Notes: generated by a model from the sequence alone, not told the origin. A stretch of DNA of 64,000 nucleotides from Clostridia bacterium (GCA_017626295.1 JAGAJB010000008.1:48565-112564); one strand, 5' to 3'. Positions 1 to 64,000 are shown, counted from the stretch's first letter. Numbers and translations are program-made.

Positions 1-371
1 AAAGGTGACGCTATTTTTGTATTCTCAAAAATATAAATATATTCTTTCTTTACACAGTCAAACCTAGCATTAAAATCATAATCGACTTCTTTACAGGATA
101 TAACCGAAATTTCGCCGGGAAGTTTTGCAGAAGCCAACGCAACAGGAAACTTTTCACAAGGTATTGTGCTTTCTGTCCTTACATTGAAAAAGTATTCTTT
201 AGCGTGAACACCTGCATCAGTTCTGCTGCAACCTATAATATTAGGTGTTTCGCCTGTTAAAGTCTGCCAGGCCTTTTTCAGTTCACCTTGAACGGTAACT
301 GCATTATCCTGCTGTTGCCAGCCGTGAAACGCCGAGCCGTCAAAGGCTGCTTTAAAAAGTAAATTTCTCAT
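1..371 (-). CDS. truA: tRNA pseudouridine synthase A, N-terminal part (gene runs off left edge)
   Basis: Manual translation from ATG at 369-371 gives MRNLLFKAAFDGSAFHGWQQQ...GCSRTDAGVHAKEY, which carries the TruA RTDxGVHA catalytic motif. It lies directly downstream of ecfT, as in the Firmicute ecfA-ecfA-ecfT-truA cluster. Confidence 0.85.
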   Translation of the reverse strand, partial: MRNLLFKAAFDGSAFHGWQQQDNAVTVQGELKKAWQTLTGETPNIIGCSRTDAGVHAKEYFFNVRTESTIPCEKFPVALASAKLPGEISVISCKEVDYDFNARFDCVKKEYIYIFENTKIASP

Positions 372-372
372 A

Positions 373-1188
373 TTAAATCAAATTTTCAAAAAAAATATTT
401 AAAAGAATTATCGCAACACATACCAAAGTTGTAACAACACCTGCAACTGCATCGCGCCAACTGAATTTCATCTGACGCATACGGGTTCTGCCCTCTCCGC
501 CTGTATAACAACGGCAATACATAGCATCCGCAAGTTCTATGGCTCTTTTGAAAGCGGAAATAAACAAGGGTATAAATATGGGGAAAAGCGCTTTTATACG
601 CTTTACGATATTACCGTTTTCAAAGTCTGCGCCTCTCGCCTTTTGTGCTGACATAATTCTGTCTATTTCATCTACAAGAATAGGAATAAAACGAAGTGCT
701 ATTGTCATCATCATAGCAAATGTATGAACTTCAATTTTAAACACTTTAAGGGGTGAAAGAAGTTTTTCAATAGCATCTGTTAAATCTGTGGGTGAAGTTG
801 TATATGTGAGAAGTGAACTGACAAGAAGAAGTGTGAAAATCCTTGCCGCTATAAAAATTGCGGTAAATACACCTTTATCGGTTATGCTGATAAACTTCCA
901 TTCAAAAAGCAAGTTACCGTCTTTTATATAATAAAGTTGCAATACTGTTGTTAACAGTACTATGGGAACAAGGGGTTTTAAACTTTTTAATATAACTTTC
1001 GGCGAAATTCTCGACATAAGATAGACTATTATACCGAAGGCACACATAAGACCCAAAGAATAAAAATTCTTGCAAACAACTATAAACACAAGGAAAAGAA
1101 GTGTTGAAACTATCTTTGTTCTCGCATCAAGTTTGTGAATAAAAGATTTTCCCGGGAAAAACTGACCGATAGTAATATCCTTAATCAT
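373..1188 (-). CDS. ecfT: ECF transporter transmembrane component EcfT
   Basis: 271-aa polytopic membrane ORF with a CbiQ/EcfT-like sequence (ARGADFE...). It overlaps the stop of the preceding ATPase gene by 4 nt. Confidence 0.85.
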   Translation of the reverse strand: MIKDITIGQFFPGKSFIHKLDARTKIVSTLLFLVFIVVCKNFYSLGLMCAFGIIVYLMSRISPKVILKSLKPLVPIVLLTTVLQLYYIKDGNLLFEWKFISITDKGVFTAIFIAARIFTLLLVSSLLTYTTSPTDLTDAIEKLLSPLKVFKIEVHTFAMMMTIALRFIPILVDEIDRIMSAQKARGADFENGNIVKRIKALFPIFIPLFISAFKRAIELADAMYCRCYTGGEGRTRMRQMKFSWRDAVAGVVTTLVCVAIILLNIFFENLI

Positions 1189-2048
1189 ACTGCTCCCCCT
1201 TTCGAGAGAGAGTTTAATATAGCATTTTTAGCGCCCTCTACCGTATATTCGGTATGACCTAAATCAAACCCTGCATTATTTAATTCAATAAATACTGACG
1301 TTATTTCGGGCACATCAAGACCGAGAGATGCTAATTTCTCGCCTTGAGAATAAACCTCATCAACAGTTCCGTCCAAAGCAACTTCACCGTCGTTCATCAC
1401 TATTACCCTGTCAGCAACCAAAGCAACGTCATCCATATTATGCGAAACGAAGATAACGGTATTACCTGTTTGCTCATTATAGTCTTTAATAAGTTTCAAA
1501 AGATTATTTTTACCTAAGGGGTCAAGACCCGCGGTAGGCTCATCAAGTATAAGCACTTTCGGTTCCATAGAAATAACGCCTGCAATTGCAACACGGCGTT
1601 TTTCACCGCCCGAAAGGTCAAAGGGCGATTTATCAAGATAATCTTCGGTGAGACCTACATAATCAATTGAAGAATGAACACGTTTTTTTATTTCTTCCGC
1701 AGAAAGACCCATATTAGTAGGTCCGAAAGCAATATCTTTATAAACTGTTGATTCAAAGAGTTGCTGTTCGGGATACTGAAAGCAAAGACCAACATTAAAA
1801 CGGCATTTACGAAGAGTTTCTTTTGACTCGTAAATACTTTTACCGTCAAAAAGAACCTCACCCGAATCGGGTTTTAAAAGTCCGTTAAGGTGCTGTAAAA
1901 GTGTGCTTTTACCCGAACCTGTGTGACCGATAACGGCAACAATTTCACCTTTTCGGAAATCAACCGAAACACCTTTAAGCGCACCCTTTTCAAAGGGTGT
2001 GCCTTTTGAGTATCCGTATATTAAGTTTTTTACCGAAAGAACGGACAT
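1185..2048 (-). CDS. ecfA2: ECF transporter ATPase EcfA2
   Basis: Walker A GHTGSGKST, ABC signature LSGGEKRR and Walker B LILDEPTAGLD. It is the second of two tandem ABC ATPases upstream of ecfT. Confidence 0.85.
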   Translation of the reverse strand: MSVLSVKNLIYGYSKGTPFEKGALKGVSVDFRKGEIVAVIGHTGSGKSTLLQHLNGLLKPDSGEVLFDGKSIYESKETLRKCRFNVGLCFQYPEQQLFESTVYKDIAFGPTNMGLSAEEIKKRVHSSIDYVGLTEDYLDKSPFDLSGGEKRRVAIAGVISMEPKVLILDEPTAGLDPLGKNNLLKLIKDYNEQTGNTVIFVSHNMDDVALVADRVIVMNDGEVALDGTVDEVYSQGEKLASLGLDVPEITSVFIELNNAGFDLGHTEYTVEGAKNAILNSLSKGGAV

Positions 2049-2052
2049 TGTT

Positions 2053-2895
2053 TCAACCTCTGTTTTTTGTAAATTCTTTATATTCTTTAACGAAATCCTC
2101 AGCAGTTAAGGGTGTACCGCCTATATTAACACCTGATTTTCTCAACTCGATTGCAAGTTCCAAGGGTTTCGGAACGGAAAGACCGATTGACTTGAGAAGT
2201 TCGGTATTAGTAAACACGTCTGCAGGCGTACCATCAAGACAAACTTCGCCGTCATTCATAACAACAACCCTGTCTGCCTTTACTGCTTCGTCCATAAAGT
2301 GAGTAACAAGTATTATTGAAATACCCAGATCATTTTTTAATTTTAAAAGTGCATCCATAACCTCACGCCTGCCTTTAGGGTCAAGCATTGCCGTAGGCTC
2401 GTCAAGAACTATGCAACCTGTTTTCATTGCAATAACACCTGCTATTGCAACGCGCTGTTTCTGACCGCCTGACAGACGGTGCGGCTCGTGCTTGCGATAT
2501 TCGTACATATCCACAAGTTTAAGTGCCTCGTCTACCCTTTGGCGAATTTCTTCACGGGGGATGCCTAAATTTTCGGGACCGAAAGCAACATCATCTTCAA
2601 CGATAGTTGCAACTATCTGATTATCGGGGTTTTGGAAAACCATACCGATATTGCGACGAATTTTAATTTCGTTCGCTTCATCGGAAGTTTTAAAACCGTA
2701 TGATATTACTTCGCCCTGTGTAGGCACAAGAAGTGCGTTTATGAGTTTCGCCATTGTTGATTTACCCGACCCGTTATGACCGAGAACACAAGTAAACTGC
2801 CCCTCATAAAAATCAAGATTAAGATTTTTTATAACTTCGGTTTCTTCATCCGAATAGCGAAAACTAACGTTTTTTAATTCTATAATTTTATCCAT
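2053..2895 (-). CDS. ecfA1: ECF transporter ATPase EcfA1
   Basis: Walker A GHNGSGKST, LSGGQKQR and VLDEPTAMLD. The start is placed at the internal ATG (MDKIIELKNVSF, 2893-2895), which abuts the stop of the upstream gene. The longer ORF-track start would overlap that gene by about 90 nt. Confidence 0.85.
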   Translation of the reverse strand: MDKIIELKNVSFRYSDEETEVIKNLNLDFYEGQFTCVLGHNGSGKSTMAKLINALLVPTQGEVISYGFKTSDEANEIKIRRNIGMVFQNPDNQIVATIVEDDVAFGPENLGIPREEIRQRVDEALKLVDMYEYRKHEPHRLSGGQKQRVAIAGVIAMKTGCIVLDEPTAMLDPKGRREVMDALLKLKNDLGISIILVTHFMDEAVKADRVVVMNDGEVCLDGTPADVFTNTELLKSIGLSVPKPLELAIELRKSGVNIGGTPLTAEDFVKEYKEFTKNRG

Positions 2896-2896
2896 T

Positions 2897-3763
2897 TTAC
2901 TTAGTCCAAACGGCAGTTGAACCGCAAGGGAGAACAAGACCGCTTTGTGTTGCGGGTAAACCGATTTCATCAGCCTCTGCCCTGCCACCGAAACGTTTTG
3001 CGACGGTGGAGTTAAGTATATAACTCATTACTGCGGGCGAAACACCTGCGGTATATGAATTTATAAGAACTGCCAAAGAATCGTCTGTCAGAAGTTCCTT
3101 ACAACAATCAACAAAACCGTATATTTCATTTTCAAGTTTCCAGACTTCACCACCGGGACCTCTGCCGTAAGATGGCGGGTCCATAATGATAATATCATAT
3201 TTATTACCGCGGCGAATTTCACGGGCAACAAATTTCATACAGTCATCAACTATCCAGCGAACACTTCTGTCGGCAACGCCTGTTGAAACTGCATTTTCTT
3301 TCGCCCATTGCACCATACCTTTTGATGCATCAACGTGAACAACAGATGCGCCTTTTTTCAAAGCGCTGATGGTTGCCGCACCTGTATACGCGAAAAGATT
3401 AAGAACTTTTATATCTTTTCTTCCGCTTTTTTCAATAATATCTGCAACTAAATCCCAGTTACAAGCCTGTTCGGTAAAAACACCTGTATGTTTAAAGCCC
3501 ATCGGTTTCAGATTAAACCGTAAATCTTTGTAACCTATCTGCCAGACCTCGGGTATTTTTTTATAAAACTGCCAGGCACCTCCGCCCTGATTAGAGCGCA
3601 CATACCTCGCGTGTGCATTCTTCCAAAGAGCGTTATCACGCTTTGTATTCCAAAGTGCCTGCGGGTCGGGTCTTATGAGGAATATATCTCCCCAACGCTC
3701 TAACCTTTCACCGTCCGAACAGTCAATAAGTTCGTAATCTTTCCATCCGTCGGAAACACGCAT
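2897..3763 (-). CDS. class I SAM-dependent (rRNA-type, RlmI/RlmK-like) methyltransferase
   Basis: Motif I-like VLNLFAYTGAAT and motif IV-like IIMDPPSYGRG. The start ATG shares one base with the glmM stop (TAATG). Confidence 0.6.
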   Translation of the reverse strand: MRVSDGWKDYELIDCSDGERLERWGDIFLIRPDPQALWNTKRDNALWKNAHARYVRSNQGGGAWQFYKKIPEVWQIGYKDLRFNLKPMGFKHTGVFTEQACNWDLVADIIEKSGRKDIKVLNLFAYTGAATISALKKGASVVHVDASKGMVQWAKENAVSTGVADRSVRWIVDDCMKFVAREIRRGNKYDIIIMDPPSYGRGPGGEVWKLENEIYGFVDCCKELLTDDSLAVLINSYTAGVSPAVMSYILNSTVAKRFGGRAEADEIGLPATQSGLVLPCGSTAVWTK

Positions 3764-5136
3764 TAAAGTAATCTCTCCCTGACAACCTGTGCAATTTCTT
3801 GCGCAAGAACGTTGATTTTTTCTTCATCTTTACCCTCAAGCATAACTCTGACAAGGGGTTCTGTACCTGAAACACGAACAAGAACTCTTCCCTCATTACC
3901 GAGTTCTTTCTCTGCGGCTTCAATGGCATTTTTAATTTCTTTATCTCTGGGGAATCTTGCTTTACCGAAATCGGAAACGCGAACGTTAACGAGTACCTGT
4001 GGGAATACTTCCATTTCAGAAGCAAGTTCGGAAAGTTTTTTACCGGTTTCTTTCATAACACAGAGAAGTTTAAGTGCAGAAAGTTCACCGTCACCTGTTG
4101 TGGCAAATTCACGGAAAATAATATGACCTGACTGCTCACCGCCGATAATGTAATCGTTCTCAAGCATATTTTCAAGAACATAGCGGTCGCCGACTTTTGT
4201 CTTTTCGCAGTGAATATCGTTTTCCTCGCAGAATTTAAAGAAGCCCATATTACTCATTACGGTAACAACTGCTGCGTTGTTTTTAAGTTTGCCTTTGCTC
4301 TTCATATGTTTTGCAAAGATAGCGATAAGTTTGTCACCGTCAACAACATTACCGTTTTCGTCAACTGCAAGGAAACGGTCAGCGTCACCGTCGAAAGCAA
4401 GACCTGCGTCGCATTTATTTCGCACAACGAAATCCTGTAACACTTCAAGGTGGGTTGAACCGCATTTTTCGTTGATATTTGTACCGTTGGGATGACAAGC
4501 CATAAAGAAGCAGTCATCACAAAGATTCATAAAAATACGAGGTGCGGTAATTGAGGCGGCGCCGTTTGAACAGTCAACCGCTATTTTAAGACCGTTGAAG
4601 TTTTGTAAACCGTATTCGTTCAAGTCATCCGCTGCAACACTTGTAAGATAACTCACATAATCAATAATGGAAGTTCTTGAACGGGTGATTCTGCCTACTT
4701 CACCACCCACTTTAACAGGCGGAATTTGTGTTTTATCAAGAATGATGCTTTCGATTTCTTCTTCAAGTGCATCGGGAAGTTTATAACCTGTACCCTGGAA
4801 AATTTTAATACCGTTGTATTCGCAAGGGTTGTGGGATGCAGAAATCATTACCGCTGCATCATACTCGTATTTTTTTACAAGATATGCAACAGCAGGTGTG
4901 GGGATTTCGCCTAAAAGCATAACATCCGCACCAACTGAACAAAGACCTGCGGAAATTGCAGATTCAAGCATCTGTGAAGATGCGCGGGTATCCATACCAA
5001 TGAGAACTTTAGGTCTTTTGCTTGTATGCTGTGTGAGTACCATTGCTGCGGCTCTGCCGATTTTCATAGCAAGTTCGCAAGTGAGTTCTGCGTTAGCGAC
5101 GCCTCTTGCGCCGTCAGTACCAAAAAGTCTACCCAT
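3763..5136 (-). CDS. glmM: phosphoglucosamine mutase
   Basis: N-terminus MGRLFGTDGARGVAN and the phosphoserine loop ISASHNPCEYNGIK are typical of GlmM. 457 aa. Confidence 0.9.
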   Translation of the reverse strand: MGRLFGTDGARGVANAELTCELAMKIGRAAAMVLTQHTSKRPKVLIGMDTRASSQMLESAISAGLCSVGADVMLLGEIPTPAVAYLVKKYEYDAAVMISASHNPCEYNGIKIFQGTGYKLPDALEEEIESIILDKTQIPPVKVGGEVGRITRSRTSIIDYVSYLTSVAADDLNEYGLQNFNGLKIAVDCSNGAASITAPRIFMNLCDDCFFMACHPNGTNINEKCGSTHLEVLQDFVVRNKCDAGLAFDGDADRFLAVDENGNVVDGDKLIAIFAKHMKSKGKLKNNAAVVTVMSNMGFFKFCEENDIHCEKTKVGDRYVLENMLENDYIIGGEQSGHIIFREFATTGDGELSALKLLCVMKETGKKLSELASEMEVFPQVLVNVRVSDFGKARFPRDKEIKNAIEAAEKELGNEGRVLVRVSGTEPLVRVMLEGKDEEKINVLAQEIAQVVRERLL

Positions 5137-5157
5137 AATAAATCACTCCATTAAAAT

Positions 5158-6207
5158 TTAATATGATTCAAAACTGCCTTGTGCATCATCCGAAACAGGA
5201 GTAATCCCTAAATGGCGATACCCTGCCGGAGTTACCTTTCTGCCCCTCGGAGTACGCATTATAAAACCAAGTTGCATAAGGTAGGGTTCATAAACATCTT
5301 CTATTGTAACGGATTCTTCACCGATAAGTGCCGCAATGGTATCAAGGCCTACCGGTCCACCGTTATAATTTTCTATCATTGCTCTTAAAAGATTTCTGTC
5401 AACAAGGTCAAGACCCAGTTCATCAATCTCCATACGCGATAAGGCTTTTTGAGCATTTTCAACATCAATAACGCCGTTGCCCTTAACCTCAGCGTAATCG
5501 CGGGCGCGTTTTAAAAGGCGGTTAGCAATACGCGGTGTACCTCTTGAACGGGAGGCAATCTCCAAAGCACCGTCTTTTTCGGTTTCGATATTTAAGATAT
5601 TGGCACTTCGCTGAACAATCCTTGAAAGTTCCTCGGGCGAATAAAGTTCAAGCCTTAAAACAACACCGAACCTGTCTCTCAAGGGTGCAGAAAGTTGACC
5701 TGCTCTGGTAGTAGCACCGATAAGGGTAAATTTCTTTAAGTCAAGTCTTATTGAACGTGCCGACGGACCTTTGCCGATAATAATATCCAAAGCGAAGTCT
5801 TCCATTGCGGGATATAAAACTTCTTCAATACTTCTTGAAAGGCGGTGAATTTCGTCAATAAAAAGAATATCACCGTCATTAAGGCTTGTAAGAAGTGCCG
5901 CAAGGTCACCGGGTTTTTCTATTGCGGGACCCGAAGTAACACGGAACTGAACACCCATCTCGTTAGCAACGATTCCCGCAAGGGTTGTTTTGCCTAAACC
6001 GGGAGGACCGTACAACAAAACGTGGTCTAAAGACTCGTGGCGTTTTTTTGCCGCTTCTATATAAATCTTTAAGTTTTCTTTAACTTTTTCCTGCCCTACA
6101 TATTCATCAAGAGCGTGGGGACGAAGAGAAGTTTCTATATCATTATCATCTGAAATATATTCAGGAGCAATGATACGTTCTTCATCCGCTATGAAAAAAT
6201 CATCCAT
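5158..6207 (-). CDS. ruvB: Holliday junction helicase RuvB
   Basis: [11 protein letters not shown], Walker [10 protein letters not shown] and DEIHRL. It lies downstream of ruvA. Confidence 0.95.
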
Positions 6208-6230
6208 AAAAAATCTCCTTTAATATATTA

Positions 6231-6845
6231 TCAGAATCTTAACGTCATATTTTTTAATGCACCTTTAATCAGTTCTTCTACTGAAAGAGAGGGCGAAAGT
6301 TTACTTACCGCAACTGAAGCCTCGGTCTGTGAATAACCCAATGCGGTAAGAGCCGCAATTGCTTCAGAAGTGTTCGACATATTGTTAGCAGTATTAACCG
6401 CACTTGAAACGGCACTGCTTTCGTCGGATATAAACGAAACATTTGCAATTTTATCTTTAAGTTCCATTATAACACGCTGAGCGAGTTTGGGGCCGACACC
6501 GTTTGCCGCAGTAATAGCCTTGCTGTCGCCGGAAGCCACCGCTACCGCGAAAGCATCGGGAGAAAGTTCGGAAAGAATGGCGAGAGCCGCCTTAGGACCT
6601 ACGCCTGAAACACCGATAAGCATTTTAAAGGCTTCAAGTTCTTCTTCGGTAGCAAAACCGAATAAATCGAGAGCATCCTCACGCACGTTAAGGTGTGTAA
6701 AAACAGTAACATCGCTGTTATTATTTAAAGATAGTTTCGATAAAGTGTTGCGTGTAGTGAAGCACTTAAAACCCACACCGCCACAGGAAATGGCAACGGT
6801 TTGCTCGCCTTTATGTATTATTTTGCCCGTAAGGCTGTAAAACAT
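6231..6845 (-). CDS. ruvA: Holliday junction DNA-binding protein RuvA
   Basis: MFYSLTGKI N-terminus and HhH motifs (GVSGVGPKAALAILS, ANGVGPKLAQRV). It lies between ruvC and ruvB. Confidence 0.9.
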   Translation of the reverse strand: MFYSLTGKIIHKGEQTVAISCGGVGFKCFTTRNTLSKLSLNNNSDVTVFTHLNVREDALDLFGFATEEELEAFKMLIGVSGVGPKAALAILSELSPDAFAVAVASGDSKAITAANGVGPKLAQRVIMELKDKIANVSFISDESSAVSSAVNTANNMSNTSEAIAALTALGYSQTEASVAVSKLSPSLSVEELIKGALKNMTLRF

Positions 6846-6847
6846 TT

Positions 6848-7345
6848 TCAGTTCCCCCTGTTAATATTTAAAACCGAGCCGCTTGAATGTCCGTGACAGA
6901 TTGCAAGCGCAAGAGCATCGGCAGCATCGTCAGGCTTCGGAATTTTATCAAGATGCAAAAACATCTTTGTCATTTCCTGCACCTGTACTTTTTCGGCTCT
7001 GCCGTAGCCTACTATACTTTGCTTAACTTGTAATGGTGTGTATTCGTATAAAGGGATACCCGCCTGCTCAACTGCAAGAACTATAACTCCCCTTGCCTGC
7101 GCAACGTCAATTGCTGTTTTCTGGTTAGTATTAAAATACAACCTCTCAATACTAACCGCATCGGGTTTAAATTTATTTAAAAGTTCGGTTATATCGTCAT
7201 AGATTTTCTTAAGGCGCTCATTAAAGGGCATATCTTTATCGGTAGTAACTACGCCGTAGCCCATAAGTGTGAAATTATTTCGTTCATACCTTACGATACC
7301 GCAACCCACTATTGCATACCCCGGGTCAATACCGAAAATAACCAC
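6848..7345 (-). CDS. ruvC: crossover junction endodeoxyribonuclease RuvC
   Basis: GIDPGYAIVGCGIV N-terminus and C-terminal DAADALALAICH, typical of RuvC. Confidence 0.9.
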   Translation of the reverse strand: MVIFGIDPGYAIVGCGIVRYERNNFTLMGYGVVTTDKDMPFNERLKKIYDDITELLNKFKPDAVSIERLYFNTNQKTAIDVAQARGVIVLAVEQAGIPLYEYTPLQVKQSIVGYGRAEKVQVQEMTKMFLHLDKIPKPDDAADALALAICHGHSSGSVLNINRGN

Positions 7346-7462
7346 ACACTCACCGCCCTGAATCGCACCAACAATTTTTCAAGATATTATACCATATAAT
7401 AGTATGAAATATCAACACTTTAAGGGGTATTTTTTACATATTATTCATATGTTAAAAACATA

Positions 7463-7491
7463 TTGATTTTAACACTTTTTGTTGCTATAAT
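7463..7491 (+). promoter_or_regulatory. sigma-A type promoter for the SH3b gene
   Basis: TTGATT (7463-7468), 17-nt spacer, TATAAT (7486-7491), about 35 nt upstream of the ATG at 7527. Confidence 0.55.
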
Positions 7492-7526
7492 TATTTCGGA
7501 TTATCTACCGAAAGGCAGGAAAAAAT

Positions 7527-8186
7527 ATGGCTAAAGCAAAAGATAAAAACAAAATAATGCTTATAATTTCCGCGATGCTTATCGTTATCGCTGTTATTAT
7601 AACTTGCGTTGCAACGATATATGAAAAAACATCTTCTGATACCGATAAAAAATCTGAAGTTATTTCAGGTGCTGACGGCCCTGCGGTAAGCACCACAAAA
7701 GCACCGGGTGTTTCTACAACCGCACCTCAGACTACCGCACCGCAAGGCAATAAAACCGAAAACAAAGCGGGTAAATATAAAGTCAACACAAAAGATGACC
7801 CTCTCGGCATAAGAATTGAGGCTGCACAGAATGCCCAAAGAATAAGCGAAATTCCGAAAGGCACCGAAATAGAAATCCTAGCAGTATACGATACTTGGGG
7901 TTACGTTAACTTTGAAGGCGTAGGCGGTTGGGTATCAATGAATTACGTTGAACTCGTATCCGCTTCCGCAGAAGCACCAAAACACACAACAGGCAAATAT
8001 AAAATTGCTACAAAGGATGACCCCCTCGGAATAAGAACCAAACCCGAACAGGATGCTGAGCGCGGCGGCGAAATACCCAAAGGCGAAGAAGTTGAAATAC
8101 TTGCAGTATGCGGTGATTGGGGTTATGTAAAATACAAGAACGAAAGCGGTTGGCTTTCATTCCAATATCTTGAAAAGGTATCATAA
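7527..8186 (+). CDS. membrane-anchored protein with two tandem SH3b domains
   Basis: N-terminal TM helix, a Thr/Ala/Pro linker, then two modules of about 70 aa that are closely similar (GKYKVNTKDDPLGIRIE...GGWVSMNYVELV and GKYKIATKDDPLGIRTK...SGWLSFQYLEKV), resembling bacterial SH3 (SH3_3). Confidence 0.7.
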   Translation: MAKAKDKNKIMLIISAMLIVIAVIITCVATIYEKTSSDTDKKSEVISGADGPAVSTTKAPGVSTTAPQTTAPQGNKTENKAGKYKVNTKDDPLGIRIEAAQNAQRISEIPKGTEIEILAVYDTWGYVNFEGVGGWVSMNYVELVSASAEAPKHTTGKYKIATKDDPLGIRTKPEQDAERGGEIPKGEEVEILAVCGDWGYVKYKNESGWLSFQYLEKVS

Positions 8187-8188
8187 AA

Positions 8189-9079
8189 ATGTATATCTGT
8201 AACGATTGCCCGAGAAAATGCAATATTGAAAGAAAGGCTCTTACCTGCAAGGGTGAGGGCTTTTGCCGTATGGGTGAAAATCCTGTAATCGCGAGAGCTG
8301 ACTTACATATGTGGGAAGAACCGCCGATAAGCGGAACAAACGGAAGCGGTACTGTTTTCTTTTCGGGTTGCAATTTGCAATGTAAATTCTGTCAGAATGA
8401 AAAAATCAGTCGGGGTAAATTCGGAAAAGAAATCACGGTAAAAGAACTGAAAGAAATATATATAGACTTGATTTCAAAAGGTGCTCACAACATAAACCTT
8501 GTAACAGGAACACATTTTTTGAAAGCGATTTGCGAATCTCTGGAAGAGCCTCTCCCCGTTCCTGTTGTATATAACTGTGGCGGATATGAAAAAATAGAAT
8601 CACTTAAATTGCTTGAGGGCAAAATTAACATTTACCTCCCCGACTTAAAATATGCTGATAACACTATTGCAAAACGATACTCTAATGCAAATAATTACTT
8701 CGAAATTGCCACCAACGCAATAAAAGAAATGTACAGACAGACCGGAAACTACGTGATTGATGAAAACGGCATAATGAAAAGTGGTGTTATAATCCGTCAC
8801 CTTATTTTACCCAGACAAATTGAAAATACAAAGCGTGTTATTGACTGGGTTAAAGAGAATTTCAAAGACGGCGAAGTTCTTTTCAGCCTTATGAGTCAGT
8901 TTACACCTGTTAAAAGTTGTAATATTGACTCACTTAACCGTCGATTGACGCAGGAAGAATACGACGAAATAGAAGATTATCTTTTCAATTCGGGAATCGA
9001 GGACGGATTTATGCAGGAACTTTCCTCCGCCTCAGAAGAATATGTTCCCCCTTTTGAATTAGGCGATTATATTGAATAA
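8189..9079 (+). CDS. radical SAM protein (PflX/COG1313-like activase family)
   Basis: CNLQCKFCQN is a CxxxCxxC radical SAM cluster motif, and there is an extra N-terminal Cys cluster (CNDCPRKC...C...C). Confidence 0.7.
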   Translation: MYICNDCPRKCNIERKALTCKGEGFCRMGENPVIARADLHMWEEPPISGTNGSGTVFFSGCNLQCKFCQNEKISRGKFGKEITVKELKEIYIDLISKGAHNINLVTGTHFLKAICESLEEPLPVPVVYNCGGYEKIESLKLLEGKINIYLPDLKYADNTIAKRYSNANNYFEIATNAIKEMYRQTGNYVIDENGIMKSGVIIRHLILPRQIENTKRVIDWVKENFKDGEVLFSLMSQFTPVKSCNIDSLNRRLTQEEYDEIEDYLFNSGIEDGFMQELSSASEEYVPPFELGDYIE

Positions 9080-9186
9080 AAAATAAAAAACACTGTAACC
9101 CTGTAAAACTTCCTTCATATTATGGTAATGAAGTTCAGGCAAAATGCATTTTGTACGCTTCAAAACTATAATTAGGAGGAAAAAAT

Positions 9187-10029
9187 ATGTCCGATAAAAA
9201 ATCCTTTTCCGGACCCGATCTTCATCACATCAAAGAAGCCATTTGTGTTGACACAAACCGTGTGTATGATTCTTGTGCCGACAAAGACTGCCTTACGGAT
9301 TTAAGAGTTTACCTCACCGACTGCAACCAACACATTTTAGAGGCTTCGTCCCTTGTACGACCCAGATCGGCACAAATACTTAACTGCATTGTGGAAGTTG
9401 AAAAAGTACCCTTTAACCGCGGTTGTTACTCTGTTGACCTTACGTTTTTCGTAAAAGTTACATTGGATGCTCTCACCTGCCCCACTGCTCCTCCTTCAAC
9501 AATAGAGGGTCTTGTAACTTTCGGTAAAAAATGTATTCTTTACGGTAGCGACGGCAACGTAAAAATCTTCACTTCCAAATACGTTTGCGACGGTATGGAT
9601 GAACAGATACCTGTTTCAAACACCAACCCCAAGGCAAAAGTACAATGTGTTGACCCCATTATTCTTGATGCGCAGATTTGCAGAATTTGTGATTGTTGCA
9701 ACACAATGGGTGACTGTTGCGAATCACTGCCCCGAAACATCTGCCGCTGCTTTGAAGGTAACTTCGGCTGTTACGGTGAAAAAGCAGTAAAAGTAACATT
9801 GGGTATTTTCACCATTATTCAACTTGAACGCGACGTTCAAATGCTTATTCCCGCATACGATTTCTGCGTACCTACCAAAGAATGTTGTTGCGATACGGAA
9901 GACCCCTGTGACACATTCAGACGAATCAGTTTCCCCATTGATGAATTCTTCCCGCCCAGTTGCAGAGACAGAGATAACGACTGCAACGTTAATTTTAACC
10001 CCACAGGCAGTTGCGGTTGCGGAAAATAA
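9187..10029 (+). CDS. cysteine-rich protein of unknown function (possible spore coat/exosporium protein)
   Basis: 280-aa ORF with a strong RBS (AGGAGGAAAAAATATG), no signal peptide or TM, and about 28 Cys including CC and CCC runs and a C-terminal GSCGCGK. It is followed by a strong terminator. Confidence 0.6.
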   Translation: MSDKKSFSGPDLHHIKEAICVDTNRVYDSCADKDCLTDLRVYLTDCNQHILEASSLVRPRSAQILNCIVEVEKVPFNRGCYSVDLTFFVKVTLDALTCPTAPPSTIEGLVTFGKKCILYGSDGNVKIFTSKYVCDGMDEQIPVSNTNPKAKVQCVDPIILDAQICRICDCCNTMGDCCESLPRNICRCFEGNFGCYGEKAVKVTLGIFTIIQLERDVQMLIPAYDFCVPTKECCCDTEDPCDTFRRISFPIDEFFPPSCRDRDNDCNVNFNPTGSCGCGK

Positions 10030-10038
10030 TATTAAAAA

Positions 10039-10069
10039 TCGGAGTGGTTTTTCCACTCCGACTTTTTTT
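10039..10069. terminator. bidirectional rho-independent terminator
   Basis: TCGGAGTGG-TTTTT-CCACTCCGA followed by a T run on the plus strand and preceded by an A run. It sits between convergent genes. Confidence 0.75.
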
Positions 10070-11162
10070 AACCCTCGTAAACTATATTTTCCTGAATCAT
10101 TTTATCAATATTACTGCTGTCGTACCACTGACCTTCAATATCAACATTTGTTTTAACATCTCTGCCCTCAATAGCAAAAACACACTGTTCAACTGCATTA
10201 TATCCGATACTGTATGAGTCCTGCGCAACAGAGCCGACTAATTTAGACTTCGTTTCGGTATTCTTTATCCATTGAATCTGCTTTGTACCTGCATCAAATC
10301 CGCAGAACAGAATTCCGTCATATTTCCCTGCATTGGAAGCAATTGCATCGCTGACCTGTTTTACTACACCCTCATTTGACATAAAAATAGCCTTTGCTTT
10401 CTTTTCGACGAGAGCGTTAAGAGCGTCGATATAAGCGTTATTTACATCACCGGGTTTTACTTCTTTTTCGATTTTATATTTGCCTTTTGTAGTATCATCT
10501 GCATCTGCAAGTTCAGTAAATTTATCAATAAAACCTGTTGCCCTGTCAATACCTGTCTGTGTTTCGTCGTGCTGAATTACGCCGATTACATAAGTGTCCT
10601 GTGACTTTTTAATATCTTCCTTTACCGCATTAAAGAAATTCTCGGCATCAAGGGCAGCGGCCTTTTCATTTGAGGTTGAAACCGATGAAACAATAGGATT
10701 TTTGTTCTGTGAATCAAGCGTTTTTATATCCGCTTCCCAGATACCGCTGTCGAACTGAACTACGGGTATCTTCTTATCGTAAGCCTGTGTGAGCATATCC
10801 GCAAAACCTTCGCCGATAGTTGCAATTACAAGTCCCGACACATTATTGGAAAGTGCGGTCTGCACCATTTCTTTCTGCGAGGGTAAGTCGGACGAACTTT
10901 CGGAAGCAGGACCGCGGAAAGTTACTGTATACCCATACTTTTCTGCCGCATCTTCCGCACCGCTTTTTACCGCCTGCCAGAAGGCGTGAGATTCACCTTT
11001 GGCAACAACGGCAATTGTTTTATTAGCATTCGTATTGTTACCGTTCTGAGTTTCGCCGCCTAAAGTTGTTGCGTTATTATCCTCCTCATTACCGCAGGCG
11101 GTAAACAAAGTAAAGGTTAACACTACAACGGTTAAAAGAGCAATAATTCTTTTTAATTTCAT
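10068..11162 (-). CDS. sugar ABC transporter substrate-binding lipoprotein (ribose/galactose-type periplasmic binding fold)
   Basis: Signal peptide with lipobox LFTAC, and a type I periplasmic-binding-protein-like sequence. It is the last gene of an ATPase-permease-SBP operon. Confidence 0.75.
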   Translation of the reverse strand: MKLKRIIALLTVVVLTFTLFTACGNEEDNNATTLGGETQNGNNTNANKTIAVVAKGESHAFWQAVKSGAEDAAEKYGYTVTFRGPASESSSDLPSQKEMVQTALSNNVSGLVIATIGEGFADMLTQAYDKKIPVVQFDSGIWEADIKTLDSQNKNPIVSSVSTSNEKAAALDAENFFNAVKEDIKKSQDTYVIGVIQHDETQTGIDRATGFIDKFTELADADDTTKGKYKIEKEVKPGDVNNAYIDALNALVEKKAKAIFMSNEGVVKQVSDAIASNAGKYDGILFCGFDAGTKQIQWIKNTETKSKLVGSVAQDSYSIGYNAVEQCVFAIEGRDVKTNVDIEGQWYDSSNIDKMIQENIVYEG

Positions 11163-11171
11163 TTTTTTGCC

Positions 11172-12170
11172 TCACTTTTTCTTTTTATTTTTAAGAATAT
11201 CTATTAAAACGGAAAATACAACGATTACGCCTGTAAGAACATAGGTTACATATGTTGAATTGACGCTGACATTGTATTTTGCGAGTACAAAGTTAAGCCC
11301 CGAACGGATAACTACAAGCATTGCAGCACCTATTACAGAGCCACCTACGGAAGCAACACCGCCTGCTGCAGACGTACCGCCGATATACACACCTGCAATT
11401 GCATCAAGTTCCATACCCGAACCTGTTGCAGAGGCCACCGTAACAAAGGATGATGACCAGAATACAGCGGCAATACCTGCACCGAGACCTGTAAGCACAT
11501 ACGCCATTATTTTATATTTATCGGTGTTTATACCCGAAAGGCGTGTGGCTTCTTCGTTTGAGCCGATTGACAAAATATATCTGCCTACCCTGTTTTTGTA
11601 CATAATATACATACAAATAATCATAAATCCCAAAACCCACAGAATACCCGACGGAAAGCCGTTATTATTGGAAAACAGACTGTTAAACCAAGTTCCCGTA
11701 GGGTAAAAAACGTTGGGTGCGTTTACGATTATTGCAGAAAGTCCCCGGGAAACCATCATTGTACCCAACGTTGCAATAAATGCGGGAAGTTTTAGTTTTG
11801 CAATTAACAAACCGTTTATTAAACCGAACAGACCGCCTATTAGAATCATTACGGGAATTGTTGACCAAAGAGGAATTAAACCGTCAGTATAAAGTTTACC
11901 TGCAACAACCGATGATGCTATACACACCGTACCTATTGAAAGGTCGATACCGCCCGTGGCAATTGCAAAAGTTACACCGAGGCCCAATATTGCGTAGGGT
12001 GCAAGTGACTGCGCCATACTTATAATGTTATATTCATTCAGAAAGTTAGGATTAAGAAGATAAAATAATATAACGAGCACCAAAAGTGCAACAACAATAA
12101 TGAAATTCTGTTTGCTTTTTTCAAACATATTCATATTTATTTTTCCTTTAGTTTGCGTTTTACTGCTCAA
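11172..12170 (-). CDS. sugar ABC transporter permease (RbsC/AraH family)
   Basis: 332-aa polytopic membrane protein with BPD_transp_2-like features (GGIDLSIG, EATRLSGIN). Confidence 0.8.
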   Translation of the reverse strand: MSSKTQTKGKINMNMFEKSKQNFIIVVALLVLVILFYLLNPNFLNEYNIISMAQSLAPYAILGLGVTFAIATGGIDLSIGTVCIASSVVAGKLYTDGLIPLWSTIPVMILIGGLFGLINGLLIAKLKLPAFIATLGTMMVSRGLSAIIVNAPNVFYPTGTWFNSLFSNNNGFPSGILWVLGFMIICMYIMYKNRVGRYILSIGSNEEATRLSGINTDKYKIMAYVLTGLGAGIAAVFWSSSFVTVASATGSGMELDAIAGVYIGGTSAAGGVASVGGSVIGAAMLVVIRSGLNFVLAKYNVSVNSTYVTYVLTGVIVVFSVLIDILKNKKKK

Positions 12171-13678
12171 GCAATTCCCTCCTTGCTACGCATCATTGCG
12201 TACTTCATTATATTTTCCTGTGTGGCTTCTTCAATGGGAAGTTCGGCTGTTTTTCTGCCTTCACACATTACTATTACCCTGTCGGAACATCTTTGAATTT
12301 CCGCAAGTTCCGATGAAATCATAATTATCGACTTACCTTTTTTCACAAGTTCTTCCATCAGTTCATACATTTCACTTTTTGCACCGATGTCAATACCCCT
12401 TGTGGGCTCGTCAAATATGAAAATATCCGCATCTTTTATAAGCCACCTTGCAACTACCACCTTTTGCTGATTACCGCCCGAAAGGTTTCTTAAAATCTGC
12501 GACATTGATGAAGTTTTTGTACGAAGTTTTTTATTAACCTTTTCCGCTTCTTTTCTTGCGGAAATATCGTCAATAAAACCGAATTTTGTGAACTTCCCGA
12601 CACTTGCAAGTACAGAGTTTTCCGTTACGGATTTATCAAGTAACAAACCGAATCTTTTTCGGTCTTCGGATATATAGCAAATACCTTGGGAAACCGCTTG
12701 TTCGGGTGTTTCTATATTAACGAGTTTTCCGTTTATCTTTATTTCTCCGCTATCCTTTTTATCTGCACCGAAAAGCGCTCTGGCAACTTCCGTCCGCCCT
12801 GCGCCCATAAGACCCGAAAAGCCGAGAATTTCGCCTTTTTTCAGAGAAAAACTTACATTTTTAACTGTATTACCCACATTAAGATTTTTCACTTCCAACA
12901 CAGTAGGTGCGTCATCGGGACAGGCACTTTTTTCTTTAGTTTTACCTAAAATTACTCTGCCCACCATCATTTTAACTATTTCTTCGTTATCAGTTTCGTT
13001 TGTATTTACCGTACCGATATATTCACCGTCACGCATAACGGTTACGCGGTCGGAAATGCGTTTTATCTCGTCCATTCGGTGAGAAATGTAAATCATACCT
13101 ATACCTTTACTTTTCAGTTCTTTCATAATTCTGAAAAGATCGTCAACTTCAACTGACGTAAGGGCGGCGGTAGGCTCATCGAGAATCAATAATTTTGAAT
13201 TATGGGAAATGGCTTTTGCAATTTCAACCATTTGTTGTTTTCCCACAGTCAAATCCCCTAATCGCTTACGAGGAGAAATATTCACACCAACGTAATCCAG
13301 CAGTTTTTTTGCTTCTTTTTCCATTTTCCCGTCATCTATAAAAACACCGAATTTTATATACTCTCTGCCGATAAAAATGTTTTGAGCAACGGTTAAATCT
13401 TTCATCATATTAAGTTCCTGATGAATAATTGCTATGCCCTTTTCCTGAGATTCTTTTACATTTTGAAACTCAACTTTTTCACCGAAAACTTCAACCTCAC
13501 CGCTATCTCTTTCATAAATGCCCGTTAAAATTTTCATAAGAGTTGATTTACCCGCACCGTTTTCACCCATCAAGGCGTGTACCTCGCCTGCACGCAGTTC
13601 CAACGCAGCACCTTTCAAGGCTTTCACTCCCGAAAAACTTTTAGTTATATCAGTCATTTTGAGAATTACATTGTTCAT
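12167..13678 (-). CDS. sugar ABC transporter ATP-binding protein, duplicated ATPase (RbsA/MglA-like)
   Basis: Two ABC cassettes: Walker A GENGAGKST, LTVGKQQMVEIA, LILDEPTAAL, and a second LSGGNQQKV / FIFDEPTRGID. Confidence 0.85.
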   Translation of the reverse strand: MNNVILKMTDITKSFSGVKALKGAALELRAGEVHALMGENGAGKSTLMKILTGIYERDSGEVEVFGEKVEFQNVKESQEKGIAIIHQELNMMKDLTVAQNIFIGREYIKFGVFIDDGKMEKEAKKLLDYVGVNISPRKRLGDLTVGKQQMVEIAKAISHNSKLLILDEPTAALTSVEVDDLFRIMKELKSKGIGMIYISHRMDEIKRISDRVTVMRDGEYIGTVNTNETDNEEIVKMMVGRVILGKTKEKSACPDDAPTVLEVKNLNVGNTVKNVSFSLKKGEILGFSGLMGAGRTEVARALFGADKKDSGEIKINGKLVNIETPEQAVSQGICYISEDRKRFGLLLDKSVTENSVLASVGKFTKFGFIDDISARKEAEKVNKKLRTKTSSMSQILRNLSGGNQQKVVVARWLIKDADIFIFDEPTRGIDIGAKSEMYELMEELVKKGKSIIMISSELAEIQRCSDRVIVMCEGRKTAELPIEEATQENIMKYAMMRSKEGIA

Positions 13679-13749
13679 TTATTCACTTCCCTATCGTCTT
13701 GAAATATTATTATCATAAAATTGCCATTTAAACGAAGAAATAATATAAA

Positions 13750-13783
13750 ATAAAAAAAGAGAATCCGCGAAAGCGAATTCTCA
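13750..13783 (-). terminator. rho-independent terminator after the DUF4364 gene
   Basis: On the minus strand, GAGAATTCGC-TTTC-GCGGATTCTC is followed by a T run. Confidence 0.65.
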
Positions 13784-13797
13784 GAAAAATTTTATTC

Positions 13798-14367
13798 TTA
13801 TTTCTCACCGATAAGTCTGTCAATAATATCGGAATACAAAGCGCCCGGATCATCGAGGAAACCGTCTTTAAGTTGCTCAGCCTGTAAAACGTCGGCAACA
13901 TTAAGGGTCAGAGAAAGCATTGTTTCACCTAAACTCTGAATTTCAAAGGTTACGTTACAACCGTTTTCGAGTTTTTCGATTTTAACTTTATTTTCCCTCT
14001 CGGAACGAGCCCTTGAAACAATGTTAAGTGCCGCTTTAACCGCTTTATCACGCACACCGGGTAAAAGTGTATTTTCCAGGGCTAAGGCACTGTTTCCGCC
14101 TGTGGGTGAAACAACAAGATGGGGTTCACCTACATATTCCTGCTCACAAATAGTACCGTTTTCCAAAAGTTCATCAATAGCAGAGTTTGTATCAAAGAAA
14201 TTCACCAAACCTGTTTTTTGAAGTGAGTCGCAAATCTGATTACGCTTCATGGGGGTTTTGACGGATTTAAGAATATAACAAATAAGTATTTTTATTTCCA
14301 ACATATTACGCAGACCGCCTATTTCAATACCGCCTGCAAATGCATCGAATTTTACCAAGTTTGTCAC
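13798..14367 (-). CDS. DUF4364 family protein
   Basis: 189-aa ORF whose N-terminal region (LEIKILICYILKS...) resembles the DUF4364 proteins common in Clostridia. This is recognition only. Confidence 0.5.
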   Translation of the reverse strand: MTNLVKFDAFAGGIEIGGLRNMLEIKILICYILKSVKTPMKRNQICDSLQKTGLVNFFDTNSAIDELLENGTICEQEYVGEPHLVVSPTGGNSALALENTLLPGVRDKAVKAALNIVSRARSERENKVKIEKLENGCNVTFEIQSLGETMLSLTLNVADVLQAEQLKDGFLDDPGALYSDIIDRLIGEK

Positions 14368-14418
14368 CCTCTCAGAGTTAATCTGTTAGATATATTTTAA
14401 CATCTTTGAACATTTTAA

Positions 14419-15711
14419 TCAATGAAATTCACTTAATTTTTCAATTAAATGTTTTCGTATTTCCCCTGCAAGATACAATGACCCTACAGCACATAAAACA
14501 TCATCGGAAGTACTTCTTTCCAATACATAGTCAACAGCAGAAATCGGAGAATCGATTATAACAGTATCGTTGCAATATTTACTTGCTATACCCGAAAGTT
14601 CCGTGGCAGTCATAGCGCGAGGGTTATCGGGCGTTACGCACACAAAACAATCGGACTTTTTCATAAGCGCACTTAAAGAACTCTCAACGGCTTTATCTGC
14701 CATCATTCCTGCAACAACATAGATTTTCTCTTTGTTTTCCAAAACAGGTTTTACCGCTTCAAAAAATGCCTTTGCACCGTCTTCATTATGACCGCCGTCA
14801 AGAATTACAAGAGGATTTTTTGAAATCACCTCTACCCTTGCAGGTAATTTTGTTTTACTTATTCCCTCTTTTACATTTTCTATTTTTATATTAAACGCAT
14901 CTTTCAAGATTTCACAGGCTTCTATAACCGCGGTCATATTTTTAACCTGATGAATACCGGGTAATAATACATTATATTTTTCATTTTTATAAATAAACTC
15001 TGTACCGAAAATATCGGTTTTTAAAATTTCAACATCCTTTTCATTTGGTACTGTTAAGATGCAATTTTTGTTTTCACAAGTTTCCTTTATAACTTCAAGC
15101 GCCTTTTCGGGTTGACCGAAGGAACATATGACGTTACCCTTTTCTTTAATTGTACCGCATTTTTCAAAGGCAATTTCTTCAATAGTTTCACCTAGTATTG
15201 CGGTATGGTCAAGAGAAAGTGAAGTTATAACGTTAACAAGCGGTGTTTTTATAACGTTAGTAGCATCAAGTCTGCCGCCTAAACCGACTTCAAGAACAAC
15301 TACATCACAGGAAAGTGCCTTAAAACATAAAAAAGCCGCTGCAGTAAGCGCTTCAAACTCTGTAATAACCGTACCCTTTTCAGAAAGAAAACTGACGGCT
15401 GTTTTTACTTTTTCTACACTTTCTGCAAAGATATTTTTACTTACAGGCTCACCGCAAAACTGTACTCTTTCAAGAAATTCGCTGACATAAGGAGAAGTAT
15501 AAAGTCCTGTTTTGTAACCTGCGTCTGTAAGAACGTTGGAAATCGCAGTTGAAACAGAACCTTTACCGTTCGTACCTGCCACGTGAATAAATTTAAGGTC
15601 TTTTTCGGGGTTATCCAAAAAACGCAACAAGGCATCCATCCCGGAAAGACCGGGACGGATACCGAATTTTAATAATGAATGAATATATTCTACTGCTTCA
15701 GTATAAATCAT
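14419..15711 (-). CDS. folC: bifunctional folylpolyglutamate synthase / dihydrofolate synthase
   Basis: Mur-ligase P-loop HVAGTNGKGS. 430 aa. It overlaps the valS stop by 4 nt, matching the conserved valS-folC pair. Confidence 0.85.
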   Translation of the reverse strand: MIYTEAVEYIHSLLKFGIRPGLSGMDALLRFLDNPEKDLKFIHVAGTNGKGSVSTAISNVLTDAGYKTGLYTSPYVSEFLERVQFCGEPVSKNIFAESVEKVKTAVSFLSEKGTVITEFEALTAAAFLCFKALSCDVVVLEVGLGGRLDATNVIKTPLVNVITSLSLDHTAILGETIEEIAFEKCGTIKEKGNVICSFGQPEKALEVIKETCENKNCILTVPNEKDVEILKTDIFGTEFIYKNEKYNVLLPGIHQVKNMTAVIEACEILKDAFNIKIENVKEGISKTKLPARVEVISKNPLVILDGGHNEDGAKAFFEAVKPVLENKEKIYVVAGMMADKAVESSLSALMKKSDCFVCVTPDNPRAMTATELSGIASKYCNDTVIIDSPISAVDYVLERSTSDDVLCAVGSLYLAGEIRKHLIEKLSEFH

Positions 15712-18404
15712 TTGAGTTTTTCAAGACTTTCTTCGAGCATTGCAATTTTTGCCTGATGTTTTGCCTGTTTTTCGCGTTCCTGAGCAATAACTTTTTCGGG
15801 TGCTTTTGCGACGAAACCGGGGTTATTGAGTTTATTTTCTACAAACTGAAGGTCTTTTTTAGCCGCATCAAGTTCCTTCTGAAGTCTTGCGCGTTCTGCT
15901 TCAAAATCAACAAGTTCATTAAGAGGAATGAAAATCTTTGCTGATTCTGTGATTACACAAACACTACCTTCAATTTCAAAGGAATCACCGATTTCGATTT
16001 CAGAAGCATAAGCAAGTCTGTTCATAAACACACTGCCGTTTTTGAACTCGTCAACATATTTTGTTGCAATATAAAGTTTTGCTTTCTTTGAAGGCGGTAC
16101 GTTCATTTCGGCACGGCGGTTACGAACTGCCTTAATAGCAGCCATTACACGCTCCATAGCCTCTTCTTCCACAGGGAAATTAAGTGCCTCATCATACTTG
16201 CACCACTCGGAAATCATAATTGATTCGCCCTCGTGAGGAAGTGCGAGCCAGATTTCTTCGGTGATGAAAGGCATAAAGGGATGAAGAAGTTTAAGTGTAT
16301 TTGACATTACGTAAACAAGAACTGCTTTTGCGGTCTTTTTGCCTTCTTCATTATCGCCGTTAAGACGGATTTTTGCAATTTCGATATACCAATCGCAGAA
16401 CACGTCCCAGATGAAATCGTAAAGATTCTGAACGGCGATACCGAGTTCGTAGTTTTCAAGTGAATTCTGAACCGCTTTTACAAGGCTGTTGAAACGGCTG
16501 AGAATCCATTTATCCTCAGTAGCAAGGTTTTCGGGAATATGGGGTGCAGGCTCGTCATCATCGAGATTCATAAGGATGAAACGGTTTGCATTCCAGAGTT
16601 TATTGGCAAAGTTACGGCTTGCCTCAATCTTTTCGGGCATAAAACGCATATCGTTACCGGGGCTGTTACCGGTTGCAAGAGAGAATCTCAATGCATCTGC
16701 ACCGTACTGATCAACAATTTCAAGGGGATCAATACCGTTACCGAGGGATTTAGACATTTTTCTGCCCTGTGCATCACGTACAAGACCGTGAATAAGAACT
16801 GTATCAAAAGGAACTTTACCTGTGTATTCGAGGGCAGAGAAAATCATACGGGATACCCAGAAACCTATAATATCGTAACCTGTTACGAGGGTATTTGTGG
16901 GATAATAATGCTCTAAATCTTTTGTATTTTCGGGCCAACCGAGTGTTGAGAAGGGCCAGAGTGCTGAACTGAACCAAGTATCAAGAGTATCTTCATCCTG
17001 AGTAAGATTTACAGAACCGCACTTACTGCATTTTTCGGGAGCATCAATGCTGACAGTAATTCCGCCGCAATCAGCACAATACCACGCAGGGATTCTGTGA
17101 CCCCACCAAAGTTGACGGGAAACACACCAATCGCGTGTGTTATTCATCCAGTTAAGGTAGTTCTTTGTAAATCTTTCGGGTACGAACTTTGTTTCGCCCT
17201 TTTCAACCGCTTCAATAGCAGGTTTTGCAAGAGGAACCATACGAACGAACCACTGTTTTGAAACCATGGGCTCAATTGTACTGTGACAACGGTAGCATGT
17301 ACCGACTTCGTGCTTGAGAGGTTCGATTTCTTTAATATAACCGCCTGCTTCAAGGTCTGCGAGAATGGCTTTTCTTGCTTCCATGGTGGTCATTCCGGCA
17401 TATTTACCGCAATCAAGAACTTCAGGCTCATTTTCTGTTGCTCTGCCGCTTGCAATAAGTTCATCGGCAATTCTCTTATCCTCTGCGCCTGTAAGACGTC
17501 CGTCATAAGTAAATGTACGGACAATGGGAAGATTATTTCTCTGACCGACTTCAAAGTCGTTGGGGTCGTGAGCAGGTGTAATCTTAACAACACCTGTTCC
17601 CTTAGTCATATCAGCGTGTTCATCGCAAACGATGGGAATTTCTTTATTAAGAAGAGGTAAAATAACGTGACAACCGTGAAGATGTTTATAGCGTTCATCC
17701 TCTGCGTTAATAGCAACTGCAGTGTCACCGAGCATTGTTTCGGGACGGGTTGTAGCCAACTCAAGTTTCTCCCCTGTTTCCTTAACAGTATAGAGAAGAT
17801 GCCAGAAATTGCCGTCTTTTTCCTCGTACTCAACCTCTGCATCAGAAATAGATGTATTACAGCAAGGGCACCAGTTAACCATACGGTTGCCTCTGTAAAT
17901 CAAATCTTTATCGTAGAGTTTTTTGAATACTGTATTAACCGCTTTGTTACAGCCCTCGTCAAGTGTAAAACGCTCTCTGTCCCAGTCGCAGGAAGAACCG
18001 AGTTTTTTTAACTGTTCAACAATTCTGCCGCCGTATTTTGCTTTCCAGTCCCATGCTCTTTCAAGGAAACCGTCACGGCCGAGATCCTCTTTAGTAATGC
18101 CCTCTGCACGCATTGCCTCAACAATCTTTGCCTCAGTGGCAATAGATGCGTGGTCAGTACCGGGAAGCCAGAGTGTATCGTAACCCGACATTCGCTTCCA
18201 ACGGATAAGAATATCCTGTAAAGTGTTGTCAAGTGCGTGACCCATATGAAGTTGACCTGTAATGTTGGGTGGCGGAATAACAATAGTATAAGTAGGCTTG
18301 CCCTCTTCACACTTAGCGTGGAAGTATTTGCCGTCAAGCCAGGATTTATATATACGATCTTCTACATCTCTCGGATCGTACTGCTTTGCGAGCTCTTTCT
18401 TCAA
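15708..18404 (-). CDS. valS: valine--tRNA ligase
   Basis: 898 aa with HIGH-type motif PNITGQLHMGHA, KMSKS motif and a C-terminal coiled coil. Confidence 0.95.
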   Translation of the reverse strand: MKKELAKQYDPRDVEDRIYKSWLDGKYFHAKCEEGKPTYTIVIPPPNITGQLHMGHALDNTLQDILIRWKRMSGYDTLWLPGTDHASIATEAKIVEAMRAEGITKEDLGRDGFLERAWDWKAKYGGRIVEQLKKLGSSCDWDRERFTLDEGCNKAVNTVFKKLYDKDLIYRGNRMVNWCPCCNTSISDAEVEYEEKDGNFWHLLYTVKETGEKLELATTRPETMLGDTAVAINAEDERYKHLHGCHVILPLLNKEIPIVCDEHADMTKGTGVVKITPAHDPNDFEVGQRNNLPIVRTFTYDGRLTGAEDKRIADELIASGRATENEPEVLDCGKYAGMTTMEARKAILADLEAGGYIKEIEPLKHEVGTCYRCHSTIEPMVSKQWFVRMVPLAKPAIEAVEKGETKFVPERFTKNYLNWMNNTRDWCVSRQLWWGHRIPAWYCADCGGITVSIDAPEKCSKCGSVNLTQDEDTLDTWFSSALWPFSTLGWPENTKDLEHYYPTNTLVTGYDIIGFWVSRMIFSALEYTGKVPFDTVLIHGLVRDAQGRKMSKSLGNGIDPLEIVDQYGADALRFSLATGNSPGNDMRFMPEKIEASRNFANKLWNANRFILMNLDDDEPAPHIPENLATEDKWILSRFNSLVKAVQNSLENYELGIAVQNLYDFIWDVFCDWYIEIAKIRLNGDNEEGKKTAKAVLVYVMSNTLKLLHPFMPFITEEIWLALPHEGESIMISEWCKYDEALNFPVEEEAMERVMAAIKAVRNRRAEMNVPPSKKAKLYIATKYVDEFKNGSVFMNRLAYASEIEIGDSFEIEGSVCVITESAKIFIPLNELVDFEAERARLQKELDAAKKDLQFVENKLNNPGFVAKAPEKVIAQEREKQAKHQAKIAMLEESLEKLK

Positions 18405-18587
18405 AAGAAGTCCCCCTTAAAAATGATGATTAGTTACCGCAAAACGCAGAAACTCAATTTACACAACATTATCCCACATATTCATCGGAATGTCAATGAT
18501 ACATTTTACTATATAATGGAAAAGAAATAAAATTTTTAACACTATTTTACACAACAAACGCAAAAAAACCTTATATTGCGAAAATAC

Positions 18588-18616
18588 TTGATTTTTACCA
18601 AAAAATATAATATACT
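18588..18616 (+). promoter_or_regulatory. sigma-A type promoter for the DUF4234-like gene
   Basis: TTGATT, 17-nt spacer, TATACT, about 35 nt upstream of the RBS AAAGGAG and the ATG at 18652. Confidence 0.45.
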
Positions 18617-18651
18617 GTTATAGTAAATAACTGCTAAAAGGAGTTTTTGAA

Positions 18652-19095
18652 ATGTCATCTTGCATCAAACAAAGAAGTTTTATTACTTTATTTATTCTCG
18701 GTATCCTTACACTCGGTATTTATCCCATCGTTTTCTGGCACAAACTTTCTAAGGAAGTTAACGTTCTTTGCGAAGGCGACGGAAAGAAAACTATGAAGTA
18801 TGTTTTCGTATGGCTTCTCAACATTGTTACATTAGGTATTTTCGGTCTTGTTTGGAAATGCAAACTTACCAACAGACTCAAAGAAAACGCTTCCCGTTAC
18901 GGTCTTAAATTCAGTGAAAGCGGTGCGCTTGTTGTAGTATTATGCACAGTATTCTTCCCCATCGGAGGTCTTTTCATTGCTCACTGCATTATGATAAAGA
19001 ACTTTAACGCTATGGGCGCTGCATTCAACGAATACAACGGTCTTATTGATGAAAAAGCAAAAAACAGCGTTTTTGCAGATGTTGATGAAGACTAA
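18652..19095 (+). CDS. small membrane protein, DUF4234-like
   Basis: 147 aa with repeated helix motifs (LTLGIYPIVFWHKL, VTLGIFGLVWKCKL) typical of DUF4234. Confidence 0.5.
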   Translation: MSSCIKQRSFITLFILGILTLGIYPIVFWHKLSKEVNVLCEGDGKKTMKYVFVWLLNIVTLGIFGLVWKCKLTNRLKENASRYGLKFSESGALVVVLCTVFFPIGGLFIAHCIMIKNFNAMGAAFNEYNGLIDEKAKNSVFADVDED

Positions 19096-19119
19096 TTTTA
19101 ACTGAATTACATATTATTA

Positions 19120-19164
19120 AACCGTGTTCAAAAATTGCGATTTTTGAACACGGTTTTTATTTTA
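19120..19164 (+). terminator. rho-independent terminator
   Basis: AACCGTGTTCAAAAAT-TGCG-ATTTTTGAACACGGTT followed by TTTATTTT. Confidence 0.8.
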
Positions 19165-19165
19165 A

Positions 19166-19204
19166 GACAAAAAGAAAACTCCCTGCCAAAAAGCAAGGAG
19201 TTTT
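19166..19204 (-). terminator. orphaned rho-independent terminator (probable original rpsI terminator, now separated from rpsI by the island)
   Basis: On the minus strand, AAAACTCCTTGC-TTTTTG-GCAGGGAGTTTT is followed by CTTTTT. It lies 13 nt beyond the attL copy of the rpsI 3-prime end. Confidence 0.6.
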
Positions 19205-19216
19205 GTAAATACAAAC

Positions 19217-19232
19217 CAATTATCTCTTTGAG
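19217..19232. repeat. attL core (CAATTATCTCTTTGAG)
   Basis: Identical 16-mer at 26506-26521. This copy is a duplicated rpsI 3-prime end without the rest of the gene. Confidence 0.8.
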
Positions 19233-19242
19233 TTATAAGAAC

Positions 19243-19271
19243 GGTGTTTTGTACCGTTTTGAACTGTTTTG
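19243..19271 (+). repeat. three 10-bp-phased (T/C)GTTTTG repeats next to attL
   Basis: GGTGTTTTG / ACCGTTTTG / ACTGTTTTG start exactly 10 bp apart. They are candidate recombination-directionality or bending-protein sites. Confidence 0.35.
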
Positions 19272-19350
19272 AAAAGTCCTTTATTATAGCGGTTTGCTTG
19301 CTTTATTGTATCATATCGTTTTGTAAATTTCAAGACCGTTTTATATTTTG

Positions 19351-19382
19351 GGACATCAAACAGACATCAGCGGACATCAAAA
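19351..19382 (+). repeat. three direct (G/A)GACATCA repeats (candidate integrase arm-type sites, int-proximal arm)
   Basis: GGACATCAAA-CAGACATCAG-CGGACATCAAAA, immediately after the int stop codon. The same octamer occurs twice at the other island end. Confidence 0.5.
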
Positions 19383-19384
19383 CA

Positions 19385-20518
19385 CTATTGCAATTTTAAG
19401 GAAATCAAGTCTGCAACTTTTGCCTTTGCACTGTCAAGAACATCAGCATACACATTCGCAGTTGTTGATACATCAGAATGACCGAGCAATTCAGAAACTA
19501 TTTTCAAATCAATACCGCTATTTATTAAAAGTGTGGCGTTGCAGTGCCTTAAACTATGCAATGTAATGAAGTCAAAGTCTGTACCTTTGACAAAACGCCT
19601 GAATTGTGTGTTGAGTCCTGACCTATCAACATAATTGCCGCTATCGGTTGTAAATACCATTTCAGGAAATTTATAATCTTTTCCGAGTTTTGCTATCTTT
19701 TCATCATTGTATTGTTTCTGCTCTAAAAAGATTTTTGCCAAAATATCCGATAATGCAATATACCTATTACTTGTTTTAGTTTTCGGCGGTTGTAACCAAT
19801 GCTTACCGCCTACATCTGTTAGTGTGTTTTCAATGTGAATAGTTTTGTTTTCAAAGTCTATATCTTGCCAACGCAGAGCTAAACATTCACCCGAACGCAT
19901 ACCTGTATATAATAAAACTTTAATAATGCGGTTGAACTGTGTGCTATCTTCAACCATTTTCAATAAGTCTTTCGCTTGATGTTCATTAAGGAAAGGCTTT
20001 TTTTCTTTTGGTTGCTTTGCTTTTGGTAATATAACCGCTTTTGTGCAGGGTGTTTCTTTTATAAAACCCTGTTCAACGGCACGAGCGAAAATGCTTTGAA
20101 GTATAACATATACTTTTCTGCAAGTCGCAGGGGCATATTTGCGAGTCTTGAAAAAGGCAGTTATCTTTGCAGGGGTAAAGTCTTTGAGTTTGATGTTTCC
20201 AAGTTCAGGCAAAAGGTGATTTTTTATCTGACTTTCATAGTTATATGCTGTAATCTCTTTTAGTTCATTCTTTGCATAGTTATCAATAAACCATTCAGCC
20301 ATATCACAGAAACGCATATTTTCATTTAATGAAGTCATACCCTTGCATTTTCTTTCAAACTCAATAGCGAATTCGTGAGCAAGTTTTTCAGCCTTTTTCG
20401 GTGTGGTATTTTCAGGCGGTTTATATGTAGTTGTTTTTCGTATCTTCTTACCGTTCACATCAAGACCGAGAGAAACGACAATCTGAAAAGTGTTTCCACG
20501 CTTATTTACTGTTGCCAT
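19385..20518 (-). CDS. int: tyrosine site-specific integrase
   Basis: 377 aa. The N-terminal arm-binding-type domain (MATVNKRGNTFQIVVSLG) is followed by a catalytic domain with R (LYTGMRSGE), HSLRHCNAT and LGHSDVSTTANVYADV (catalytic Tyr). Confidence 0.9.
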   Translation of the reverse strand: MATVNKRGNTFQIVVSLGLDVNGKKIRKTTTYKPPENTTPKKAEKLAHEFAIEFERKCKGMTSLNENMRFCDMAEWFIDNYAKNELKEITAYNYESQIKNHLLPELGNIKLKDFTPAKITAFFKTRKYAPATCRKVYVILQSIFARAVEQGFIKETPCTKAVILPKAKQPKEKKPFLNEHQAKDLLKMVEDSTQFNRIIKVLLYTGMRSGECLALRWQDIDFENKTIHIENTLTDVGGKHWLQPPKTKTSNRYIALSDILAKIFLEQKQYNDEKIAKLGKDYKFPEMVFTTDSGNYVDRSGLNTQFRRFVKGTDFDFITLHSLRHCNATLLINSGIDLKIVSELLGHSDVSTTANVYADVLDSAKAKVADLISLKLQ

Positions 20519-20527
20519 AATTAAAAC

Positions 20528-21091
20528 CTACCTCATATTTACAGGGGGATTAGCAGTGTTAGCACCTTTAGTTATAACTTTAATATCAGAAAATTCCGTT
20601 AAGCGATAATCTATTTTATCACCTTGCACCCCTGCTTTTATTTTTTCATTATAACGAGCCTTAATATCATTGAGCCACGCTTCACGCCCTGCTTCAGGTA
20701 TTCCCTTTTCTTTTACAAAATGTTCAGCGTTATCATACTCAAGAAGAAAATCACGCAAATTTTCTTCAATAGTTACGGTAAAGAAACTATCGCCACATTC
20801 GTGTTTTTTTGTACATATATTAAAATATTTCCTTAATGCTAAAAGAGTTGTACTTGCTTCATCGTTCATATCATCTGCTACACCGTATAACCAATCAAGA
20901 GAAACTCCAAAAGCATTTTTTATGCTTATTGCATTATCAAGTGTTAACTTCACTTTTCCTTGCTCTATTTTTCTTATTGTATCAGGTGAAACACCGATTT
21001 TTTCCGCAAACTCTTCTTGAGTTATATTTCCATTCTTTTCTCTTAACTCTTTTAAGCGTTGTATTGACTTCTTTTTAGTTTCTTCAGTCAT
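20528..21091 (-). CDS. XRE/cI-family HTH repressor with a non-peptidase C-terminal domain (Stl-like master repressor candidate)
   Basis: The N-terminal HTH_XRE is LKELREKNGNITQEEFAEKIGVSPDTIRKIEQGK. The C-terminal domain of about 110 aa lacks S24/LexA Ser-Lys motifs. The gene is divergent from the cro/xis/primase operon. Confidence 0.75.
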   Translation of the reverse strand: MTEETKKKSIQRLKELREKNGNITQEEFAEKIGVSPDTIRKIEQGKVKLTLDNAISIKNAFGVSLDWLYGVADDMNDEASTTLLALRKYFNICTKKHECGDSFFTVTIEENLRDFLLEYDNAEHFVKEKGIPEAGREAWLNDIKARYNEKIKAGVQGDKIDYRLTEFSDIKVITKGANTANPPVNMR

Positions 21092-21106
21092 AAAATTACC
21101 ACCTTT

Positions 21107-21164
21107 ATATTGTTGTTATTATCATTATACACCATAAATTACTAATTGTCAACAACAACATACC
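21107..21164 (-). promoter_or_regulatory. consensus promoter of the repressor gene bracketed by inverted repeats (candidate operators)
   Basis: On the minus strand, TTGACA (21147-21152), 17-nt spacer and TG-extended TATAAT (21124-21129). TTGTTGTT (21110-21117) and AACAACAA (21151-21158) form an inverted pair, the latter overlapping the -35. Confidence 0.6.
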
Positions 21165-21297
21165 AAAAGCAGTAATATTTGGTCTTGAAATTTATTTTTT
21201 ACTATCATTGGTATTCACTGTAAAATAATTCTTAAAACAAGTATAATAAACACAGTGAAGTTGCAACGCCACTAATTTCTATGAAAGGAAAACTCAA

Positions 21298-21480
21298 ATG
21301 ACAAATATTGAAATAAGACAGGCAATTAAAAATGCAAAGATTAAATATTGGCAAGTAGCTGAAAAAATGGGTATCAATGACGGTAATTTCAGCCGAAAGT
21401 TAAGAAAAGAACTACCCGAAAGCGAAAAAACAAAAATCCTTGAAATTATAGAAAATATCAAGGTAACAAATGCAATATAG
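21298..21480 (+). CDS. small Cro/Str-like regulator
   Basis: 60-aa ORF, the first gene divergent from the repressor. It has an RBS (AAAGGAAAACTCAAATG) and an HTH-like segment YWQVAEKMGINDGNFSRKL. Confidence 0.5.
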   Translation: MTNIEIRQAIKNAKIKYWQVAEKMGINDGNFSRKLRKELPESEKTKILEIIENIKVTNAI

Positions 21481-21490
21481 GCGGTGATAA

Positions 21491-21679
21491 ATGATGAAAA
21501 CATTTTATACCGTACGAGAAGTTGCACACACAGGCATACTTTCTGAATATGCTTTGCGTTTAATGCTGAAATCGGACAACCCACCCCCACACATTACAAT
21601 CAATAAAAAAGTAATGATAAACTATCCCCTTTTTATTGAATGGCTTAATAACGAAAGTAAAAAGGCGGTGAGTAGTTGA
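21491..21679 (+). CDS. xis: excisionase-family / HTH_17-like DNA-binding protein
   Basis: 62 aa. YTVREVAHTGILSEYALRLMLKS...PHITINKKVMINYPLFIEWL resembles excisionase/AlpA-type winged HTH. Its stop overlaps the primase start by 4 nt. Confidence 0.5.
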   Translation: MMKTFYTVREVAHTGILSEYALRLMLKSDNPPPHITINKKVMINYPLFIEWLNNESKKAVSS

Positions 21680-23736
21680 ACCACCTGAAGCAAAAATCTG
21701 TGTGGATAAATTGGCGTTTTGAAAAGGACAGAAACGGCAGACCGACAAAAGTACCTAAAAACTCCCGAACAGGTGGAAACGCACAATCGGACAATCCACA
21801 AACTTGGAGCAGTTTTTCAAAGGCTGAAGCCGAAAAGCAAAAATATAGTGGTATTGGCTTTATGTTTGCGAATGGCATTTGCGGTGTTGATATTGACGGT
21901 TCAGACGGACATACAAAAGAAAACCCCTTGACCGCTGAACTGCTTGAACTTTTCAAAGGTACATATATCGAAAAGAGTCCGAGCGGAAGCGGTTATCACA
22001 TCATTTTTCAGTGTGATATAAGCCAAATTCCCACAGAAACAGACAAAGACGGAAAAACAAAGTTAAACCCTGCCTATTATCAGAAAAACCCTAAAAACAA
22101 TATAGAGTGCTATATTTCAGGCATTACAAATCGTTTCTTTACCTACACAGGTAATCAAGTATCAGAGCATAGCGAAATTACAGACCAAACAGAACAGGTT
22201 TTATATCTGTTAAACAAGTTTATGTATAGAGGTGATGAGCGTATAAGTACATCAATTCTTGAAAGAGCAAGGAACGCAAAAAACGGTAATAAGTTTATCG
22301 CTTTATATGACAATGGGGATATTTCCGCATACAACAATGATGAAAGCAGTGCTGATATTGCTTTATGTAACATTCTTGCTTTTTATTTACAGGGTGATAC
22401 CGCCGCTATTGATACGGCTTTTCGTGAAAGTGCTTTATACCGTCCAAAATGGGAGCGGACAGACTACCGAGAAAACACTATATCAAAGGCTGTTGCTTTG
22501 TGTGGCGGTGAGTATTACAAAGGCAGAGGCAGACCACGCACACGCACGCAGAACGAGTCTATAACCGAAGATTTTACCCCTGATGTGTTAAGTGCTTACC
22601 TTGAAGAAAACGGCATTACAGTTCGTTTTAACGATATTACAAAAGCCGTTGATATTGAGGGTATGGAAAACGAAAGTGCAGAGCATATACAGGCTAATAT
22701 ATCGGCTATTCTTTACAGTGAATTGCAGAGTCAATACAAGCGGTGCAATATGCAGATAATTTCTTCTTACCTTGATATTATTGCAAGTCGAAACAGATAC
22801 AACCCTGTACTTGATTTTCTTGACAGTGTGGAATATGACGGTAACGATTATTTGACAGAATTATACGAAATTCTCAATATTTCCGCTGATGATACATTAA
22901 GTCGTACACTTATAAAAAAATGGCTGTGGCAGTGTATTTCAATGCTACACAATAACCCTGTTGAGCCGTTCGGTGCTGACGGTGTTCTTGTTATCACAGG
23001 TAAACAAGGTATCGGTAAAACAAGCCTATTCCGTAAACTTGCACTGAAACCGCAGTTTTTTAAAGAAGGTATCGCTTTAGACTTCAGGGATAAAGACTCA
23101 TACATTCGAGCGTTGTCCTGTTGGATAGGTGAACTCGGAGAGATTGAAACAACTTTCAAATCTGATGTTGAACGCCTAAAGGCATTTATAACACAAAATG
23201 TTGATGAATACCGAAAGGCTTACGGCAGGGGCGATATTCGGGCAGTACGCCGCACTTCTTTGTGTGGCACTTGTAACAGTGAAGAATTCCTGATTGATTG
23301 CACAGGAAATCGGCGATTTTTTAGTGTGGCGGTTGATGAAATCGACCTTGACAGACTTTCAACTTTCAATGCGGTTCAGTTATGGAAACAGATACAGGCT
23401 TTATCAAGTGGTAATTTGCAGGGCTTTAGGCTTACAAAGGAAGAACAAAAAGAACTTGCAAAGCGTAACGCAGTACACGAAAAGAAACTCAAAGGCGAAA
23501 ACGAAATTGAGGATATTCTTAATGCTGTTGATAATGCAAAGTATAAGATAAGTAACGAGTTGATGACGGTAACTGACTTCAAGCAGTTATATAGCGACGA
23601 ACTCCGAGCCTATTCCGTTGCACAAATCGGCAAAGTGCTTGATAAGTTGGGTTATTCAGCAGAGGTTAGGAAAATCAACGGACGAACGCAAAGATTAAGA
23701 GTACTACCGAGAAGAATATACAACAATTATTATTAA
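21676..23736 (+). CDS. fused AEP primase-polymerase / VirE-type P-loop ATPase (satellite pri-rep equivalent)
   Basis: The N-terminus has AEP motifs CGVDIDG (DxD) and SPSGSGYHIIF (sGxGxH). The C-terminal half has Walker A GKQGIGKTS and Walker B-like WIGELGE, as in virulence-associated protein E / D5-type replicative NTPases. Confidence 0.8.
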   Translation: MNHLKQKSVWINWRFEKDRNGRPTKVPKNSRTGGNAQSDNPQTWSSFSKAEAEKQKYSGIGFMFANGICGVDIDGSDGHTKENPLTAELLELFKGTYIEKSPSGSGYHIIFQCDISQIPTETDKDGKTKLNPAYYQKNPKNNIECYISGITNRFFTYTGNQVSEHSEITDQTEQVLYLLNKFMYRGDERISTSILERARNAKNGNKFIALYDNGDISAYNNDESSADIALCNILAFYLQGDTAAIDTAFRESALYRPKWERTDYRENTISKAVALCGGEYYKGRGRPRTRTQNESITEDFTPDVLSAYLEENGITVRFNDITKAVDIEGMENESAEHIQANISAILYSELQSQYKRCNMQIISSYLDIIASRNRYNPVLDFLDSVEYDGNDYLTELYEILNISADDTLSRTLIKKWLWQCISMLHNNPVEPFGADGVLVITGKQGIGKTSLFRKLALKPQFFKEGIALDFRDKDSYIRALSCWIGELGEIETTFKSDVERLKAFITQNVDEYRKAYGRGDIRAVRRTSLCGTCNSEEFLIDCTGNRRFFSVAVDEIDLDRLSTFNAVQLWKQIQALSSGNLQGFRLTKEEQKELAKRNAVHEKKLKGENEIEDILNAVDNAKYKISNELMTVTDFKQLYSDELRAYSVAQIGKVLDKLGYSAEVRKINGRTQRLRVLPRRIYNNYY

Positions 23737-23740
23737 ATAG

Positions 23741-23857
23741 GTTACGGTTTACAGCGGTTACAGGTAACTCTATGGGACAATAAAAAAATAAAAAAATAAT
23801 TTATTAAATTATTATGTTACAAAGAAATTTACCGTAACTCCTGTAAATTGCCGTAAC
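23741..23857. promoter_or_regulatory. candidate replication origin: imperfect inverted iteron arms flanking an AT-rich core
   Basis: The left arm is GTTACGGTTTACAGCGGTTACAGGTAAC (23741-23768). The right arm is TTACCGTAACTCCTGTAAATTGCCGTAAC (23829-23857), whose reverse complement is GTTACGGCAATTTACAGGAGTTACGGTAA. The spacer at 23779-23820 is about 90 percent A/T. The region lies directly downstream of the primase/ATPase gene. Confidence 0.5.
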
Positions 23858-23874
23858 TTTTAGAGGTGAAGCGT

Positions 23875-24087
23875 ATGAAAATACTGTTTCAAACGAAAAT
23901 CGGCACTTTCAGAGGTTGTCCGTGTGTGTTACAAAGAATAGATGATACGCCGATAAACTATGCTGAATGGTGCGTACAGTTTGCAGGTAACGGACATTAT
24001 TTTTCTAAATATGATGAAGCCGTTGCATATATCCGAAAAAGAAAATTTTTAAGCAACAAACAAATTGAATTGATAGCGAGGTGTTAA
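23875..24087 (+). CDS. hypothetical protein (island operon gene 1)
   Basis: 70-aa ORF from the ATG preceded by AGAGGTGA. The ORF track uses an upstream GTG at 23866. Confidence 0.45.
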   Translation: MKILFQTKIGTFRGCPCVLQRIDDTPINYAEWCVQFAGNGHYFSKYDEAVAYIRKRKFLSNKQIELIARC

Positions 24088-24089
24088 AG

Positions 24090-24257
24090 ATGACCGATTA
24101 TAACAAAATGCTTATTGACTTGTTAAATGAAAAAATTGATTTATTAAAAGAAAAAATAGTGCATTTAAATATTGAAAACGACTCTAAACGAAAGGAAATA
24201 AACCGCCTTAAAAGGCGTATTAAGGAAATGGAAAAACAGAATGATAATATTTCTTAA
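24090..24257 (+). CDS. small coiled-coil protein (island operon gene 2; below ORF-track cutoff)
   Basis: Manual translation gives MTDYNKMLIDLLNEKIDLLKEKIVHLNIENDSKRKEINRLKRRIKEMEKQNDNIS (55 aa). It starts 2 nt after the previous stop. Confidence 0.4.
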   Translation: MTDYNKMLIDLLNEKIDLLKEKIVHLNIENDSKRKEINRLKRRIKEMEKQNDNIS

Positions 24258-24313
24258 AAGATGTATTCAACGATTATTTGTGAAATCTGCTACAAAGAAA
24301 GAGGGTGTAAAGT

Positions 24314-24682
24314 GTGCAGAGGAAGAACGACGAGATTTTACTATCTGCTCTAATTGCGTGCGGCAGTATTCGAGCCGCTGCGAAAATTGCCGAATGTTCA
24401 GAAACGACAATCAGAACAAGGCTGAATGATGATGATTTTCGGCAAAGGTACGAACAAGCAAAAGGGGCGATTTTAACTGAAGCCTGCGACGCTATTTCTG
24501 CACGCTTAACCCGTGCTATCGATACTTTGTGTGAGGTGTTGGAAGATACCGAAAACGCCGCTACAGTTAGAGTATCAGCGGCAGACTCCCTGCTCCGTCA
24601 CGGTTTACGCTATGTTGAGGTAGCAAATATTCTTGCAAGATTAGAAGCCATAGAAAAGGCACAAAAAGATAACAATTATTGA
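24314..24682 (+). CDS. HTH protein, possibly small-terminase-like / packaging-redirecting
   Basis: GTG start preceded by GAGGGTG. The N-terminal HTH is LLSALIACGSIRAAAKIAECSETTIRTRLNDDDFRQRYEQAK, followed by a helical oligomerisation-like tail. This pattern is seen in phage proteins at the head of packaging modules. This is recognition only. Confidence 0.45.
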   Translation: MQRKNDEILLSALIACGSIRAAAKIAECSETTIRTRLNDDDFRQRYEQAKGAILTEACDAISARLTRAIDTLCEVLEDTENAATVRVSAADSLLRHGLRYVEVANILARLEAIEKAQKDNNY

Positions 24683-24683
24683 T

Positions 24684-25283
24684 TTGAAAGGAATTGATTA
24701 TATTATGACTACAAAAAGAGAGTTTTATTGGGACATCAGATGTATAGCAAATTCAACTATTGAGGATATGAACGAATTAGAAAAACAGTCAAAAGCCATT
24801 GAAAACAAGATTAAAAGCAAACGTTATACCCCTGATATTATTTCAAAAGAACTTATGCCTGAACTTCAAAATATCAAGCGTGAGATTAACAAGCGTAAAG
24901 ATGAAGGCTGTAAAGAAATTCGTACTCGTTCTGATGAATATATTGCAGAATTACGAAAGGCAGATGAACTCAACCCCGATAATTTAACTGATGATATTAA
25001 ACTGTTACAATCAGGAGTTGCTCTTTCAGCTGATGACTTGACAATGCTTTTTGACCGTAATACAGGCAATAGCACAATGCAAAAGTTAATTACCGATTAT
25101 GCAAAACAGCACAATAGAGATATTCAGCGTTTTTACAGACCGACTCACGCCGATTTGATTATAAGTGTCAATACAGTCCCTGAAGCATTGCAAACCGTTT
25201 TGAATTGGTACAATAAGCCGAGTGTTTACGAAAAACTAATCGGTGAGGGTTCACAGTTTGACCAATATTTTTGCAATGAATAA
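24684..25283 (+). CDS. hypothetical protein (island operon gene 4)
   Basis: 199-aa ORF from TTG. The likelier start is the ATG at 24705 (MTTKREFYWD). It is helical and charged, with no recognisable motif. Confidence 0.5.
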   Translation: MKGIDYIMTTKREFYWDIRCIANSTIEDMNELEKQSKAIENKIKSKRYTPDIISKELMPELQNIKREINKRKDEGCKEIRTRSDEYIAELRKADELNPDNLTDDIKLLQSGVALSADDLTMLFDRNTGNSTMQKLITDYAKQHNRDIQRFYRPTHADLIISVNTVPEALQTVLNWYNKPSVYEKLIGEGSQFDQYFCNE

Positions 25284-25566
25284 TAACATTAAGACAACGC
25301 AACGCCGTTTGCAAGACATTGAAAAGCAATTAAAAATAGAACCTATACCGAGTTTTCAAGAATTCAAAAGTGAGTGGGAAAGAATGGACTCTCTTTCCTG
25401 TTCCGTTCTTGCGGCAGAGGCAGAAAGCGGAGATTTTGAAAGTATGAGCCGAACAAGACAAAAATATATGCTTGCGGTTAAAACCTATTTACTTGAAATG
25501 GGTGTTATAAATGGCAATGAAAAAACTCTCCGAGAAATTGCAACGGAAATGGAGAATACAAATTGA
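25276..25566 (+). CDS. hypothetical protein (island operon gene 5)
   Basis: The ATG at 25276 overlaps the previous stop (ATGAATAA). 96 aa, helical. Confidence 0.45.
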   Translation: MNNNIKTTQRRLQDIEKQLKIEPIPSFQEFKSEWERMDSLSCSVLAAEAESGDFESMSRTRQKYMLAVKTYLLEMGVINGNEKTLREIATEMENTN

Positions 25567-25787
25567 AAGATATATTTTCACGCTTAAAAGAAATAGAACG
25601 CACGCAACTGTCAAGAGTCGCTGTGTTCTATCCTGACGGAAAAAGAGTTGAAGTCAATGCCTTAAAAGCCTTTAATATGGCTGTTAATTCTCCCGAAAAT
25701 ATCTCTTTTCAAGCAATAGATAACAAGGCTATGACTTCATTATTAAATGCCGTTAGGGAGTCCACATCAAAGGCGGTGGACGAATGA
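25563..25787 (+). CDS. hypothetical protein (island operon gene 6)
   Basis: 74-aa ORF. Its TTG start overlaps the preceding TGA, and its own stop overlaps the next ATG. Confidence 0.4.
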   Translation: MKDIFSRLKEIERTQLSRVAVFYPDGKRVEVNALKAFNMAVNSPENISFQAIDNKAMTSLLNAVRESTSKAVDE

Positions 25788-26011
25788 CCGATAAGGAAAA
25801 AGCCGCTATCTGTTTAATGTGTGATAAGCCTGAATGTACAGGTGAGGCAAAATGCTTTGCGGAAAGGAAAAAAGAGTATCTAAAGAAATATAATGAAGAA
25901 CGCCGAAAAGGTGAGCAAGCACTCAATTATGTTTGTAATGTGGAATACTCAAAAGCCAAAAGAAAAGCAAGAATAACGGCTATAAACAAACGTAGAAAGG
26001 ATAATGCTTAA
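25784..26011 (+). CDS. small Cys4 (CxxC-x4-C-x5-C) protein with a highly basic tail
   Basis: 75 aa: ICLMCDKPECTGEAKC followed by a K/R-rich C-terminus (KAKRKARITAINKRRKDNA). ATGA overlap with the upstream gene. Confidence 0.45.
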   Translation: MTDKEKAAICLMCDKPECTGEAKCFAERKKEYLKKYNEERRKGEQALNYVCNVEYSKAKRKARITAINKRRKDNA

Positions 26012-26293
26012 ATGAAAATAGCAAAACGTCTTGATAATATCGAGGCACATATTGAAATGCTGACAAAATATGCTCCAATTATTTTGGCTATTGATAAACA
26101 TATTCATTATGATGAACTGCCAACTGACGAATACAAAAGCCTTTATTGTGAGTATATCGGCATAGACCGAGAAACCTTTGAAAATGTGGCTGTTATGGTT
26201 TTAGGTGATTTACATATCATTTTGCGAAAAATCGAACCGCCTACAGATAAAGAACTTCAGGCAATTATTGCAGAGGTTGAAGAAAAGGTTTGA
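26012..26293 (+). CDS. hypothetical protein (island operon gene 8, last gene)
   Basis: 93-aa ORF starting immediately after the preceding TAA (TAAATG). It is followed by two hairpin/T-run terminator-like structures at about 26338-26372 and 26381-26417. Confidence 0.45.
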   Translation: MKIAKRLDNIEAHIEMLTKYAPIILAIDKHIHYDELPTDEYKSLYCEYIGIDRETFENVAVMVLGDLHIILRKIEPPTDKELQAIIAEVEEKV

Positions 26294-26430
26294 ATTAAAT
26301 TTGATTATTCCTTTATAGAGTCTCCTTTCTAAAAGAGAACCGTTCGGCATATTGTCGGGCGGTTTTCTGCTACAAATAAAAAGGCGGCTGACCGTAAAAT
26401 CAACCGCTTTTTTGCTATTTTTCTATCATT

Positions 26431-26455
26431 CGGACATCAAACGGACATCAAAAAA
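26431..26455 (+). repeat. two direct GGACATCA repeats (candidate integrase arm-type sites, int-distal arm)
   Basis: CGGACATCAAACGGACATCAAAAAA has the same octamer and orientation as the three copies at 19351-19382. Confidence 0.5.
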
Positions 26456-26490
26456 GGCTTGTAACAAGGCATAAACCCTGTAAACAAGCC
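26449..26490 (-). terminator. island-borne terminator now serving rpsI
   Basis: On the minus strand, 18 nt after the rpsI stop, an interrupted stem GGCTTGT..ACAGGG / CCTTGT..ACAAGCC is followed by TTTTTT. Confidence 0.5.
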
Positions 26491-26505
26491 ATTTTCTTGA
26501 TGAAA

Positions 26506-26521
26506 CAATTATCTCTTTGAG
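26506..26521. repeat. attR core (CAATTATCTCTTTGAG) overlapping the rpsI stop codon
   Basis: Identical to 19217-19232. It contains the last four codons (S-K-R-stop) of rpsI. Confidence 0.8.
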
Positions 26522-26907
26522 AACTGGGGTGCACGACGAGCGCCTTTGAGACCGTATTTCTTTCTTTCTTTCATTCTGGGGTCTCTTGTAAGAAGGCCGG
26601 CTTTTTTGAGGATGGGACGAACATCGTCTTCAGACTGAAGAAGTGCTCTTGCAATACCGTGACGGATTGCACCTGCCTGACCTGTAACGCCACCGCCGTT
26701 TACACGGCAAACAACATCGTACTTTTCAACACTCTCTGTAAGAGCAAGAGGCTGACGAACGATAAGTTTGAGTGTTTCAAGACCGAAATAATCGTCGATA
26801 TCTCTGTCATTGATTGTAACCTTGCCTGTGCCGGGATATACACGAACACGAGCAACTGATTTTTTTCTTCTACCTGTGCCGTAGAAATATGCTTTGCTTT
26901 CGTACAT
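26509..26907 (-). CDS. rpsI: 30S ribosomal protein S9
   Basis: 132 aa: [14 protein letters not shown] ... [19 protein letters not shown] ... [17 protein letters not shown]. Confidence 0.95.
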
Positions 26908-26925
26908 AATTAGTTGCCTCCTCCC

Positions 26926-27351
26926 TTAAAACTCTCTAACGATAGGCTTCTGAGCAGCCTGCTCGTGGTCAGCACCTGCGTAAACGCGAAGGCGTGCCAT
27001 AGCAGCTCTACCGATAGTGTTATCGGGAAGCATACCCTTAACTGCTTTCTGTACTGCAAATTCGGGTTTCTCATTCATAAGAGTACCGTATTTAACAGCT
27101 TTCATATGGCCAACGTAGCCTGTGTGATGGTAATAAATTTTGTCCTCAAGTTTGTTACCTGTGAGAACTACTTTTGCAGCGTTGATGATGATAACGCTGT
27201 CGCCGCAATCTGCGTGGGGAGCGAATGTGGGTTTGTGCTTACCGCGAAGAAGAACAGCAGCCTCAACAGCAACTTCGCCGAGAGTTCTGCCTGCTGCGTC
27301 AAGAACATACCACTGGCGCTCAGTTTTGCCTTTAGGCATATAAGTAGACAT
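26926..27351 (-). CDS. rplM: 50S ribosomal protein L13
   Basis: The start is set at the internal ATG (MSTYMPKGKTERQWYVLDA) preceded by GGAGG. The ORF-track start adds 21 non-conserved residues. Confidence 0.95.
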   Translation of the reverse strand: MSTYMPKGKTERQWYVLDAAGRTLGEVAVEAAVLLRGKHKPTFAPHADCGDSVIIINAAKVVLTGNKLEDKIYYHHTGYVGHMKAVKYGTLMNEKPEFAVQKAVKGMLPDNTIGRAAMARLRVYAGADHEQAAQKPIVREF

Positions 27352-27404
27352 AACAGTTACCTCCGATATAGTTTCGGGACATAAAAATCCCGCATTGCCT
27401 TGAT

Positions 27405-27433
27405 ATATTATCACAGCAATGCGGAGAAGTCAA
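27405..27433 (-). promoter_or_regulatory. sigma-A promoter of rplM-rpsI
   Basis: On the minus strand, TTGACT (27428-27433), 17-nt spacer, TAATAT (27405-27410). Confidence 0.6.
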
Positions 27434-27553
27434 CACTTTTTTTGAAAGATTTTTAAATACCAAACGCAAACTCGCGTTTCCTCGTTTTTTCTCGTTTTTT
27501 CATACGCTTTTCTCGCGAGGCAAATTCAAAAAAATATACAATAAAACCCAATT

Positions 27554-28972
27554 TCATTTGGCAAGTTTGCTATAATCTTTGACGATATCTATTCTGTTCT
27601 TAAGTCGCTTTTTGCGTTCGCGTTGTTTCTTGGTTGTAAGCAGTAACAAAATTATTACGATAACTATAATAATCACAATAACTATAAAGACTTTTGAACT
27701 CATTAGTTTTTCAAGCCAATTAAACATTGCCCAAAGGTGATTCTTCTTAACATCCGTCTGAGCAACCAAAGTAATATCGGCAATATCCACACCGTTATAA
27801 ACGAGTTTTGCTTTACCTATTACATCTCCCTGTTTTACAGGTGCTTTTACCTGTGTGGGAAAATCCTTTGAATACTCAACAGACATATCATCTATATTTA
27901 TATCGCTGTGAACAACTGCGGTAATATCACCTTGAGGAACAATTGCAACATAGTCCGAGCCTCTGCCGTATTTAACGGAGACTTCGCCTATGTTATAGGT
28001 TGAATCAGCAAGGACTTTCATTTCAACATTTGAAAAAGCCCATCTCAACATATAACGGCACATAAGGAAAGCGGTATTGCGTCTTTCCCCATCGGCAACA
28101 TATTGGTCATTACCTTTCATAGCGATTGAAATATATGTATAGCCGTTCTTTGTGGCGCTTGAAATAAGGCAACAGCCCGCCTTATCGGTAGTACCTGTTT
28201 TAAGACCTACCGCACCCTCGTAGAAATAATAAGAATAACTGTTAAGAAGCGGATTTGTGTTATAAAGATACCTTACTTCACTTTCATTTGTTTCGGGCAT
28301 GGTTTTGCCGTATTTAGAGGATATTTTTCTAATATGGTCATTCTGAAGGGCCGCTTTTGCTATAAGATACATATCGCTTGCGGTAGTACGGTTTTGAGTA
28401 TCGCTGTCAAAACCCGCAACATCCGAATCGTCAAGACCGTGAGCATTTGCAAAATGTGTATTCTTGCAACCCAAAGACTGCACGTAAGCATTCATTTCTG
28501 CAACGAAAGCGGCAGAATCACCGTTACCGAAGTACTCCGCCAACACCTGAGCCGCATCGTTAGCACTGGGCAAAAACAAACAGTAAAGGAGCATTTCAAA
28601 GGTTGTTTTCTCCCCGCCTTTAAGTCCTGCAATAGAACTGCCTGTACCCAACAAACTGTCAACTGCCTTTTGAGAGCAGGTAATAACCGTCTGTAAATCG
28701 TCACATTTCGAGAGTGCCACCATTGCCGTAACAATTTTAGTAAGTGAAGCAGGTGCGGTAATCATATCGGCATTTTTACTGTAAATTACAGTATCTGTAT
28801 CCGCATTTACAAGCAACGCAATATCAGTTTCATACTCGGGTGCATCAATATCATAGCAACCGTTTACGGTTTTAACTAAATTTTCATCCGCCTCTGCCCC
28901 ATAGGCAATTACGGAGTAAGGTAAAATTAACAATGCACAAATTATAAAAATCAGTAATTTTTTCATAGACAT
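27554..28972 (-). CDS. D-alanyl-D-alanine carboxypeptidase (class C low-MW PBP) with C-terminal membrane anchor
   Basis: Signal peptide, SxxK (ASLTKIV), SxN (SANDAA), KTG (LKTGTT), and a C-terminal TM plus basic tail. Confidence 0.85.
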   Translation of the reverse strand: MSMKKLLIFIICALLILPYSVIAYGAEADENLVKTVNGCYDIDAPEYETDIALLVNADTDTVIYSKNADMITAPASLTKIVTAMVALSKCDDLQTVITCSQKAVDSLLGTGSSIAGLKGGEKTTFEMLLYCLFLPSANDAAQVLAEYFGNGDSAAFVAEMNAYVQSLGCKNTHFANAHGLDDSDVAGFDSDTQNRTTASDMYLIAKAALQNDHIRKISSKYGKTMPETNESEVRYLYNTNPLLNSYSYYFYEGAVGLKTGTTDKAGCCLISSATKNGYTYISIAMKGNDQYVADGERRNTAFLMCRYMLRWAFSNVEMKVLADSTYNIGEVSVKYGRGSDYVAIVPQGDITAVVHSDINIDDMSVEYSKDFPTQVKAPVKQGDVIGKAKLVYNGVDIADITLVAQTDVKKNHLWAMFNWLEKLMSSKVFIVIVIIIVIVIILLLLTTKKQRERKKRLKNRIDIVKDYSKLAK

Positions 28973-29090
28973 TCACCGTTAAATGTTATAGAATATATAT
29001 TAAGTTATATTATTTAAATTAAAGTATATACATTATACCATTCTTTTCGACAGATTTAAATACCATTTCACAAAAAAGGAGAACAAAATT

Positions 29091-29786
29091 ATGGTTTTTG
29101 TAACCGGTGACACACACGGCGATCCCAACAGACTTTCTAAAAATGTTCTGAAAAATCTTAATGAGGGGGACACTCTCATTGTTTGCGGTGATTTCGGCTT
29201 TATCTGGGATAAATCAAAAGCAGAGCAAAAGTTTCTTAAATCACTTTCTAAGAGAAAATATAATATCTGCTTTATAGACGGAACACACGAAAACTTTGAT
29301 TTACTCAACGCCTACCCTTTGACCATCTGGAACGGCGGAAAAGTTCATCAGATTTCCGATAATATATTTCACCTTATGCGCGGTCAGGTTTTTGAAATAG
29401 ACGGTCTCAAAATCTTTACAATGGGTGGCGGTGAAAGTCCTGACCTTGATTCACGAATAGAGGACAACCCCTGGTTAAAGTATGAGATTCCCTCAAAAGA
29501 AGATTTGCTTGAGGGTGCGGCAAATTTAGAAAAGCACGACTGTAAAATAGACGTTATCATAACACACGAGCCGTCCACAACCATAAAAGGCTTTTTAAAA
29601 CTCGGTGAAAGCGATGCTGTAAGAGTTACAACGCTTAACGCATATTTTGATGAATTATCAAAATGCAGTGAATTCAAGCGGTGGTTCTTCGGAAGTTTAC
29701 ACCTTGATAAGTACATTTCAAACACATACATCGGTGTTCACAAAGCAGTTGTGAACGCACACACAGGTGAAAGAGTATTTTTCTAA
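29091..29786 (+). CDS. metallophosphoesterase family protein
   Basis: VFVTGDTHGD, VCGDFG and GTHEN motifs of calcineurin-like phosphoesterases. Confidence 0.75.
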   Translation: MVFVTGDTHGDPNRLSKNVLKNLNEGDTLIVCGDFGFIWDKSKAEQKFLKSLSKRKYNICFIDGTHENFDLLNAYPLTIWNGGKVHQISDNIFHLMRGQVFEIDGLKIFTMGGGESPDLDSRIEDNPWLKYEIPSKEDLLEGAANLEKHDCKIDVIITHEPSTTIKGFLKLGESDAVRVTTLNAYFDELSKCSEFKRWFFGSLHLDKYISNTYIGVHKAVVNAHTGERVFF

Positions 29787-29806
29787 ACAGTAGAGTGGGT
29801 AAAATG

Positions 29807-29846
29807 AAAAAACAACTTGGTTTTCAAAAAGCCAAGTTGTTTTTTG
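29807..29846. terminator. bidirectional rho-independent terminator
   Basis: AAAAAACAACTTGG-loop-CCAAGTTGTTTTTT between convergent genes. Confidence 0.8.
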
Positions 29847-29981
29847 TTATTTATTCATCCTTTATTCCAAACATAAGTTTGAGAAAACCTCTTAAAAATT
29901 TAGGACTGCGATATACAACGACTTTCACAAGACCACCCCTTATGTAGATTTACTACATAATATGAGTCCCGTAAAAATGTG

Positions 29982-30869
29982 TTACAACTGCCAATCCTTT
30001 AAATCTTTTACATCGTTATACATTGAAATATAACTCTCGTGGCGGTTTTTATCAATCAAGCCATTCTTAAGAGCATCAAGGATAACGCATCCCTTTTCAA
30101 CTGTATGGGAACAAGAAGTAAATTTACATTTACCTAAATAATCCTGAAACTCGGGGAAACAGAAAGGAAGATTTTCTTTGAGTATAACCTCACTGCTCTG
30201 CTCAATATCCAGCGAAGAAAAACCGGGAGTATCCGCAACTAAACCGTTGCCGATATGGTAAAGAGTTACTTCCCTTGTTGTGTGTCTGCCTCTGCCTAAT
30301 TTGTCGCTTATTTCACCTGTAGCCAATGAAAAGCGTTCATCAATACAGTTAAGAAGTGATGATTTACCCACACCCGTATTGCCTGTGAAAACGGTAATAC
30401 CGTCGCCTATCATTTCTTTTACGGCTTCAATCCCCTCGCCTGTTTTACAGCAAACGGATGCTACTTCAATACCTGCTTTTTTATAAACCTCTTCGTACTC
30501 GGAAGTATCTCCTAAATCGCTTTTAGAGAACACAACGCAAGGTTTTATGCCTTTATCCACAGCAATAGCCGTCATTTTATCAATAACCAATAAACTGGGC
30601 ACAGGCTCTTTTATTGATGAAACTATTATAAGTGTATCAATATTAGCAACAGGCGGTCTAAGTAAAAAATTCTTCCTGTCGCTTATTTCGTCTATTGTAT
30701 TTTCGCGCCCCTCTCTGACGGTAATGGTAACGTTATCGCCTGCAAGAGGAGTGATTTTTTTCTTTCTGAAGGCTCCGCGAGCCTTACATTCATAAACTTC
30801 GCCGGCGGCTTCCACATAATAGAAACCGCCGATACCTTTAATTATAATGCCGTTTAAAACTTGCTCCAT
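29982..30869 (-). CDS. rsgA: ribosome small-subunit-dependent GTPase A
   Basis: The start is set at the internal ATG (MEQVLNGIIIKGIGGFYYV), 1 nt after the prkC stop. Circularly permuted GTPase motifs (FSKSDL, GNTGVGKSSLLN) and a C-terminal zinc-finger Cys cluster are present. Confidence 0.9.
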   Translation of the reverse strand: MEQVLNGIIIKGIGGFYYVEAAGEVYECKARGAFRKKKITPLAGDNVTITVREGRENTIDEISDRKNFLLRPPVANIDTLIIVSSIKEPVPSLLVIDKMTAIAVDKGIKPCVVFSKSDLGDTSEYEEVYKKAGIEVASVCCKTGEGIEAVKEMIGDGITVFTGNTGVGKSSLLNCIDERFSLATGEISDKLGRGRHTTREVTLYHIGNGLVADTPGFSSLDIEQSSEVILKENLPFCFPEFQDYLGKCKFTSCSHTVEKGCVILDALKNGLIDKNRHESYISMYNDVKDLKDWQL

Positions 30870-30870
30870 T

Positions 30871-33114
30871 TTATTGTTCCTGTATATTAGAATCAGTATT
30901 GGGTTGTGGTGCTTCGGTTGTTTCAGCCGCAGCAACCGATAAAACGATAGTTGCAGTTTTATCGAGATTCGGTGCTGACGAATATGAGGGCGACTGACCT
31001 ACAACCGTTCCGGGATTTTCATTGCTTTGAATTTCCACAAAGGAAATGTTATAGTAACCCGCCTTATTCAATGCCGCCACTGCCTCACTTTGTGTAAGAC
31101 CTACAACGTTTACATAGAAAGCAATATCATAAGTTTTTTCCATTGAAACGCTTGCAGGCTCTTTTGTAAAGTTTACAAATGCCTCGTAGTAAAGTTTATC
31201 GTTAATATAAACTTTTAACGTTGATACTGCCCCTTCTCCGCTTACGGAGAATGTGTATTTATTGTTATTATTTGTATCTACCGATTCTTTTATAACAACA
31301 TTATCGTCAAGAGAAACTTCTACATCAACATAGCCTATTCGTGAGGGCAATGTTATTGTTTTCTGCAACTTAACTTTACCGGAACTTACTGTAAGGATAA
31401 CTCCGTCACCTTTCTGAACAGGTGAACCCTCGGCAGGTGACTGCATAACTACCCTGTCTTTTTCAACAGTGCTGTCCACAACCTCTGTTTTACTTAATGT
31501 AAGTTCGTATTTTTGAAGTATTTGTTGTGCTTCTGCAAGTGTTTTACCCGAAAGGTCGGGCATTTTAAAGAGGTTACCCAAATCTTCCGCAGCGGAATAA
31601 TAAACAGTAACGTTAGAACCTGCAAGCACGCTAGAACCTGCGGCAGGGTCTGTTTTTATAACCGAGCCCACTTCAAGTTCCGAATCAGTTGACGGAACAG
31701 CAGTTACCTTAAATCCCATAGACTCAAGAGAATTGCAGGCTTTCTTATAATTTTCGCCCTGAAATTCGGGAATAACCTGGCCCTCGCCTGATTTCGCAAT
31801 ATAGAGCCGTATTGTGTAACCTTTTACAACTTCCGAACCTGCTTCGGGGTCTTGCTTGAAAACGCAACCCTCTTTACCGTCTGTAAAAGGTTCGTAAGAA
31901 ATTTCAAAATTAAACTTATCTTCGTACTCTTCGTTACCTTCAATTTCTTCAAGGTAATTCATACCTAAAAAATTATCAACTTCAACTTTTTTACCTACGC
32001 CCAAAGTAATTGAGCCGTTTTTAAGCATAGATGCCAGAAGAATAATTATAAAAATAATTAAAGCAACCGCAATGCCTGCTATAACCGCAACAACCTTTGT
32101 ATTAACACGTTTGGCAGGAACAATATCCTGAACCGTGTCAACGGTTTTAACGTTGGTGTTATCGAGTTTTTTTCTTACGTCTGTTGCCGGGGGAACTGTT
32201 TTAACAGTTTGTGTATCGCTGATTTTGTTTACAAATCTTGTGGGTTGGTCATCAACAAAATATGTAAGATAATCAAATTTAATGTTAGGATTACGTTTGA
32301 GTTCTTCAAGGTCAAGAAGAAGTTCCGCCGCACTCTGATACCTGTCGCGTGTATTCTTCTGCATTGCTTTCATTGTAATCTGCTCAAAACCAACGGGAAT
32401 ATCCGCATTTATGGTACGCGGAAGAGCCGCTTCGTTATTAACCTGCATAAGAGCAACCGAAACTGCGCTATCAGCATCGAAAGGAAGTTTGCCTGTCAAC
32501 ATTTCATAAAGAACGACACCTACGGAATAAATATCCGCCTTTTCGTCGGTAAACTCACCTTTCGCCTGTTCGGGACTAATGTAATGCACCGAACCGATGG
32601 CTTTTTCGGTCATAGTGCGTGTTTCACCGTGGCTGAAACGGGCAATACCAAAGTCCGCAACTTTAATAGTGCCGTCTTCAAGGAGCATAATATTCTGCGG
32701 TTTAACATCCCTGTGAACAATGCCTTTATCGTGGGCGTGTTGCAAGGCTTTCAATATCTGAATAACGAAGAAAAGGGCTTCTTTCCAATCAAGCGCGCCG
32801 TGTTCTTCGATATATTCTTTAAGGGTAATGCCCTCAATATATTCCATTACAATGTACTGTAATCTGTCACCAAAACTAACGTCAAAAACCTTAACAATAT
32901 TTTTATGTGACATTACCGCAATCGCTTTAGACTCATTTTTAAATCTACGGCGAAATTCCTCGTTAGCAAGGTATTCCTCTTTAAGAATTTTTACGGCAAC
33001 AATTCTGTCATCAATATTATCATAGGCTTTATAGACAACTGCCATACCGCCTACACCGATAACATCCTGAATTTCATACCTACCGTCAAGTCGTTTTCCT
33101 ACATAATTTTCCAT
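30871..33114 (-). CDS. prkC: Ser/Thr protein kinase with PASTA repeats
   Basis: Hanks kinase motifs (GVGGMAVVYKA, HRDVKPQN, DFGIA, SPEQ), a TM segment, then PASTA-like repeats. Confidence 0.9.
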   Translation of the reverse strand: MENYVGKRLDGRYEIQDVIGVGGMAVVYKAYDNIDDRIVAVKILKEEYLANEEFRRRFKNESKAIAVMSHKNIVKVFDVSFGDRLQYIVMEYIEGITLKEYIEEHGALDWKEALFFVIQILKALQHAHDKGIVHRDVKPQNIMLLEDGTIKVADFGIARFSHGETRTMTEKAIGSVHYISPEQAKGEFTDEKADIYSVGVVLYEMLTGKLPFDADSAVSVALMQVNNEAALPRTINADIPVGFEQITMKAMQKNTRDRYQSAAELLLDLEELKRNPNIKFDYLTYFVDDQPTRFVNKISDTQTVKTVPPATDVRKKLDNTNVKTVDTVQDIVPAKRVNTKVVAVIAGIAVALIIFIIILLASMLKNGSITLGVGKKVEVDNFLGMNYLEEIEGNEEYEDKFNFEISYEPFTDGKEGCVFKQDPEAGSEVVKGYTIRLYIAKSGEGQVIPEFQGENYKKACNSLESMGFKVTAVPSTDSELEVGSVIKTDPAAGSSVLAGSNVTVYYSAAEDLGNLFKMPDLSGKTLAEAQQILQKYELTLSKTEVVDSTVEKDRVVMQSPAEGSPVQKGDGVILTVSSGKVKLQKTITLPSRIGYVDVEVSLDDNVVIKESVDTNNNNKYTFSVSGEGAVSTLKVYINDKLYYEAFVNFTKEPASVSMEKTYDIAFYVNVVGLTQSEAVAALNKAGYYNISFVEIQSNENPGTVVGQSPSYSSAPNLDKTATIVLSVAAAETTEAPQPNTDSNIQEQ

Positions 33115-33116
33115 AC

Positions 33117-33854
33117 TTACTCTCCTTGAACATCAGCAACAAGCAGTACCACCGTTATATTATCACGGCCACCGGATGCTATTGCCTTTTCTACAAGTTT
33201 TTCGGCTGAGGAATCACCGTATTCTTTTATAACTCCAAATATATCTCCATCTTCCACACAGCCGTTTAAACCGTCTGTGCAAAGAAGAAGGCTTTTATCA
33301 TCATCGACATCAACAATATCAAACTCAACATCCACAAAACTCAATATACCTACTGCTCGGGTTATTATATTTCTGTCGGGATGCTTCTTTGCTTCGTCTT
33401 CTGTAATTTTACCCGTATCTATCATAAGTTGAACGAGAGAGTGGTCCTTTGTAACACAAGATATGCCGTCACTTAAAAGATAAGCACGGCTGTCACCGAC
33501 GTGAGCAATTACGGCAACACCTTTTATAACCAAAACAGCAACAACAGTTGTGCCCATTCCGCTGAGTTCTCTGTCCTTCTGAGCCTCATCAAAAACCGCT
33601 GAGTTTGCAGCACAAATAGCGGAATTAAGAAGATTCTGAGCCGCTTTTACGGTCATATTGTCACGGTAACCGCGCTTGATAGCCTCGTAAGTTTTTTCAA
33701 CACAAATTTTACTTGCTATCTGACCGCCTGAAACACCGCCCATACCGTCGCAAACTACTGCCCAGGTATCGCCTGTTTCAAAAGTACCTGCCAGGAAAGC
33801 ATCCTGATTAGATTCCCTGTAAGGACCTATATCCGTTTTAGCCAATATTTTCAC
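33117..33854 (-). CDS. stp: PP2C-family Ser/Thr phosphatase
   Basis: RESNQDA, CDGMGG, TDGL and DNITVV motifs. It lies upstream of prkC. Confidence 0.9.
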   Translation of the reverse strand: MKILAKTDIGPYRESNQDAFLAGTFETGDTWAVVCDGMGGVSGGQIASKICVEKTYEAIKRGYRDNMTVKAAQNLLNSAICAANSAVFDEAQKDRELSGMGTTVVAVLVIKGVAVIAHVGDSRAYLLSDGISCVTKDHSLVQLMIDTGKITEDEAKKHPDRNIITRAVGILSFVDVEFDIVDVDDDKSLLLCTDGLNGCVEDGDIFGVIKEYGDSSAEKLVEKAIASGGRDNITVVLLVADVQGE

Positions 33855-33878
33855 GGTGTTTCACCTCTCTTCAACAAT

Positions 33879-34922
33879 TTATTTATTATCTTCTTTAATC
33901 TTCTCACGCCTCAACTGACCGCAAGAAGCATTTATATCCGAACCCAGTGTTCGCCTTACGGTAACCGCCAAGCCGTTCTTTTCAAGAATTGATTTAAACT
34001 GAACAATACTGTTATCCGTACTTCGTTCGTGACCTTTTTCGGGAACTTCGTTTGCAGGGATAAGGTTCACGTGGCAAAGTATACCTTTAAGGCGTTTTGA
34101 AAGTTCCTCGGCACATTCGGGGGTATCATTGACACCTTTCATCATTGCGTATTCAAAGGAAATACGCCTTGATGTCTCCTCGCCGTAAGTTTTGCAGGCA
34201 TTCAGTAACTCGTCAATATCCCAACTTTTGTTAACAGGCATAATTTTCGAACGTATTTCGTTATTGGGGGCGTGCAAAGAAACCGATAAAGTTAACTGTA
34301 AGCGTTTATCCAAAAGGTCGTATATACGCGGAACTATTCCGCTTGTGGAAAGGGAAATATGACGCATACCGATATTAAGTCCGCGCTCGTCACTAACAAG
34401 CTCCAAAAAGCGCATAACGTTATCGAAATTGTCAAGAGGTTCGCCCATACCCATAAGAACAATTCTGGAAATACGAAGAGATAAATCCCTTTGTGCCGTA
34501 TAAATCTGGCTGAGCATTTCTGACGGAGTCAACTGCCTTTTGAAACCGCCTATACCCGATGCGCAAAAAGCACACCCCATTTTACACCCTACCTGAGTTG
34601 AAATGCAAATAGTGTGACCGTATTTATAATCCATTACTACACACTCAAGGTACTCACCGTCAGGCAATGAAAAAAGGTACTTCACTGTACTATCATACCG
34701 CGAAACGAGTTTTTTTTCAATAGTACAGGCAAATATTACAAAATTGTCATTTAATTTTTTTATTAAATCCTTTGAAATATTAGTCATTTCTTCAAAGGAA
34801 GTTACGCATTTTTTATGTAGCCAATCATAAATCTGAGTGGCTCTGAATTTCGGTAAACCCATTTCGCCCAGTTCTTTTGAAAGTTCTTCGAAACTCATTG
34901 AAACTATATCTTTTTTCTCCAT
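33879..34922 (-). CDS. rlmN: 23S rRNA (adenine2503-C2)-methyltransferase, radical SAM
   Basis: QVGCKMGCAFCASG cluster motif and C-terminal DINASCGQL. Confidence 0.9.
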   Translation of the reverse strand: MEKKDIVSMSFEELSKELGEMGLPKFRATQIYDWLHKKCVTSFEEMTNISKDLIKKLNDNFVIFACTIEKKLVSRYDSTVKYLFSLPDGEYLECVVMDYKYGHTICISTQVGCKMGCAFCASGIGGFKRQLTPSEMLSQIYTAQRDLSLRISRIVLMGMGEPLDNFDNVMRFLELVSDERGLNIGMRHISLSTSGIVPRIYDLLDKRLQLTLSVSLHAPNNEIRSKIMPVNKSWDIDELLNACKTYGEETSRRISFEYAMMKGVNDTPECAEELSKRLKGILCHVNLIPANEVPEKGHERSTDNSIVQFKSILEKNGLAVTVRRTLGSDINASCGQLRREKIKEDNK

Positions 34923-34928
34923 AATTCC

Positions 34929-36245
34929 TTACTTCCTGTCAAAGACGGCAATGAAAAAACCGTCACAGTTATTTTTATGCATCATCAACGTTAAATAGTC
35001 ACCCTCGTCAACTGTACGCTCTATATGAGGTAACGCTTTCACAGATGTAAACTCAGGATGTTCTTTTAAAAAGGCATCGCAGATTTTTCTGTTTTCGTTA
35101 GGGTTAACAGAGCAGGTAGAATAAACTAATCTGCCGCCCTTTTTTACATATTTTGATGCAGTTTCAAGGATTTTTCGCTGAATAGGTAAAAGTTCTTTTA
35201 TATCGTCAAGTTTTTTATATTTGATTTCGGGTTTTTTGCTTATGATTCCCATACCCGAACAAGGCACATCACAGAGAACGCGGTCTGCCTCGGGGAAATT
35301 TTCATTAAACTGAGAAGCGTCGTTCACAAATGTTTTAATACAATCAAGGCCTAATCTCACTGCGCCTTCTTTTATTAAATCAGTTCTTGATTCATAAATA
35401 TCACAGGAATAAAGAACGCCTTTGTTGTTCATATACTCTGCAGCAGTAAAACTTTTACCGCCGGGGGCAGCACACACATCTATCATTGTGCAGTTTTCAA
35501 AGGGCGCGAGGGCTTCTATACACAACTGAGAAGATATGTCTTCTACATGAAAAAGACCTTTTTTATAAGATTCCAATTCGTAAACTGCTTTATTTACATT
35601 TATTTGAAAGGCGTTAGGAACAGAAGTTTCGCTTACTCCTACCCCCTCTTTTTCGAGAAGAGATTTAAGTTCTTCGGGTGTAGTTTTTACAGTATTAACA
35701 CGAATTATAATCTTTTTGGGTTGTAGTGCCGCCTTAAGAAACTCCTCTGCATTACTTTCGCCGTAATGATAAGAAAGAAATTTTACAAGTTCTTCGGGTG
35801 CAGAGTACAGAACAGACATTCTTTTTACATTGTCCGTATCTTCGGGAATTGTAAAGCCGTCATTGGCTACCTTTCGCAACACCGCATTTACAAGACCTGT
35901 TGCAAAACCGCATTTATTATTTTTAGCGAGTTTAACACTTTCATTGACCGCGGCAGAAGCAGGAATCTTATCAGAGAAAACAAGTTGATATGTACCAAGG
36001 CGCAATATTACAAGAACCTCTTTTTTTAGTTTAGAAATAGGTTGTGAAAGACATCCGGAAATAATGTAATCAATGGTAATTTTTCGCTCTGTAACGCCGT
36101 AGACAAGTCGCGAAATAAAAGCGCAATCAGTGCTGTCGGGGCAAAAAGCCTTAACAGCACTGTCAATTGCAAGGTTAGAATAAGCCTTATCCTTTTCAAT
36201 TTTCAAAAGAATTTCAAACGCAATTTGTCTTGCAGGTTTACTCAT
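34929..36245 (-). CDS. rsmB: 16S rRNA (cytosine967-C5)-methyltransferase
   Basis: N-terminal NusB-like domain, DVCAAPGGK SAM motif, DVPCSG and YSTCS catalytic Cys motifs. Confidence 0.9.
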   Translation of the reverse strand: MSKPARQIAFEILLKIEKDKAYSNLAIDSAVKAFCPDSTDCAFISRLVYGVTERKITIDYIISGCLSQPISKLKKEVLVILRLGTYQLVFSDKIPASAAVNESVKLAKNNKCGFATGLVNAVLRKVANDGFTIPEDTDNVKRMSVLYSAPEELVKFLSYHYGESNAEEFLKAALQPKKIIIRVNTVKTTPEELKSLLEKEGVGVSETSVPNAFQINVNKAVYELESYKKGLFHVEDISSQLCIEALAPFENCTMIDVCAAPGGKSFTAAEYMNNKGVLYSCDIYESRTDLIKEGAVRLGLDCIKTFVNDASQFNENFPEADRVLCDVPCSGMGIISKKPEIKYKKLDDIKELLPIQRKILETASKYVKKGGRLVYSTCSVNPNENRKICDAFLKEHPEFTSVKALPHIERTVDEGDYLTLMMHKNNCDGFFIAVFDRK

Positions 36246-36937
36246 TAACGTCTTCTCCCTGTAAATCTGAATATAAGGCGTAAAAGTTGCGCCAAACTTA
36301 CCGCAAGCGCCGCAACATAAGTCATAGCAGCCGCTTTCAAAACTTTTTCTGCGCCCATTTTTTCCTCAAAAGAAAGCAAACCGTTTGACTCAATAACGTT
36401 TATTGCACGGTTACTTGCATTAAACTCAACAGGAAGTGTAACAAACTGAAAAACTGCAGTAAAGGCAAAAAATCCTATACCAATCCAAACAAGAGGTTCA
36501 AAACTGAAAATAACGCCCGCTATAAGCAAGGGGATTGAAAGAGATGAACCAATGTTACACACAGGTAAAATTGAGTTGCGTATTCTTATGGGTGCATAGT
36601 TTTCTGCGTGTTGTGCAGCGTGACCCGCTTCGTGACAGGCAATACCCACAGCCGCTATTGAAGAACTGTTAAATACACCGTCGGAAAGTCTTATTACTTT
36701 CTGTGTGGGGTCGTAATGGTCTGTCATTGTGCCGTTTGTGGGTACAATATTAACATCGGAAATACCGTAATAATTAAGCACCATATGTGCCGCCTGCGCA
36801 CCTGTTATACGGCGTGCATTACCTACTTTTGAAAATTTTGCATAAGTTGATTTCAACTTAAACTGAATAACCAAAGAAAAAATAATGGCAGGTATTACAA
36901 AAATTATATAGTAATAATCAAAAAATAAATAAGGCAT
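36245..36937 (-). CDS. zinc metallopeptidase, YugP family
   Basis: Membrane protein with the HEAGHAAQH zinc motif. Confidence 0.75.
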   Translation of the reverse strand: MPYLFFDYYYIIFVIPAIIFSLVIQFKLKSTYAKFSKVGNARRITGAQAAHMVLNYYGISDVNIVPTNGTMTDHYDPTQKVIRLSDGVFNSSSIAAVGIACHEAGHAAQHAENYAPIRIRNSILPVCNIGSSLSIPLLIAGVIFSFEPLVWIGIGFFAFTAVFQFVTLPVEFNASNRAINVIESNGLLSFEEKMGAEKVLKAAAMTYVAALAVSLAQLLRLIFRFTGRRR

Positions 36938-37024
36938 AAATTTCTCTCCAAATTCACTGTTTTTTATTATTCTATACCATATTGTTTAAAAAATGAGCAA
37001 TTCTGTGTAAACAAACTTTTAACA

Positions 37025-37954
37025 TCAGCCGAGTATTGTTCCTTCTTTAACAGGATGACCTCGGAAGAAATCTGCGGCTTTCATACGTTTTTTGCCTTCG
37101 TACTGAACCTCGTTTACAAATACCGCTTTTCCGTCACCGCAGAATACAGCAAGTCCGTTTTTAAGAACTTTCATTTCACCGGGTTTGCCGTTGCCGTCAA
37201 TTCCTTTAATTTCGGAACGGAAAAGTTTAAGGTTTTTGCTCTCTAAGACAGTCTGTGCAACAGGCCACGGGTCAAGTCCGCGGATTTGATTATGAACTTC
37301 CTGTGCTGTTTTAGACCAATCGACAGGCGACATTGTTTTATCGAGCATTGAAGCATAGGTGCTTTGGGAATCGTCCTGTTTTACAGGCTCAATCTCCCCT
37401 TTTTCAATTGCTTCAAGTGTCTTAATCAATAAATCTGCACCCATAACGGCAAGTCTGTCGAAAAGTTCACCGGAAGTTTCGTTTTCACCGATTTTTGTTT
37501 TTTCAACTAAAAGCATATCGCCTGTATCAAGACCTACATCCATCTGCATAGACGTAACACCTGCATATTCTTCACCGTCAAGGACACATCTTTGAATAGG
37601 TGCAGCACCGCGATATTTAGGCAAAATGGAACCGTGGATATTTATACAACCGTATTTGGGGAATTCAAGAAAATCTTTGGGAAGAATTTTACCGTATGCC
37701 ACTACTACGGCAATGTCGGGTTTTAATTCTTTAAGTATTTTTACACCCTCACCATTTTTTAAAGTATCGGGCTGAAAAACAGGAATGCCTGCCTCTTGTG
37801 CCACAACCTTTACAGGTGGCGGTGTAAGTACGGCTTTTCTGCCAACGGGTTTATCGGGTTGTGTAAACACACCCGCAACATCGTAGCCCTTTTCTATAAG
37901 TGATTTCAAAGGATTCACCGCAAAATCGGGTGTTCCCATATAAACTATCTTCAT
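37025..37954 (-). CDS. fmt: methionyl-tRNA formyltransferase
   Basis: MKIVYMGTPDFAV, NIHGSILPKYRGAAPI. Confidence 0.95.
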   Translation of the reverse strand: MKIVYMGTPDFAVNPLKSLIEKGYDVAGVFTQPDKPVGRKAVLTPPPVKVVAQEAGIPVFQPDTLKNGEGVKILKELKPDIAVVVAYGKILPKDFLEFPKYGCINIHGSILPKYRGAAPIQRCVLDGEEYAGVTSMQMDVGLDTGDMLLVEKTKIGENETSGELFDRLAVMGADLLIKTLEAIEKGEIEPVKQDDSQSTYASMLDKTMSPVDWSKTAQEVHNQIRGLDPWPVAQTVLESKNLKLFRSEIKGIDGNGKPGEMKVLKNGLAVFCGDGKAVFVNEVQYEGKKRMKAADFFRGHPVKEGTILG

Positions 37955-37972
37955 ATTTCTCTCCGAAAAATA

Positions 37973-38467
37973 TTATTCATTTTCAGTTCTGTAAAGGCAT
38001 TCGCCTTCGTCAAGTTTATCTTTATACAAAATACCGTCAAGATGGTCAAGTTCGTGGCAGAAGCAACGTGCTTTCAAGCCTTCGCCTTTATAAAGGCACC
38101 ATTTTCCCTCGCGGTTTTGTGCTTTTACTTTTACAACCATAGGTCTTGTTACAACACCGCAAAGACCCGGAAGTGAAAGGCAACCCTCATTACCTGTCTG
38201 AGAACCCTCAACACTTGTTATTTCGGGGTTTATAAGTTCAAGATAGTCACTTCTGTCCTCGCTGACATCCATAACAACAACTCTTCTTAAAACACCAACC
38301 TGAGGCGCCGCAAGACCTACGCCACCTGATTTATAAAGTGTTTCTTTCATATCGTCAAGTAAATCAAAAAGACGGTCATTGAATTCTGTTACCTGTCTTG
38401 AAGTTTTTCTGAGAATAGGGTCATCGTCTACCCTTATATTTCTTATAGCCATTGTTTTCTCCTTCAT
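37973..38467 (-). CDS. def: peptide deformylase
   Basis: GVGLAAPQ, EGCLS and HELDH motifs. The start is either the ATG overlapping the priA stop (38467) or the ATG at 38452 (MAIRNI). Confidence 0.95.
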   Translation of the reverse strand: MKEKTMAIRNIRVDDDPILRKTSRQVTEFNDRLFDLLDDMKETLYKSGGVGLAAPQVGVLRRVVVMDVSEDRSDYLELINPEITSVEGSQTGNEGCLSLPGLCGVVTRPMVVKVKAQNREGKWCLYKGEGLKARCFCHELDHLDGILYKDKLDEGECLYRTENE

Positions 38468-40917
38468 ATTAACGGATTGATGTCTACAACTGCGGTTGCA
38501 CCGCCGTTCTGAGCATTTTTCATATACTGCACAAGTAAATTTGACATCATTTCGCGGAAACGCTTGTTGTTTTTACACTTAATTGTAAGAACGTTCCTGT
38601 ATTTATTACTTATTTTATTAACTCTCGGCTGAATAGGGCCGAGAACATTTATTTTAACATCGGAATAATCTCCCGTAACTGCGTTTTTCAACATTTCAAA
38701 AAATGTTTTTGCGCTTATTAAGGATTTATTGTACTGTTCGCTGGAAAACGTTATTGAACATATATCGCAGAAAGGAGGATAAACCATACTTTTTCTTATA
38801 AGACTTTCGGTTTTATAAAAAGACTCGTAGTCCTGTGCCGCTGAAAGTTCAATAATATCATTATCGGGAAGCACGGTCTGAATATAGGCTTTACCTTTAT
38901 AATCGCCCCTACCCGATCTTCCGATGACCTGGGTAAGCAAATCGAAAGCCTTTTCACTGCTTCTGAAATCATCGTTATAAAGTTGTTGGTCAATAGATAT
39001 TATTCCTACCAGAGTTACGTGGGGAAAATCAAGACCTTTTGCAACCATCTGTGTGCCCAAAAGTATGTCATACTCACCTTTGGCAAAGGCAGTAAGTTTA
39101 TCCTGATAAGAATAGCGCGCCATAGTAGTATCTGCATCCATTCGCAAAATACGGGCGTTGGGAAAAATATCCGATAATTCTTCTTCAATACGCTGAGTAC
39201 CGAAACCCGAATATGTAACAGCCTTTTCATTACATTCGGGACAGACATCAGTATAATTTTGAGAATAACCGCAGTAATGGCACATAAGACGCCTGTTTGC
39301 ACTATGGTATGTAAGTGAAATACTGCAATTGGGGCAACTTAAAACGGTCTTACAGGCACTGCAAGAGGCAAAAGTATTGAAACCTCTCCTGTTCATAAGA
39401 AGAATAGCCTGATGTTTATTTTCAAGACATTCCTCCAAAGCGTTATAAAGTTCGTTACTTATTGCGCCTTTGGTTTGCGAAATATCAACTGTAACAACTT
39501 CGGGTAAAACGGCTTTACCGTAACGCTCGTGAAGTTTTACGAAACCGTATCTGCCGTTCATTGCATTGGTGTACGTTTCAATTGACGGTGTGGCAGAAGC
39601 AAGTACAAGCAAAGAATTGTGATAAGCACATCTGAACCTTGCCACATCCTTCGCGTGATAGCGAGGTGACATTTCGGATTTATACGTGTGTTCCTGCTCC
39701 TCATCCATAACGATAAGACCTAAATCGGAAAAAGGTGCAAAAACAGCGGAACGAGTACCGATAGCAATTTTAGCATCTCCGTTTTTTACACGTTTCCACT
39801 CGTCTATTCTTTCACCTGCGGAGAGTGCGCTGTGAAAAACTGCAACTTTATCACCGAAATGGGAGTAAAAAATACCGAGTGTCTGCGGGGTTAAGGCAAT
39901 TTCGGGTACCATTACAATAACGCCTTTGCCGTCGGCAACAACATCTTCAATAAGTTTAAGGAAAACCTGTGTTTTACCGCTTCCCGTAACACCGTAAAGA
40001 AGCGAAGCAGAACCTTTCCCGCTTTTATACTTGGATAAAAGTTCTTCATATGCCTCATTCTGAACTTTTGTAAGTTCAGGTGAAATCGCCTTTTTATCGC
40101 TCACTTCATAACGGGGTTTTCTGTAAATTTCGCTGTCGAAAAGTTCTACAACACCCTTTTTTTCAAGTGCCGTAACAACTGCGGGCGTTACGCCTGTAAA
40201 ATAACATACTTCTTTTACGGAAGCGCCGCCTATATCAATAAGAAGTTTAGTAACACTCTTTTGCTTTGCAGTAAGAGTATTTAAAAGTTCTTCCGCATCC
40301 GCTTCGGGAATGGCAAGACGAACGTTTTTTACGGTTAAATCCCCTGTTTTGCGTTTTGCATCAACATTGGTTACCAGAATATCTTGTTTTACAAGTTTTT
40401 CTAATATTTTTGAGTCTGCACTAAGACCTAAATCAGTAAGTATTTTTTCCTGTTTAACATATTTACAACCGTCTTTCAGATAGTTATAAACACGTTTTTC
40501 ATCATCAGAAAGTTTATTAAGCCTTGATTCTTCAACGGTATTCGCCATATAGGAAATAACGTAGTTGAGACCTATACCGGCGGGAAGCATTGCTCTTGCG
40601 GCTTCAAAAAGCGTGCAGAAAGTGTTCTCCTTGAGCCAAGTAACGAGTTTTAACATTTCATCAGTAAAAAGCGGTGTTTCGTCAAGCACCGCTGATATTG
40701 ATTTAAGTTTTACGTTACTGTCAGCCTCAAGAAGCGGCTTCACAGACAGTATAAGTCCCTGTTTTTTTCGATTACCGTTACCGAAGGGTACCATTACCCT
40801 ACACCCTGCAAGAGCAGTTTCTTCAAGTTCGTAGGGTATTTTATATGAGTACGGTGCATCAAAATGATACACCAGACCTTCTACGGCTACCAAGGCAAAA
40901 TAAGTGCTTTCACCCAT
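38464..40917 (-). CDS. priA: primosomal replication restart helicase PriA
   Basis: 817 aa with Walker A GVTGSGKT, DEEQE box and a Cys-rich zinc-binding insert (CSACKTVLSCPNC...CHYCGY...CPEC). Confidence 0.95.
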   Translation of the reverse strand: MGESTYFALVAVEGLVYHFDAPYSYKIPYELEETALAGCRVMVPFGNGNRKKQGLILSVKPLLEADSNVKLKSISAVLDETPLFTDEMLKLVTWLKENTFCTLFEAARAMLPAGIGLNYVISYMANTVEESRLNKLSDDEKRVYNYLKDGCKYVKQEKILTDLGLSADSKILEKLVKQDILVTNVDAKRKTGDLTVKNVRLAIPEADAEELLNTLTAKQKSVTKLLIDIGGASVKEVCYFTGVTPAVVTALEKKGVVELFDSEIYRKPRYEVSDKKAISPELTKVQNEAYEELLSKYKSGKGSASLLYGVTGSGKTQVFLKLIEDVVADGKGVIVMVPEIALTPQTLGIFYSHFGDKVAVFHSALSAGERIDEWKRVKNGDAKIAIGTRSAVFAPFSDLGLIVMDEEQEHTYKSEMSPRYHAKDVARFRCAYHNSLLVLASATPSIETYTNAMNGRYGFVKLHERYGKAVLPEVVTVDISQTKGAISNELYNALEECLENKHQAILLMNRRGFNTFASCSACKTVLSCPNCSISLTYHSANRRLMCHYCGYSQNYTDVCPECNEKAVTYSGFGTQRIEEELSDIFPNARILRMDADTTMARYSYQDKLTAFAKGEYDILLGTQMVAKGLDFPHVTLVGIISIDQQLYNDDFRSSEKAFDLLTQVIGRSGRGDYKGKAYIQTVLPDNDIIELSAAQDYESFYKTESLIRKSMVYPPFCDICSITFSSEQYNKSLISAKTFFEMLKNAVTGDYSDVKINVLGPIQPRVNKISNKYRNVLTIKCKNNKRFREMMSNLLVQYMKNAQNGGATAVVDINPLI

Positions 40918-40919
40918 AA

Positions 40920-41129
40920 TCAGATATTTGCGATTTCTTCGGGTTCAATAATTCTGTATTTATCTTCGAGGAGATCGTTAAGCGCGAGGCTAACGGGTTT
41001 CTCTGTTGTGATATTTTTATCCTCAAGATTTTTTTTTGAGATTTCACGTGCGCGCTTTGCTGTTGCAGTAACAAGAGAATAGCGGCTGATGTGACCTGTA
41101 AGTACTTTGCTGAGATCCTGATTAAGCAT
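40920..41129 (-). CDS. rpoZ: DNA-directed RNA polymerase subunit omega
   Basis: 69 aa: SRYSLVTATAKRAREI. It lies between gmk and priA. Confidence 0.85.
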   Translation of the reverse strand: MLNQDLSKVLTGHISRYSLVTATAKRAREISKKNLEDKNITTEKPVSLALNDLLEDKYRIIEPEEIANI

Positions 41130-41132
41130 AAT

Positions 41133-41789
41133 TTATTTTCCTTTCGGTTTTAAAATTCGATTCATATTGTCAACAAGCGTTTTCATACGGATGTAACGTG
41201 AAGATTCTGCATTAAGTATTGCACAAATTCTGTCGGCACATTCGCTGACGCTGTCGTTAATAACTATGTAGTCGTATTCGCTCGCTCTTAAAAGTTCATT
41301 ACGGGCGATGTTAAAACGGCGGTTGAAAGATTCTTCCGTTTCTGTTCCGCGTCCTTTAAGACGGTTTGCAAGTTCTTCCATTGAGGGCGGAACAATAAAT
41401 ACGGACACAACTTCGGGAAAAACCTTGCGGATATTCCCTGCACCCTCAACTTCTATTTTAAGAAAAACGTTTGAACCTTCGTCAATAAGGTCTTCTACTT
41501 TTTTCTTGGGAGTTCCGTAGTAATTCTCTCCGTATTTGACGTATTCGAGGAAATAACCTTCTTCAATATTCTTTTCAAAAGTGGGAACATCAGTAAAATA
41601 ATAATCCTTGCCGTCAACTTCGCCGTCACGCATATCGCGTGTTGTAACTGAAATTGACTGTATTAAATTTATATCGCGTTTTTTCAATTCGGCAAGAACC
41701 GTATCTTTACCGCAACCGGACGGGCCGGAAAGCACAACAAGAAGTCCTTTATTCTTCAAAGCCAAATTCACGTCCTCCCTTTTGGTCAT
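41133..41789 (-). CDS. gmk: guanylate kinase
   Basis: [12 protein letters not shown]-loop, [17 protein letters not shown]. The annotated start overlaps remA by about 40 nt, so the true start may be an internal GTG/TTG. Confidence 0.9.
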
Positions 41790-42015
41790 TAAATCTTACA
41801 AGAAGTTGCTCGGCAGTAAGAAAGGACAAAACAACATTATCGCTGTCTGTAATAATTACGCCTTTTGTTTTTCTGCCGTGAGTCGCATCAATAAGTTGCG
41901 CTCTTTCGCGGCACTCCTGTATCATTCGTTTTGCGGGTGCAGAGTCGGGGCTGATAACCGCAACAACTCTGTCGGCATTTATAAGGTTGCCGAAACCTAT
42001 GTTTATAAGTTTCAT
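41749..42015 (-). CDS. remA: RemA/DUF370 family regulator
   Basis: [34 protein letters not shown] is highly characteristic of RemA (YlzA). Confidence 0.85.
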
Positions 42016-42017
42016 AA

Positions 42018-42896
42018 TTATTCGATATTCTGAATCTGCTCTCTGATTTTTTCTACTTCTGCTTTAATGTCAATTACTCTGCGTGCAATGTCAACATCCT
42101 GTGCTTTTGAACCGATGGTGTTTGCTTCGCGATTAATCTCCTGAACAAGAAAGTCAAGTTTTCTGCCCACTGCTTCACTTGACTGAAGCATTGTGCGAAG
42201 TTGATCAATATGACTTCTCAGTCTTACCGTTTCCTCTGCAACGGCAACCTTGTCCGCATAAATTGCGGCTTCAGTGAGAATTCTTGCTTCATCAATCTGT
42301 GTATCACCCAAGACGTTACGCATTCTTTCAAGCAATTTTTCAGAATACTGTTTAACAGTTTCGGGTGAACGCTCTTCAATATATGAAACATTTTCGAGAA
42401 TTAACTCACCTCTTGAAAGGACATCCTTTGAAAGTTTTGCACCCTCGGTTTCACGCATTGCAATAAATCCGTTAAGAGCCTCTTTTATAACAGGCTCCAC
42501 TTTTTTCCAAAGGGCATCTTCGTCAACAGGTGCTTTGGTAATTGAAAGCACATCTGAAAAACGGGCAAGTGAAAGTGCAGTCAAATCATCCTTAAGATTA
42601 AAAGTTTCTGCAATACTGCCGATAGCATCTACGTAACCTCTTGCAAGTGGTTCGTTTACAGAAACAACAACACTTTCGTCTGCAGTTGCTTCAATCTGAA
42701 CGGAACACTCAACTTTACCGCGGGAAATCCCCGTAGAAAGCGTTGACTTAATTTTTTCCTCAAGGAACGAATAAGTACGCGGGATTTTAGCGTAAAACTC
42801 AAAATAACGGTGATTTACGCTGCGAATTTCAACAGTTATATTATAACCCTCAACAGAAGCCTGCGCTCTGCCGAAGCCTGTCATACTTCTTATCAT
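42018..42896 (-). CDS. yicC: YicC/YloC family endoribonuclease-like protein
   Basis: [12 protein letters not shown]-terminus and a DUF1732-like C-terminus ([14 protein letters not shown]). Confidence 0.85.
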
Positions 42897-42981
42897 TTAA
42901 AACGCCTCTGAAAAAATAATTTATTCTTTATTATACTAAACATATAACTTATTGTCAATTTTTAATAACAATATATTACTG

Positions 42982-43701
42982 TTATTGTGACTGCAAACGG
43001 TGAACTTCATCTTCTGTAAGTTCACGCCAATTGCCGACTCTGAGCATACCCAACTTAACAGAGCCCACAGCGTTTCTTTTAAGTCTTATAACTTCAAGAC
43101 TTACCTGTTCACACATTTTTCTTATCTGCCTGTTTCTGCCCTCAAAAATCGTGATTTCAAATACACTTCTTCCTGCACTTTTTTCTATAATACGTACATT
43201 TGCAGGTAAAGTTTCTCTGCCGTCACCGTCAATATCAACACCGTTTTCAAGTTTTTCAATCTGCGCATCGTTAATATTAGAACGGACTGTAACACGGTAT
43301 GTTTTGGGTACGTGCTTTCTGGGGTGCATTACTGCATTTGCAAACTCACCGTCATTAGTAAGCAACAAAAGGCCCTCTGAATCTCTATCAAGTCTTCCTA
43401 CGGGATAAACTGCCGCGCCCACATCTTCAACAAGTTCTGCAACACATTTTCTGCCTAACTCGTCACTCATTGTTGTAACATATCCTCTGGGTTTATTAAG
43501 CATTATATAATACTTCTGTTTAACCGCAGTAACCTTTTTACCGCTGACTGTAACGGTATCTTTTTTAGGGTCTACTTTATCGCCTATTTGTGCGATTTTT
43601 CCGTTAACTTTAACTTTGCCCTGTTTAATAAGTTCCTCAGCTTTTCTGCGTGAAGCAACGGAACATTCCGATAAATATTTTTGTAATCTTTCCTGTGCCA
43701 T
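42982..43701 (-). CDS. rluB: pseudouridine synthase, RsuA/RluB family
   Basis: N-terminal S4 domain and catalytic GRLDRDSEGLLLLTNDG. Confidence 0.85.
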   Translation of the reverse strand: MAQERLQKYLSECSVASRRKAEELIKQGKVKVNGKIAQIGDKVDPKKDTVTVSGKKVTAVKQKYYIMLNKPRGYVTTMSDELGRKCVAELVEDVGAAVYPVGRLDRDSEGLLLLTNDGEFANAVMHPRKHVPKTYRVTVRSNINDAQIEKLENGVDIDGDGRETLPANVRIIEKSAGRSVFEITIFEGRNRQIRKMCEQVSLEVIRLKRNAVGSVKLGMLRVGNWRELTEDEVHRLQSQ

Positions 43702-43716
43702 AATTCACGTCTGTCT

Positions 43717-44859
43717 CTACGACAGTCCTTCTTTAATTTTATTTATAAATTTTTGAAAAACGGTTACATTTTGAAATTCATCAAAATCAGCCTTTGCCGT
43801 TTCGGCACTGACAAGATATGATGAAGTTATAACTTTACCGTCTTTATTTTTAAGTTCTACCCACCCTACATAGTCGCCTTCGTTTACCCCTGCATAAAGA
43901 AACGGTTTCACGTAAACAACGGTTTCATAATCTTTAAAATCTTTTGTAGAAGCAAACGAAAGGGGTGAAGATAGTTTTACGCTAACTTGTTTTTTCTGAG
44001 AACCTACCACGGAAACTTTAATTCCGGCAGCATCAAAATCCGCTGTTTTTATTTCAAGTATACCGAACGCATATTCCATCATTTTCACGTGGTCATTCCA
44101 ATCGTCGCGGGCATTAAGCGTTACTGCAACAAGGGTAACTCCGTCACGCTCTGCAGCGGTAATAAGACAACGCCCCGAGGCTTTTGTAAAGCCTGTTTTT
44201 ATACCCAATGCGCCATCATAGATACTCAGAAATTTATTATGATTATAAAACGTGCGTTGGTACTGAGGTGTGCCGTAAGTAGCCTTATAACTTCGTGTAG
44301 AACAAAGTTCTCTGAACTTTTGGTTTTTTATTGTCTCACTTGCGAGAAGAGCCATATCATAAGCGGTTGAATAATGTCCCTCTTCCGTCAATCCCGACGG
44401 ATTTTTAAAATTGGTAGAGAGCATTCCCAACTCTTTTGCTTTTTTATTCATAAGTTGTGAAAATTTCTCTTTACTGCCGCCTATCATGGTAGCAGTAACG
44501 TTTGCGGCATCATTTCCGCTTTCAAGGAGCATACCTGCCACTAAAGTTTCGAGAGAAACTTCATCGCCCTCTTTAAGACCTATGGAAGTTCCCTCAACCG
44601 TTACATCGGAAAGTTTTGCTTTTACGGTATCGGTAAGGTTTCCGTATTCCAATGCCACAAGAGAGGTCATAATCTTAGTAGTGCTCGCCATTCCCCTTTT
44701 TTCGTAAGGGTTCTTCGAATACAGTATTTCCCCCGTATCAGCATTTAAAACAACGGCAGACTCCGCTGAAACAGAGATTTCCGAAGCATTGCTGTAAACA
44801 GGCAAAAACCATATTACAATAAAAAACGACAAAACAACACACAACAGTTTTTTTAGCAA
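43717..44859 (-). CDS. D-alanyl-D-alanine carboxypeptidase (DacB/DacF-like, sporulation-type context)
   Basis: Signal peptide, SxxK (ASTTKIM), SxN (ESGNDAA) and KTG (IKTGFT). It is adjacent to ytfJ/ytfI-like sporulation genes. Confidence 0.85.
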   Translation of the reverse strand: MLKKLLCVVLSFFIVIWFLPVYSNASEISVSAESAVVLNADTGEILYSKNPYEKRGMASTTKIMTSLVALEYGNLTDTVKAKLSDVTVEGTSIGLKEGDEVSLETLVAGMLLESGNDAANVTATMIGGSKEKFSQLMNKKAKELGMLSTNFKNPSGLTEEGHYSTAYDMALLASETIKNQKFRELCSTRSYKATYGTPQYQRTFYNHNKFLSIYDGALGIKTGFTKASGRCLITAAERDGVTLVAVTLNARDDWNDHVKMMEYAFGILEIKTADFDAAGIKVSVVGSQKKQVSVKLSSPLSFASTKDFKDYETVVYVKPFLYAGVNEGDYVGWVELKNKDGKVITSSYLVSAETAKADFDEFQNVTVFQKFINKIKEGLS

Positions 44860-44915
44860 AACTAACCACCTGCTTTCAAAAAATAATATGCAGGTGGTTA
44901 GGGTGAAATGAGAAA

Positions 44916-45320
44916 TTATTCTGCTGTTACTTCAGCGGTTTCTTCTGTTTCGGTGTTTTTCTTTTTTGTAAGGTTTACAACCTTATCGAACATTTCAGGA
45001 ACCAAACTTACTGCTCTTTCAACAGCGTTGTCGTTAGTAACGATATGCTTGATTGTAACTTCGCCGTCCTTAACAACAAGGAAAGCAACAGGGTTAATTG
45101 TAATACCTGCGCCACCTGCACCGCCAAAGAGTTCAACATTGTTCTTTGAGGGGAAGTCGGAACCGCCCGAAGCAAAACCGTAAGTTACCTTTGAAATGGG
45201 TATGATTGTAAGACCGTCGGGAAGATTAATGGGTTCGCCGATAATTGTACTTACATCAACGAGATCTCTTACCTTTTCAATTGTTGTTGAAAGAATTCCG
45301 TTTGCTGATTTTTCTTTCAT
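44916..45320 (-). CDS. ytfJ: sporulation protein YtfJ (GerW family)
   Basis: 134 aa: TIIPISKVTYGFASGGSDF...GGAGGAGITINPVAFLVV is typical of YtfJ. Confidence 0.8.
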   Translation of the reverse strand: MKEKSANGILSTTIEKVRDLVDVSTIIGEPINLPDGLTIIPISKVTYGFASGGSDFPSKNNVELFGGAGGAGITINPVAFLVVKDGEVTIKHIVTNDNAVERAVSLVPEMFDKVVNLTKKKNTETEETAEVTAE

Positions 45321-45365
45321 GAGGAAGCACCATCCTTATTTATATTTGTTTTATTTTCTGTATCA

Positions 45366-46112
45366 TCAGCCGTTTGCCGAGGAAGTTTCAAGAATTTCTT
45401 CGGCAGCGGTTTTTACCGCTTTACTTTTGTCGCTTTTCTTTTTAGCGAAAAGAATTTTAAATAACACCTTAAACAGCAGTTGGAATGCGAGAACCACAAC
45501 GCCGTTGGTTATATGTATAGGTGTTACGTGAAGTTTTATATAAGCACTTGCTTTTGATTTTGTTGCAAGAAAATCAGGGCTTATATCAAAGTCATATTTT
45601 TTAACTTTACTTGTGGAAACAAGTTTGCCGAGCATCGGGAAAAGCCACGCACAAAGTTTGCCGTGCTTAATAGCGGTATCTGCGGCATCTCCACCGGCAG
45701 TTATCATTGTGATGTAAAGTTCATCAAACACTACCGTTTTATAAAGTTTGCCAAAGAAACCGCCCAAAGAATTTCCTACTGCTCTGAGCATTTTCTCAAG
45801 ACCGTCATACCCTTGATCAAGATAAAGTTGTTTAATTAAACTGTTGCCTTTTTTCTTCTCTTTCGGTTTCTTCTCCGATTCCTGAGAAGCACCCTCTTCT
45901 GCCGGTTTTTCTTCTTTCGGCTTTTTCTCTTTTTTATTTTTAGGTTTCTTTTCCTTGGGTGGTTTGGAAGTATCCACAACCGGTATTTTTATAAAGAGAT
46001 ATTTAAGAGTAACAACCGTTTCTTCGCCATAATCTATTATAACAGAAAAACGGATAGAAAAAAGGATGACGAAAAACAATATAATTCCTGCTAAAGTAAT
46101 TAAAACAGGCAT
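45366..46112 (-). CDS. DUF2953 (YtfI-like) sporulation membrane protein
   Basis: N-terminal TM and a Lys/Glu/Pro-rich low-complexity linker. It lies upstream of ytfJ, as in Bacilli and Clostridia. Confidence 0.6.
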   Translation of the reverse strand: MPVLITLAGIILFFVILFSIRFSVIIDYGEETVVTLKYLFIKIPVVDTSKPPKEKKPKNKKEKKPKEEKPAEEGASQESEKKPKEKKKGNSLIKQLYLDQGYDGLEKMLRAVGNSLGGFFGKLYKTVVFDELYITMITAGGDAADTAIKHGKLCAWLFPMLGKLVSTSKVKKYDFDISPDFLATKSKASAYIKLHVTPIHITNGVVVLAFQLLFKVLFKILFAKKKSDKSKAVKTAAEEILETSSANG

Positions 46113-46137
46113 TTAATCACCCCTATATACTTGCGAC

Positions 46138-46761
46138 TTAATTTTCTTCCGACTCATTTTCCTGCTCGTTTTCAGCAGAAGTTTCTTCACCGGATTCATC
46201 AAACAAAGAAAGTTGACCGTTATCAACATCGGACATAAGAACTTCTCTGTCTTCCTTGGGAAGTTCGGGAAGATCCGATAAACTGCTGAGTGAAAAACAT
46301 CTTAAAAAGTCAGAAGTTGTTCCGTACAAAACAGGTCTGCCGGGAACATCAAGTCTGCCCTTTTCCTCAATAAGACCGCGTTGACAAAGTGTATTAACAA
46401 CACCCGAACAATCAACACCCCTTATCTGTTCAATATACGGTTTTGTTATAGGCTGATTATACGCAACTATAGCTAAAACCTCGAAAGCCGCCTGAGAAAG
46501 CGGTGCGTTTCGTTTTAAATCAAGAACGTTACGCACAACGTCTACAAAGTCTTTTTTACTGCAAAGTTGATATTTCGTATCAAGTTGCACAAGACAAATG
46601 CCGCTGTCATCAGCCTCGTATTTTTTATTTAATGCATCTATACTCAAAAGAACTTGTTCATCATCCATACCTAAAGCGGACGCAAGTTTTGTATATTCAA
46701 TAGGCTCAGCCGCGGCAAAAAGAACTGCCTCAACTGCCGCAATCTGCTTCTTATTTATCAA
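46138..46761 (-). CDS. scpB: segregation and condensation protein B
   Basis: EAVLFAAAEPI N-terminus and an ScpB winged-helix pair. It overlaps the scpA stop by 4 nt. Confidence 0.9.
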   Translation of the reverse strand: MINKKQIAAVEAVLFAAAEPIEYTKLASALGMDDEQVLLSIDALNKKYEADDSGICLVQLDTKYQLCSKKDFVDVVRNVLDLKRNAPLSQAAFEVLAIVAYNQPITKPYIEQIRGVDCSGVVNTLCQRGLIEEKGRLDVPGRPVLYGTTSDFLRCFSLSSLSDLPELPKEDREVLMSDVDNGQLSLFDESGEETSAENEQENESEEN

Positions 46762-47477
46762 GAATTCTCATTTCCTTCCAAAAGTTCAATCTGCATATTC
46801 TCACCGTCACCGGAAACATAAATTGTTTTATTTTTAGCAAGTTCAAGTACTGCTAAAAACGAGGCGATAAGGTCGGACCTGGATTTCGCTTGTTTATATA
46901 TATCGAAAAGTTTTGTTTTTCGTTTTTTCTTAAGTGAAGTAACGATAGATTCAATTTTTGAACCCACAGAAACGATTTTTTTCGTAACTATTGCCTTAAA
47001 CGAATCAATGGGCGGAGGTAAACGCCTTAACTTCTTACCTGCCGCAAGTGAATATGCACTTAAAAGTTCGGTCGGCTCGTGTAAGCGTTTATAGGAATTG
47101 TCGGGCGACACGTTCTCGGGAAATTCCCTGACGGAATAATTGAAACCGTCAGTCATCTCGGAAAGTTTTGCTGCAAGAATTTTACAGTCGCGGTATTCCA
47201 GCAACTCATCGCGCAATTCGTTTTTCAGTTCTTCCGCTTCATCGTACACGGGAAGAAGCGACACGGTTTTTATGTACACAAGACGCGCCGCCATTTCTAA
47301 AAACTCGCTGGCAACGTCCAAATTTTCTTCCTGCATTTCACGAACATAAGAAACATACTGCTCTACAAGTTCCAAAATCGGAATATCGTATATATCAAGT
47401 TTATGTTTTGTAATAAGGTGCAAAAGCAAGTCCATAGGACCTTCAAACACCTCAAGTTTATAAGATATTTTTTCCAT
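46758..47477 (-). CDS. scpA: segregation and condensation protein A
   Basis: FEGPMDLLLHLI kleisin N-terminal motif. Confidence 0.9.
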   Translation of the reverse strand: MEKISYKLEVFEGPMDLLLHLITKHKLDIYDIPILELVEQYVSYVREMQEENLDVASEFLEMAARLVYIKTVSLLPVYDEAEELKNELRDELLEYRDCKILAAKLSEMTDGFNYSVREFPENVSPDNSYKRLHEPTELLSAYSLAAGKKLRRLPPPIDSFKAIVTKKIVSVGSKIESIVTSLKKKRKTKLFDIYKQAKSRSDLIASFLAVLELAKNKTIYVSGDGENMQIELLEGNENS

Positions 47478-47479
47478 AT

Positions 47480-48181
47480 TTAACCTAACAAAAATTTAAA
47501 AGGAAGTAAAGTGATGTAGTCAAATGCGTTTATAATTAAGTTTGATAACAGTGAAAGCGGTGCTGAAAGAATACCCGTAAACAAGAGGATAAAGAGACCT
47601 ATCATTATATAACGCTCGTACTGCATAATTTTATAATAATATTTTGTGGGAAGGAGTGCGGTTAAAAGCCTTGAACCGTCAAGGGGCGGAATAGGAAGCA
47701 GATTAAACACACCTAAATTCACGTTTATTGTTGCCGCGAAGAAAAAGAAAAGTGAAAAATAGAAAAGCATTTGGTTATCGAGAACACTTGCAAACGCTCT
47801 GAAACCCGAAAACAAGAACATACAAATAAACGCTTGCAAAAGATTACATACAGGACCTGCAAATGCAACAATAGCCATATCCCTTTTCGGCTTTTTAAAC
47901 TTGCGCATTCTGACTTCAACAGGTTTTGCATAACCGAAACCTACAAGGAATATCATAAGCGCACCTATGGGGTCAATGTGTGCCATAGGATTGATTGTTA
48001 ACCTGCCGCGGAGTTTGGGTGTATCGTCACCTAATTTTACCGCAATAAGCGCGTGGGCATACTCGTGCAAAGGTGTTGCACAAAAAACAACAAAGCACAT
48101 AGAGCCGATATACACAATTAAATCAATAGCACTTAAATCGCCACGAATAAAATCGCCAATATAACTAATCATAAAATTCAA
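47480..48181 (-). CDS. site-2 protease family (peptidase M50) membrane protein
   Basis: HEYAHAL zinc motif and a second-site NLLPIPPLDGS. Confidence 0.8.
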   Translation of the reverse strand: MNFMISYIGDFIRGDLSAIDLIVYIGSMCFVVFCATPLHEYAHALIAVKLGDDTPKLRGRLTINPMAHIDPIGALMIFLVGFGYAKPVEVRMRKFKKPKRDMAIVAFAGPVCNLLQAFICMFLFSGFRAFASVLDNQMLFYFSLFFFFAATINVNLGVFNLLPIPPLDGSRLLTALLPTKYYYKIMQYERYIMIGLFILLFTGILSAPLSLLSNLIINAFDYITLLPFKFLLG

Positions 48182-48245
48182 ATCCTAAATATTATTTTAA
48201 TTCTACTATAAAGACTTAAAAAGGTCAATATACGAAAAGAACAAA

Positions 48246-49154
48246 TCACCTTGCTATGACAACCACACGGTCAAGCCCCGAAGCATCTTTTATTACTTTA
48301 CCTTTATCCGCTTTATCAACAAACAGCGAAACAATGTCTGCCGCTTGGTCCTCACCGCATTCCATAGCAAGATAGCCGCCGCGGTTTATGAAAGGATACC
48401 ATATTTCCGAAAGGCTTCTGTAAAAAATGAGCCCATCCTCCCCTCCGTCAAGGGCGAGTTTCGGTTCAAAGGCAATTTCCTCTTGTAAGCCTTTTATATC
48501 TTCCGTGCGGATATACGGCGGATTAGACAGGATTATATCTGGTCTCGGAAGCCCCACAAACCCTGTACTTTCAAGTACATCGGACTTTATTACAGTAACA
48601 TTATCTGCGCCTAATAGTTCTTTATTCTGTCGGGTATATTCCAAGGCTTTGTCGGAAATATCCACACAAAAAACCTTAACGCGCGGGCAAAGTTTTGCAA
48701 CACTTAAGCCTATACAACCGCTGCCGCAACACAAATCCAATACAACAGAATATCCGTTTTTCTGAATTTTCTCCACTGCAAAATCAACCAGAAGTTCTGT
48801 TTCGGGTCGCGGAATAAGGACGCCTTCCCCCACTTTAAAACTAAAACGGTGAAAATCCCACATTCCGATAATATACTGTAACGGTTCGTGGTTGCATCTT
48901 CTTTTAACGCAATCCTCAAAGTGTATAAGTTTAACTTCATCAACGGCAGTGCCTGAATTCATAAGCAACTGCGTTTTATTAAGACCGAAACAATATGACA
49001 CCAACTGCTGAGCATCAAACTCGGGACTGTCACAACCCGCTTCTGAAATGGCTTTTATCGCTTCACGGTAAACTGCATACAATGTTTTCAAGTTATCGCT
49101 CCTCCGATTCGTTGTCGGACGCGGTTTCTTCTTCAACAGCCTTTTCAGGAACAC
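48246..49154 (-). CDS. prmC: peptide chain release factor N5-glutamine methyltransferase
   Basis: DLCCGSGCIG SAM motif and NPPY catalytic motif. The track start is a GTG that overlaps the upstream gene by 62 nt. A TTG at 49089-49091 (LKTLYAVYREA), just after the upstream stop, is an equally plausible start. Confidence 0.85.
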   Translation of the reverse strand: MFLKRLLKKKPRPTTNRRSDNLKTLYAVYREAIKAISEAGCDSPEFDAQQLVSYCFGLNKTQLLMNSGTAVDEVKLIHFEDCVKRRCNHEPLQYIIGMWDFHRFSFKVGEGVLIPRPETELLVDFAVEKIQKNGYSVVLDLCCGSGCIGLSVAKLCPRVKVFCVDISDKALEYTRQNKELLGADNVTVIKSDVLESTGFVGLPRPDIILSNPPYIRTEDIKGLQEEIAFEPKLALDGGEDGLIFYRSLSEIWYPFINRGGYLAMECGEDQAADIVSLFVDKADKGKVIKDASGLDRVVVIAR

Positions 49155-50112
49155 CGTATAAAACAGCTTTAAGGGATTCTATACCTACTTCAATAATATC
49201 ATTGGTAGGCTCTTGAGTTGTAAGTCTTTGCATCCAAAGACCCGGAGCCGCAAGAATTTTAACAAGTTTATTATCGTGTGTACCTGCATACTTTATAAAT
49301 TCATAGCCTATGCCTACGGTAAGAGGAACAATGAGAATTTTAATAATCATCCACAGTGTTCTGTTATCGTCAATTTCGGGAAATGCAACAACCAAAACGG
49401 AAGAAACTAAAATGCTGATTATAAGTATAACAAAAATAAAACTTGTTCCGCAACGAGGGTGGAAACGTTTTTGCTTTTTAACGTTTTCAACGGTAAGTTC
49501 AAGTCCGCTTTCATAACAGAAAATAGACTTATGCTCAGCACCGTGGTACATAAACACCCTTTTAATATCGGGAAGTTTTGAAACAAGCCAGATATAAAGA
49601 ACGAAAATGCACATTCTCATTACGCCCTCAAAAACAGGGTGCAAATTAGCGAGAACATCCTTAAAAATATATTTATCAATAACATCCACAAGGAACGAAG
49701 GAAGATAAAAGAAAAGGACAAACGCAAGACCGCAACCGAGTACAAGGGAAATACCTGTAACAACCGCCATCATTTTAGGTCCGAAATGGTCGGATATCCA
49801 CTTATCAAGTTTTGACATATTTTCGGGGTCTGTATCATCATCAAGACCTGCTTTTTCGGCAGATTTTTCCATACACTTAAACCCGAAAAGCAAACTTTCA
49901 ACCATATTGAACATACCGCGGATTATGGGCCACCCTGCAGGTTTGAATTTATCGCGGATATGTTTTACTTCAAGTTCTTCGGTATCTATTGTGCCGTCCG
50001 AAAGGCGTACAGACATTGCCGCACCTTTGGGTCCTTGCATCATAATACCCTCAATAAGCGCTTGACCGCCAACTGATATTTTCTTATTTTCATCGCATTT
50101 TTTACTGCTCAT
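49093..50112 (-). CDS. DUF1385 family membrane protein (prmC-associated)
   Basis: VGGQALIEGIMMQGP N-terminus and a polytopic C-terminal half, typical of DUF1385/YqhQ. Confidence 0.75.
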   Translation of the reverse strand: MSSKKCDENKKISVGGQALIEGIMMQGPKGAAMSVRLSDGTIDTEELEVKHIRDKFKPAGWPIIRGMFNMVESLLFGFKCMEKSAEKAGLDDDTDPENMSKLDKWISDHFGPKMMAVVTGISLVLGCGLAFVLFFYLPSFLVDVIDKYIFKDVLANLHPVFEGVMRMCIFVLYIWLVSKLPDIKRVFMYHGAEHKSIFCYESGLELTVENVKKQKRFHPRCGTSFIFVILIISILVSSVLVVAFPEIDDNRTLWMIIKILIVPLTVGIGYEFIKYAGTHDNKLVKILAAPGLWMQRLTTQEPTNDIIEVGIESLKAVLYGVPEKAVEEETASDNESEER

Positions 50113-51715
50113 TATCGTTCACCATCATTTCTTCTATAAGAGAGGTCACAGGCTCAACCGCCACTTTTTCAATGGGGAAAACAATAGTAACGGTAGTGCC
50201 CACACCTAATTCGCTGTTAATTTCAAAAACTCCGTTATGAAGTTTTACTATTTCATCAACAACGGCAAGTCCGATACCCGAACCTCTGACCTGTAAATTC
50301 GCTTTATAGAATTTCTTTTTTACGTTGGGTAAATCTTCCTCTGCGATACCGCAACCCGTATCCGAAACATTTATGGTAAGAATACCGTCATCAACGATTG
50401 CCGTAACGTCTACAAGTCCGTCCTGTTTATTGTATTTAAACGCATTATCAAGAACGTTTACGAACACCTGTTTTATTCTGTTTGGGTCACCCATCATAGG
50501 TGCGGGAATATCCGGTGCGTTATAGGTGATTTCAACACCGTCTCTTTTTGAACGCTCTTTAAATACGAAAACGGCTTCATCAAGTTCCGCAAGGACGTCT
50601 ATTTTTTCAAGTCTTAAGGTCATATTACCGCTTTGCATACGCGAAAAGTCAAGAAGTTCTTCAACAAGACCTGAAAGTCTGTCTGCTTCATTTATGATAA
50701 CTTCCGTACCTCTGCGGGAAATTTCACGGTCTTCGCCGTCAAGTTCCTTCAGCATTTCACCCCAACCCTTAATAGCGGTAAGAGGTGTGCGCAATTCGTG
50801 AGAAACTGTTGAAATGAAATCATTTTTCATTTTATCGGTAACCGCGACTTCGGAAATCATGGTATTTATAGAATCTGCAAGTTCCGTAATTTCGTCATTT
50901 TCTTTGCCTGCGGTTTCAATTCGTACATCATAGTTACCCTCAGCAATAAGTTTTGCGGTTTCATTAATTTTACGGACAGGGGCAACGATTGTCTGAATAA
51001 AGAATATACCCGATAATGAAACGAAGAACAAAGCCACGATATATACTGCAAACAGTATCAAAATAAAACCTATTATCTGCCTGTCGATACCGCGCATAGA
51101 CGTTATAAACCTTACTGCGCCCGAAAACTCACCGTTGGAGGCTTGCGGTAACACCATTGCAACGGAAACTATATGCTCACCGTTTTGGTTAAAGCCGAAC
51201 CATTTGCATATTCCCGTTGAAGATTTTGTCGCATCCTGCACGTCTTCCATCTCAGCAAGGGTATCTTTAACCGCGAAGCCCGATGATGAAACAGAAACTT
51301 TCCCGTGACGGTTTACAACCTGAACTTCAACACGTGATTTGTCAGAAAAACTGTCAACGTATTCTTTGGCTTTCTGCTCGAAAATCTCGTCGTTGGCATC
51401 TACGTAAGGTGTAAAATACGTAGTTACCGTTTCATTCGCGTAACCCGAAAGATAATTGGTTACGTAATTCCTGTAATATTCAACAATAAATAAAATACAT
51501 GATGCAACAAGCACCAATAAAACCAATGCGGTAATAAGCAATGTATTGGTTGCCCATCTTTTTGTAATACCCGTAACTATTTTCTTATCGCGTGGCTGTT
51601 TTAATTTTTCGCGTATAGAAACGATTTCAATATTCTCATTAACATCGGATTTTTTGGTCTTCTTGTTAATTCTTCTTACTTTTTCAGGCTTTTCTGCCTT
51701 AACGCGCTTCGTCAT
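50102..51715 (-). CDS. sensor histidine kinase (two TM, HAMP, HisKA, HATPase_c)
   Basis: H-box SHELRTPLTAI, N-box VLDNAFKYN and G-boxes DTGCGI / GSGIGL. Confidence 0.85.
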   Translation of the reverse strand: MTKRVKAEKPEKVRRINKKTKKSDVNENIEIVSIREKLKQPRDKKIVTGITKRWATNTLLITALVLLVLVASCILFIVEYYRNYVTNYLSGYANETVTTYFTPYVDANDEIFEQKAKEYVDSFSDKSRVEVQVVNRHGKVSVSSSGFAVKDTLAEMEDVQDATKSSTGICKWFGFNQNGEHIVSVAMVLPQASNGEFSGAVRFITSMRGIDRQIIGFILILFAVYIVALFFVSLSGIFFIQTIVAPVRKINETAKLIAEGNYDVRIETAGKENDEITELADSINTMISEVAVTDKMKNDFISTVSHELRTPLTAIKGWGEMLKELDGEDREISRRGTEVIINEADRLSGLVEELLDFSRMQSGNMTLRLEKIDVLAELDEAVFVFKERSKRDGVEITYNAPDIPAPMMGDPNRIKQVFVNVLDNAFKYNKQDGLVDVTAIVDDGILTINVSDTGCGIAEEDLPNVKKKFYKANLQVRGSGIGLAVVDEIVKLHNGVFEINSELGVGTTVTIVFPIEKVAVEPVTSLIEEMMVNDNEQ

Positions 51716-51754
51716 TGCTTATCACCTCTTTCTTTATACAATTACTTTATAAGT

Positions 51755-52474
51755 TTAAATCCACTTATAGCCCATACCCCAAACGGTAACAAGGTGTTTG
51801 GGAATGGATGGCTCGTCCTCAACTTTCATTCTCAGGCGGCGGATATTAACATCTACTACCTTTTCATCACCGAAATAAGATTCTCCCCATACTTCTTTGA
51901 GAATATCAGTACGGCTCAAGGCTTTGCCGGGATTTGAAAAGAAATATTCAATAATCTGAAACTCTACCTGAGTTAATTCAATGAGTACGTTGTTTTTGTA
52001 AAGAGTTCTGTTTCTTAAATTAAGTTCAAAGGGCTCTATGCTTATTTTATCTGCTCTGGGAGCCTGTACGGGAGTCTGTGTGTTCATTGCAACTCTACGG
52101 TAAACACTATCCACACGAGCCATAAGTTCAGAGGGTGAAAAGGGTTTTGTTATGTAATCGTCAGCACCCATAAGAAGCCCCGATACCTTATCCATTTCCT
52201 GTGTTTTGGCTGTAAGCATAATAATACCTACGGTGCTGCTTTCGTTTCTTAAACGCTTGCACACTTCAAGACCGTCAACGTTCGGCATCATAATATCAAG
52301 AAGAACAACGTCAAATGGACCGTCCTTCTCTGCATAAATATTAAGAGCCTGTTCACCGTCACAAGCCTCTGTTACCTCGTAACCTGCCCTTTTAAGTGTA
52401 ATTGCGATTATTTCGCGAATGGCAGATTCATCTTCAGCAATAAGTACCTTTTTCATAACTTTACTCGCTTTCAA
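51755..52474 (-). CDS. OmpR-family response regulator
   Basis: Receiver domain (VLLDIMMPNVDG, phospho-Asp context) plus a winged-helix trans_reg_C domain (TVWGMGYKW). Confidence 0.9.
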   Translation of the reverse strand: MKASKVMKKVLIAEDESAIREIIAITLKRAGYEVTEACDGEQALNIYAEKDGPFDVVLLDIMMPNVDGLEVCKRLRNESSTVGIIMLTAKTQEMDKVSGLLMGADDYITKPFSPSELMARVDSVYRRVAMNTQTPVQAPRADKISIEPFELNLRNRTLYKNNVLIELTQVEFQIIEYFFSNPGKALSRTDILKEVWGESYFGDEKVVDVNIRRLRMKVEDEPSIPKHLVTVWGMGYKWI

Positions 52475-52509
52475 TTCATTTTTATATCACTAATAAGCCG
52501 ATTAAATGC

Positions 52510-53856
52510 TCAGACAATTCTGAACGATGAAATTACTTCATTATCGGTAATTCCGAATGTTTCACCGTTTTCGGTAATTTCATAATAATACGTACCGGTT
52601 TGTGACTCGTAAAGAACTTTTCCGTAAACTTCTTCGTCGGAAGAATCTCTGTACGCTATTGAAAAAAGTTCTGCATTATAAGTCTTACTCTGTTCGTTCC
52701 ACTCGCAAAACAGAAGTGCGTTGCGGACGGAATCGTAACGAACAGAAACTTTACCGTTCCAAGGAAATTTAAAAAGATAAGAATCCAAGGGATTGTATAA
52801 GGTCTTTATATCTCTGTGATTGGTATCACCTTTTTCGTTCAGCCAGTCAAGCAAAGTGAACGTATAAATCTCGTCATAATCGGTAACGGAAAACTGCTTT
52901 TCATCGCCATACAATTTTGTAAAAACAGGAATTTCCAGATAACCGTCTGCGTCAATATCCTGACACTTTACGTTAATATTTCTTGCAGTGCTTACGGACG
53001 GATTCATAATTGCCCTTACAGGCGAAGAATTATTTATATCCCAATAAACCATTTCAGTAAATATCATTCTGTCGTTCTTCTGACAGTCAATGAAAAGTCT
53101 TGAATATGATTCGTGACCTGCTTTTATAATATCACTTTGTATATTCGCAACAGAGGTAATTGCGCTGTCAAGTTGAACCTCTGCATATTTAACAAGTTCA
53201 CGGTTCTGAGAGAGTGAAAAAAGCCTTAAAAATGATTTTTGGAAATTCCCCGTATCATCAAGATAAACGAGAATAAGGTCGTTTCTCAAATCTCCGTTAA
53301 AATCCGCAAAACTTTTTGAATTGCAGTACTCATTACCCAACGCCTCAAGGGAATACAAACCTCTGCTGTCCACAACAGGAGCATAAATACTGATAATCTT
53401 GGTTGTTTTGTTATCAAACAACGACCAACTGACAAAAATCTCATAAACGCCGTCGGCATCAAGGTCCGTAAACGAAACGTCAAAAACGCCGCTTCCTGCA
53501 CCTTTAATATCCGAAGATATTGCCCACTTTTCATCAACAAACTCAAGCAGAGCCATACGAACGGAACTTTCAACGGATGATGAATCCGAATAAAAGACAA
53601 GAGATTCATCCACACCGTCACCGTTTATGTCAAACAAAACAAACGAGGACTGAAAGTCACCCGAAACAGGTGTTTTCAACTGGATTTTTTCATTTTTCAT
53701 TAAACTGTTAAACGCAGCCTGTACCTCACCGTTTTTACCGGACTGAACAGGCGGTGCCAAAAGACTCTCAACAGAAAAGAAATTAAGAGAGCAACCTGAA
53801 CACACAATAACAAGCGCTGCCGCTGTAATAAGGGATAATATCTTTCTGATTTTCAT
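52510..53856 (-). CDS. lipoprotein with FG-GAP/VCBS-like Ca-binding repeats
   Basis: Lipobox VCSGC. There are four DxDxDG-type loops (DINGDGVDE, DLDADGVYE, DFNGDLRND, DIDADGYLE). Confidence 0.55.
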   Translation of the reverse strand: MKIRKILSLITAAALVIVCSGCSLNFFSVESLLAPPVQSGKNGEVQAAFNSLMKNEKIQLKTPVSGDFQSSFVLFDINGDGVDESLVFYSDSSSVESSVRMALLEFVDEKWAISSDIKGAGSGVFDVSFTDLDADGVYEIFVSWSLFDNKTTKIISIYAPVVDSRGLYSLEALGNEYCNSKSFADFNGDLRNDLILVYLDDTGNFQKSFLRLFSLSQNRELVKYAEVQLDSAITSVANIQSDIIKAGHESYSRLFIDCQKNDRMIFTEMVYWDINNSSPVRAIMNPSVSTARNINVKCQDIDADGYLEIPVFTKLYGDEKQFSVTDYDEIYTFTLLDWLNEKGDTNHRDIKTLYNPLDSYLFKFPWNGKVSVRYDSVRNALLFCEWNEQSKTYNAELFSIAYRDSSDEEVYGKVLYESQTGTYYYEITENGETFGITDNEVISSFRIV

Positions 53857-53890
53857 GTTGCCCTCCTTTTAATAAAAATCAATTTAATAA

Positions 53891-55147
53891 TCACATACTG
53901 ACTTCAACTGTGTAAGCACCGAATGCCCAACAACTCTGGTTGTTAACGGTAACTATTGCAGGAAGCGTTACGGACTGACCCTCTGTTAATTCAACACCCG
54001 AAAGGTCAACTTCCACAGTTATGGAATCTTCGGTTATGGATTTTAAGGCATCCTCTGTACCTACCACAACAACCGACTTATTAAGACCCGAAACTTTATA
54101 TTCTTTATTATCGGGATTATTTAACTTTATTTTATCCGAAGAGAACGTGACAAACTCCTGTGAAAAAACGTCCATATCAACCGTAACGGTAAAGTTTTCA
54201 ACATCGCTGTTTGCCACCGCTGTGTTTTCAGCAGCAAAAGTAAATGTGTTACTGCTTGGTGAAAGTTCTTTGAAATCAATTGTACCCACAGAGTACTCAA
54301 CGGTTTTATCGTAATCATCAACTAAAATATTAAACTCCTCGCGAGAAGGTGAAACCGTATATTTCAAAGGAGTAATTGCATAAGTGTCCGGTGCGTTTTT
54401 AAATGTTACCGTGGTATCAAGTTCTTTAACCCTCAAAACAGGAATTGCAAGAACTACTTTGTCAACACTCATTGAAAGATATTTGAAATCACTTTTGTTT
54501 GCATCATTCAAAGGCAGTATTTCAGTTTCTACGGACATATTTGATGTCAACGATTCGCTGAGAACATATCTTGCAACAACTTTCTCAATTCCGTTTACCT
54601 GCGTTGACGGACCTGTGACAGTAACCGTAGTATCCGAAAGATTTATATCTCCGCAGGAATACCCTGCTTCAACTATGGGGAAACCGTTCGTTACAATTTC
54701 GGGTTCAATAATAAACTCAACTGTTTTTGCCGTATCAAAGTAAACATCAACCGTTTTTGAAGAAATTGAAGAAATGGTGTAAGATGCATTTTCGGAAACA
54801 GTCTCTGCCTTAAGTTGCAACGTTCTGAATCCTGCAGAATCTACGTTATTGGTTAAGGCGGTAACTACAATATCATCTGCGGATAAGTTAGCAGTAGAAA
54901 TCTGATATTTTTTACCCTTTACTGTAACATCAACAGTAAACTCTGATTCGCCGAAAACCTCAAGCCCGAACTGTGACGGAACTGTTTGGTCAATAGTCAC
55001 CTTAACGCCTTTTATAACCCTTGTAGTCTGAGGACTGACGTTGATAACAACCAAAAGCCATATTATAACGGCGATAAACAAAGAAAGGATAAGAACAAAC
55101 AAATTATTCTCAAAAAGGCCGTTTAACGTCTTTTTATTTTTCATCAT
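53891..55147 (-). CDS. cdaR: CdaR (YbbR-domain) regulator of diadenylate cyclase
   Basis: The start is set at ATGATG (55142-55147) preceded by GGAGGTGA. It has one N-terminal TM followed by repeated YbbR-like beta-rich modules, and lies directly downstream of cdaA with a short overlap. Confidence 0.75.
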   Translation of the reverse strand: MMKNKKTLNGLFENNLFVLILSLFIAVIIWLLVVINVSPQTTRVIKGVKVTIDQTVPSQFGLEVFGESEFTVDVTVKGKKYQISTANLSADDIVVTALTNNVDSAGFRTLQLKAETVSENASYTISSISSKTVDVYFDTAKTVEFIIEPEIVTNGFPIVEAGYSCGDINLSDTTVTVTGPSTQVNGIEKVVARYVLSESLTSNMSVETEILPLNDANKSDFKYLSMSVDKVVLAIPVLRVKELDTTVTFKNAPDTYAITPLKYTVSPSREEFNILVDDYDKTVEYSVGTIDFKELSPSSNTFTFAAENTAVANSDVENFTVTVDMDVFSQEFVTFSSDKIKLNNPDNKEYKVSGLNKSVVVVGTEDALKSITEDSITVEVDLSGVELTEGQSVTLPAIVTVNNQSCWAFGAYTVEVSM

Positions 55148-56027
55148 TGTCACCTCCGTCTTTTTTACGGAAAAGTTTCTTAACTTTATTTTTATCATTA
55201 TTAGACTTTTCTTTTGAAACAACAAGTTCGCTTAAAAGTATTTCACGCAGATTACCGTTTGTAACGTTGCGTATAAGTTCACCGTTTTTAGCAACTGAAA
55301 CATAACCTGTTTCTTCGGATACTACAACCACAACCGCATCGCTGTGTTCGCTCATACCGATGGCTGCTCTGTGGCGTGTTCCCAATTCGCTGTCAAGGGA
55401 AGAATTCTGTGTAAGGGGCAATATACAACCTGCGGCATATATTCTGCCGTCCCTTACTACTACTGCACCGTCGTGAAGTGCTGAGTTTTTAAAAAAAAGA
55501 CCGTTAAAAAGTTCTGACGATGACTGAGCATCAAGAACAGTACCTGTATTTATAATATCCTGCAAAGGTGCATCTTTCTCGAAAACAACAAGAGCACCGG
55601 TTTTTGTTTCGCTCATATCAACAGAGGCTTTGCAGAAATTGTTAACTGTATTTGTAACTGTCTTTTCGTAATCAATGCCGTTTTTGAAATTGAATAACGA
55701 AAAACCTTTAATTGACTGCCTGCCGAATCTTTCAAGTATCTTTCTGAGTTCCGGTGAAAACAATACAACAAGAATAATAAGTGCATTTTCAAAAAGAACC
55801 GAGAGAAGATATTCGCTTGCTTCCATTTGAAAAACTTTAACAAGTATATAAATCACCGCAAGGAAAGCAATGCCCTTAATAAGTTGGAATGTACGCGACC
55901 CTCTCATAAGTTTTATTGTTTCGTAAATAACGATTGCAACGAGAAGAATATCTAAAAGGTCTGACATAAAATTAAAACTCATCAAAGCGCCGACAACTTT
56001 GTCGAAATAACTCGATATAGTTCCCAT
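55134..56027 (-). CDS. cdaA: diadenylate cyclase CdaA
   Basis: Three N-terminal TM helices and a DisA_N domain with ALHDGAVVV, GTRHRAA and SEETG motifs. Confidence 0.9.
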   Translation of the reverse strand: MGTISSYFDKVVGALMSFNFMSDLLDILLVAIVIYETIKLMRGSRTFQLIKGIAFLAVIYILVKVFQMEASEYLLSVLFENALIILVVLFSPELRKILERFGRQSIKGFSLFNFKNGIDYEKTVTNTVNNFCKASVDMSETKTGALVVFEKDAPLQDIINTGTVLDAQSSSELFNGLFFKNSALHDGAVVVRDGRIYAAGCILPLTQNSSLDSELGTRHRAAIGMSEHSDAVVVVVSEETGYVSVAKNGELIRNVTNGNLREILLSELVVSKEKSNNDKNKVKKLFRKKDGGDNDEK

Positions 56028-56093
56028 ATTTCACTGCTCCCTTACAAAATTTGATTACACTAACGCATTTTTATCCAATACATTGTAATTATA

Positions 56094-57242
56094 TCATATA
56101 AATTCTTTAATTGCAATTTTTCTGATTAAATTTAATAGAATATTTATATCTTTTTTTGTGGTTCGGAAAGACGGCGAAATTCTTACTGTTCCCGTGTCAT
56201 TTGTACCCATTGAAATATGCGCCAGCGGTGAGCAATGGAAACCGCCCCTTACTGCTACGCCGCCCCTGTCAAGCATTGCAGAAACTTGTTCGCTGTGAAG
56301 TCCGTCTATATTGAAACTCAGCACGGGTGCATACAATTCTTCATTGTAAAAATCTCTGTATAATTTTACTTTTTTAATATCTTTAAGCCCCTCAAAAATC
56401 TCTTTACAAATCTCATTTTCTCTTTTTCTGATATTGTCAACACCTATTTTTTCAACCACTTTCAACCCCTCTTTTAAACCGCAAATTCCCGGTACGTTGA
56501 GTGTACCGCTTTCAAGTCTTTCGGGGAAATTTTCGGGTTGATTCAAGTCAAACGACGAGGAACCTGTACCACCTTGAATAAGCGGTTTAAGATCAACATT
56601 ACCGTGCAACAAAGCACCTGTTCCCATAGGACCCAAAAGACCTTTGTGACCGGGTATGCACAGGCAGTCGATACCGTCATTTTTCATACTGATGGGTATT
56701 ACCCCCGCCCCCTGTGCGCCGTCAACAAAAAAGTATGCCCCCATACTGTGAGCAACACGTGAAAGTTCTTTAATGGGTAAAATATTACCGAACACATTTG
56801 ATACGGCAGTAACCACACACAGTTTTGTGTTTCGGGTAAACGCATTTTTAAAGTTTTCCAGAGTTTCCTCTTTATCTTCACACACAGAAAAAACAGAGTA
56901 AGTAATAAACCCCTTTTCTTTTAATGCGTGAATGGGTCTTGTGACCGAATTATGCTCAAGGGATGAAATAATTACGTGGTCGCCTTTATTTAAAATTCCT
57001 TTTATGGCGGTGTTAAGTGCGTGGGTGCAATTCACCGTAAAGCATATAAATTCACTGCCGTATCCGTCAAAAAAGCCGTCAAGCAATTCCCTTGTTTCAT
57101 ATACGGTTTCAGCAGTTTTTACGGAAAAAGCGTGACCGCTTCTTCCGGGATTTGCTCCGTATAAAAACATTGAATTTCTGACGGCGTTTATAACGGATTG
57201 CGGTTTCGGATAACTTGTTGCAGCATTATCGAAATAAATCAT
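56094..57242 (-). CDS. aminotransferase class V / cysteine desulfurase family protein
   Basis: PLP-lysine context IPGHKGLLGPMGTG. 382 aa. It overlaps the upstream DUF3343 gene by 4 nt. Confidence 0.75.
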   Translation of the reverse strand: MIYFDNAATSYPKPQSVINAVRNSMFLYGANPGRSGHAFSVKTAETVYETRELLDGFFDGYGSEFICFTVNCTHALNTAIKGILNKGDHVIISSLEHNSVTRPIHALKEKGFITYSVFSVCEDKEETLENFKNAFTRNTKLCVVTAVSNVFGNILPIKELSRVAHSMGAYFFVDGAQGAGVIPISMKNDGIDCLCIPGHKGLLGPMGTGALLHGNVDLKPLIQGGTGSSSFDLNQPENFPERLESGTLNVPGICGLKEGLKVVEKIGVDNIRKRENEICKEIFEGLKDIKKVKLYRDFYNEELYAPVLSFNIDGLHSEQVSAMLDRGGVAVRGGFHCSPLAHISMGTNDTGTVRISPSFRTTKKDINILLNLIRKIAIKEFI

Positions 57243-57469
57243 AAAAAATCCCCCAGATTCACAGTACCCGTAACCTTGATACCGTTTCTTTTTAAAATAT
57301 CAAAACACCGTTTATCAATATTATTCACATAAATAACATACCCGCACCCCTCGTCTTCTTGTGGATGGGGATTGCGGGTCAAATAAGCCTTATAGCCGTT
57401 TCTTTGCAGAAGGTCGCGCCCTTTCATTGCATACGTCACAGAGCCGACCTTAATACCTTTTTTGCTCAT
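57239..57469 (-). CDS. DUF3343 family protein (putative S/Se carrier-like)
   Basis: 76 aa with YAMKGRDLLQRNGYKAY...GCGYVIYV. This size and pattern are typical of DUF3343, which is usually paired with desulfurase or selenium genes. Confidence 0.55.
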   Translation of the reverse strand: MSKKGIKVGSVTYAMKGRDLLQRNGYKAYLTRNPHPQEDEGCGYVIYVNNIDKRCFDILKRNGIKVTGTVNLGDFL

Positions 57470-57572
57470 AAAAAAAGACCCTCCGTATTATGCGGTACTC
57501 AAAAAGATGACAAACGCATCACCTTAAAGAGTCCTTGTACATAATATGCGAGGGACTTTTTAATGTTAAATT

Positions 57573-58049
57573 TTATATTTTCTCAATAAGACATACGCAA
57601 TGGGCTGAAATACCCTCTTTGCGACCTGTAAAGCCGAGTTTTTCCTCGGTGGTGGCTTTGACGCTGACAAAATCAACATCAACGCCCAAAGCACCTGCAA
57701 TATTACAGCGCATTTGGTCTATAAAAGGTGCAAGTTTCGGCATCTGAGCAATAACCGTAGCATCAATATTTACGACTTCATAACCTTTGGAGTTAATAAG
57801 TTCGCAAACATCTTTCAAAAGTACAAGGCTGTCTGCACCTTTGTAACGTTCATCAGTATCGGGAAAGTGTTTTCCGATATCGCCTAAAGCGGCAGCACCT
57901 AAAAGACTGTCGGAAACGGCGTGCAAAAGAACATCTGCATCAGAGTGACCCAAAAGACCTTTTTCACAAGGTACGTCAACACCGCCCAATATACATTTGC
58001 GATTATCAGCAAACGCGTGAACATCATAACCGTGACCTATTCTAATCAT
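57573..58049 (-). CDS. ispF: 2-C-methyl-D-erythritol 2,4-cyclodiphosphate synthase
   Basis: [24 protein letters not shown]. Confidence 0.95.
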
Positions 58050-58058
58050 AAAATCACC

Positions 58059-59327
58059 TTATCGAGTAAGATTTTCAAGACAAGCGAGTTTAACTGAAAC
58101 GGTAAGCACCTTAACTGCCTTAGAAAGAACTTCGGGTGTGGGGAAAGTAGGGGCAATACGGATATTGCTGTCTGTGGGGTCTTTGCCGTAAGGGAACGTA
58201 GCACCTACGTTTGTAAGTGTAACACCTGCTTCCTTACAAAGAACACCAACTCTAGAAGCACTGCCACCCGTTACGTCAAGGCTTATGAAATAACCGCCGT
58301 TGGGCTCGTTCCACTCTGCAATGCCGAGGCCTGCAAGGTCAGAATTGAGTGTATCTATAACCGCATCAAACTTGGGTTTAAGTATCTTTGCGTGAAGTTG
58401 CATATGCTCTTTTATGCCCTGTACATCCTTGAAGAATTTAACGTGACGAAGCATATTTACTTTATCGTAACTGATAGCCTGAACGGTAAGTCTTTTAAGG
58501 ATAGCCTTAATATTATCAACGGATGAAACGAGGCAGGAAACACCTGCACCGGGATAAGAGATTTTGGAAGTTGATGCAACTTCAATAACCATATCCTTAT
58601 TCTTTTCGGGAAGAACGTCAAAAATATTAACAAGTTCATCGGTTGTTTCAGTAAGGTCGTGAACACAGTATGCGTTATCCCAGATAATTCTGAAATCGTC
58701 CGCTGCAGTATCAAGATTAGCAATTCTCTTAACAGTTTCTGCAGAGAATGTGATACCCTGGGGATTTGAATATTTGGGAACACAGAACATACCTTTAACG
58801 GAACTGTCCTTAACCGCTTCCTCAATAGCGTCCATATCGGGACCTTCGGCAGTCATGGGAATATTTATCATTTCGATACCGAAATATTCGCATATTGCAA
58901 AGTGTCTGTCATAACCGGGACAAGGGCAAAGGAATTTAACCTTACCCTGTTGTGACCAAGGTGTAAACCCTGCACCCTGATACATACACTGCGACACATA
59001 ATCAAACATTAAAGAAAGGCTTGAATTACCGCCCACTATAACATTTTCGGGTTTAACTTCAAGAAGGTCTGCAAAAAGTTTTTTGCATTCGGGAATACCG
59101 TCAAGAAGCCCGTAGTTACGAACGTCAAGACCTGCTTCGCACTTGAAATTGCCGTCATCAAAAACTTTAAGCATACCGTCGGAAATATCAAGTTGGTCAG
59201 AACCGGGTTTTCCGCGTGACATATCAATAGAAAGACCCTGTGCCTTTATATCTTCGTATTCTTTTTTTACTGACTCAAGTTCAGCCTGTAACTCTGCGGC
59301 TGACATTGAAAGATAAGATTTAGCCAT
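58059..59327 (-). CDS. PLP-dependent aminotransferase (Asp_aminotransf PF12897-like)
   Basis: 422 aa with N-terminal LS..EL...Y......L.IDMSRGKPGSDQLDIS, a pattern typical of that family. This is recognition only. Confidence 0.6.
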   Translation of the reverse strand: MAKSYLSMSAAELQAELESVKKEYEDIKAQGLSIDMSRGKPGSDQLDISDGMLKVFDDGNFKCEAGLDVRNYGLLDGIPECKKLFADLLEVKPENVIVGGNSSLSLMFDYVSQCMYQGAGFTPWSQQGKVKFLCPCPGYDRHFAICEYFGIEMINIPMTAEGPDMDAIEEAVKDSSVKGMFCVPKYSNPQGITFSAETVKRIANLDTAADDFRIIWDNAYCVHDLTETTDELVNIFDVLPEKNKDMVIEVASTSKISYPGAGVSCLVSSVDNIKAILKRLTVQAISYDKVNMLRHVKFFKDVQGIKEHMQLHAKILKPKFDAVIDTLNSDLAGLGIAEWNEPNGGYFISLDVTGGSASRVGVLCKEAGVTLTNVGATFPYGKDPTDSNIRIAPTFPTPEVLSKAVKVLTVSVKLACLENLTR

Positions 59328-59359
59328 AAATTAACTCCTGTTTGAAAAATAACCTAAGA

Positions 59360-60754
59360 TTAAAAATCCGCAGTACCTGTTGTTCTGGGGAAAGGAAGAA
59401 CGTCGCGGATATTTGAGATACCTGTCATATACATAATAAGTCTTTCAAAACCGAGACCGAAACCTGCGTGGTGTGTGCCACCGTAACGGCGAAGGTCAAG
59501 ATACCACCAATAATCTTCCTCGTTAAGACCGAGTTCTTTGATTCTGTCAAGAAGAACATCAAGACGCTCTTCACGCTGACTACCGCCGATGATTTCGCCG
59601 ATACCCATAACAAGAAGGTCTGCTGCGGCAACGGTCTTGCCGTCATCGTTAAGGCGCATATAGAATGCTTTGATTTCCTTGGGATAATCTGTAACGAAAA
59701 CAGGTTTTTTGAATACTTCTTCTGTAAGGTATCTTTCGTGCTCTGTCTGAAGGTCACAACCCCAATGTGCTTTGAACTGGAAGTTGTCGTTATTCTTTTC
59801 AAGTTCTTTAATTGCATCTGTGTACGTTACACGCGCAAAGTCGGAATTTGCAACGGTTGTAAGACGCTCAATAAGACCTTTATCAATAAACTTGTTGCAG
59901 AATTCAAGTTCCTGTGAACAATGCTCAAGAACGTATTTGATTACGAATTTAATCATATCTTCTGCAAGGTCCATATCATCATTAAGGTCTGCAAAAGCAA
60001 TTTCGGGTTCAATCATCCAGAACTCAGCAGCGTGACGCTGTGTGTACGAACGCTCTGCTCTGAACGTAGGACCGAAAGTATAAATTTTACCGAAAGACTG
60101 CGCCATAATTTCGCCTTCAAGTTGACCGGAAACAGTAAGGAACGCAGGTTTTCCGAAGAAATCCTGTGAATAATCAACGCTACCGTCCTCTTTTGTGGGA
60201 ACGTTGTCAAGGTCAAATGAAGTTACGCGGAACATTTCGCCTGCGCCTTCGCAGTCGCTACAGGAAATAAGAGGTGTATGAGCGTACATAAATCCTCTTT
60301 CCTGGAAGAATTTATGGATAGCATAAGCCGCAACAGAGCGCACTCTGAACGCTGCAGAATATGTGTTTGCACGGGGACGAAGATGACCTACTGTACGAAG
60401 ATACTCGAGAGTATGGCGTTTCTTCTGAAGGGGATAATCGGGAGTTGACTCGCCTTCTATCTCAATTTCTGTTGCGTTGATTTCAAAAGGCTGAGCAGCA
60501 TCGGGGGTAAGAATAAGGTTACCCTTAACAATAACCGCAGCACCTACGTTGATTTTACAAATCTCTTTGAAATTAGAAATCTTTGCATCTTCAAAAACAA
60601 CCTGTAAACCTTTGAAACAACCGCCGTCGTTTATTTCAAGGAAACCGATAGCCTTTGATGCACGCTGAGTTTTAACCCAACCGCAAACTGTGATTTCGCC
60701 ATTTGTGAATTGCTCTGCATTTTTATAAAGTTCAGCAATTTCAACACGTTTCAT
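59360..60754 (-). CDS. asnS: asparagine--tRNA ligase
   Basis: The start is set at the internal ATG ([10 protein letters not shown]) preceded by GGAGGAAATAAAG. Class II motifs FRAE, GGSQRE and GFGLGFERL are present. Confidence 0.95.
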
Positions 60755-60843
60755 CTTTATTTCCTCCAAAATTCCGTACTTAAGTACGGCTAGATTATTT
60801 AAAAAATTATATTTTGTCATCTTAAAATGCACATATAGACTGA

Positions 60844-60872
60844 ATTATAACAAAATTTAACAACTTTGTAAA
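60844..60872 (-). promoter_or_regulatory. sigma-A promoter of asnS
   Basis: On the minus strand, TTTACA, 17-nt spacer and TGTTATAAT (extended -10). Confidence 0.55.
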
Positions 60873-60937
60873 CTCCTTTTACATTATATTGTAAAAAAAT
60901 TTTTCATTTTATTTAAAATCATTACTTTTCCAAAGTA

Positions 60938-60966
60938 TTGTATATTCCGAAAAAATGCTGTATAAT
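60938..60966 (+). promoter_or_regulatory. sigma-A promoter of the flavoprotein gene pair
   Basis: TTGTAT, 17-nt spacer and TG-extended TATAAT, about 38 nt upstream of the TTG start at 61004. Confidence 0.55.
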
Positions 60967-61003
60967 GATATGTTGAACGCTGAGTGAAAGGACGGTTGAT
61001 TAT

Positions 61004-62215
61004 TTGAAAGGTAAAAGTATTGCCGTAATCGGCGGCGGTGCTTCGGGTATATGCGCCGCTTTAGAAGCAAAATACAATGACAGTTCAATAAATGTAACAG
61101 TTTTTGAACGTTTACCTAAAACCGCTAAAAAGATACTTGCCACAGGTAACGGCAGATGTAATTTTACTAACGAAAATCTCTCCCCCAAACACTTTCACGG
61201 CGACCCGCTTTTTTTAAGGAAGATTTTAACATCATCATATGCGGATACCGAAAATTATTTCCGTTCATTAGGTGTTCTTTCTTACCACGAGGACGGCAGA
61301 ATTTACCCCCGTTCACAGCAAGCCGCGTCAATACGCGAAGCACTTACCGATAAATTGAACAAATACGGTATAACAATAAAAACCGACACCCCTGTAAACA
61401 GTATAGACAAATTTAAAAACGGCTTTACGGTAAACGGTGAATATTTTGATGTTGTCATAGTTGCAGGCGGCGGCAAAGCCTCATCTGTTCAAGGGTCAGA
61501 CGGTTCTTGTTACAAATTGCTTGAACACTTAGGTCACACCAAAACGCCCTTATACCCTGCCCTTTGCGGACTTTCTACAAACGAAAAAGGGCTTAATATG
61601 TTAAAGGGTGTCCGCGCTGAATGTAAAGCGAGTTTATTTTCCGAATCACATCTTTTAGGTGAAGAATCCGGCGAAGTTCAGTTTACCGATAAAGCAGTTT
61701 CGGGTATACCTGTTATGAATTTATCCCACCTTTGCAAAGATAAAAAAGACCTTTGTTTGAATCTTGACCTTTGCGAAGATATTTCTGAAGCCGAACTTTC
61801 GGAACACATAAACAATATAAAAAGAAACTCGCCCGACAAAGAACTTGAAACAGTTTTAAGCGGAATTGTTAATTCTAAACTCGGTTTCGCAGTTATGAAT
61901 AAAGAGAACATTAAACCGAGAACAAAAATCGGTCAGGTAACACAAAGGGAACTTTCCGCCATATGTGATATACTGAAATCTTTCCATATAAGTATATCCG
62001 GAACAAAAGGTTTTGACAGTGCGCAAATCACTTGCGGAGGAATCAAAACCCACGAAGTAAATCCCGAAACAATGATGTCAGAAATCGTAAACGGACTTTT
62101 CATTTGCGGTGAAATACTTGACATTCACGGCGACTGCGGTGGCTACAACCTGCACCTTGCCTGGACAACAGGCAGAATTGCAGGCAATGGCGCTTACGAA
62201 TATTTAAACAAATAA
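61004..62215 (+). CDS. HI0933/BaiN-family NAD(P)/FAD-dependent oxidoreductase
   Basis: Dinucleotide-binding VIGGGASGICAA, GNGRCNFTN, and C-terminal GEILDIHGDCGGYNL typical of the HI0933-like family. Confidence 0.75.
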   Translation: MKGKSIAVIGGGASGICAALEAKYNDSSINVTVFERLPKTAKKILATGNGRCNFTNENLSPKHFHGDPLFLRKILTSSYADTENYFRSLGVLSYHEDGRIYPRSQQAASIREALTDKLNKYGITIKTDTPVNSIDKFKNGFTVNGEYFDVVIVAGGGKASSVQGSDGSCYKLLEHLGHTKTPLYPALCGLSTNEKGLNMLKGVRAECKASLFSESHLLGEESGEVQFTDKAVSGIPVMNLSHLCKDKKDLCLNLDLCEDISEAELSEHINNIKRNSPDKELETVLSGIVNSKLGFAVMNKENIKPRTKIGQVTQRELSAICDILKSFHISISGTKGFDSAQITCGGIKTHEVNPETMMSEIVNGLFICGEILDIHGDCGGYNLHLAWTTGRIAGNGAYEYLNK

Positions 62216-62224
62216 GGAATAAAT

Positions 62225-63823
62225 ATGATACGACTTAACGAACTGAAAATGCCTTTAGGTGCAACGGAACAAGAAGTAAAAATCGCTGCTGCCAAGGCGC
62301 TGAAAATAAAAGAACAGGATATTAAGGAATTCACCCTTGCAAGACGATCTATCGATTCACGAAAAAAGGATAATATTATCCTGGTTTATTCGGTCGAAAT
62401 AGAAACCGACCTTAATGAAGAAAAGGTAATTGCAGGTTTTGCTCCGAACAAGGCTTTAATAACCGAAAAATACAATTACGAAGTGCCTCAGGCGAAGAGG
62501 AATTTCCCCTTACGCCCTGTTATAGCAGGTTTTGGCCCTGCAGGTATGTTTGCCGCTTTGACTTTGGCAAAAGCGGGACTCAACCCTATTGTTCTTGAGC
62601 GTGGCTCTGCAGTTGACGAAAGAACAAGAGATGTTGATGTTTTCTGGGCAAGCCGAAAACTCAATACCGAATCCAACGTTCAGTTCGGTGAGGGCGGTGC
62701 AGGAACATTTTCTGACGGTAAACTTACAACAGGTATAAAAGACCCACGTTGCAGAGAAGTTTTTCTTCGTTTTGCCGAGTTTGGCGCACCTGCGGAAATT
62801 CTTTATTCCGCGACTCCGCATATCGGTACAGATAAACTGAAAACCGTGGTTAAAAATCTTCGTGAAGAAGTAATAAAACTGGGCGGTGAAGTTAAATTCA
62901 ACACAAAACTTGTTGATATTATTACCGCTAACGGCTACGTTCAAGGAGTAAGTTACCAAAACCCCGACGGTACGGTAAGCGACATTGAAACGGATGCTCT
63001 TATCCTTGCTGTAGGTCACTCTGCAAGAGATACTTTTGAACTCATACACAAAAAAGGTCTTGAAATTACGCAGAAGCCTTTTTCTGTGGGTACAAGAATC
63101 GAACACCCCCAAGAGCATATCAACAAGGCTCAATACGGAAATTTGTGGAATTCTCCCCTGCTTCCTGCGGCTGACTATAAACTCGCTTGTCATCCGCCCC
63201 ACGGCAGAGGACTTTACACTTTCTGTATGTGCCCCGGCGGTACTGTTGTAGCCGCATCTTCTGAGGATGGCGGAATGGTAGTAAACGGAATGAGCGAATA
63301 CGCCCGTGACAAAGAGAACGCAAACTGCGCTCTGCTTGTGGGAATCGAACCGCCATTCGACACAGACCACCCGCTTGCAGGTATGTATTTACAAAGAGAA
63401 ATCGAACAGAAAGCCTTTAAACTCGGTGGCGGTGATTACACTGCCCCTGCGCAACTTTTGGGCGATTTCTTAAAAGGTGTAGAATCAAAAAAATTAGGTG
63501 CGGTTAACCCTTCCTGTCCCACAGGGGTTACAATGACCGATATACGCAAGGTTTTACCCAAGAAAGTTACCGACACCATTGCAGGTGCTATCCACGATTT
63601 TGACAGAAAGTTAAACGGTTTTAACCTTTACGATGCAGTATTAACTGCCCCCGAATCAAGAAGTTCATCACCCATAAGAATCTGCCGTGATGAGTTCTTC
63701 CAGGCAACAAGACTCCGCGGACTTTACCCTTCCGGTGAAGGCGCAGGATATGCCGGCGGTATAGTTTCCGCAGCAGTTGACGGCATACGCTGTGCAGAAG
63801 CCGTCCTCAGCGGAGAATATTAA
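62225..63823 (+). CDS. FAD-dependent protein (COG2509-type dehydrogenase)
   Basis: VIAGFGPAGMFAAL Rossmann motif, GEGGAGTFSDGKL, and C-terminal GEGAGYAGGI. Confidence 0.7.
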   Translation: MIRLNELKMPLGATEQEVKIAAAKALKIKEQDIKEFTLARRSIDSRKKDNIILVYSVEIETDLNEEKVIAGFAPNKALITEKYNYEVPQAKRNFPLRPVIAGFGPAGMFAALTLAKAGLNPIVLERGSAVDERTRDVDVFWASRKLNTESNVQFGEGGAGTFSDGKLTTGIKDPRCREVFLRFAEFGAPAEILYSATPHIGTDKLKTVVKNLREEVIKLGGEVKFNTKLVDIITANGYVQGVSYQNPDGTVSDIETDALILAVGHSARDTFELIHKKGLEITQKPFSVGTRIEHPQEHINKAQYGNLWNSPLLPAADYKLACHPPHGRGLYTFCMCPGGTVVAASSEDGGMVVNGMSEYARDKENANCALLVGIEPPFDTDHPLAGMYLQREIEQKAFKLGGGDYTAPAQLLGDFLKGVESKKLGAVNPSCPTGVTMTDIRKVLPKKVTDTIAGAIHDFDRKLNGFNLYDAVLTAPESRSSSPIRICRDEFFQATRLRGLYPSGEGAGYAGGIVSAAVDGIRCAEAVLSGEY

Positions 63824-63834
63824 GAATACAGTTT

Positions 63835-63871
63835 CACCCCAAGGAATATATATCCTTGGGGTGATTTTTTT
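63835..63871 (+). terminator. rho-independent terminator
   Basis: CACCCCAAGGA-loop-TCCTTGGGGTG followed by ATTTTTTT. Confidence 0.75.
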
Positions 63872-64000
63872 GAAATTCAAAGTTATTTCACTTAACGCAA
63901 CCGCACTTTTTATGGCGATTATGCTATCACTGAGTTTTATAGGCGCACTCACATTAACACAAACAAGCGTTACCGCTAACACCGCAGGAAGAAAACTTCC
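63870..64000 (+). CDS. possible start of a secreted/membrane protein (partial, runs off right edge)
   Basis: The open frame from TTG 63870 (or the in-frame ATG at 63912) gives a signal-peptide-like sequence, KFKVISLNATALFMAIMLSLSFIGALTLTQTSVTA. It is too short to classify. Confidence 0.25.
   Translation, partial: MKFKVISLNATALFMAIMLSLSFIGALTLTQTSVTANTAGRKL

Follow-up and report, generated by a model that had tools for sequence, protein, structure and literature searches.

Criteria for PICIs were reportedly laid down by Fillol-Salom in 2018. The PICI core comprises an integrase, regulation, a primase-replicase, a terminase-type packaging device and a capsid or interference gene, with no virion genes; the capsid morphogenesis/interference component is often missing in Gram-positive PICIs, which are then called 'Type B' (PMC10085698). 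[quoted passage not shown] Their core is made of int, alpA and prim, AlpA being the key regulator, without terS and without a repressor/cro switch, and they are integrated next to fis in Gram-negative marine vibrios and have virulent helpers (PMC10803314).

Here we analyzed an island of ~7.3 kb (19217-26521) in a Clostridia bacterium; all positions are those of the window, that is, the whole 64,000-nucleotide stretch of DNA (Table 1). The order of int, divergent repressor/cro switch, xis, primase-replicase, adjacent origin and terS operon is the same as in Gram-positive PICIs (SaPIs such as SaPIbov1, and enterococcal, lactococcal and streptococcal PICIs). Both lack virion and lysis genes and use a site-specific att with a short direct repeat, and the island family also has diverse repressors (compare Stl) and a VapE-like helicase, as the PICIs do. 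In contrast to SaPIs, the primase and the replicase are fused in one NrS-1-type primase-polymerase/VapE protein, homologues of cpmA/B, ptiA/ppi and ccm are lacking, and the late module consists of unannotated families. The host differs as well, being an uncultured gut Oscillospirales member. A size much below that of classical SaPIs had been pointed out in the original prediction; with 7.3 kb the island indeed reaches only about half of their ~15 kb, but such a small size has a precedent in PICMI115. Like the PICMIs, the island is minimal in size and gene content, has an integrase, a primase and a small HTH excision regulator, is inserted at the end of a housekeeping gene and lacks capsid-remodelling genes, a lack that predicts concatemer packaging. 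The sequences, however, are unrelated. We rejected an assignment to the PICMIs, since the site is rpsI and not fis, the host belongs to the Clostridia, and both TerS and an XRE repressor are present. The capsid-forming PICIs (cfPICIs) were also rejected; these have their own capsid, portal, protease, head-tail connectors and TerL, none of which was detected in the island.

Table 1. Features of the island and its target gene, in window positions.
Feature	Position	Strand	Basis
attL core, left copy of CAATTATCTCTTTGAG	19217..19232		sole copy in empty sites L025, L026
three direct GGACATCA repeats, candidate arm-type integrase sites (P arm)	19351..19379		conserved
tyrosine integrase, 377 aa	19385..20518	-	Phage_integrase 3e-30, SAM-like N domain, phrog_1 5e-77
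XRE HTH protein with unknown C-terminal domain, candidate master repressor, without S24 peptidase domain	20528..21091	-	HTH_3 6e-17
divergent control region	21092..21297		sequence scan
cro-like small regulator, 60 aa	21298..21480	+	phrog_17740 5e-13; weak HTH_26 match
excisionase/AlpA-like HTH protein (xis-like), 62 aa	21491..21679	+	similarity and position
fused AEP primase-polymerase (NrS-1 type), helix-bundle domain and VapE/SF3 helicase, replication initiator	21676..23736	+	NrS1 HBD 2e-18, VapE 3e-47
candidate replication origin	23737..23865		GTTAC(A/G)G iterons, ~45-nt AT-rich core, then inverted GTAAC iterons
o70, small protein	23875..24087	+	travels with primase-polymerase/ori module
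o55, coiled-coil protein, opens conserved late module	24090..24257	+	sequence features, conservation
small terminase subunit (TerS) homologue, 122 aa	24314..24682	+	profiles, synteny, predicted fold
o192, helical-hairpin protein	24705..25283	+	predicted fold; near-constant TerS partner
o102, late module	25258..25566	+	ORF, conservation
o74	25563..25787	+	ORF
o75, Cys-rich basic small protein	25784..26011	+	ORF
o93, closes operon	26012..26293	+	ORF
bidirectional terminator hairpin; closes island operon, stands in for displaced rpsI terminator	26384..26407		sequence scan
two direct GGACATCA repeats, candidate arm-type integrase sites (P' arm)	26432..26450		conserved
attR core, right repeat copy; gives rpsI its last codons and stop codon	26506..26521		read directly
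rpsI (ribosomal protein S9), target gene, intact after integration	26509..26907	-	gene call

The insert at the 3' end of rpsI measures 7,289 bp, to which a 16-bp direct repeat is added. Both copies of the repeat are perfect, as read directly and by a regex search on the identical copy L001; given the base composition, we estimate that chance alone would yield about 0.03 exact 16-mers in 9 kb. On the right, the repeat covers the final 13 nt of rpsI, stop codon included. Two conspecific strains (L025 and L026), whose RpsI protein is identical to that of the window, carry an empty site in which the rpsI stop is followed by a single repeat copy, the 19175-19204 terminator and a DUF4234 gene, with no insert, and this junction matches both window flanks base for base. 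It is the empty attB that was proposed as a check in the original prediction, and the direct-repeat bounds and the terminator near attR claimed there were found as well. The observed island is real, and that observation is confirmed. There are no tRNA genes in the 64-kb window. Unrelated islands and tandems are present at the rpsI site of conspecific strains, and tandem accretion at this site was seen in L022 and L004.

The integrase is 86-99% identical to the integrases of rpsI islands in other species. Its candidate arm-type sites are constant in number, position and orientation in all of the islands with this integrase (9/9), and the P'-arm repeats were also found in seven additional attR junctions from metagenomes. 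Arm-site matches adjoining rpsI were all integrated attR junctions; the one exception lies beside a tRNA-like sequence. [quoted passage not shown] Tyrosine integrases of streptococcal IMEs and ICEs are documented to target the 3' end of rpsI, with tandem accretion, so that IMESag-rpsI and the other elements share the gene end, the type of integrase and the accretion with the island (PMC5357655). The unrelated islands and tandems held by conspecific strains would fit this option, as would the small size and the int-xis-rep layout, which are likewise typical of IMEs. Yet the streptococcal elements have relaxase or mobilisation modules and no terminase, while the island has a terminase and no relaxase. 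The relaxase, named in the original prediction as a sign against a satellite, was detected in none of the ORFs, and neither were coupling-protein or other mobilisation domains. The unknown ORFs are all of 55-192 aa, with o192 all-helical, TerS is a phage packaging function without a role in conjugation, and the replicase is of the phage type, with 853 matching phage records, whereas plasmid records give no match. Based on these points we consider an IME quite improbable, though an oriT lacking a relaxase would escape detection by sequence.

The integrase and XRE repressor genes facing cro-like and xis-like genes, as originally predicted, are all present by profile matches. In the control region between them the repressor promoter is a perfect TTGACA-17-TATAAT (21124-21152, minus strand), and a 14-nt direct repeat has copies at 21113 and 21196. 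Unrelated regulators stand in the place of the repressor gene in islands that are otherwise 92-96% identical, and no S24 domain was found among the scanned regulators of these swapped cassettes. The xis-like protein shows 24% identity (E 1e-6) to an HTH_17 protein adjoining the integrase of another island, and the position of its gene is kept across the island family. Further downstream, the predicted fused AEP primase-polymerase/VirE-type ATPase and the iteron/AT-rich region after it were both borne out. A PDB sequence search of the replicase matches the NrS-1 primase and a VapE-like hexamer, the best match being a chain named 'Similar to D. nodosus vapE'. The origin architecture, with inverted iterons around an AT-rich core, is the same in 15/15 islands with this primase, and in the L004 origin the iterons are altered symmetrically on both flanks. 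The o70 gene was found in 13/14 primase-polymerase islands and is missing where the replicase is AAA_25.

Eight packed small ORFs were described in the original prediction, and eight are indeed found, tightly packed and rightward, at 23875-26293; one of them had not been recognised as TerS. TerS PHROGs are matched by 33/35 family members, with E-values that span 1e-4 to 5e-8. In L033 and L042, two circular virome contigs, homologues overlap TerL or lie immediately before it, and the complete phage PQ006093 has a homologue two genes upstream of its large terminase. The predicted structure shows an HTH followed by a helical hairpin (pLDDT 87); its top fold matches, 2ao9 and 7joq, are not significant (E 0.35), and a sequence search of the PDB gave no match. 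The profiles, the TerL synteny and the predicted fold together give moderate support to this gene product being TerS. Its neighbour o192 is missing from L005, the one island examined without detectable TerS, and L031-L033 and L042 have an o192 homologue that follows TerS or TerL. The o192 model is a confident all-helical hairpin that matches no known structure, and the protein may act as a packaging or interference factor. The ~11-kb contigs MT836267 (L033, entered in GenBank as 'Bacteriophage sp.' and derived from human faeces) and IMGVR_UViG_3300011005_000642 (L042, from IMG/VR) carry TerS homologues of 30-39% identity and o192 homologues of 32-36% identity to those of the island, together with an integrase and a primase/helicase, as in the island. 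However, they have TerL, are larger and are only distant relatives, and L042 also has ParA and a possible head-closure protein.

No function can be assigned to five of the late proteins out of eight, or to seven if o70 and o55 are included. In the GenBank-phage search the late ORFs, o102 among them, had no homologues besides those of TerS in PQ006093 and MT836267 and of o192 in the latter; in more distant islands o75 sits between o55 and TerS. No ORF of the island was identified by Pfam, PHROGs or PADLOC as a capsid, portal, tail, lysis, large terminase, relaxase or transposase gene, in agreement with the absences noted originally, or as a known defence gene, and no capsid-remodelling or packaging-interference homologues (cpm, ccm, ppi, rpp) were found with Pfam and PHROGs. 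Another hypothesis is that the island is a decayed prophage remnant which kept only its lysogeny and replication modules, as the integrase, the repressor/cro switch, the primase and TerS are all phage-type genes. Against such decay, both att copies are perfect, the ORFs are all intact and tightly packed, and no structural- or lysis-gene-like fragment is present; nor do the small ORFs show the homology to degraded phage structural genes that the original prediction had named as the mark of a remnant. Moreover, the same compact 6-8 kb architecture recurs across many species and hundreds of assemblies, the island has recently moved between species, and no full-length prophage was found in which this late module is followed by TerL, portal and capsid genes. 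A remnant is therefore highly improbable.

A search for the same island elsewhere, suggested in the original prediction, turned up a family of islands of 6.0-8.0 kb that occupies the rpsI site of at least 13 other species, all Oscillospirales; similar islands of 6.7-8.0 kb at this site have 13-21 bp repeats as their bounds. At the DNA level the island shares 92-96% identity with those of L003, L004 and L005, against only ~76% for the neighbouring rpsI-rplM genes. Relatives differ by exchanges of their repressor, replicase and integrase modules, and the late module (o55-TerS-o192-...) is also seen in combination with other replicases (AAA_25, or VapE only) and with other recombinases (a tRNA-targeting tyrosine integrase and large serine recombinases), which is the modularity typical of satellites. 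The TerS family comprises over 160 clusters at 90% identity, and 547 representative clusters at 50% identity make up the o192 family; the proteins of both are all annotated as hypothetical, and the TerS protein of one relative is listed in 153 blocks of a public assembly collection. No close family members were found in IMG/VR or GenBank phage records, and no helper phage was identified.

These data can also be read as a self-replicating integrative island whose spread is independent of helper particles, either by natural transformation after induced excision, or as a mainly resident anti-phage or regulatory island in which TerS only sabotages phage packaging. S. thermophilus satellites can move by competence (PMC13376191). 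No virome copy of the family and no predicted attP junction was found in the viral and metagenome contig collections, and the late genes of no known function could be interference genes. Yet the late module is strictly conserved around TerS despite the exchange of recombinase and replicase, which suggests that packaging is the selected function, and near-identical islands in species with ~24% ribosomal-gene divergence point to the need for an efficient vehicle. PADLOC gave zero defence matches, which speaks against an anti-phage island. We think that spread without helper particles is unlikely.

The explanation that we favor, and that is likely on the present evidence, is that the island is an intact, recently mobile PICI-type phage satellite. 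Of the five core components that de Sousa et al. 2023 list for PICIs (PMC10085698), four are found, and no forbidden gene is present. These are a tyrosine integrase with an att site flanked by 16-bp direct repeats and a known empty site; a regulation module with an XRE gene divergent from the cro-like gene, a consensus promoter and an HTH_17-like xis; a primase-replicase with its own candidate ori directly downstream; and, with moderate support, a small terminase for packaging redirection, while tail, holin, portal and other virion genes are absent. The PICI-like nature claimed originally agrees with all of the in-silico tests made, and is strengthened by the empty attB, the family, the conserved ori and TerS.

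For such a satellite we can propose a life cycle. In integration, the tyrosine integrase would recombine the 16-bp core shared with the rpsI 3' end, aided by the three and two arm sites that are seen in the sequence, and would thereby rebuild the rpsI stop codon and supply a new terminator. The XRE repressor, made from its consensus promoter, would shut off the rightward operon; as it has no self-cleaving peptidase domain, we infer that it is released by binding of a helper-phage protein, similar to SaPI Stl. After derepression, the excisionase-like protein and the integrase would excise the island, and the primase-polymerase/VapE protein, judging from its domains, would fire the iteron origin just 3' of its own gene. 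TerS would then bind island DNA and recruit the helper TerL, leading to packaging into helper-made particles, and o192 and the four other small late proteins might, as a speculation, serve in helper interference or packaging remodelling. Finally, particles would carry the island to other Oscillospirales and their conserved rpsI site; near-identical islands are found in different species, and particles are the presumed vehicle.

One further idea, to which we give little credence, is that the narrow size range of the family is tuned to very small heads and not to concatemers in phage heads of normal size, the island being a parasite of gene-transfer-agent (GTA)-like particles or forcing its helper, through o192, to make T=3-sized heads. 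In the Oscillospirales relatives Faecalibacterium, Gemmiger and Ruminococcus, GTA-like particles have recently been reported that package 4.6-8.9 kb and whose TerS has no evident DNA-binding domain (PMC12946183). If the GTA-like explanation is true, the TerS of the island, with its HTH, would confer selectivity for island DNA on a machine that otherwise packages at random, and the island would then be the satellite of a domesticated virus. To our knowledge, such a relationship has so far not been described.

We know of no phage satellite characterised in the dominant, mostly uncultured gut anaerobic Clostridia. The 6-8 kb islands of gut anaerobes to which it belongs form a large family that has so far gone unannotated; the island and its relatives are common in gut Clostridia and cross between species whose ribosomal genes diverge by about a quarter. 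A new mechanism of packaging or interference may reside in o192, the near-constant partner of TerS, and the swapped repressors are candidate sensors for specific helper phages. If these islands are active satellites, they would amount to a hidden level at which phages are parasitised and genes transferred in the gut, and their compact 6-8 kb chassis of integrase, switch, replicase with ori, and TerS may be of use for DNA delivery to hard-to-transform commensals.

The island is bounded by two copies of a perfect 16-bp direct repeat, CAATTATCTCTTTGAG, which can be read in the window at 19217-19232 and 26506-26521 as originally predicted. Because the right copy overlaps the end of rpsI including its stop codon, this gene stays intact. 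A search of public assemblies for proteins identical to RpsI led to two conspecific contigs, L025 and L026, that carry no insert at the site and represent the empty attB which the original prediction had proposed to look for. In both, the rpsI stop codon is followed by a single 16-mer, a hairpin terminator and a DUF4234 gene, the latter two being the features found left of the insertion in the window. Both window flanks are matched base for base by L026, so the insert consists of 7,289 bp and a second copy of the 16-bp core.

Other elements are found at the same site. Strains with an identical RpsI (contigs L021, L023, L024, L028 and L029; about 10400-19100) carry an unrelated ~8.7-kb island with genes for a 412-aa integrase, an HTH_17 protein, McrBC, DUF6809, a nitroreductase and an AAA_14/DUF4143 ATPase. 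On contig L022 this island stands in tandem with a second one that has a 380-aa integrase, and contigs L020 and L027 (10400-11500) have short two-ORF inserts. Since such various inserts occupy one site in conspecific contigs, the rpsI 3' end in this species is a hot spot at which integrating elements accrete. The same gene end is likewise a hot spot for streptococcal IMEs and ICEs (PMC5357655); the island has this target in common with the streptococcal IMEs but differs from them in having no relaxase. In L004, a contig with a near-identical island, a third att copy is located ~155 bp outside attL (827-1000; TAATTATCTCTTTGAGAACTG... then TAATTATCTCTTTGAGTTATAAG), which resembles a scar left behind by an earlier or tandem element.

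Pfam and PHROGs confirmed the layout of integrase, repressor, cro, xis and VirE-type primase that had been read from the sequence. No ORF of the island matched a capsid, portal, tail, lysis, large terminase, relaxase or transposase family in these two collections, in agreement with the predicted lack of virion, relaxase and transposase genes; a relaxase, whose detection had been proposed as an argument against a satellite, was looked for in all island ORFs. PADLOC found no defence system among the small ORFs, the only real matches being generic HTH matches of the repressor. Rfam gave no non-coding RNA beyond a sub-threshold match to the isrI sRNA at 25589-25684 (plus strand) inside o74 (33 bits, below the gathering score of 45; E 0.002), which we rejected as probably due to chance, and the window has no tRNA. 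Elsewhere in the window the ORFs of at least 150 aa, judged by position and length, do not suggest a prophage or GTA cluster, and those with Pfam-annotated counterparts in conspecific contigs are housekeeping genes.

Features of the island and its insertion site, in window coordinates
Feature	Position	Strand	Description
Tyrosine integrase	19385-20518	minus	Pfam and PHROGs matches
XRE-type repressor	20528-21091	minus	HTH and an unassigned C-terminal domain; no S24 peptidase by Pfam or PHROGs
cro-like small protein	21298-21480	plus	phrog_17740
Excisionase-like protein	21491-21679	plus	62 aa; aligns (E 1e-6) with an HTH_17 excisionase-type protein beside the integrase of another island
Replication protein	21676-23736	plus	686 aa; Pfam, PHROGs and PDB sequence matches
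Origin candidate	23737-23865		129-bp gap after the primase gene
TerS (putative)	24314-24682	plus	122 aa; three PHROG small-terminase families, 1e-4 to 5e-3
o192	24705-25283	plus	Predicted fold (pLDDT 91.6): long helical hairpin and small helical domain
Terminator hairpin	26384-26407		T-runs on both sides; substitutes for the rpsI terminator displaced by the insertion
rpsI	26509-26907	minus	Last 13 nt, including the stop codon, overlap the right repeat copy

Inside the island ends, GGACATCA repeats are found, three of them ~135-160 nt inside attL and two ~75-95 nt inside attR. Their number, orientation and position are identical in all nine islands that have this integrase, which makes them good candidates for arm-type integrase sites. 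A search with this conserved pattern gave seven matches in metagenomes, six of which are integrated attR junctions beside rpsI while the seventh adjoins a tRNA-like sequence, and none in viral contig collections.

A perfect TTGACA-17-TATAAT promoter is directed into the repressor gene. The N-terminal half of the replication protein resembles the NrS-1 primase-polymerase (PDB 6a9w and others, about 4e-13) and its C-terminal half resembles VapE-type helicases (Pfam 3e-47; PDB 7pds 2e-25). In the gap that follows its gene, an AT-rich core of ~45 nt is flanked by GTTAC(A/G)G repeats, those on its right side being inverted relative to those on its left, and this layout is kept in 15 of 15 islands with this primase, usually with three repeats per side. 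The SaPI origin layout agrees with such an iteron/AT-rich arrangement, and the conserved symmetric repeats fit what one would expect of an iteron origin bound by a protein, for which we consider the gap a candidate. In the corresponding gap of L004 (5608-5746) the repeat is altered symmetrically on both sides to ATTACA/TGTAA despite a primase that is ~97% identical to that of the window, a sign that iteron specificity may have switched.

The eight tightly packed small ORFs of the original prediction are present on the plus strand at 23875-26293 and end at the hairpin, but the prediction had missed that one of them encodes a putative small terminase (TerS). The PHROG small-terminase families are matched by 33 of the 35 homologues tested, with a best E-value of 5e-8, and the public homologues form more than 160 clusters, every one of them unnamed. 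The gene order around more distant homologues points in the same direction. In the circular 11.5-kb contig MT836267, a human faecal 'Bacteriophage sp.' record of GenBank, the gene of the homologue overlaps the beginning of that for a Terminase_3 large terminase; in L042, a circular IMG/VR contig, it stands directly before TerL, across the contig junction; and in PQ006093, a complete phage of 30.7 kb, it is found two genes upstream of the annotated large terminase. In the AlphaFold model of TerS (pLDDT 87) a three-helix HTH leads into a long helical hairpin, which is how the DNA-binding and oligomerisation parts of small terminases are usually arranged. Foldseek gave as top matches 2ao9, a nine-chain Bacillus cereus prophage protein regarded as a small terminase, and the NV1 small terminase 7joq, both with E-values that are not significant, and a profile search against PDB sequences gave no match. 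Based on PHROG matches, TerL synteny and the model, the assignment of this ORF as a small terminase is well supported but not proven. We rejected a Cys-rich 62-aa ORF at 24241-24429 (plus strand), which overlaps the terS start in another frame, is less conserved than terS and is uncalled in public assemblies; it is probably non-coding.

The public entries of the late proteins (MBO5462256-63) are all named 'hypothetical protein [Clostridia bacterium]'. The locus tags in the source MAG are J6A49_02985-03020, and the island is also carried by contig L001 from sample SRR12529197. A Foldseek search with o192, the protein downstream of TerS, gave no significant match in PDB and a single marginal one in BFVD (E 3e-3), to an uncharacterised gut 'Siphoviridae sp.' protein. 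A profile search collected 547 representative clusters, and PHROGs gave no consistent family for 54 diverse members. Homologues are located downstream of TerS or TerL in four contigs (L031, L032, L033 and L042), and o192 may have a role in packaging or helper interference. It had been considered that the small ORFs might be degraded structural genes; this is ruled out by o102 and o93, which have no homologues in GenBank phages.

The original prediction had also proposed to search for the island in related genomes. When one genome per species was scanned, 14 close loci were found, in Acutalibacteraceae, Oscillospiraceae, Ruminococcus and unclassified Clostridia MAGs from human, deer, goat and rabbit guts. 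Those with both ends measure 6.7-8.0 kb and have bounding repeats of 13-21 bp at the rpsI 3' end. Their backbone comprises int, regulator, cro, xis, primase, ori, o70, o55, a Cys-rich small protein, TerS, an o192-type protein and variable small ORFs; minus-strand 'c7' ORFs of related islands resemble low-complexity artefacts and were discarded. Between the window and the near-identical islands L003, L004 and L005 the island DNA is 92-96% identical whereas the adjacent rpsI-rplM is only about 76% identical; the island has therefore crossed species recently. The sole stretch that does not align is the repressor cassette, replaced by unrelated regulators of DUF6076-like, XRE+BetR or another XRE type, none with a peptidase domain. 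SaPI Stl repressors are diverse and sense different helper proteins, and the repressor swaps may mirror this diversity.

The late module o55-TerS-o192-o102-o75-o93 recurs with other parts in further contigs. Some islands have an AAA_25 replicase instead of the primase-polymerase (one of these is 5,971 bp long), others a VapE-only replicase or no large replicase; in contig L038 the module is combined with a tRNA-targeting integrase, and in L010 and L049-L051 with large serine recombinases. The last three (about 4100-10300) represent a very common ~6.2-kb gut island located between glycoside hydrolase and ECF transporter genes, with a large serine recombinase, a DUF6076 regulator, an AAA_25 replicase, two small ORFs and a TerS that is 59% identical to that of the window and is listed in 153 assembly-collection blocks. 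In these combinations, the constant element is TerS with its downstream partner.

The predicted attP, in which the right end CTTGATGAAA, the core and the left end TTATAAGAACGG are joined, had no match in metagenome and viral contig collections. Whole-island DNA had none in GenBank phages or plasmids, and IMG/VR held no close relative by primase, TerS protein or TerS alignment, its only primase match being contig L030 at 45% identity. Island-sized Logan contigs (L034, L036, L038, L043 and L044) were rejected as circles, since their ends are host flanks or att repeats. More distant relatives are seen in viral collections. Three circular contigs of ~11 kb, L033 (MT836267; 11,458 bp, 124-bp terminal repeat) and, from IMG/VR, L041 and L042 (the latter 11,159 bp, 99-bp terminal repeat), encode an integrase, primase/helicase, TerS, TerL and an o192-like protein; L042 additionally encodes ParA and what may be a head-closure protein. 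Among the ORFs scanned there was no capsid or portal match, and these contigs may be a separate terminase-carrying satellite class or a phage-plasmid-like element. The virome scaffold L031 (MT837364, 7,033 bp) encodes a DnaB-like helicase, a protein in one cluster with a sigma-70-like protein from contig L032, TerS and an o192-like 277-aa protein; a tape-measure-like 717-aa protein stands directly next, an unusual order with no TerL, portal or capsid between.

The published in-silico definition of PICIs uses five core components and a set of forbidden genes (PMC10085698). Having four of the five (integrase, regulator, primase-replicase and small terminase) and none of the forbidden genes, the island corresponds to a 'Type B' PICI. 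Compared with SaPIs it is half the size, its primase and replicase are fused and it has no cpm/ppi homologues. It is not a PICMI, since these have neither terS nor a repressor switch, integrate at fis and reside in Vibrio; they do provide a precedent for satellites of 6 kb and for the packaging of these as concatemers (PMC10803314). We file the island as a putative new subfamily within the PICIs, in a host clade without characterised satellites. The original observation is confirmed, and its interpretation as a PICI-like satellite is supported. The island is almost certainly a site-specific, self-replicating mobile element, and likely a satellite that depends on a helper and uses the TerS it encodes. 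Its anatomy and recent horizontal transfer suggest that it may excise, replicate upon helper induction and be packaged.

A speculative option is that the family uses GTA-like heads. A 2026 study found that Ruminococcaceae and Oscillospiraceae make GTA-like particles that package 4.6-8.9 kb, and whose candidate TerS has no obvious DNA-binding domain (PMC12946183). Islands of 6.0-8.0 kb would fit as one copy per head, and the island TerS does have an HTH; we regard this option as improbable. The architecture is ordinary for a satellite; the value of the finding lies in the abundance and host range of the islands and in an unannotated TerS-partner family of gut anaerobes.

Follow-up and report, generated by a model that had tools for sequence, protein, structure and literature searches.

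A small-terminase-linked gene module in a compact island, probably a PICI-type phage satellite, of an uncultured Clostridia genome

Eight small ORFs on the plus strand fill positions 23875-26293 of the window, by which we mean the whole 64-kb stretch of Clostridia DNA that was analysed (Table 1). The gaps between them are limited to 2, 56 and 22 nt, so that about 97% of this segment is coding, and all eight genes are annotated in GenBank as 'hypothetical protein'. Start and stop codons meet at TAAagATG (24085-24092), ATGAATAA (25276-25283), TTGA (25563-25566), ATGA (25784-25787) and TAAATG (26009-26014); every junction quoted in the first-pass annotation of this DNA was found in the sequence. 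A Shine-Dalgarno-like motif is present at seven of the eight starts, the exception being that of ORF5, which overlaps ORF4 by 8 nt. The sizes first given, 55-199 aa, hold for eight small ORFs except at their upper end: the 199-aa version of ORF4, starting from TTG at 24684, is less likely than the 192-aa one, whose ATG is used by public gene calls and by homologues. The 55-aa coiled coil, ORF2, which had been described as missing from the ORF track, is a real ORF and is annotated in GenBank as MBO5462257.1. On the plus strand, no terminator-like site was found inside the operon, and tandem hairpins resembling intrinsic terminators lie downstream of ORF8 (RNA fold -39.6 kcal/mol, z = -5.0); the divergent island L010 retains the first of these, where a U-to-C change is compensatory. 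Neither a promoter consensus nor a LexA box was found upstream of ORF1. Read from the sequence, these features suggest that the operon is co-transcribed and translationally coupled. The proposal of one tight same-strand unit is supported, with terminators at its end, an iteron-type ori upstream and an island of PICI architecture around it.

Table 1. Features of the operon and of the island that carries it (window positions).
Feature	Position	Strand	Description
attL core CAATTATCTCTTTGAG	19217-19232		left island boundary, 16-nt direct repeat
Tyrosine integrase	19385-20518	-	377 aa; PF00589 3e-30; SAM-like N-terminal domains
HTH_3 repressor	20528-21091	-	187 aa; PF01381 6e-17, residues 13-68; Stl/Rpr-like position
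Two small genes	21298-21679	+	60 aa and 62 aa; the 62-aa one Xis-like by position
Primase/replicase	21676-23736	+	686 aa; PF05272 VapE-like 3e-47; PF22763 NrS-1 polymerase HBD 2e-18
Ori-like intergenic region	23737-23865		inverted GTTACGG / CCGTAAC iterons flanking an AT-rich core
ORF1	23875-24087	+	70 aa, basic, 4 Cys; GenBank MBO5462256.1; least conserved member
ORF2	24090-24257	+	55-aa coiled coil; directly 5' of the TerS gene, position conserved
ORF3	24314-24682	+	122 aa, GTG start; small terminase (TerS) homologue
ORF4	24705-25283	+	192 aa, all-helical; unannotated family linked to ORF3-type TerS
ORF5	25276-25566	+	96 aa, acidic; conserved module member
ORF6	25563-25787	+	74 aa, TTG start; conserved module member
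ORF7	25784-26011	+	75 aa, CxxC-x4-C-x5-C plus basic tail, pI 9.5
ORF8	26012-26293	+	93 aa, acidic; conserved module member
Tandem hairpins	26334-26414 (~26334-26368, ~26377-26414)	+	intrinsic-terminator-like; close the operon 3' of ORF8
attR core	26506-26521		identical to attL; overlaps rpsI stop and last codons
rpsI	26509-26907	-	PF00380 identification at the same place in L001

The operon forms the right-hand part of an island that measures 7.29 kb between its att cores and holds 13 genes. Its ends had been placed at GGACATCAAAC repeats and are corrected here to the 16-nt core. Just two copies of the 13-mer TTATCTCTTTGAG are present in the window, where 0.01 would be expected, and in islands with differing left flanks homology starts exactly at the attL core; the same site at the 3' end of rpsI is also used by the close family and by an L015-type island. 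The integrase is 99% identical among related islands. The domain search found neither an S24 peptidase domain nor any further domain in the repressor, which is swapped for unrelated proteins of 199, 235 or 270 aa in islands that are otherwise 97-100% identical. The 62-aa protein, with homologues in most related islands, may be Xis-like from its position. In the ori-like region we found the inverted pairs I5 and I6 and the direct repeat D1, and by analogy with the PICI ori layout (PMC6092414) this region may act as the origin. No structural or lysis family was detected among the 13 island proteins with Pfam and PHROG, the TerS families excepted. The host is an uncultured gut Clostridia, an Acutalibacteraceae-like, Oscillospirales-type anaerobe.

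Identical or related copies of the operon were found on many contigs. ORF2-ORF8 are under purifying selection, with pairwise dN/dS of 0.06-0.45 overall and up to 0.5 for ORF6 (ORF2, 0.06-0.18; ORF5, 0.22-0.45; ORF6, 0.12-0.5; ORF7, 0.11-0.38; ORF8, 0.11-0.22). The corresponding value for ORF1, 0.2-1.4, comes from at most 10 changes, too few for a verdict on selection; this gene is restricted to the close family and missing from several related islands. On these sequence comparisons the eight ORFs are judged to be real, beyond chance, ORF1 being poorly supported. The four cysteines of the CxxC-x4-C-x5-C motif in ORF7, to which attention had been drawn together with the basic tail, proved conserved in an alignment of the close family, L010 and L030, and ORF7 is a putative Zn-knuckle nucleic-acid binder.

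An island of just 7.3 kb, with no helper phage found within the 64-kb window, might be what is left of a decayed prophage, or an integrative element that is not a satellite, self-replicating and mobilised only by conjugation or generalised transduction, in which the small ORFs would be leftovers without a joint function. VapE-type primases occur in integrative mobilisable elements too, and ParA, carried by the relatives L028 and L029, hints at plasmid-like maintenance. However, the same 13-gene element is nearly intact on many contigs and in several MAG species, its att duplications are intact and nearly all of its genes are under purifying selection. Neither pseudogenes nor structural-gene fragments were found in the island (Pfam, PHROG), no relaxase or other conjugation family was matched there in Pfam, and ORF3 and ORF4 had no match among 72,556 plasmids. 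We consider a remnant or non-satellite element very improbable.

The 122-aa HTH protein had been described as possibly TerS-like, and this is supported by PHROG families, by an HTH-plus-hairpin model and by homologues located beside the large terminase gene (TerL). No Pfam TerS model matched ORF3, whose sub-threshold Pfam matches were to generic HTH models (HTH_Tnp_ISL3, 0.0076; HTH_28). In PHROG, ORF3 itself matched families 2538 (1.2e-4) and 4044 (2e-4), and most of the 42 members of the ORF3 family matched four independent TerS families, 40 of them matching 4044 and 38 matching 2538 (best E-value 5e-8); the functional labels of these families are inherited annotations, not tests. The AF2 model (pLDDT 83) contains helices at residues 2-16, 19-26 and 30-37, then a hairpin formed by 40-77 and 83-119, that is, an N-terminal HTH with a long helical hairpin, which matches the TerS domain plan. 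A fold search against the PDB returned the phage protein 2ao9 as its top match at a non-significant E of 0.3, the remaining matches being mostly HTH regulators with similar, non-significant E-values. In the 11-kb elements L020, L028 and L029, the stop of the ORF3 homologue overlaps the start of TerL (Terminase_3, PF04466), the classic terS-terL arrangement, and in the complete phage PQ006093 a homologue (hhalign probability 97.7%, E 2e-12) lies two genes 5' of TerL, with an 80-aa ORF in between. This TerL-adjacent position applies to homologues of ORF3, the window island itself having no TerL.

The generic HTH hints in Pfam, the regulators returned by the fold search, the ORF that parts the homologue from TerL in PQ006093 and the inherited nature of the PHROG labels would also suit a different reading, in which ORF3 is an HTH transcription factor (e.g. 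an activator of late genes or of the island) and the operon a regulatory or 'moron' block in an integrative element without redirected packaging. Yet agreement with four independent TerS families, the overlap with TerL in three elements and the HTH followed by a long hairpin argue for a terminase, and a sigma-like regulator is encoded separately, immediately 5' of the ORF3 homologue, in L018 and L019. A regulatory role is unlikely in our estimate, and ORF3 is, by remote homology, best described as a divergent small terminase homologue. Among the eight ORFs, TerS alone has an assignable function; the other seven match no named family in Pfam, NCBIfam or PHROG, and for these the initial statement that no family could be named still stands.

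The family of ORF4 comprises 547 or more clusters at 50% identity (exhaustive profile search, E<=1e-3), to which a 212-aa type was joined with an hhalign probability of 95%. The predicted model of ORF4 is confident and all-helical (pLDDT 91), and no Pfam, PHROG, PDB or fold match was obtained. The family shares the invariant motif TDDxKLL...RN.GN.TM..LI and a conserved core at about residues 81-144, while the N- and C-terminal thirds vary independently of the core; ORF4 is only 63% identical where ORF3 is 100% identical. The pattern indicates that the termini of ORF4 are probably recombining. Of 24 distinct loci, 21 have an ORF4-like gene 3' of a TerS-like one (15 of 18 for TerS-query loci alone), counts that refer to loci retrieved by homology and not to a random sample. 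Among 50,697 GenBank phage records, ORF4 was found in three 6-11 kb faecal virome 'Bacteriophage sp.' scaffolds only; distant relatives of the island, with about 30% TerS identity, have been deposited as faecal scaffolds of the same name and size range.

Module genes come in two gene orders, alongside no fewer than four types of integrase and five of replicase, and a second lineage whose gene order, integrase and replicase are all different again contains ORF2, 5, 6, 7 and 8. Homologues of ORF2 (48-54 aa) lie directly 5' of TerS-like genes in L030, L034, L036 to L041, L043 and L048. Homologues of ORF5 (L030 to L035, E 1e-30 to 1e-33), ORF6 (E 1e-12 to 1e-14) and ORF8 (E 1e-26 to 1e-32) are present in 14, 11 and 16 of the 24 loci, respectively. 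Neither ORF5 nor ORF8 occurs in 2.9 million IMG/VR contigs, and the module as such is absent from ordinary phages. One TerS subclade, of L015 type, lacks ORF4-8, which are thus not universally required. Related islands are 5-7 kb long; the 11-kb relatives carry TerS, TerL and a head-completion-like gene, without capsid or portal. Their conservation in islands whose integrases and replicases differ marks ORF2-ORF8 as core life-cycle genes. The first-pass view of the eight ORFs as the island's only cargo is accordingly rejected, at least seven of the eight (ORF2-ORF8) belonging to this conserved module, and none of the eight turned out to be an ordinary phage early or DNA-metabolism gene. We read the eight genes as the core packaging/hijack module of a satellite, in an island that carries no accessory cargo, and the module probably serves to hijack the DNA-packaging machinery of a helper phage.

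Anti-phage immunity had also been raised for these genes. Some of the small ORFs, especially ORF4-8, could be anti-phage defence or abortive-infection cargo that benefits the host rather than packaging or hijack factors: they are without known function, the allelically diversified termini of ORF4 are likewise typical of arms-race genes, and satellites often carry defence genes (PMC10085698). PADLOC gave no credible match to defence genes in the island (best 13-16 bits), which leaves the immunity role unsupported. From one related island to another, defence cargo tends to vary, and it is usually located at the island ends, whereas ORF4-8 are conserved with TerS across islands differing in integrase, repressor and replicase, appear translationally linked to it and evolve under purifying selection, presence/absence polymorphism within the close family being confined to ORF1 and ORF6. 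We regard defence cargo as quite unlikely.

No functional homologue of ORF4-8 was found. The capsid-size redirection and packaging interference brought up at first by comparison with characterised satellites are still analogies, ORF4 resembling neither the 80alpha scaffold nor Sid or Psu of P4 (hhalign probability below 1% for Sid and Psu). As a tentative idea, to which we give rather less than even odds, the ORF4 family together with ORF2, 5, 6 and 8 might represent a new kind of satellite-specific packaging-redirection or helper-interference partner of a divergent TerS clade, in which the core would engage the terminase/portal machinery and the recombining termini would set helper specificity. 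If true, ORF4 would point to many hidden mini-satellites of 5-11 kb among the Clostridia of gut and rumen, a large population missed by current satellite finders.

The operon I of Gram-positive PICIs/SaPIs (e.g. SaPI1, SaPIbov1) comprises terS, cpmA/B, ptiA/B/M and ppi. In the general PICI layout, int and the master repressor run leftward, and xis, pri/rep, ori and then the interference and terS genes rightward (PMC6092414, PMC10085698). PICIs occupy a specific att site never used by prophages, carry genes unique to islands, respond to a helper phage protein that inactivates a repressor not cleaved by the SOS response, are packaged in helper-derived particles and interfere with the helper (PMC6092414). 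The present island has the same order, with int and the repressor running leftward and, rightward, a xis-like gene, the primase-replicase, an iteron ori and small same-strand genes including a terS homologue; its repressor lacks S24 and, like Stl, is swapped between close relatives; insertion is site-specific, at the 3' end of a housekeeping gene; structural and lysis genes are missing, and most genes have no phage homologues. Genes unique to islands are represented by ORF4, ORF5 and ORF8, as judged from their database distribution, the lack of plasmid matches and the lack of a Pfam, NCBIfam or PHROG family. It differs in being about half the size, 7.3 kb, where PICIs are around 15 kb (PMC6092414) or have a median of 9.5 kb (PMC10085698); in lacking accessory or virulence genes and a LexA box ahead of the operon; in a TerS too divergent for Pfam; and in its host, an uncultured Oscillospirales-type anaerobe and not a coccus. 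Among non-SaPI proteins, no homologue of a named capsid-morphogenesis or interference gene came up. The SatelliteFinder PICI model asks for at least four of five components, namely integrase, regulator, primase-replicase, capsid morphogenesis and TerS of Type A or B (PMC10085698); using profiles other than SatelliteFinder's HMMs, we found an integrase, an HTH regulator, a primase and a TerS homologue and no capsid-morphogenesis homologue. The SatelliteFinder HMMs might miss a divergent TerS and a regulator that is not AlpA- or Stl-like.

Other satellites share part of this picture. Capsid-forming PICIs (cf-PICIs) encode their own packaging proteins; the TerS, TerL and head-completion-like gene of the 11-kb relatives recall part of that set, although these relatives lack capsid and portal, and the window island lacks TerL, capsid, portal, protease and connector. 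P4, which lacks TerS, relies on the P2 terminase for cos packaging. Like P4, the island is a small integrative element that combines a primase-helicase with a few candidate hijack genes in a short operon, and ORF4 is all-helical and of about 190 aa, as is Psu; unlike P4, it has a TerS homologue, and ORF4 has no detectable homology to Psu or Sid. The PICMI of Vibrionaceae is a 6.1-kb satellite packaged as 8-mer concatemers; it has three core proteins, no terS, sid or ppi homologue, and depends on virulent phages (PMC10803314). Both genomes are tiny (6.1 vs 7.3 kb) with minimal gene content, both integrate beside or into a conserved gene, and neither has capsid-remodelling homologues. PICMI is the precedent for a genome this small being packaged in concatemers that fill the head. 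The island differs in having its own TerS and a conserved module of six to seven genes, and in residing in a Gram-positive-type genome.

We propose, with a probability of roughly 0.68, that the eight ORFs make up the distal part of the rightward transcription unit in a phage satellite of PICI type, 7.3 kb long, inserted by its tyrosine integrase at the 3' end of rpsI and equipped with satellite-specific hijack factors. In our model, a helper phage protein would inactivate the non-cleavable HTH repressor; the island would excise and be replicated by the VapE-type primase, starting at the iteron ori. Expression of the operon would follow, probably through transcription that reads on from the divergent promoters at about 21.1-21.3 kb. 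ORF3 would oligomerise through its helical hairpin, bind a satellite-specific pac site with its N-terminal HTH and recruit the helper large terminase, leading to headful packaging of satellite DNA into helper-made capsids. The 7.3-kb DNA could enter full-size heads as concatemers, as in PICMI, or be packaged into smaller heads. ORF4 would be the constant partner of the ORF3 TerS, with ORF2, 5, 6, 7 and 8 as companions and all of them satellite-specific accessory factors, which most likely would adapt TerS to the packaging or assembly proteins of a given helper and suppress helper packaging. The sequence data show that the genes are real and conserved, where the island ends, that ORF3 is homologous to TerS, that the module genes are linked and that ordinary phages lack them. 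Helper dependence, the pac mechanism and any role in interference or capsid formation are the parts that we infer.

The island is read as a further satellite of the PICI kind, which extends a known concept and overturns none. Staphylococci, enterobacteria and vibrios have well-characterised phage satellites; to our knowledge, hardly any are known from the strictly anaerobic Clostridia, the dominant group of gut and rumen communities. Together with its relatives, this island would be a compact, modular satellite lineage in Clostridia, with a packaging module that is invisible to Pfam-based annotation. The pair of TerS and ORF4 offers a concrete marker for such elements in metagenomes, and with the ORF4 family a possible new hijacking function has a defined candidate that can be tested. 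In practice, satellites may be better separated from 'small phages' in viromes, and there would be a handle on helper-satellite networks in uncultured hosts.

We consider it roughly two-in-three probable that the eight consecutive small ORFs of the satellite-like island (ORF1 to ORF8) serve a small satellite of the PICI type as its packaging or hijack module. Non-coding sequence accounts for only 80 of the 2,419 bases of this block, and all the junctions quoted in the first-pass annotation were found in the sequence (listed in the table). A Shine-Dalgarno-like motif lies 5' of seven of the eight starts, being absent at ORF5, which overlaps ORF4 by 8 nt. For ORF4 the ATG giving 192 aa is the most likely start, because public gene callers and all homologues use it. 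The plus-strand scan detected no terminator within the block, while two strong hairpins follow ORF8, the first of which is conserved in one divergent relative with a compensatory change. In GenBank, the eight products (MBO5462256-63, from a Clostridia MAG) are all labelled hypothetical proteins, including the 55-aa coiled coil ORF2, which had been thought unannotated.

Identical copies of ORF3 are carried by 21 contigs, and islands related to this one are present in Acutalibacteraceae and Clostridia MAGs from faeces, among them those of deer and sheep; only five GTDB genomes were reached by the related-loci search with alignment A1. Homologues of ORF1 and ORF5-ORF8 were collected from the retrieved loci with local iterative HMMs; a homologous-protein search with a concatenated ORF5+6+7+8+1 query returned none. 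In pairwise Nei-Gojobori comparisons with related island copies, dN/dS was 0.06-0.45 for ORF2-ORF8, comparable to the island primase (0.07-0.14). ORF1, with at most 10 substitutions per pair and ratios of 0.2-1.4, is missing from several related islands and is the sole doubtful gene among the eight.

Coordinates of features in and beside the island
Feature	Position	Strand	Remark
DUF4234 membrane-protein gene	18652-19156 region		left of island
17-nt inverted repeat	19119-19156		perfect
Left att core	19217-19232		CAATTATCTCTTTGAG, 16 nt; from island-to-island alignment
Left GGACATCAAAC(A/G)GACATCA-type repeats	19348-19385		putative arm-type sites
Repressor gene	20528-21091	leftward	HTH_3
Repressor promoter	21124-21152	minus	perfect TTGACA-17-TATAAT
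Divergent promoter	~21198-21226	plus	weaker, facing right
Ori-like region	23741-23857		GTTACGG(T) left, two CCGTAAC copies right, in inverted orientation around AT-rich core
ORF1-ORF8	23875-26293	plus
Junction TAA-ag-ATG	24085-24092	plus
ORF4 start	24705	plus	ATG, most likely
Junction ATGAATAA	25276	plus
Junction TTGA	25563	plus
Junction ATGA	25784	plus
Junction TAAATG	26009	plus
Hairpins 3' of ORF8	~26334-26368, 26377-26414		folding z = -5
Right GGACATCAAAC(A/G)GACATCA-type repeats	26429-26455		putative arm-type sites
Right att core	26506-26521		CAATTATCTCTTTGAG, 16 nt; from island-to-island alignment

The island is bounded by a direct repeat whose 13-mer core has two exact copies in the window, against 0.01 expected. 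Homology between islands with different left neighbours starts exactly at the left copy, and these borders set the island size at 7.29 kb. The right copy consists of the last codons and stop codon of rpsI, a ribosomal protein gene whose end therefore both receives the island and is regenerated by it; a related island (L015), with an integrase 78% identical, uses the same site. The GGACATCAAAC repeats were rejected as att core, as in the island alignment homology continues leftwards for another 130 nt, up to the true core. They lie just within both island ends, with conservation across all copies, and probably serve as arm-type binding sites of the integrase. Between these borders lie a tyrosine integrase, a repressor that lacks a peptidase S24 domain, two small genes pointing right, a primase of the VapE/NrS-1 type (686 aa), an intergenic region with iterons and the eight ORFs. 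The window outside the island is ordinary chromosome, with no prophage in the remainder and no tRNA anywhere in the window, and the island DNA had no blastn match among phages. To the left of the island, a DUF4234 membrane-protein gene is followed by an inverted repeat that is presumably its terminator.

This order is the Gram-positive PICI layout (PMC6092414; PMC10085698). Organisation, gene content and the presence of "unique genes" are those of a PICI; the size, about half of what is usual, is not typical. The small size might point to a decayed or non-satellite element, but this is highly improbable given the low dN/dS of nearly all the island's genes. Unlike PICMI, the island encodes a TerS; unlike cf-PICIs, it has no capsid, portal or TerL genes; and it differs from P4 in everything except lifestyle. 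We class the island as a new lineage within the known PICI kind.

The suggestion that the 122-aa HTH protein ORF3 might be a TerS-like factor was borne out at several levels. The window protein matched three PHROG TerS families weakly (1e-4 to 5e-3), and among 42 diverse homologues (57-94% identical) PHROG 4044 was matched by 40 and PHROG 2538 by 38, with a best E-value of 5e-8. The AlphaFold model (pLDDT 83) follows the TerS domain plan, with a three-helix HTH and, after it, a long helical hairpin. Its closest PDB folds, at scores that were not significant, came from 2ao9 chains; this Bacillus cereus prophage protein is a nonameric putative TerS. Sequence-profile searches of the PDB gave chance-level matches only, for ORF3 as for ORF4, ORF5, ORF6 and ORF8, and TerS patterns found no match in IMG/VR. 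Gene context is the strongest argument for ORF3 as a TerS homologue. In three 11-kb elements (L020, L028 and L029) the stop codon of the ORF3 homologue and the start of a Terminase_3 large terminase gene overlap. In phage PQ006093 (complete, 30.7 kb) the rightward late region begins with a homologue that matches over its full length (hhalign probability 97.7%, E 2e-12), and TerL lies two genes downstream of it. The HTH of ORF3 would also suit a plain regulator; in two loci (L018 and L019), a separate sigma-like regulator stands 5' of the ORF3 homologue, which argues against ORF3 itself being a late activator, and we regard a purely regulatory role as unlikely.

Every look-up of distant TerS homologues ended in a small island of one type, in which a recombinase (Tyr or Ser) is joined by a repressor, a VapE, AAA_25, Prim-Pol or D5_N replicase, a TerS-like gene and, after it, a few small genes. 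Companion genes within 2.5 kb were scored at 24 distinct TerS-like loci, each with 2.5 kb or more of sequence downstream. ORF4-like genes were present in 21, ORF8-like in 16, ORF5-like in 14, ORF6-like in 11 and ORF7-like in 10; among loci found by the TerS query, 15 of 18 had an ORF4-like gene. An ORF2-like coiled coil lies 5' of TerS in many loci. In a second lineage the order is TerS-ORF5-ORF6-ORF4-ORF8-(ORF7); its ORF5, ORF6 and ORF8 were matched at 1e-12 to 1e-33 by profiles restricted to the close family, and its 212-aa protein resembles the ORF4 family (hhalign probability 95%, E 3e-8). The loci without an ORF4-like gene form one TerS subclade, likewise inserted at rpsI. The subclade of L015-L017 and L056-L063, ~60% identical to ORF3, occupies ~5 kb islands that lack ORF4-ORF8 and carry other small ORFs instead (72, 71, 108 and 42 aa), so the companion genes are not universal. 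The eight ORFs had been described as the island's cargo; instead, ORF4 and ORF2, 5, 6, 7 and 8 stay linked to TerS across exchanged integration and replication modules.

These companions are absent from ordinary phages. In 50,697 GenBank phage records, ORF4-like genes were confined to three human faecal scaffolds of 6-11 kb, deposited as "Bacteriophage sp." and unannotated, which also carry a TerS-like gene. No relatives of ORF5 and ORF8 were found in 2.9 million IMG/VR contigs, and none of ORF3 and ORF4 in 72,556 plasmids. The 11-kb elements L020 (MT836267), L028 and L029 (IMG/VR UViGs) combine the TerS-TerL pair with two Cys-rich small ORFs, an ORF4-like gene, integrase, ParA, primase-helicase and a weakly head-completion-like gene; no capsid or portal gene was found in them, and they might constitute a class of satellites, or of phage-plasmid-like elements, that encodes a complete terminase of its own. 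In L018 (MT837364, 1921-6736) the genes directly after a TerS-like gene, a 105-aa ORF and an ORF4-like gene encode Gp15 (PF06854) and a tape-measure protein. TerL, portal and capsid genes are missing between ORF4-like and Gp15, which could reflect an unusual gene order or a misassembly of this "UNVERIFIED" record. On the 6.3-kb scaffold L019 (MT837714), a RelE/ParE-like toxin and a small antitoxin-like ORF (5862-6295), assigned from sequence, adjoin the TerS/ORF4 module.

The description of the ORFs as matching no nameable family held: Pfam, PHROG, PADLOC and NCBIfam searches of all ORFs and 35 relatives gave no consistent family, apart from the TerS PHROGs of ORF3. The lack of a family might leave room for the small ORFs to be defence cargo; the same scans found no structural, lytic or defence-related gene in the island, and such cargo is, in our estimate, marginally less likely than a regulatory ORF3. 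Both alternatives, and a decayed or non-satellite element, rank below the packaging or hijack module.

Within that module, ORF4 is the most constant companion. A word-indexed search yielded 26 homologues. Exhaustive profile searching recovered 547 clusters at E<=1e-3 (286 at E<=1e-10), with lengths of 180-210 aa in nearly every case. Its confident model (pLDDT 91) shows a long N-terminal helical hairpin and then a small helical domain. Foldseek gave no PDB match below E 0.3; the best BFVD match, an uncharacterised 208-aa "Siphoviridae sp. ctINK4" protein (E 6e-3, TM 0.55), is uninformative because it is probably a member of the ORF4 family. Neither Pfam nor annotated PHROG contained a family for ORF4. 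A single weak Phage_scaffold match (0.0087), in one of the 35 relatives, was disregarded, and a scaffold-, Sid- or Psu-like identity was rejected at hhalign probabilities below 1% against each of 80alpha gp46, P4 Sid and P4 Psu. The core (residues 81-144; motif TDDIKLLQSG...DL...RNxGNSTMQKLI) is ~90% conserved, whereas the N- and C-terminal thirds are variable and reassort independently. ORF4 identity falls to 63% in islands that match fully (100%) in ORF3, which suggests that the specificity partner of ORF4 lies outside the island. Tentatively, the ORF4 family may represent a new, widespread satellite hallmark protein.

A perfect promoter drives the repressor gene, and a weaker one diverges from it. 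No sigma-70 promoter was found in 23737-23865, and no consensus stands directly 5' of ORF1; the eight ORFs may thus be read through from the divergent promoter. A LexA-box search (GAACN4GTTC, one mismatch) found none near the operon, with fewer sites overall than expected by chance. In three related islands (L002, L003 and L004) the repressor is exchanged for unrelated proteins of 199, 235 or 270 aa, despite 97-100% identity of integrase, primase and ORF3. This exchange resembles Stl diversification and may reflect different helper phages.

In our model, a helper phage would derepress the island, and ORF3 would steer the helper TerL to a satellite pac site, its companions tuning or protecting this redirection or interfering with the helper. 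By analogy, a normal head could be filled by a concatemer of the 7.3-kb genome; concatemer packaging has been shown for PICMI, a 6.1-kb satellite (PMC10803314). While not conceptually surprising, the finding is of use for the annotation of gut and rumen mobile elements, and it provides a clearly testable protein family.
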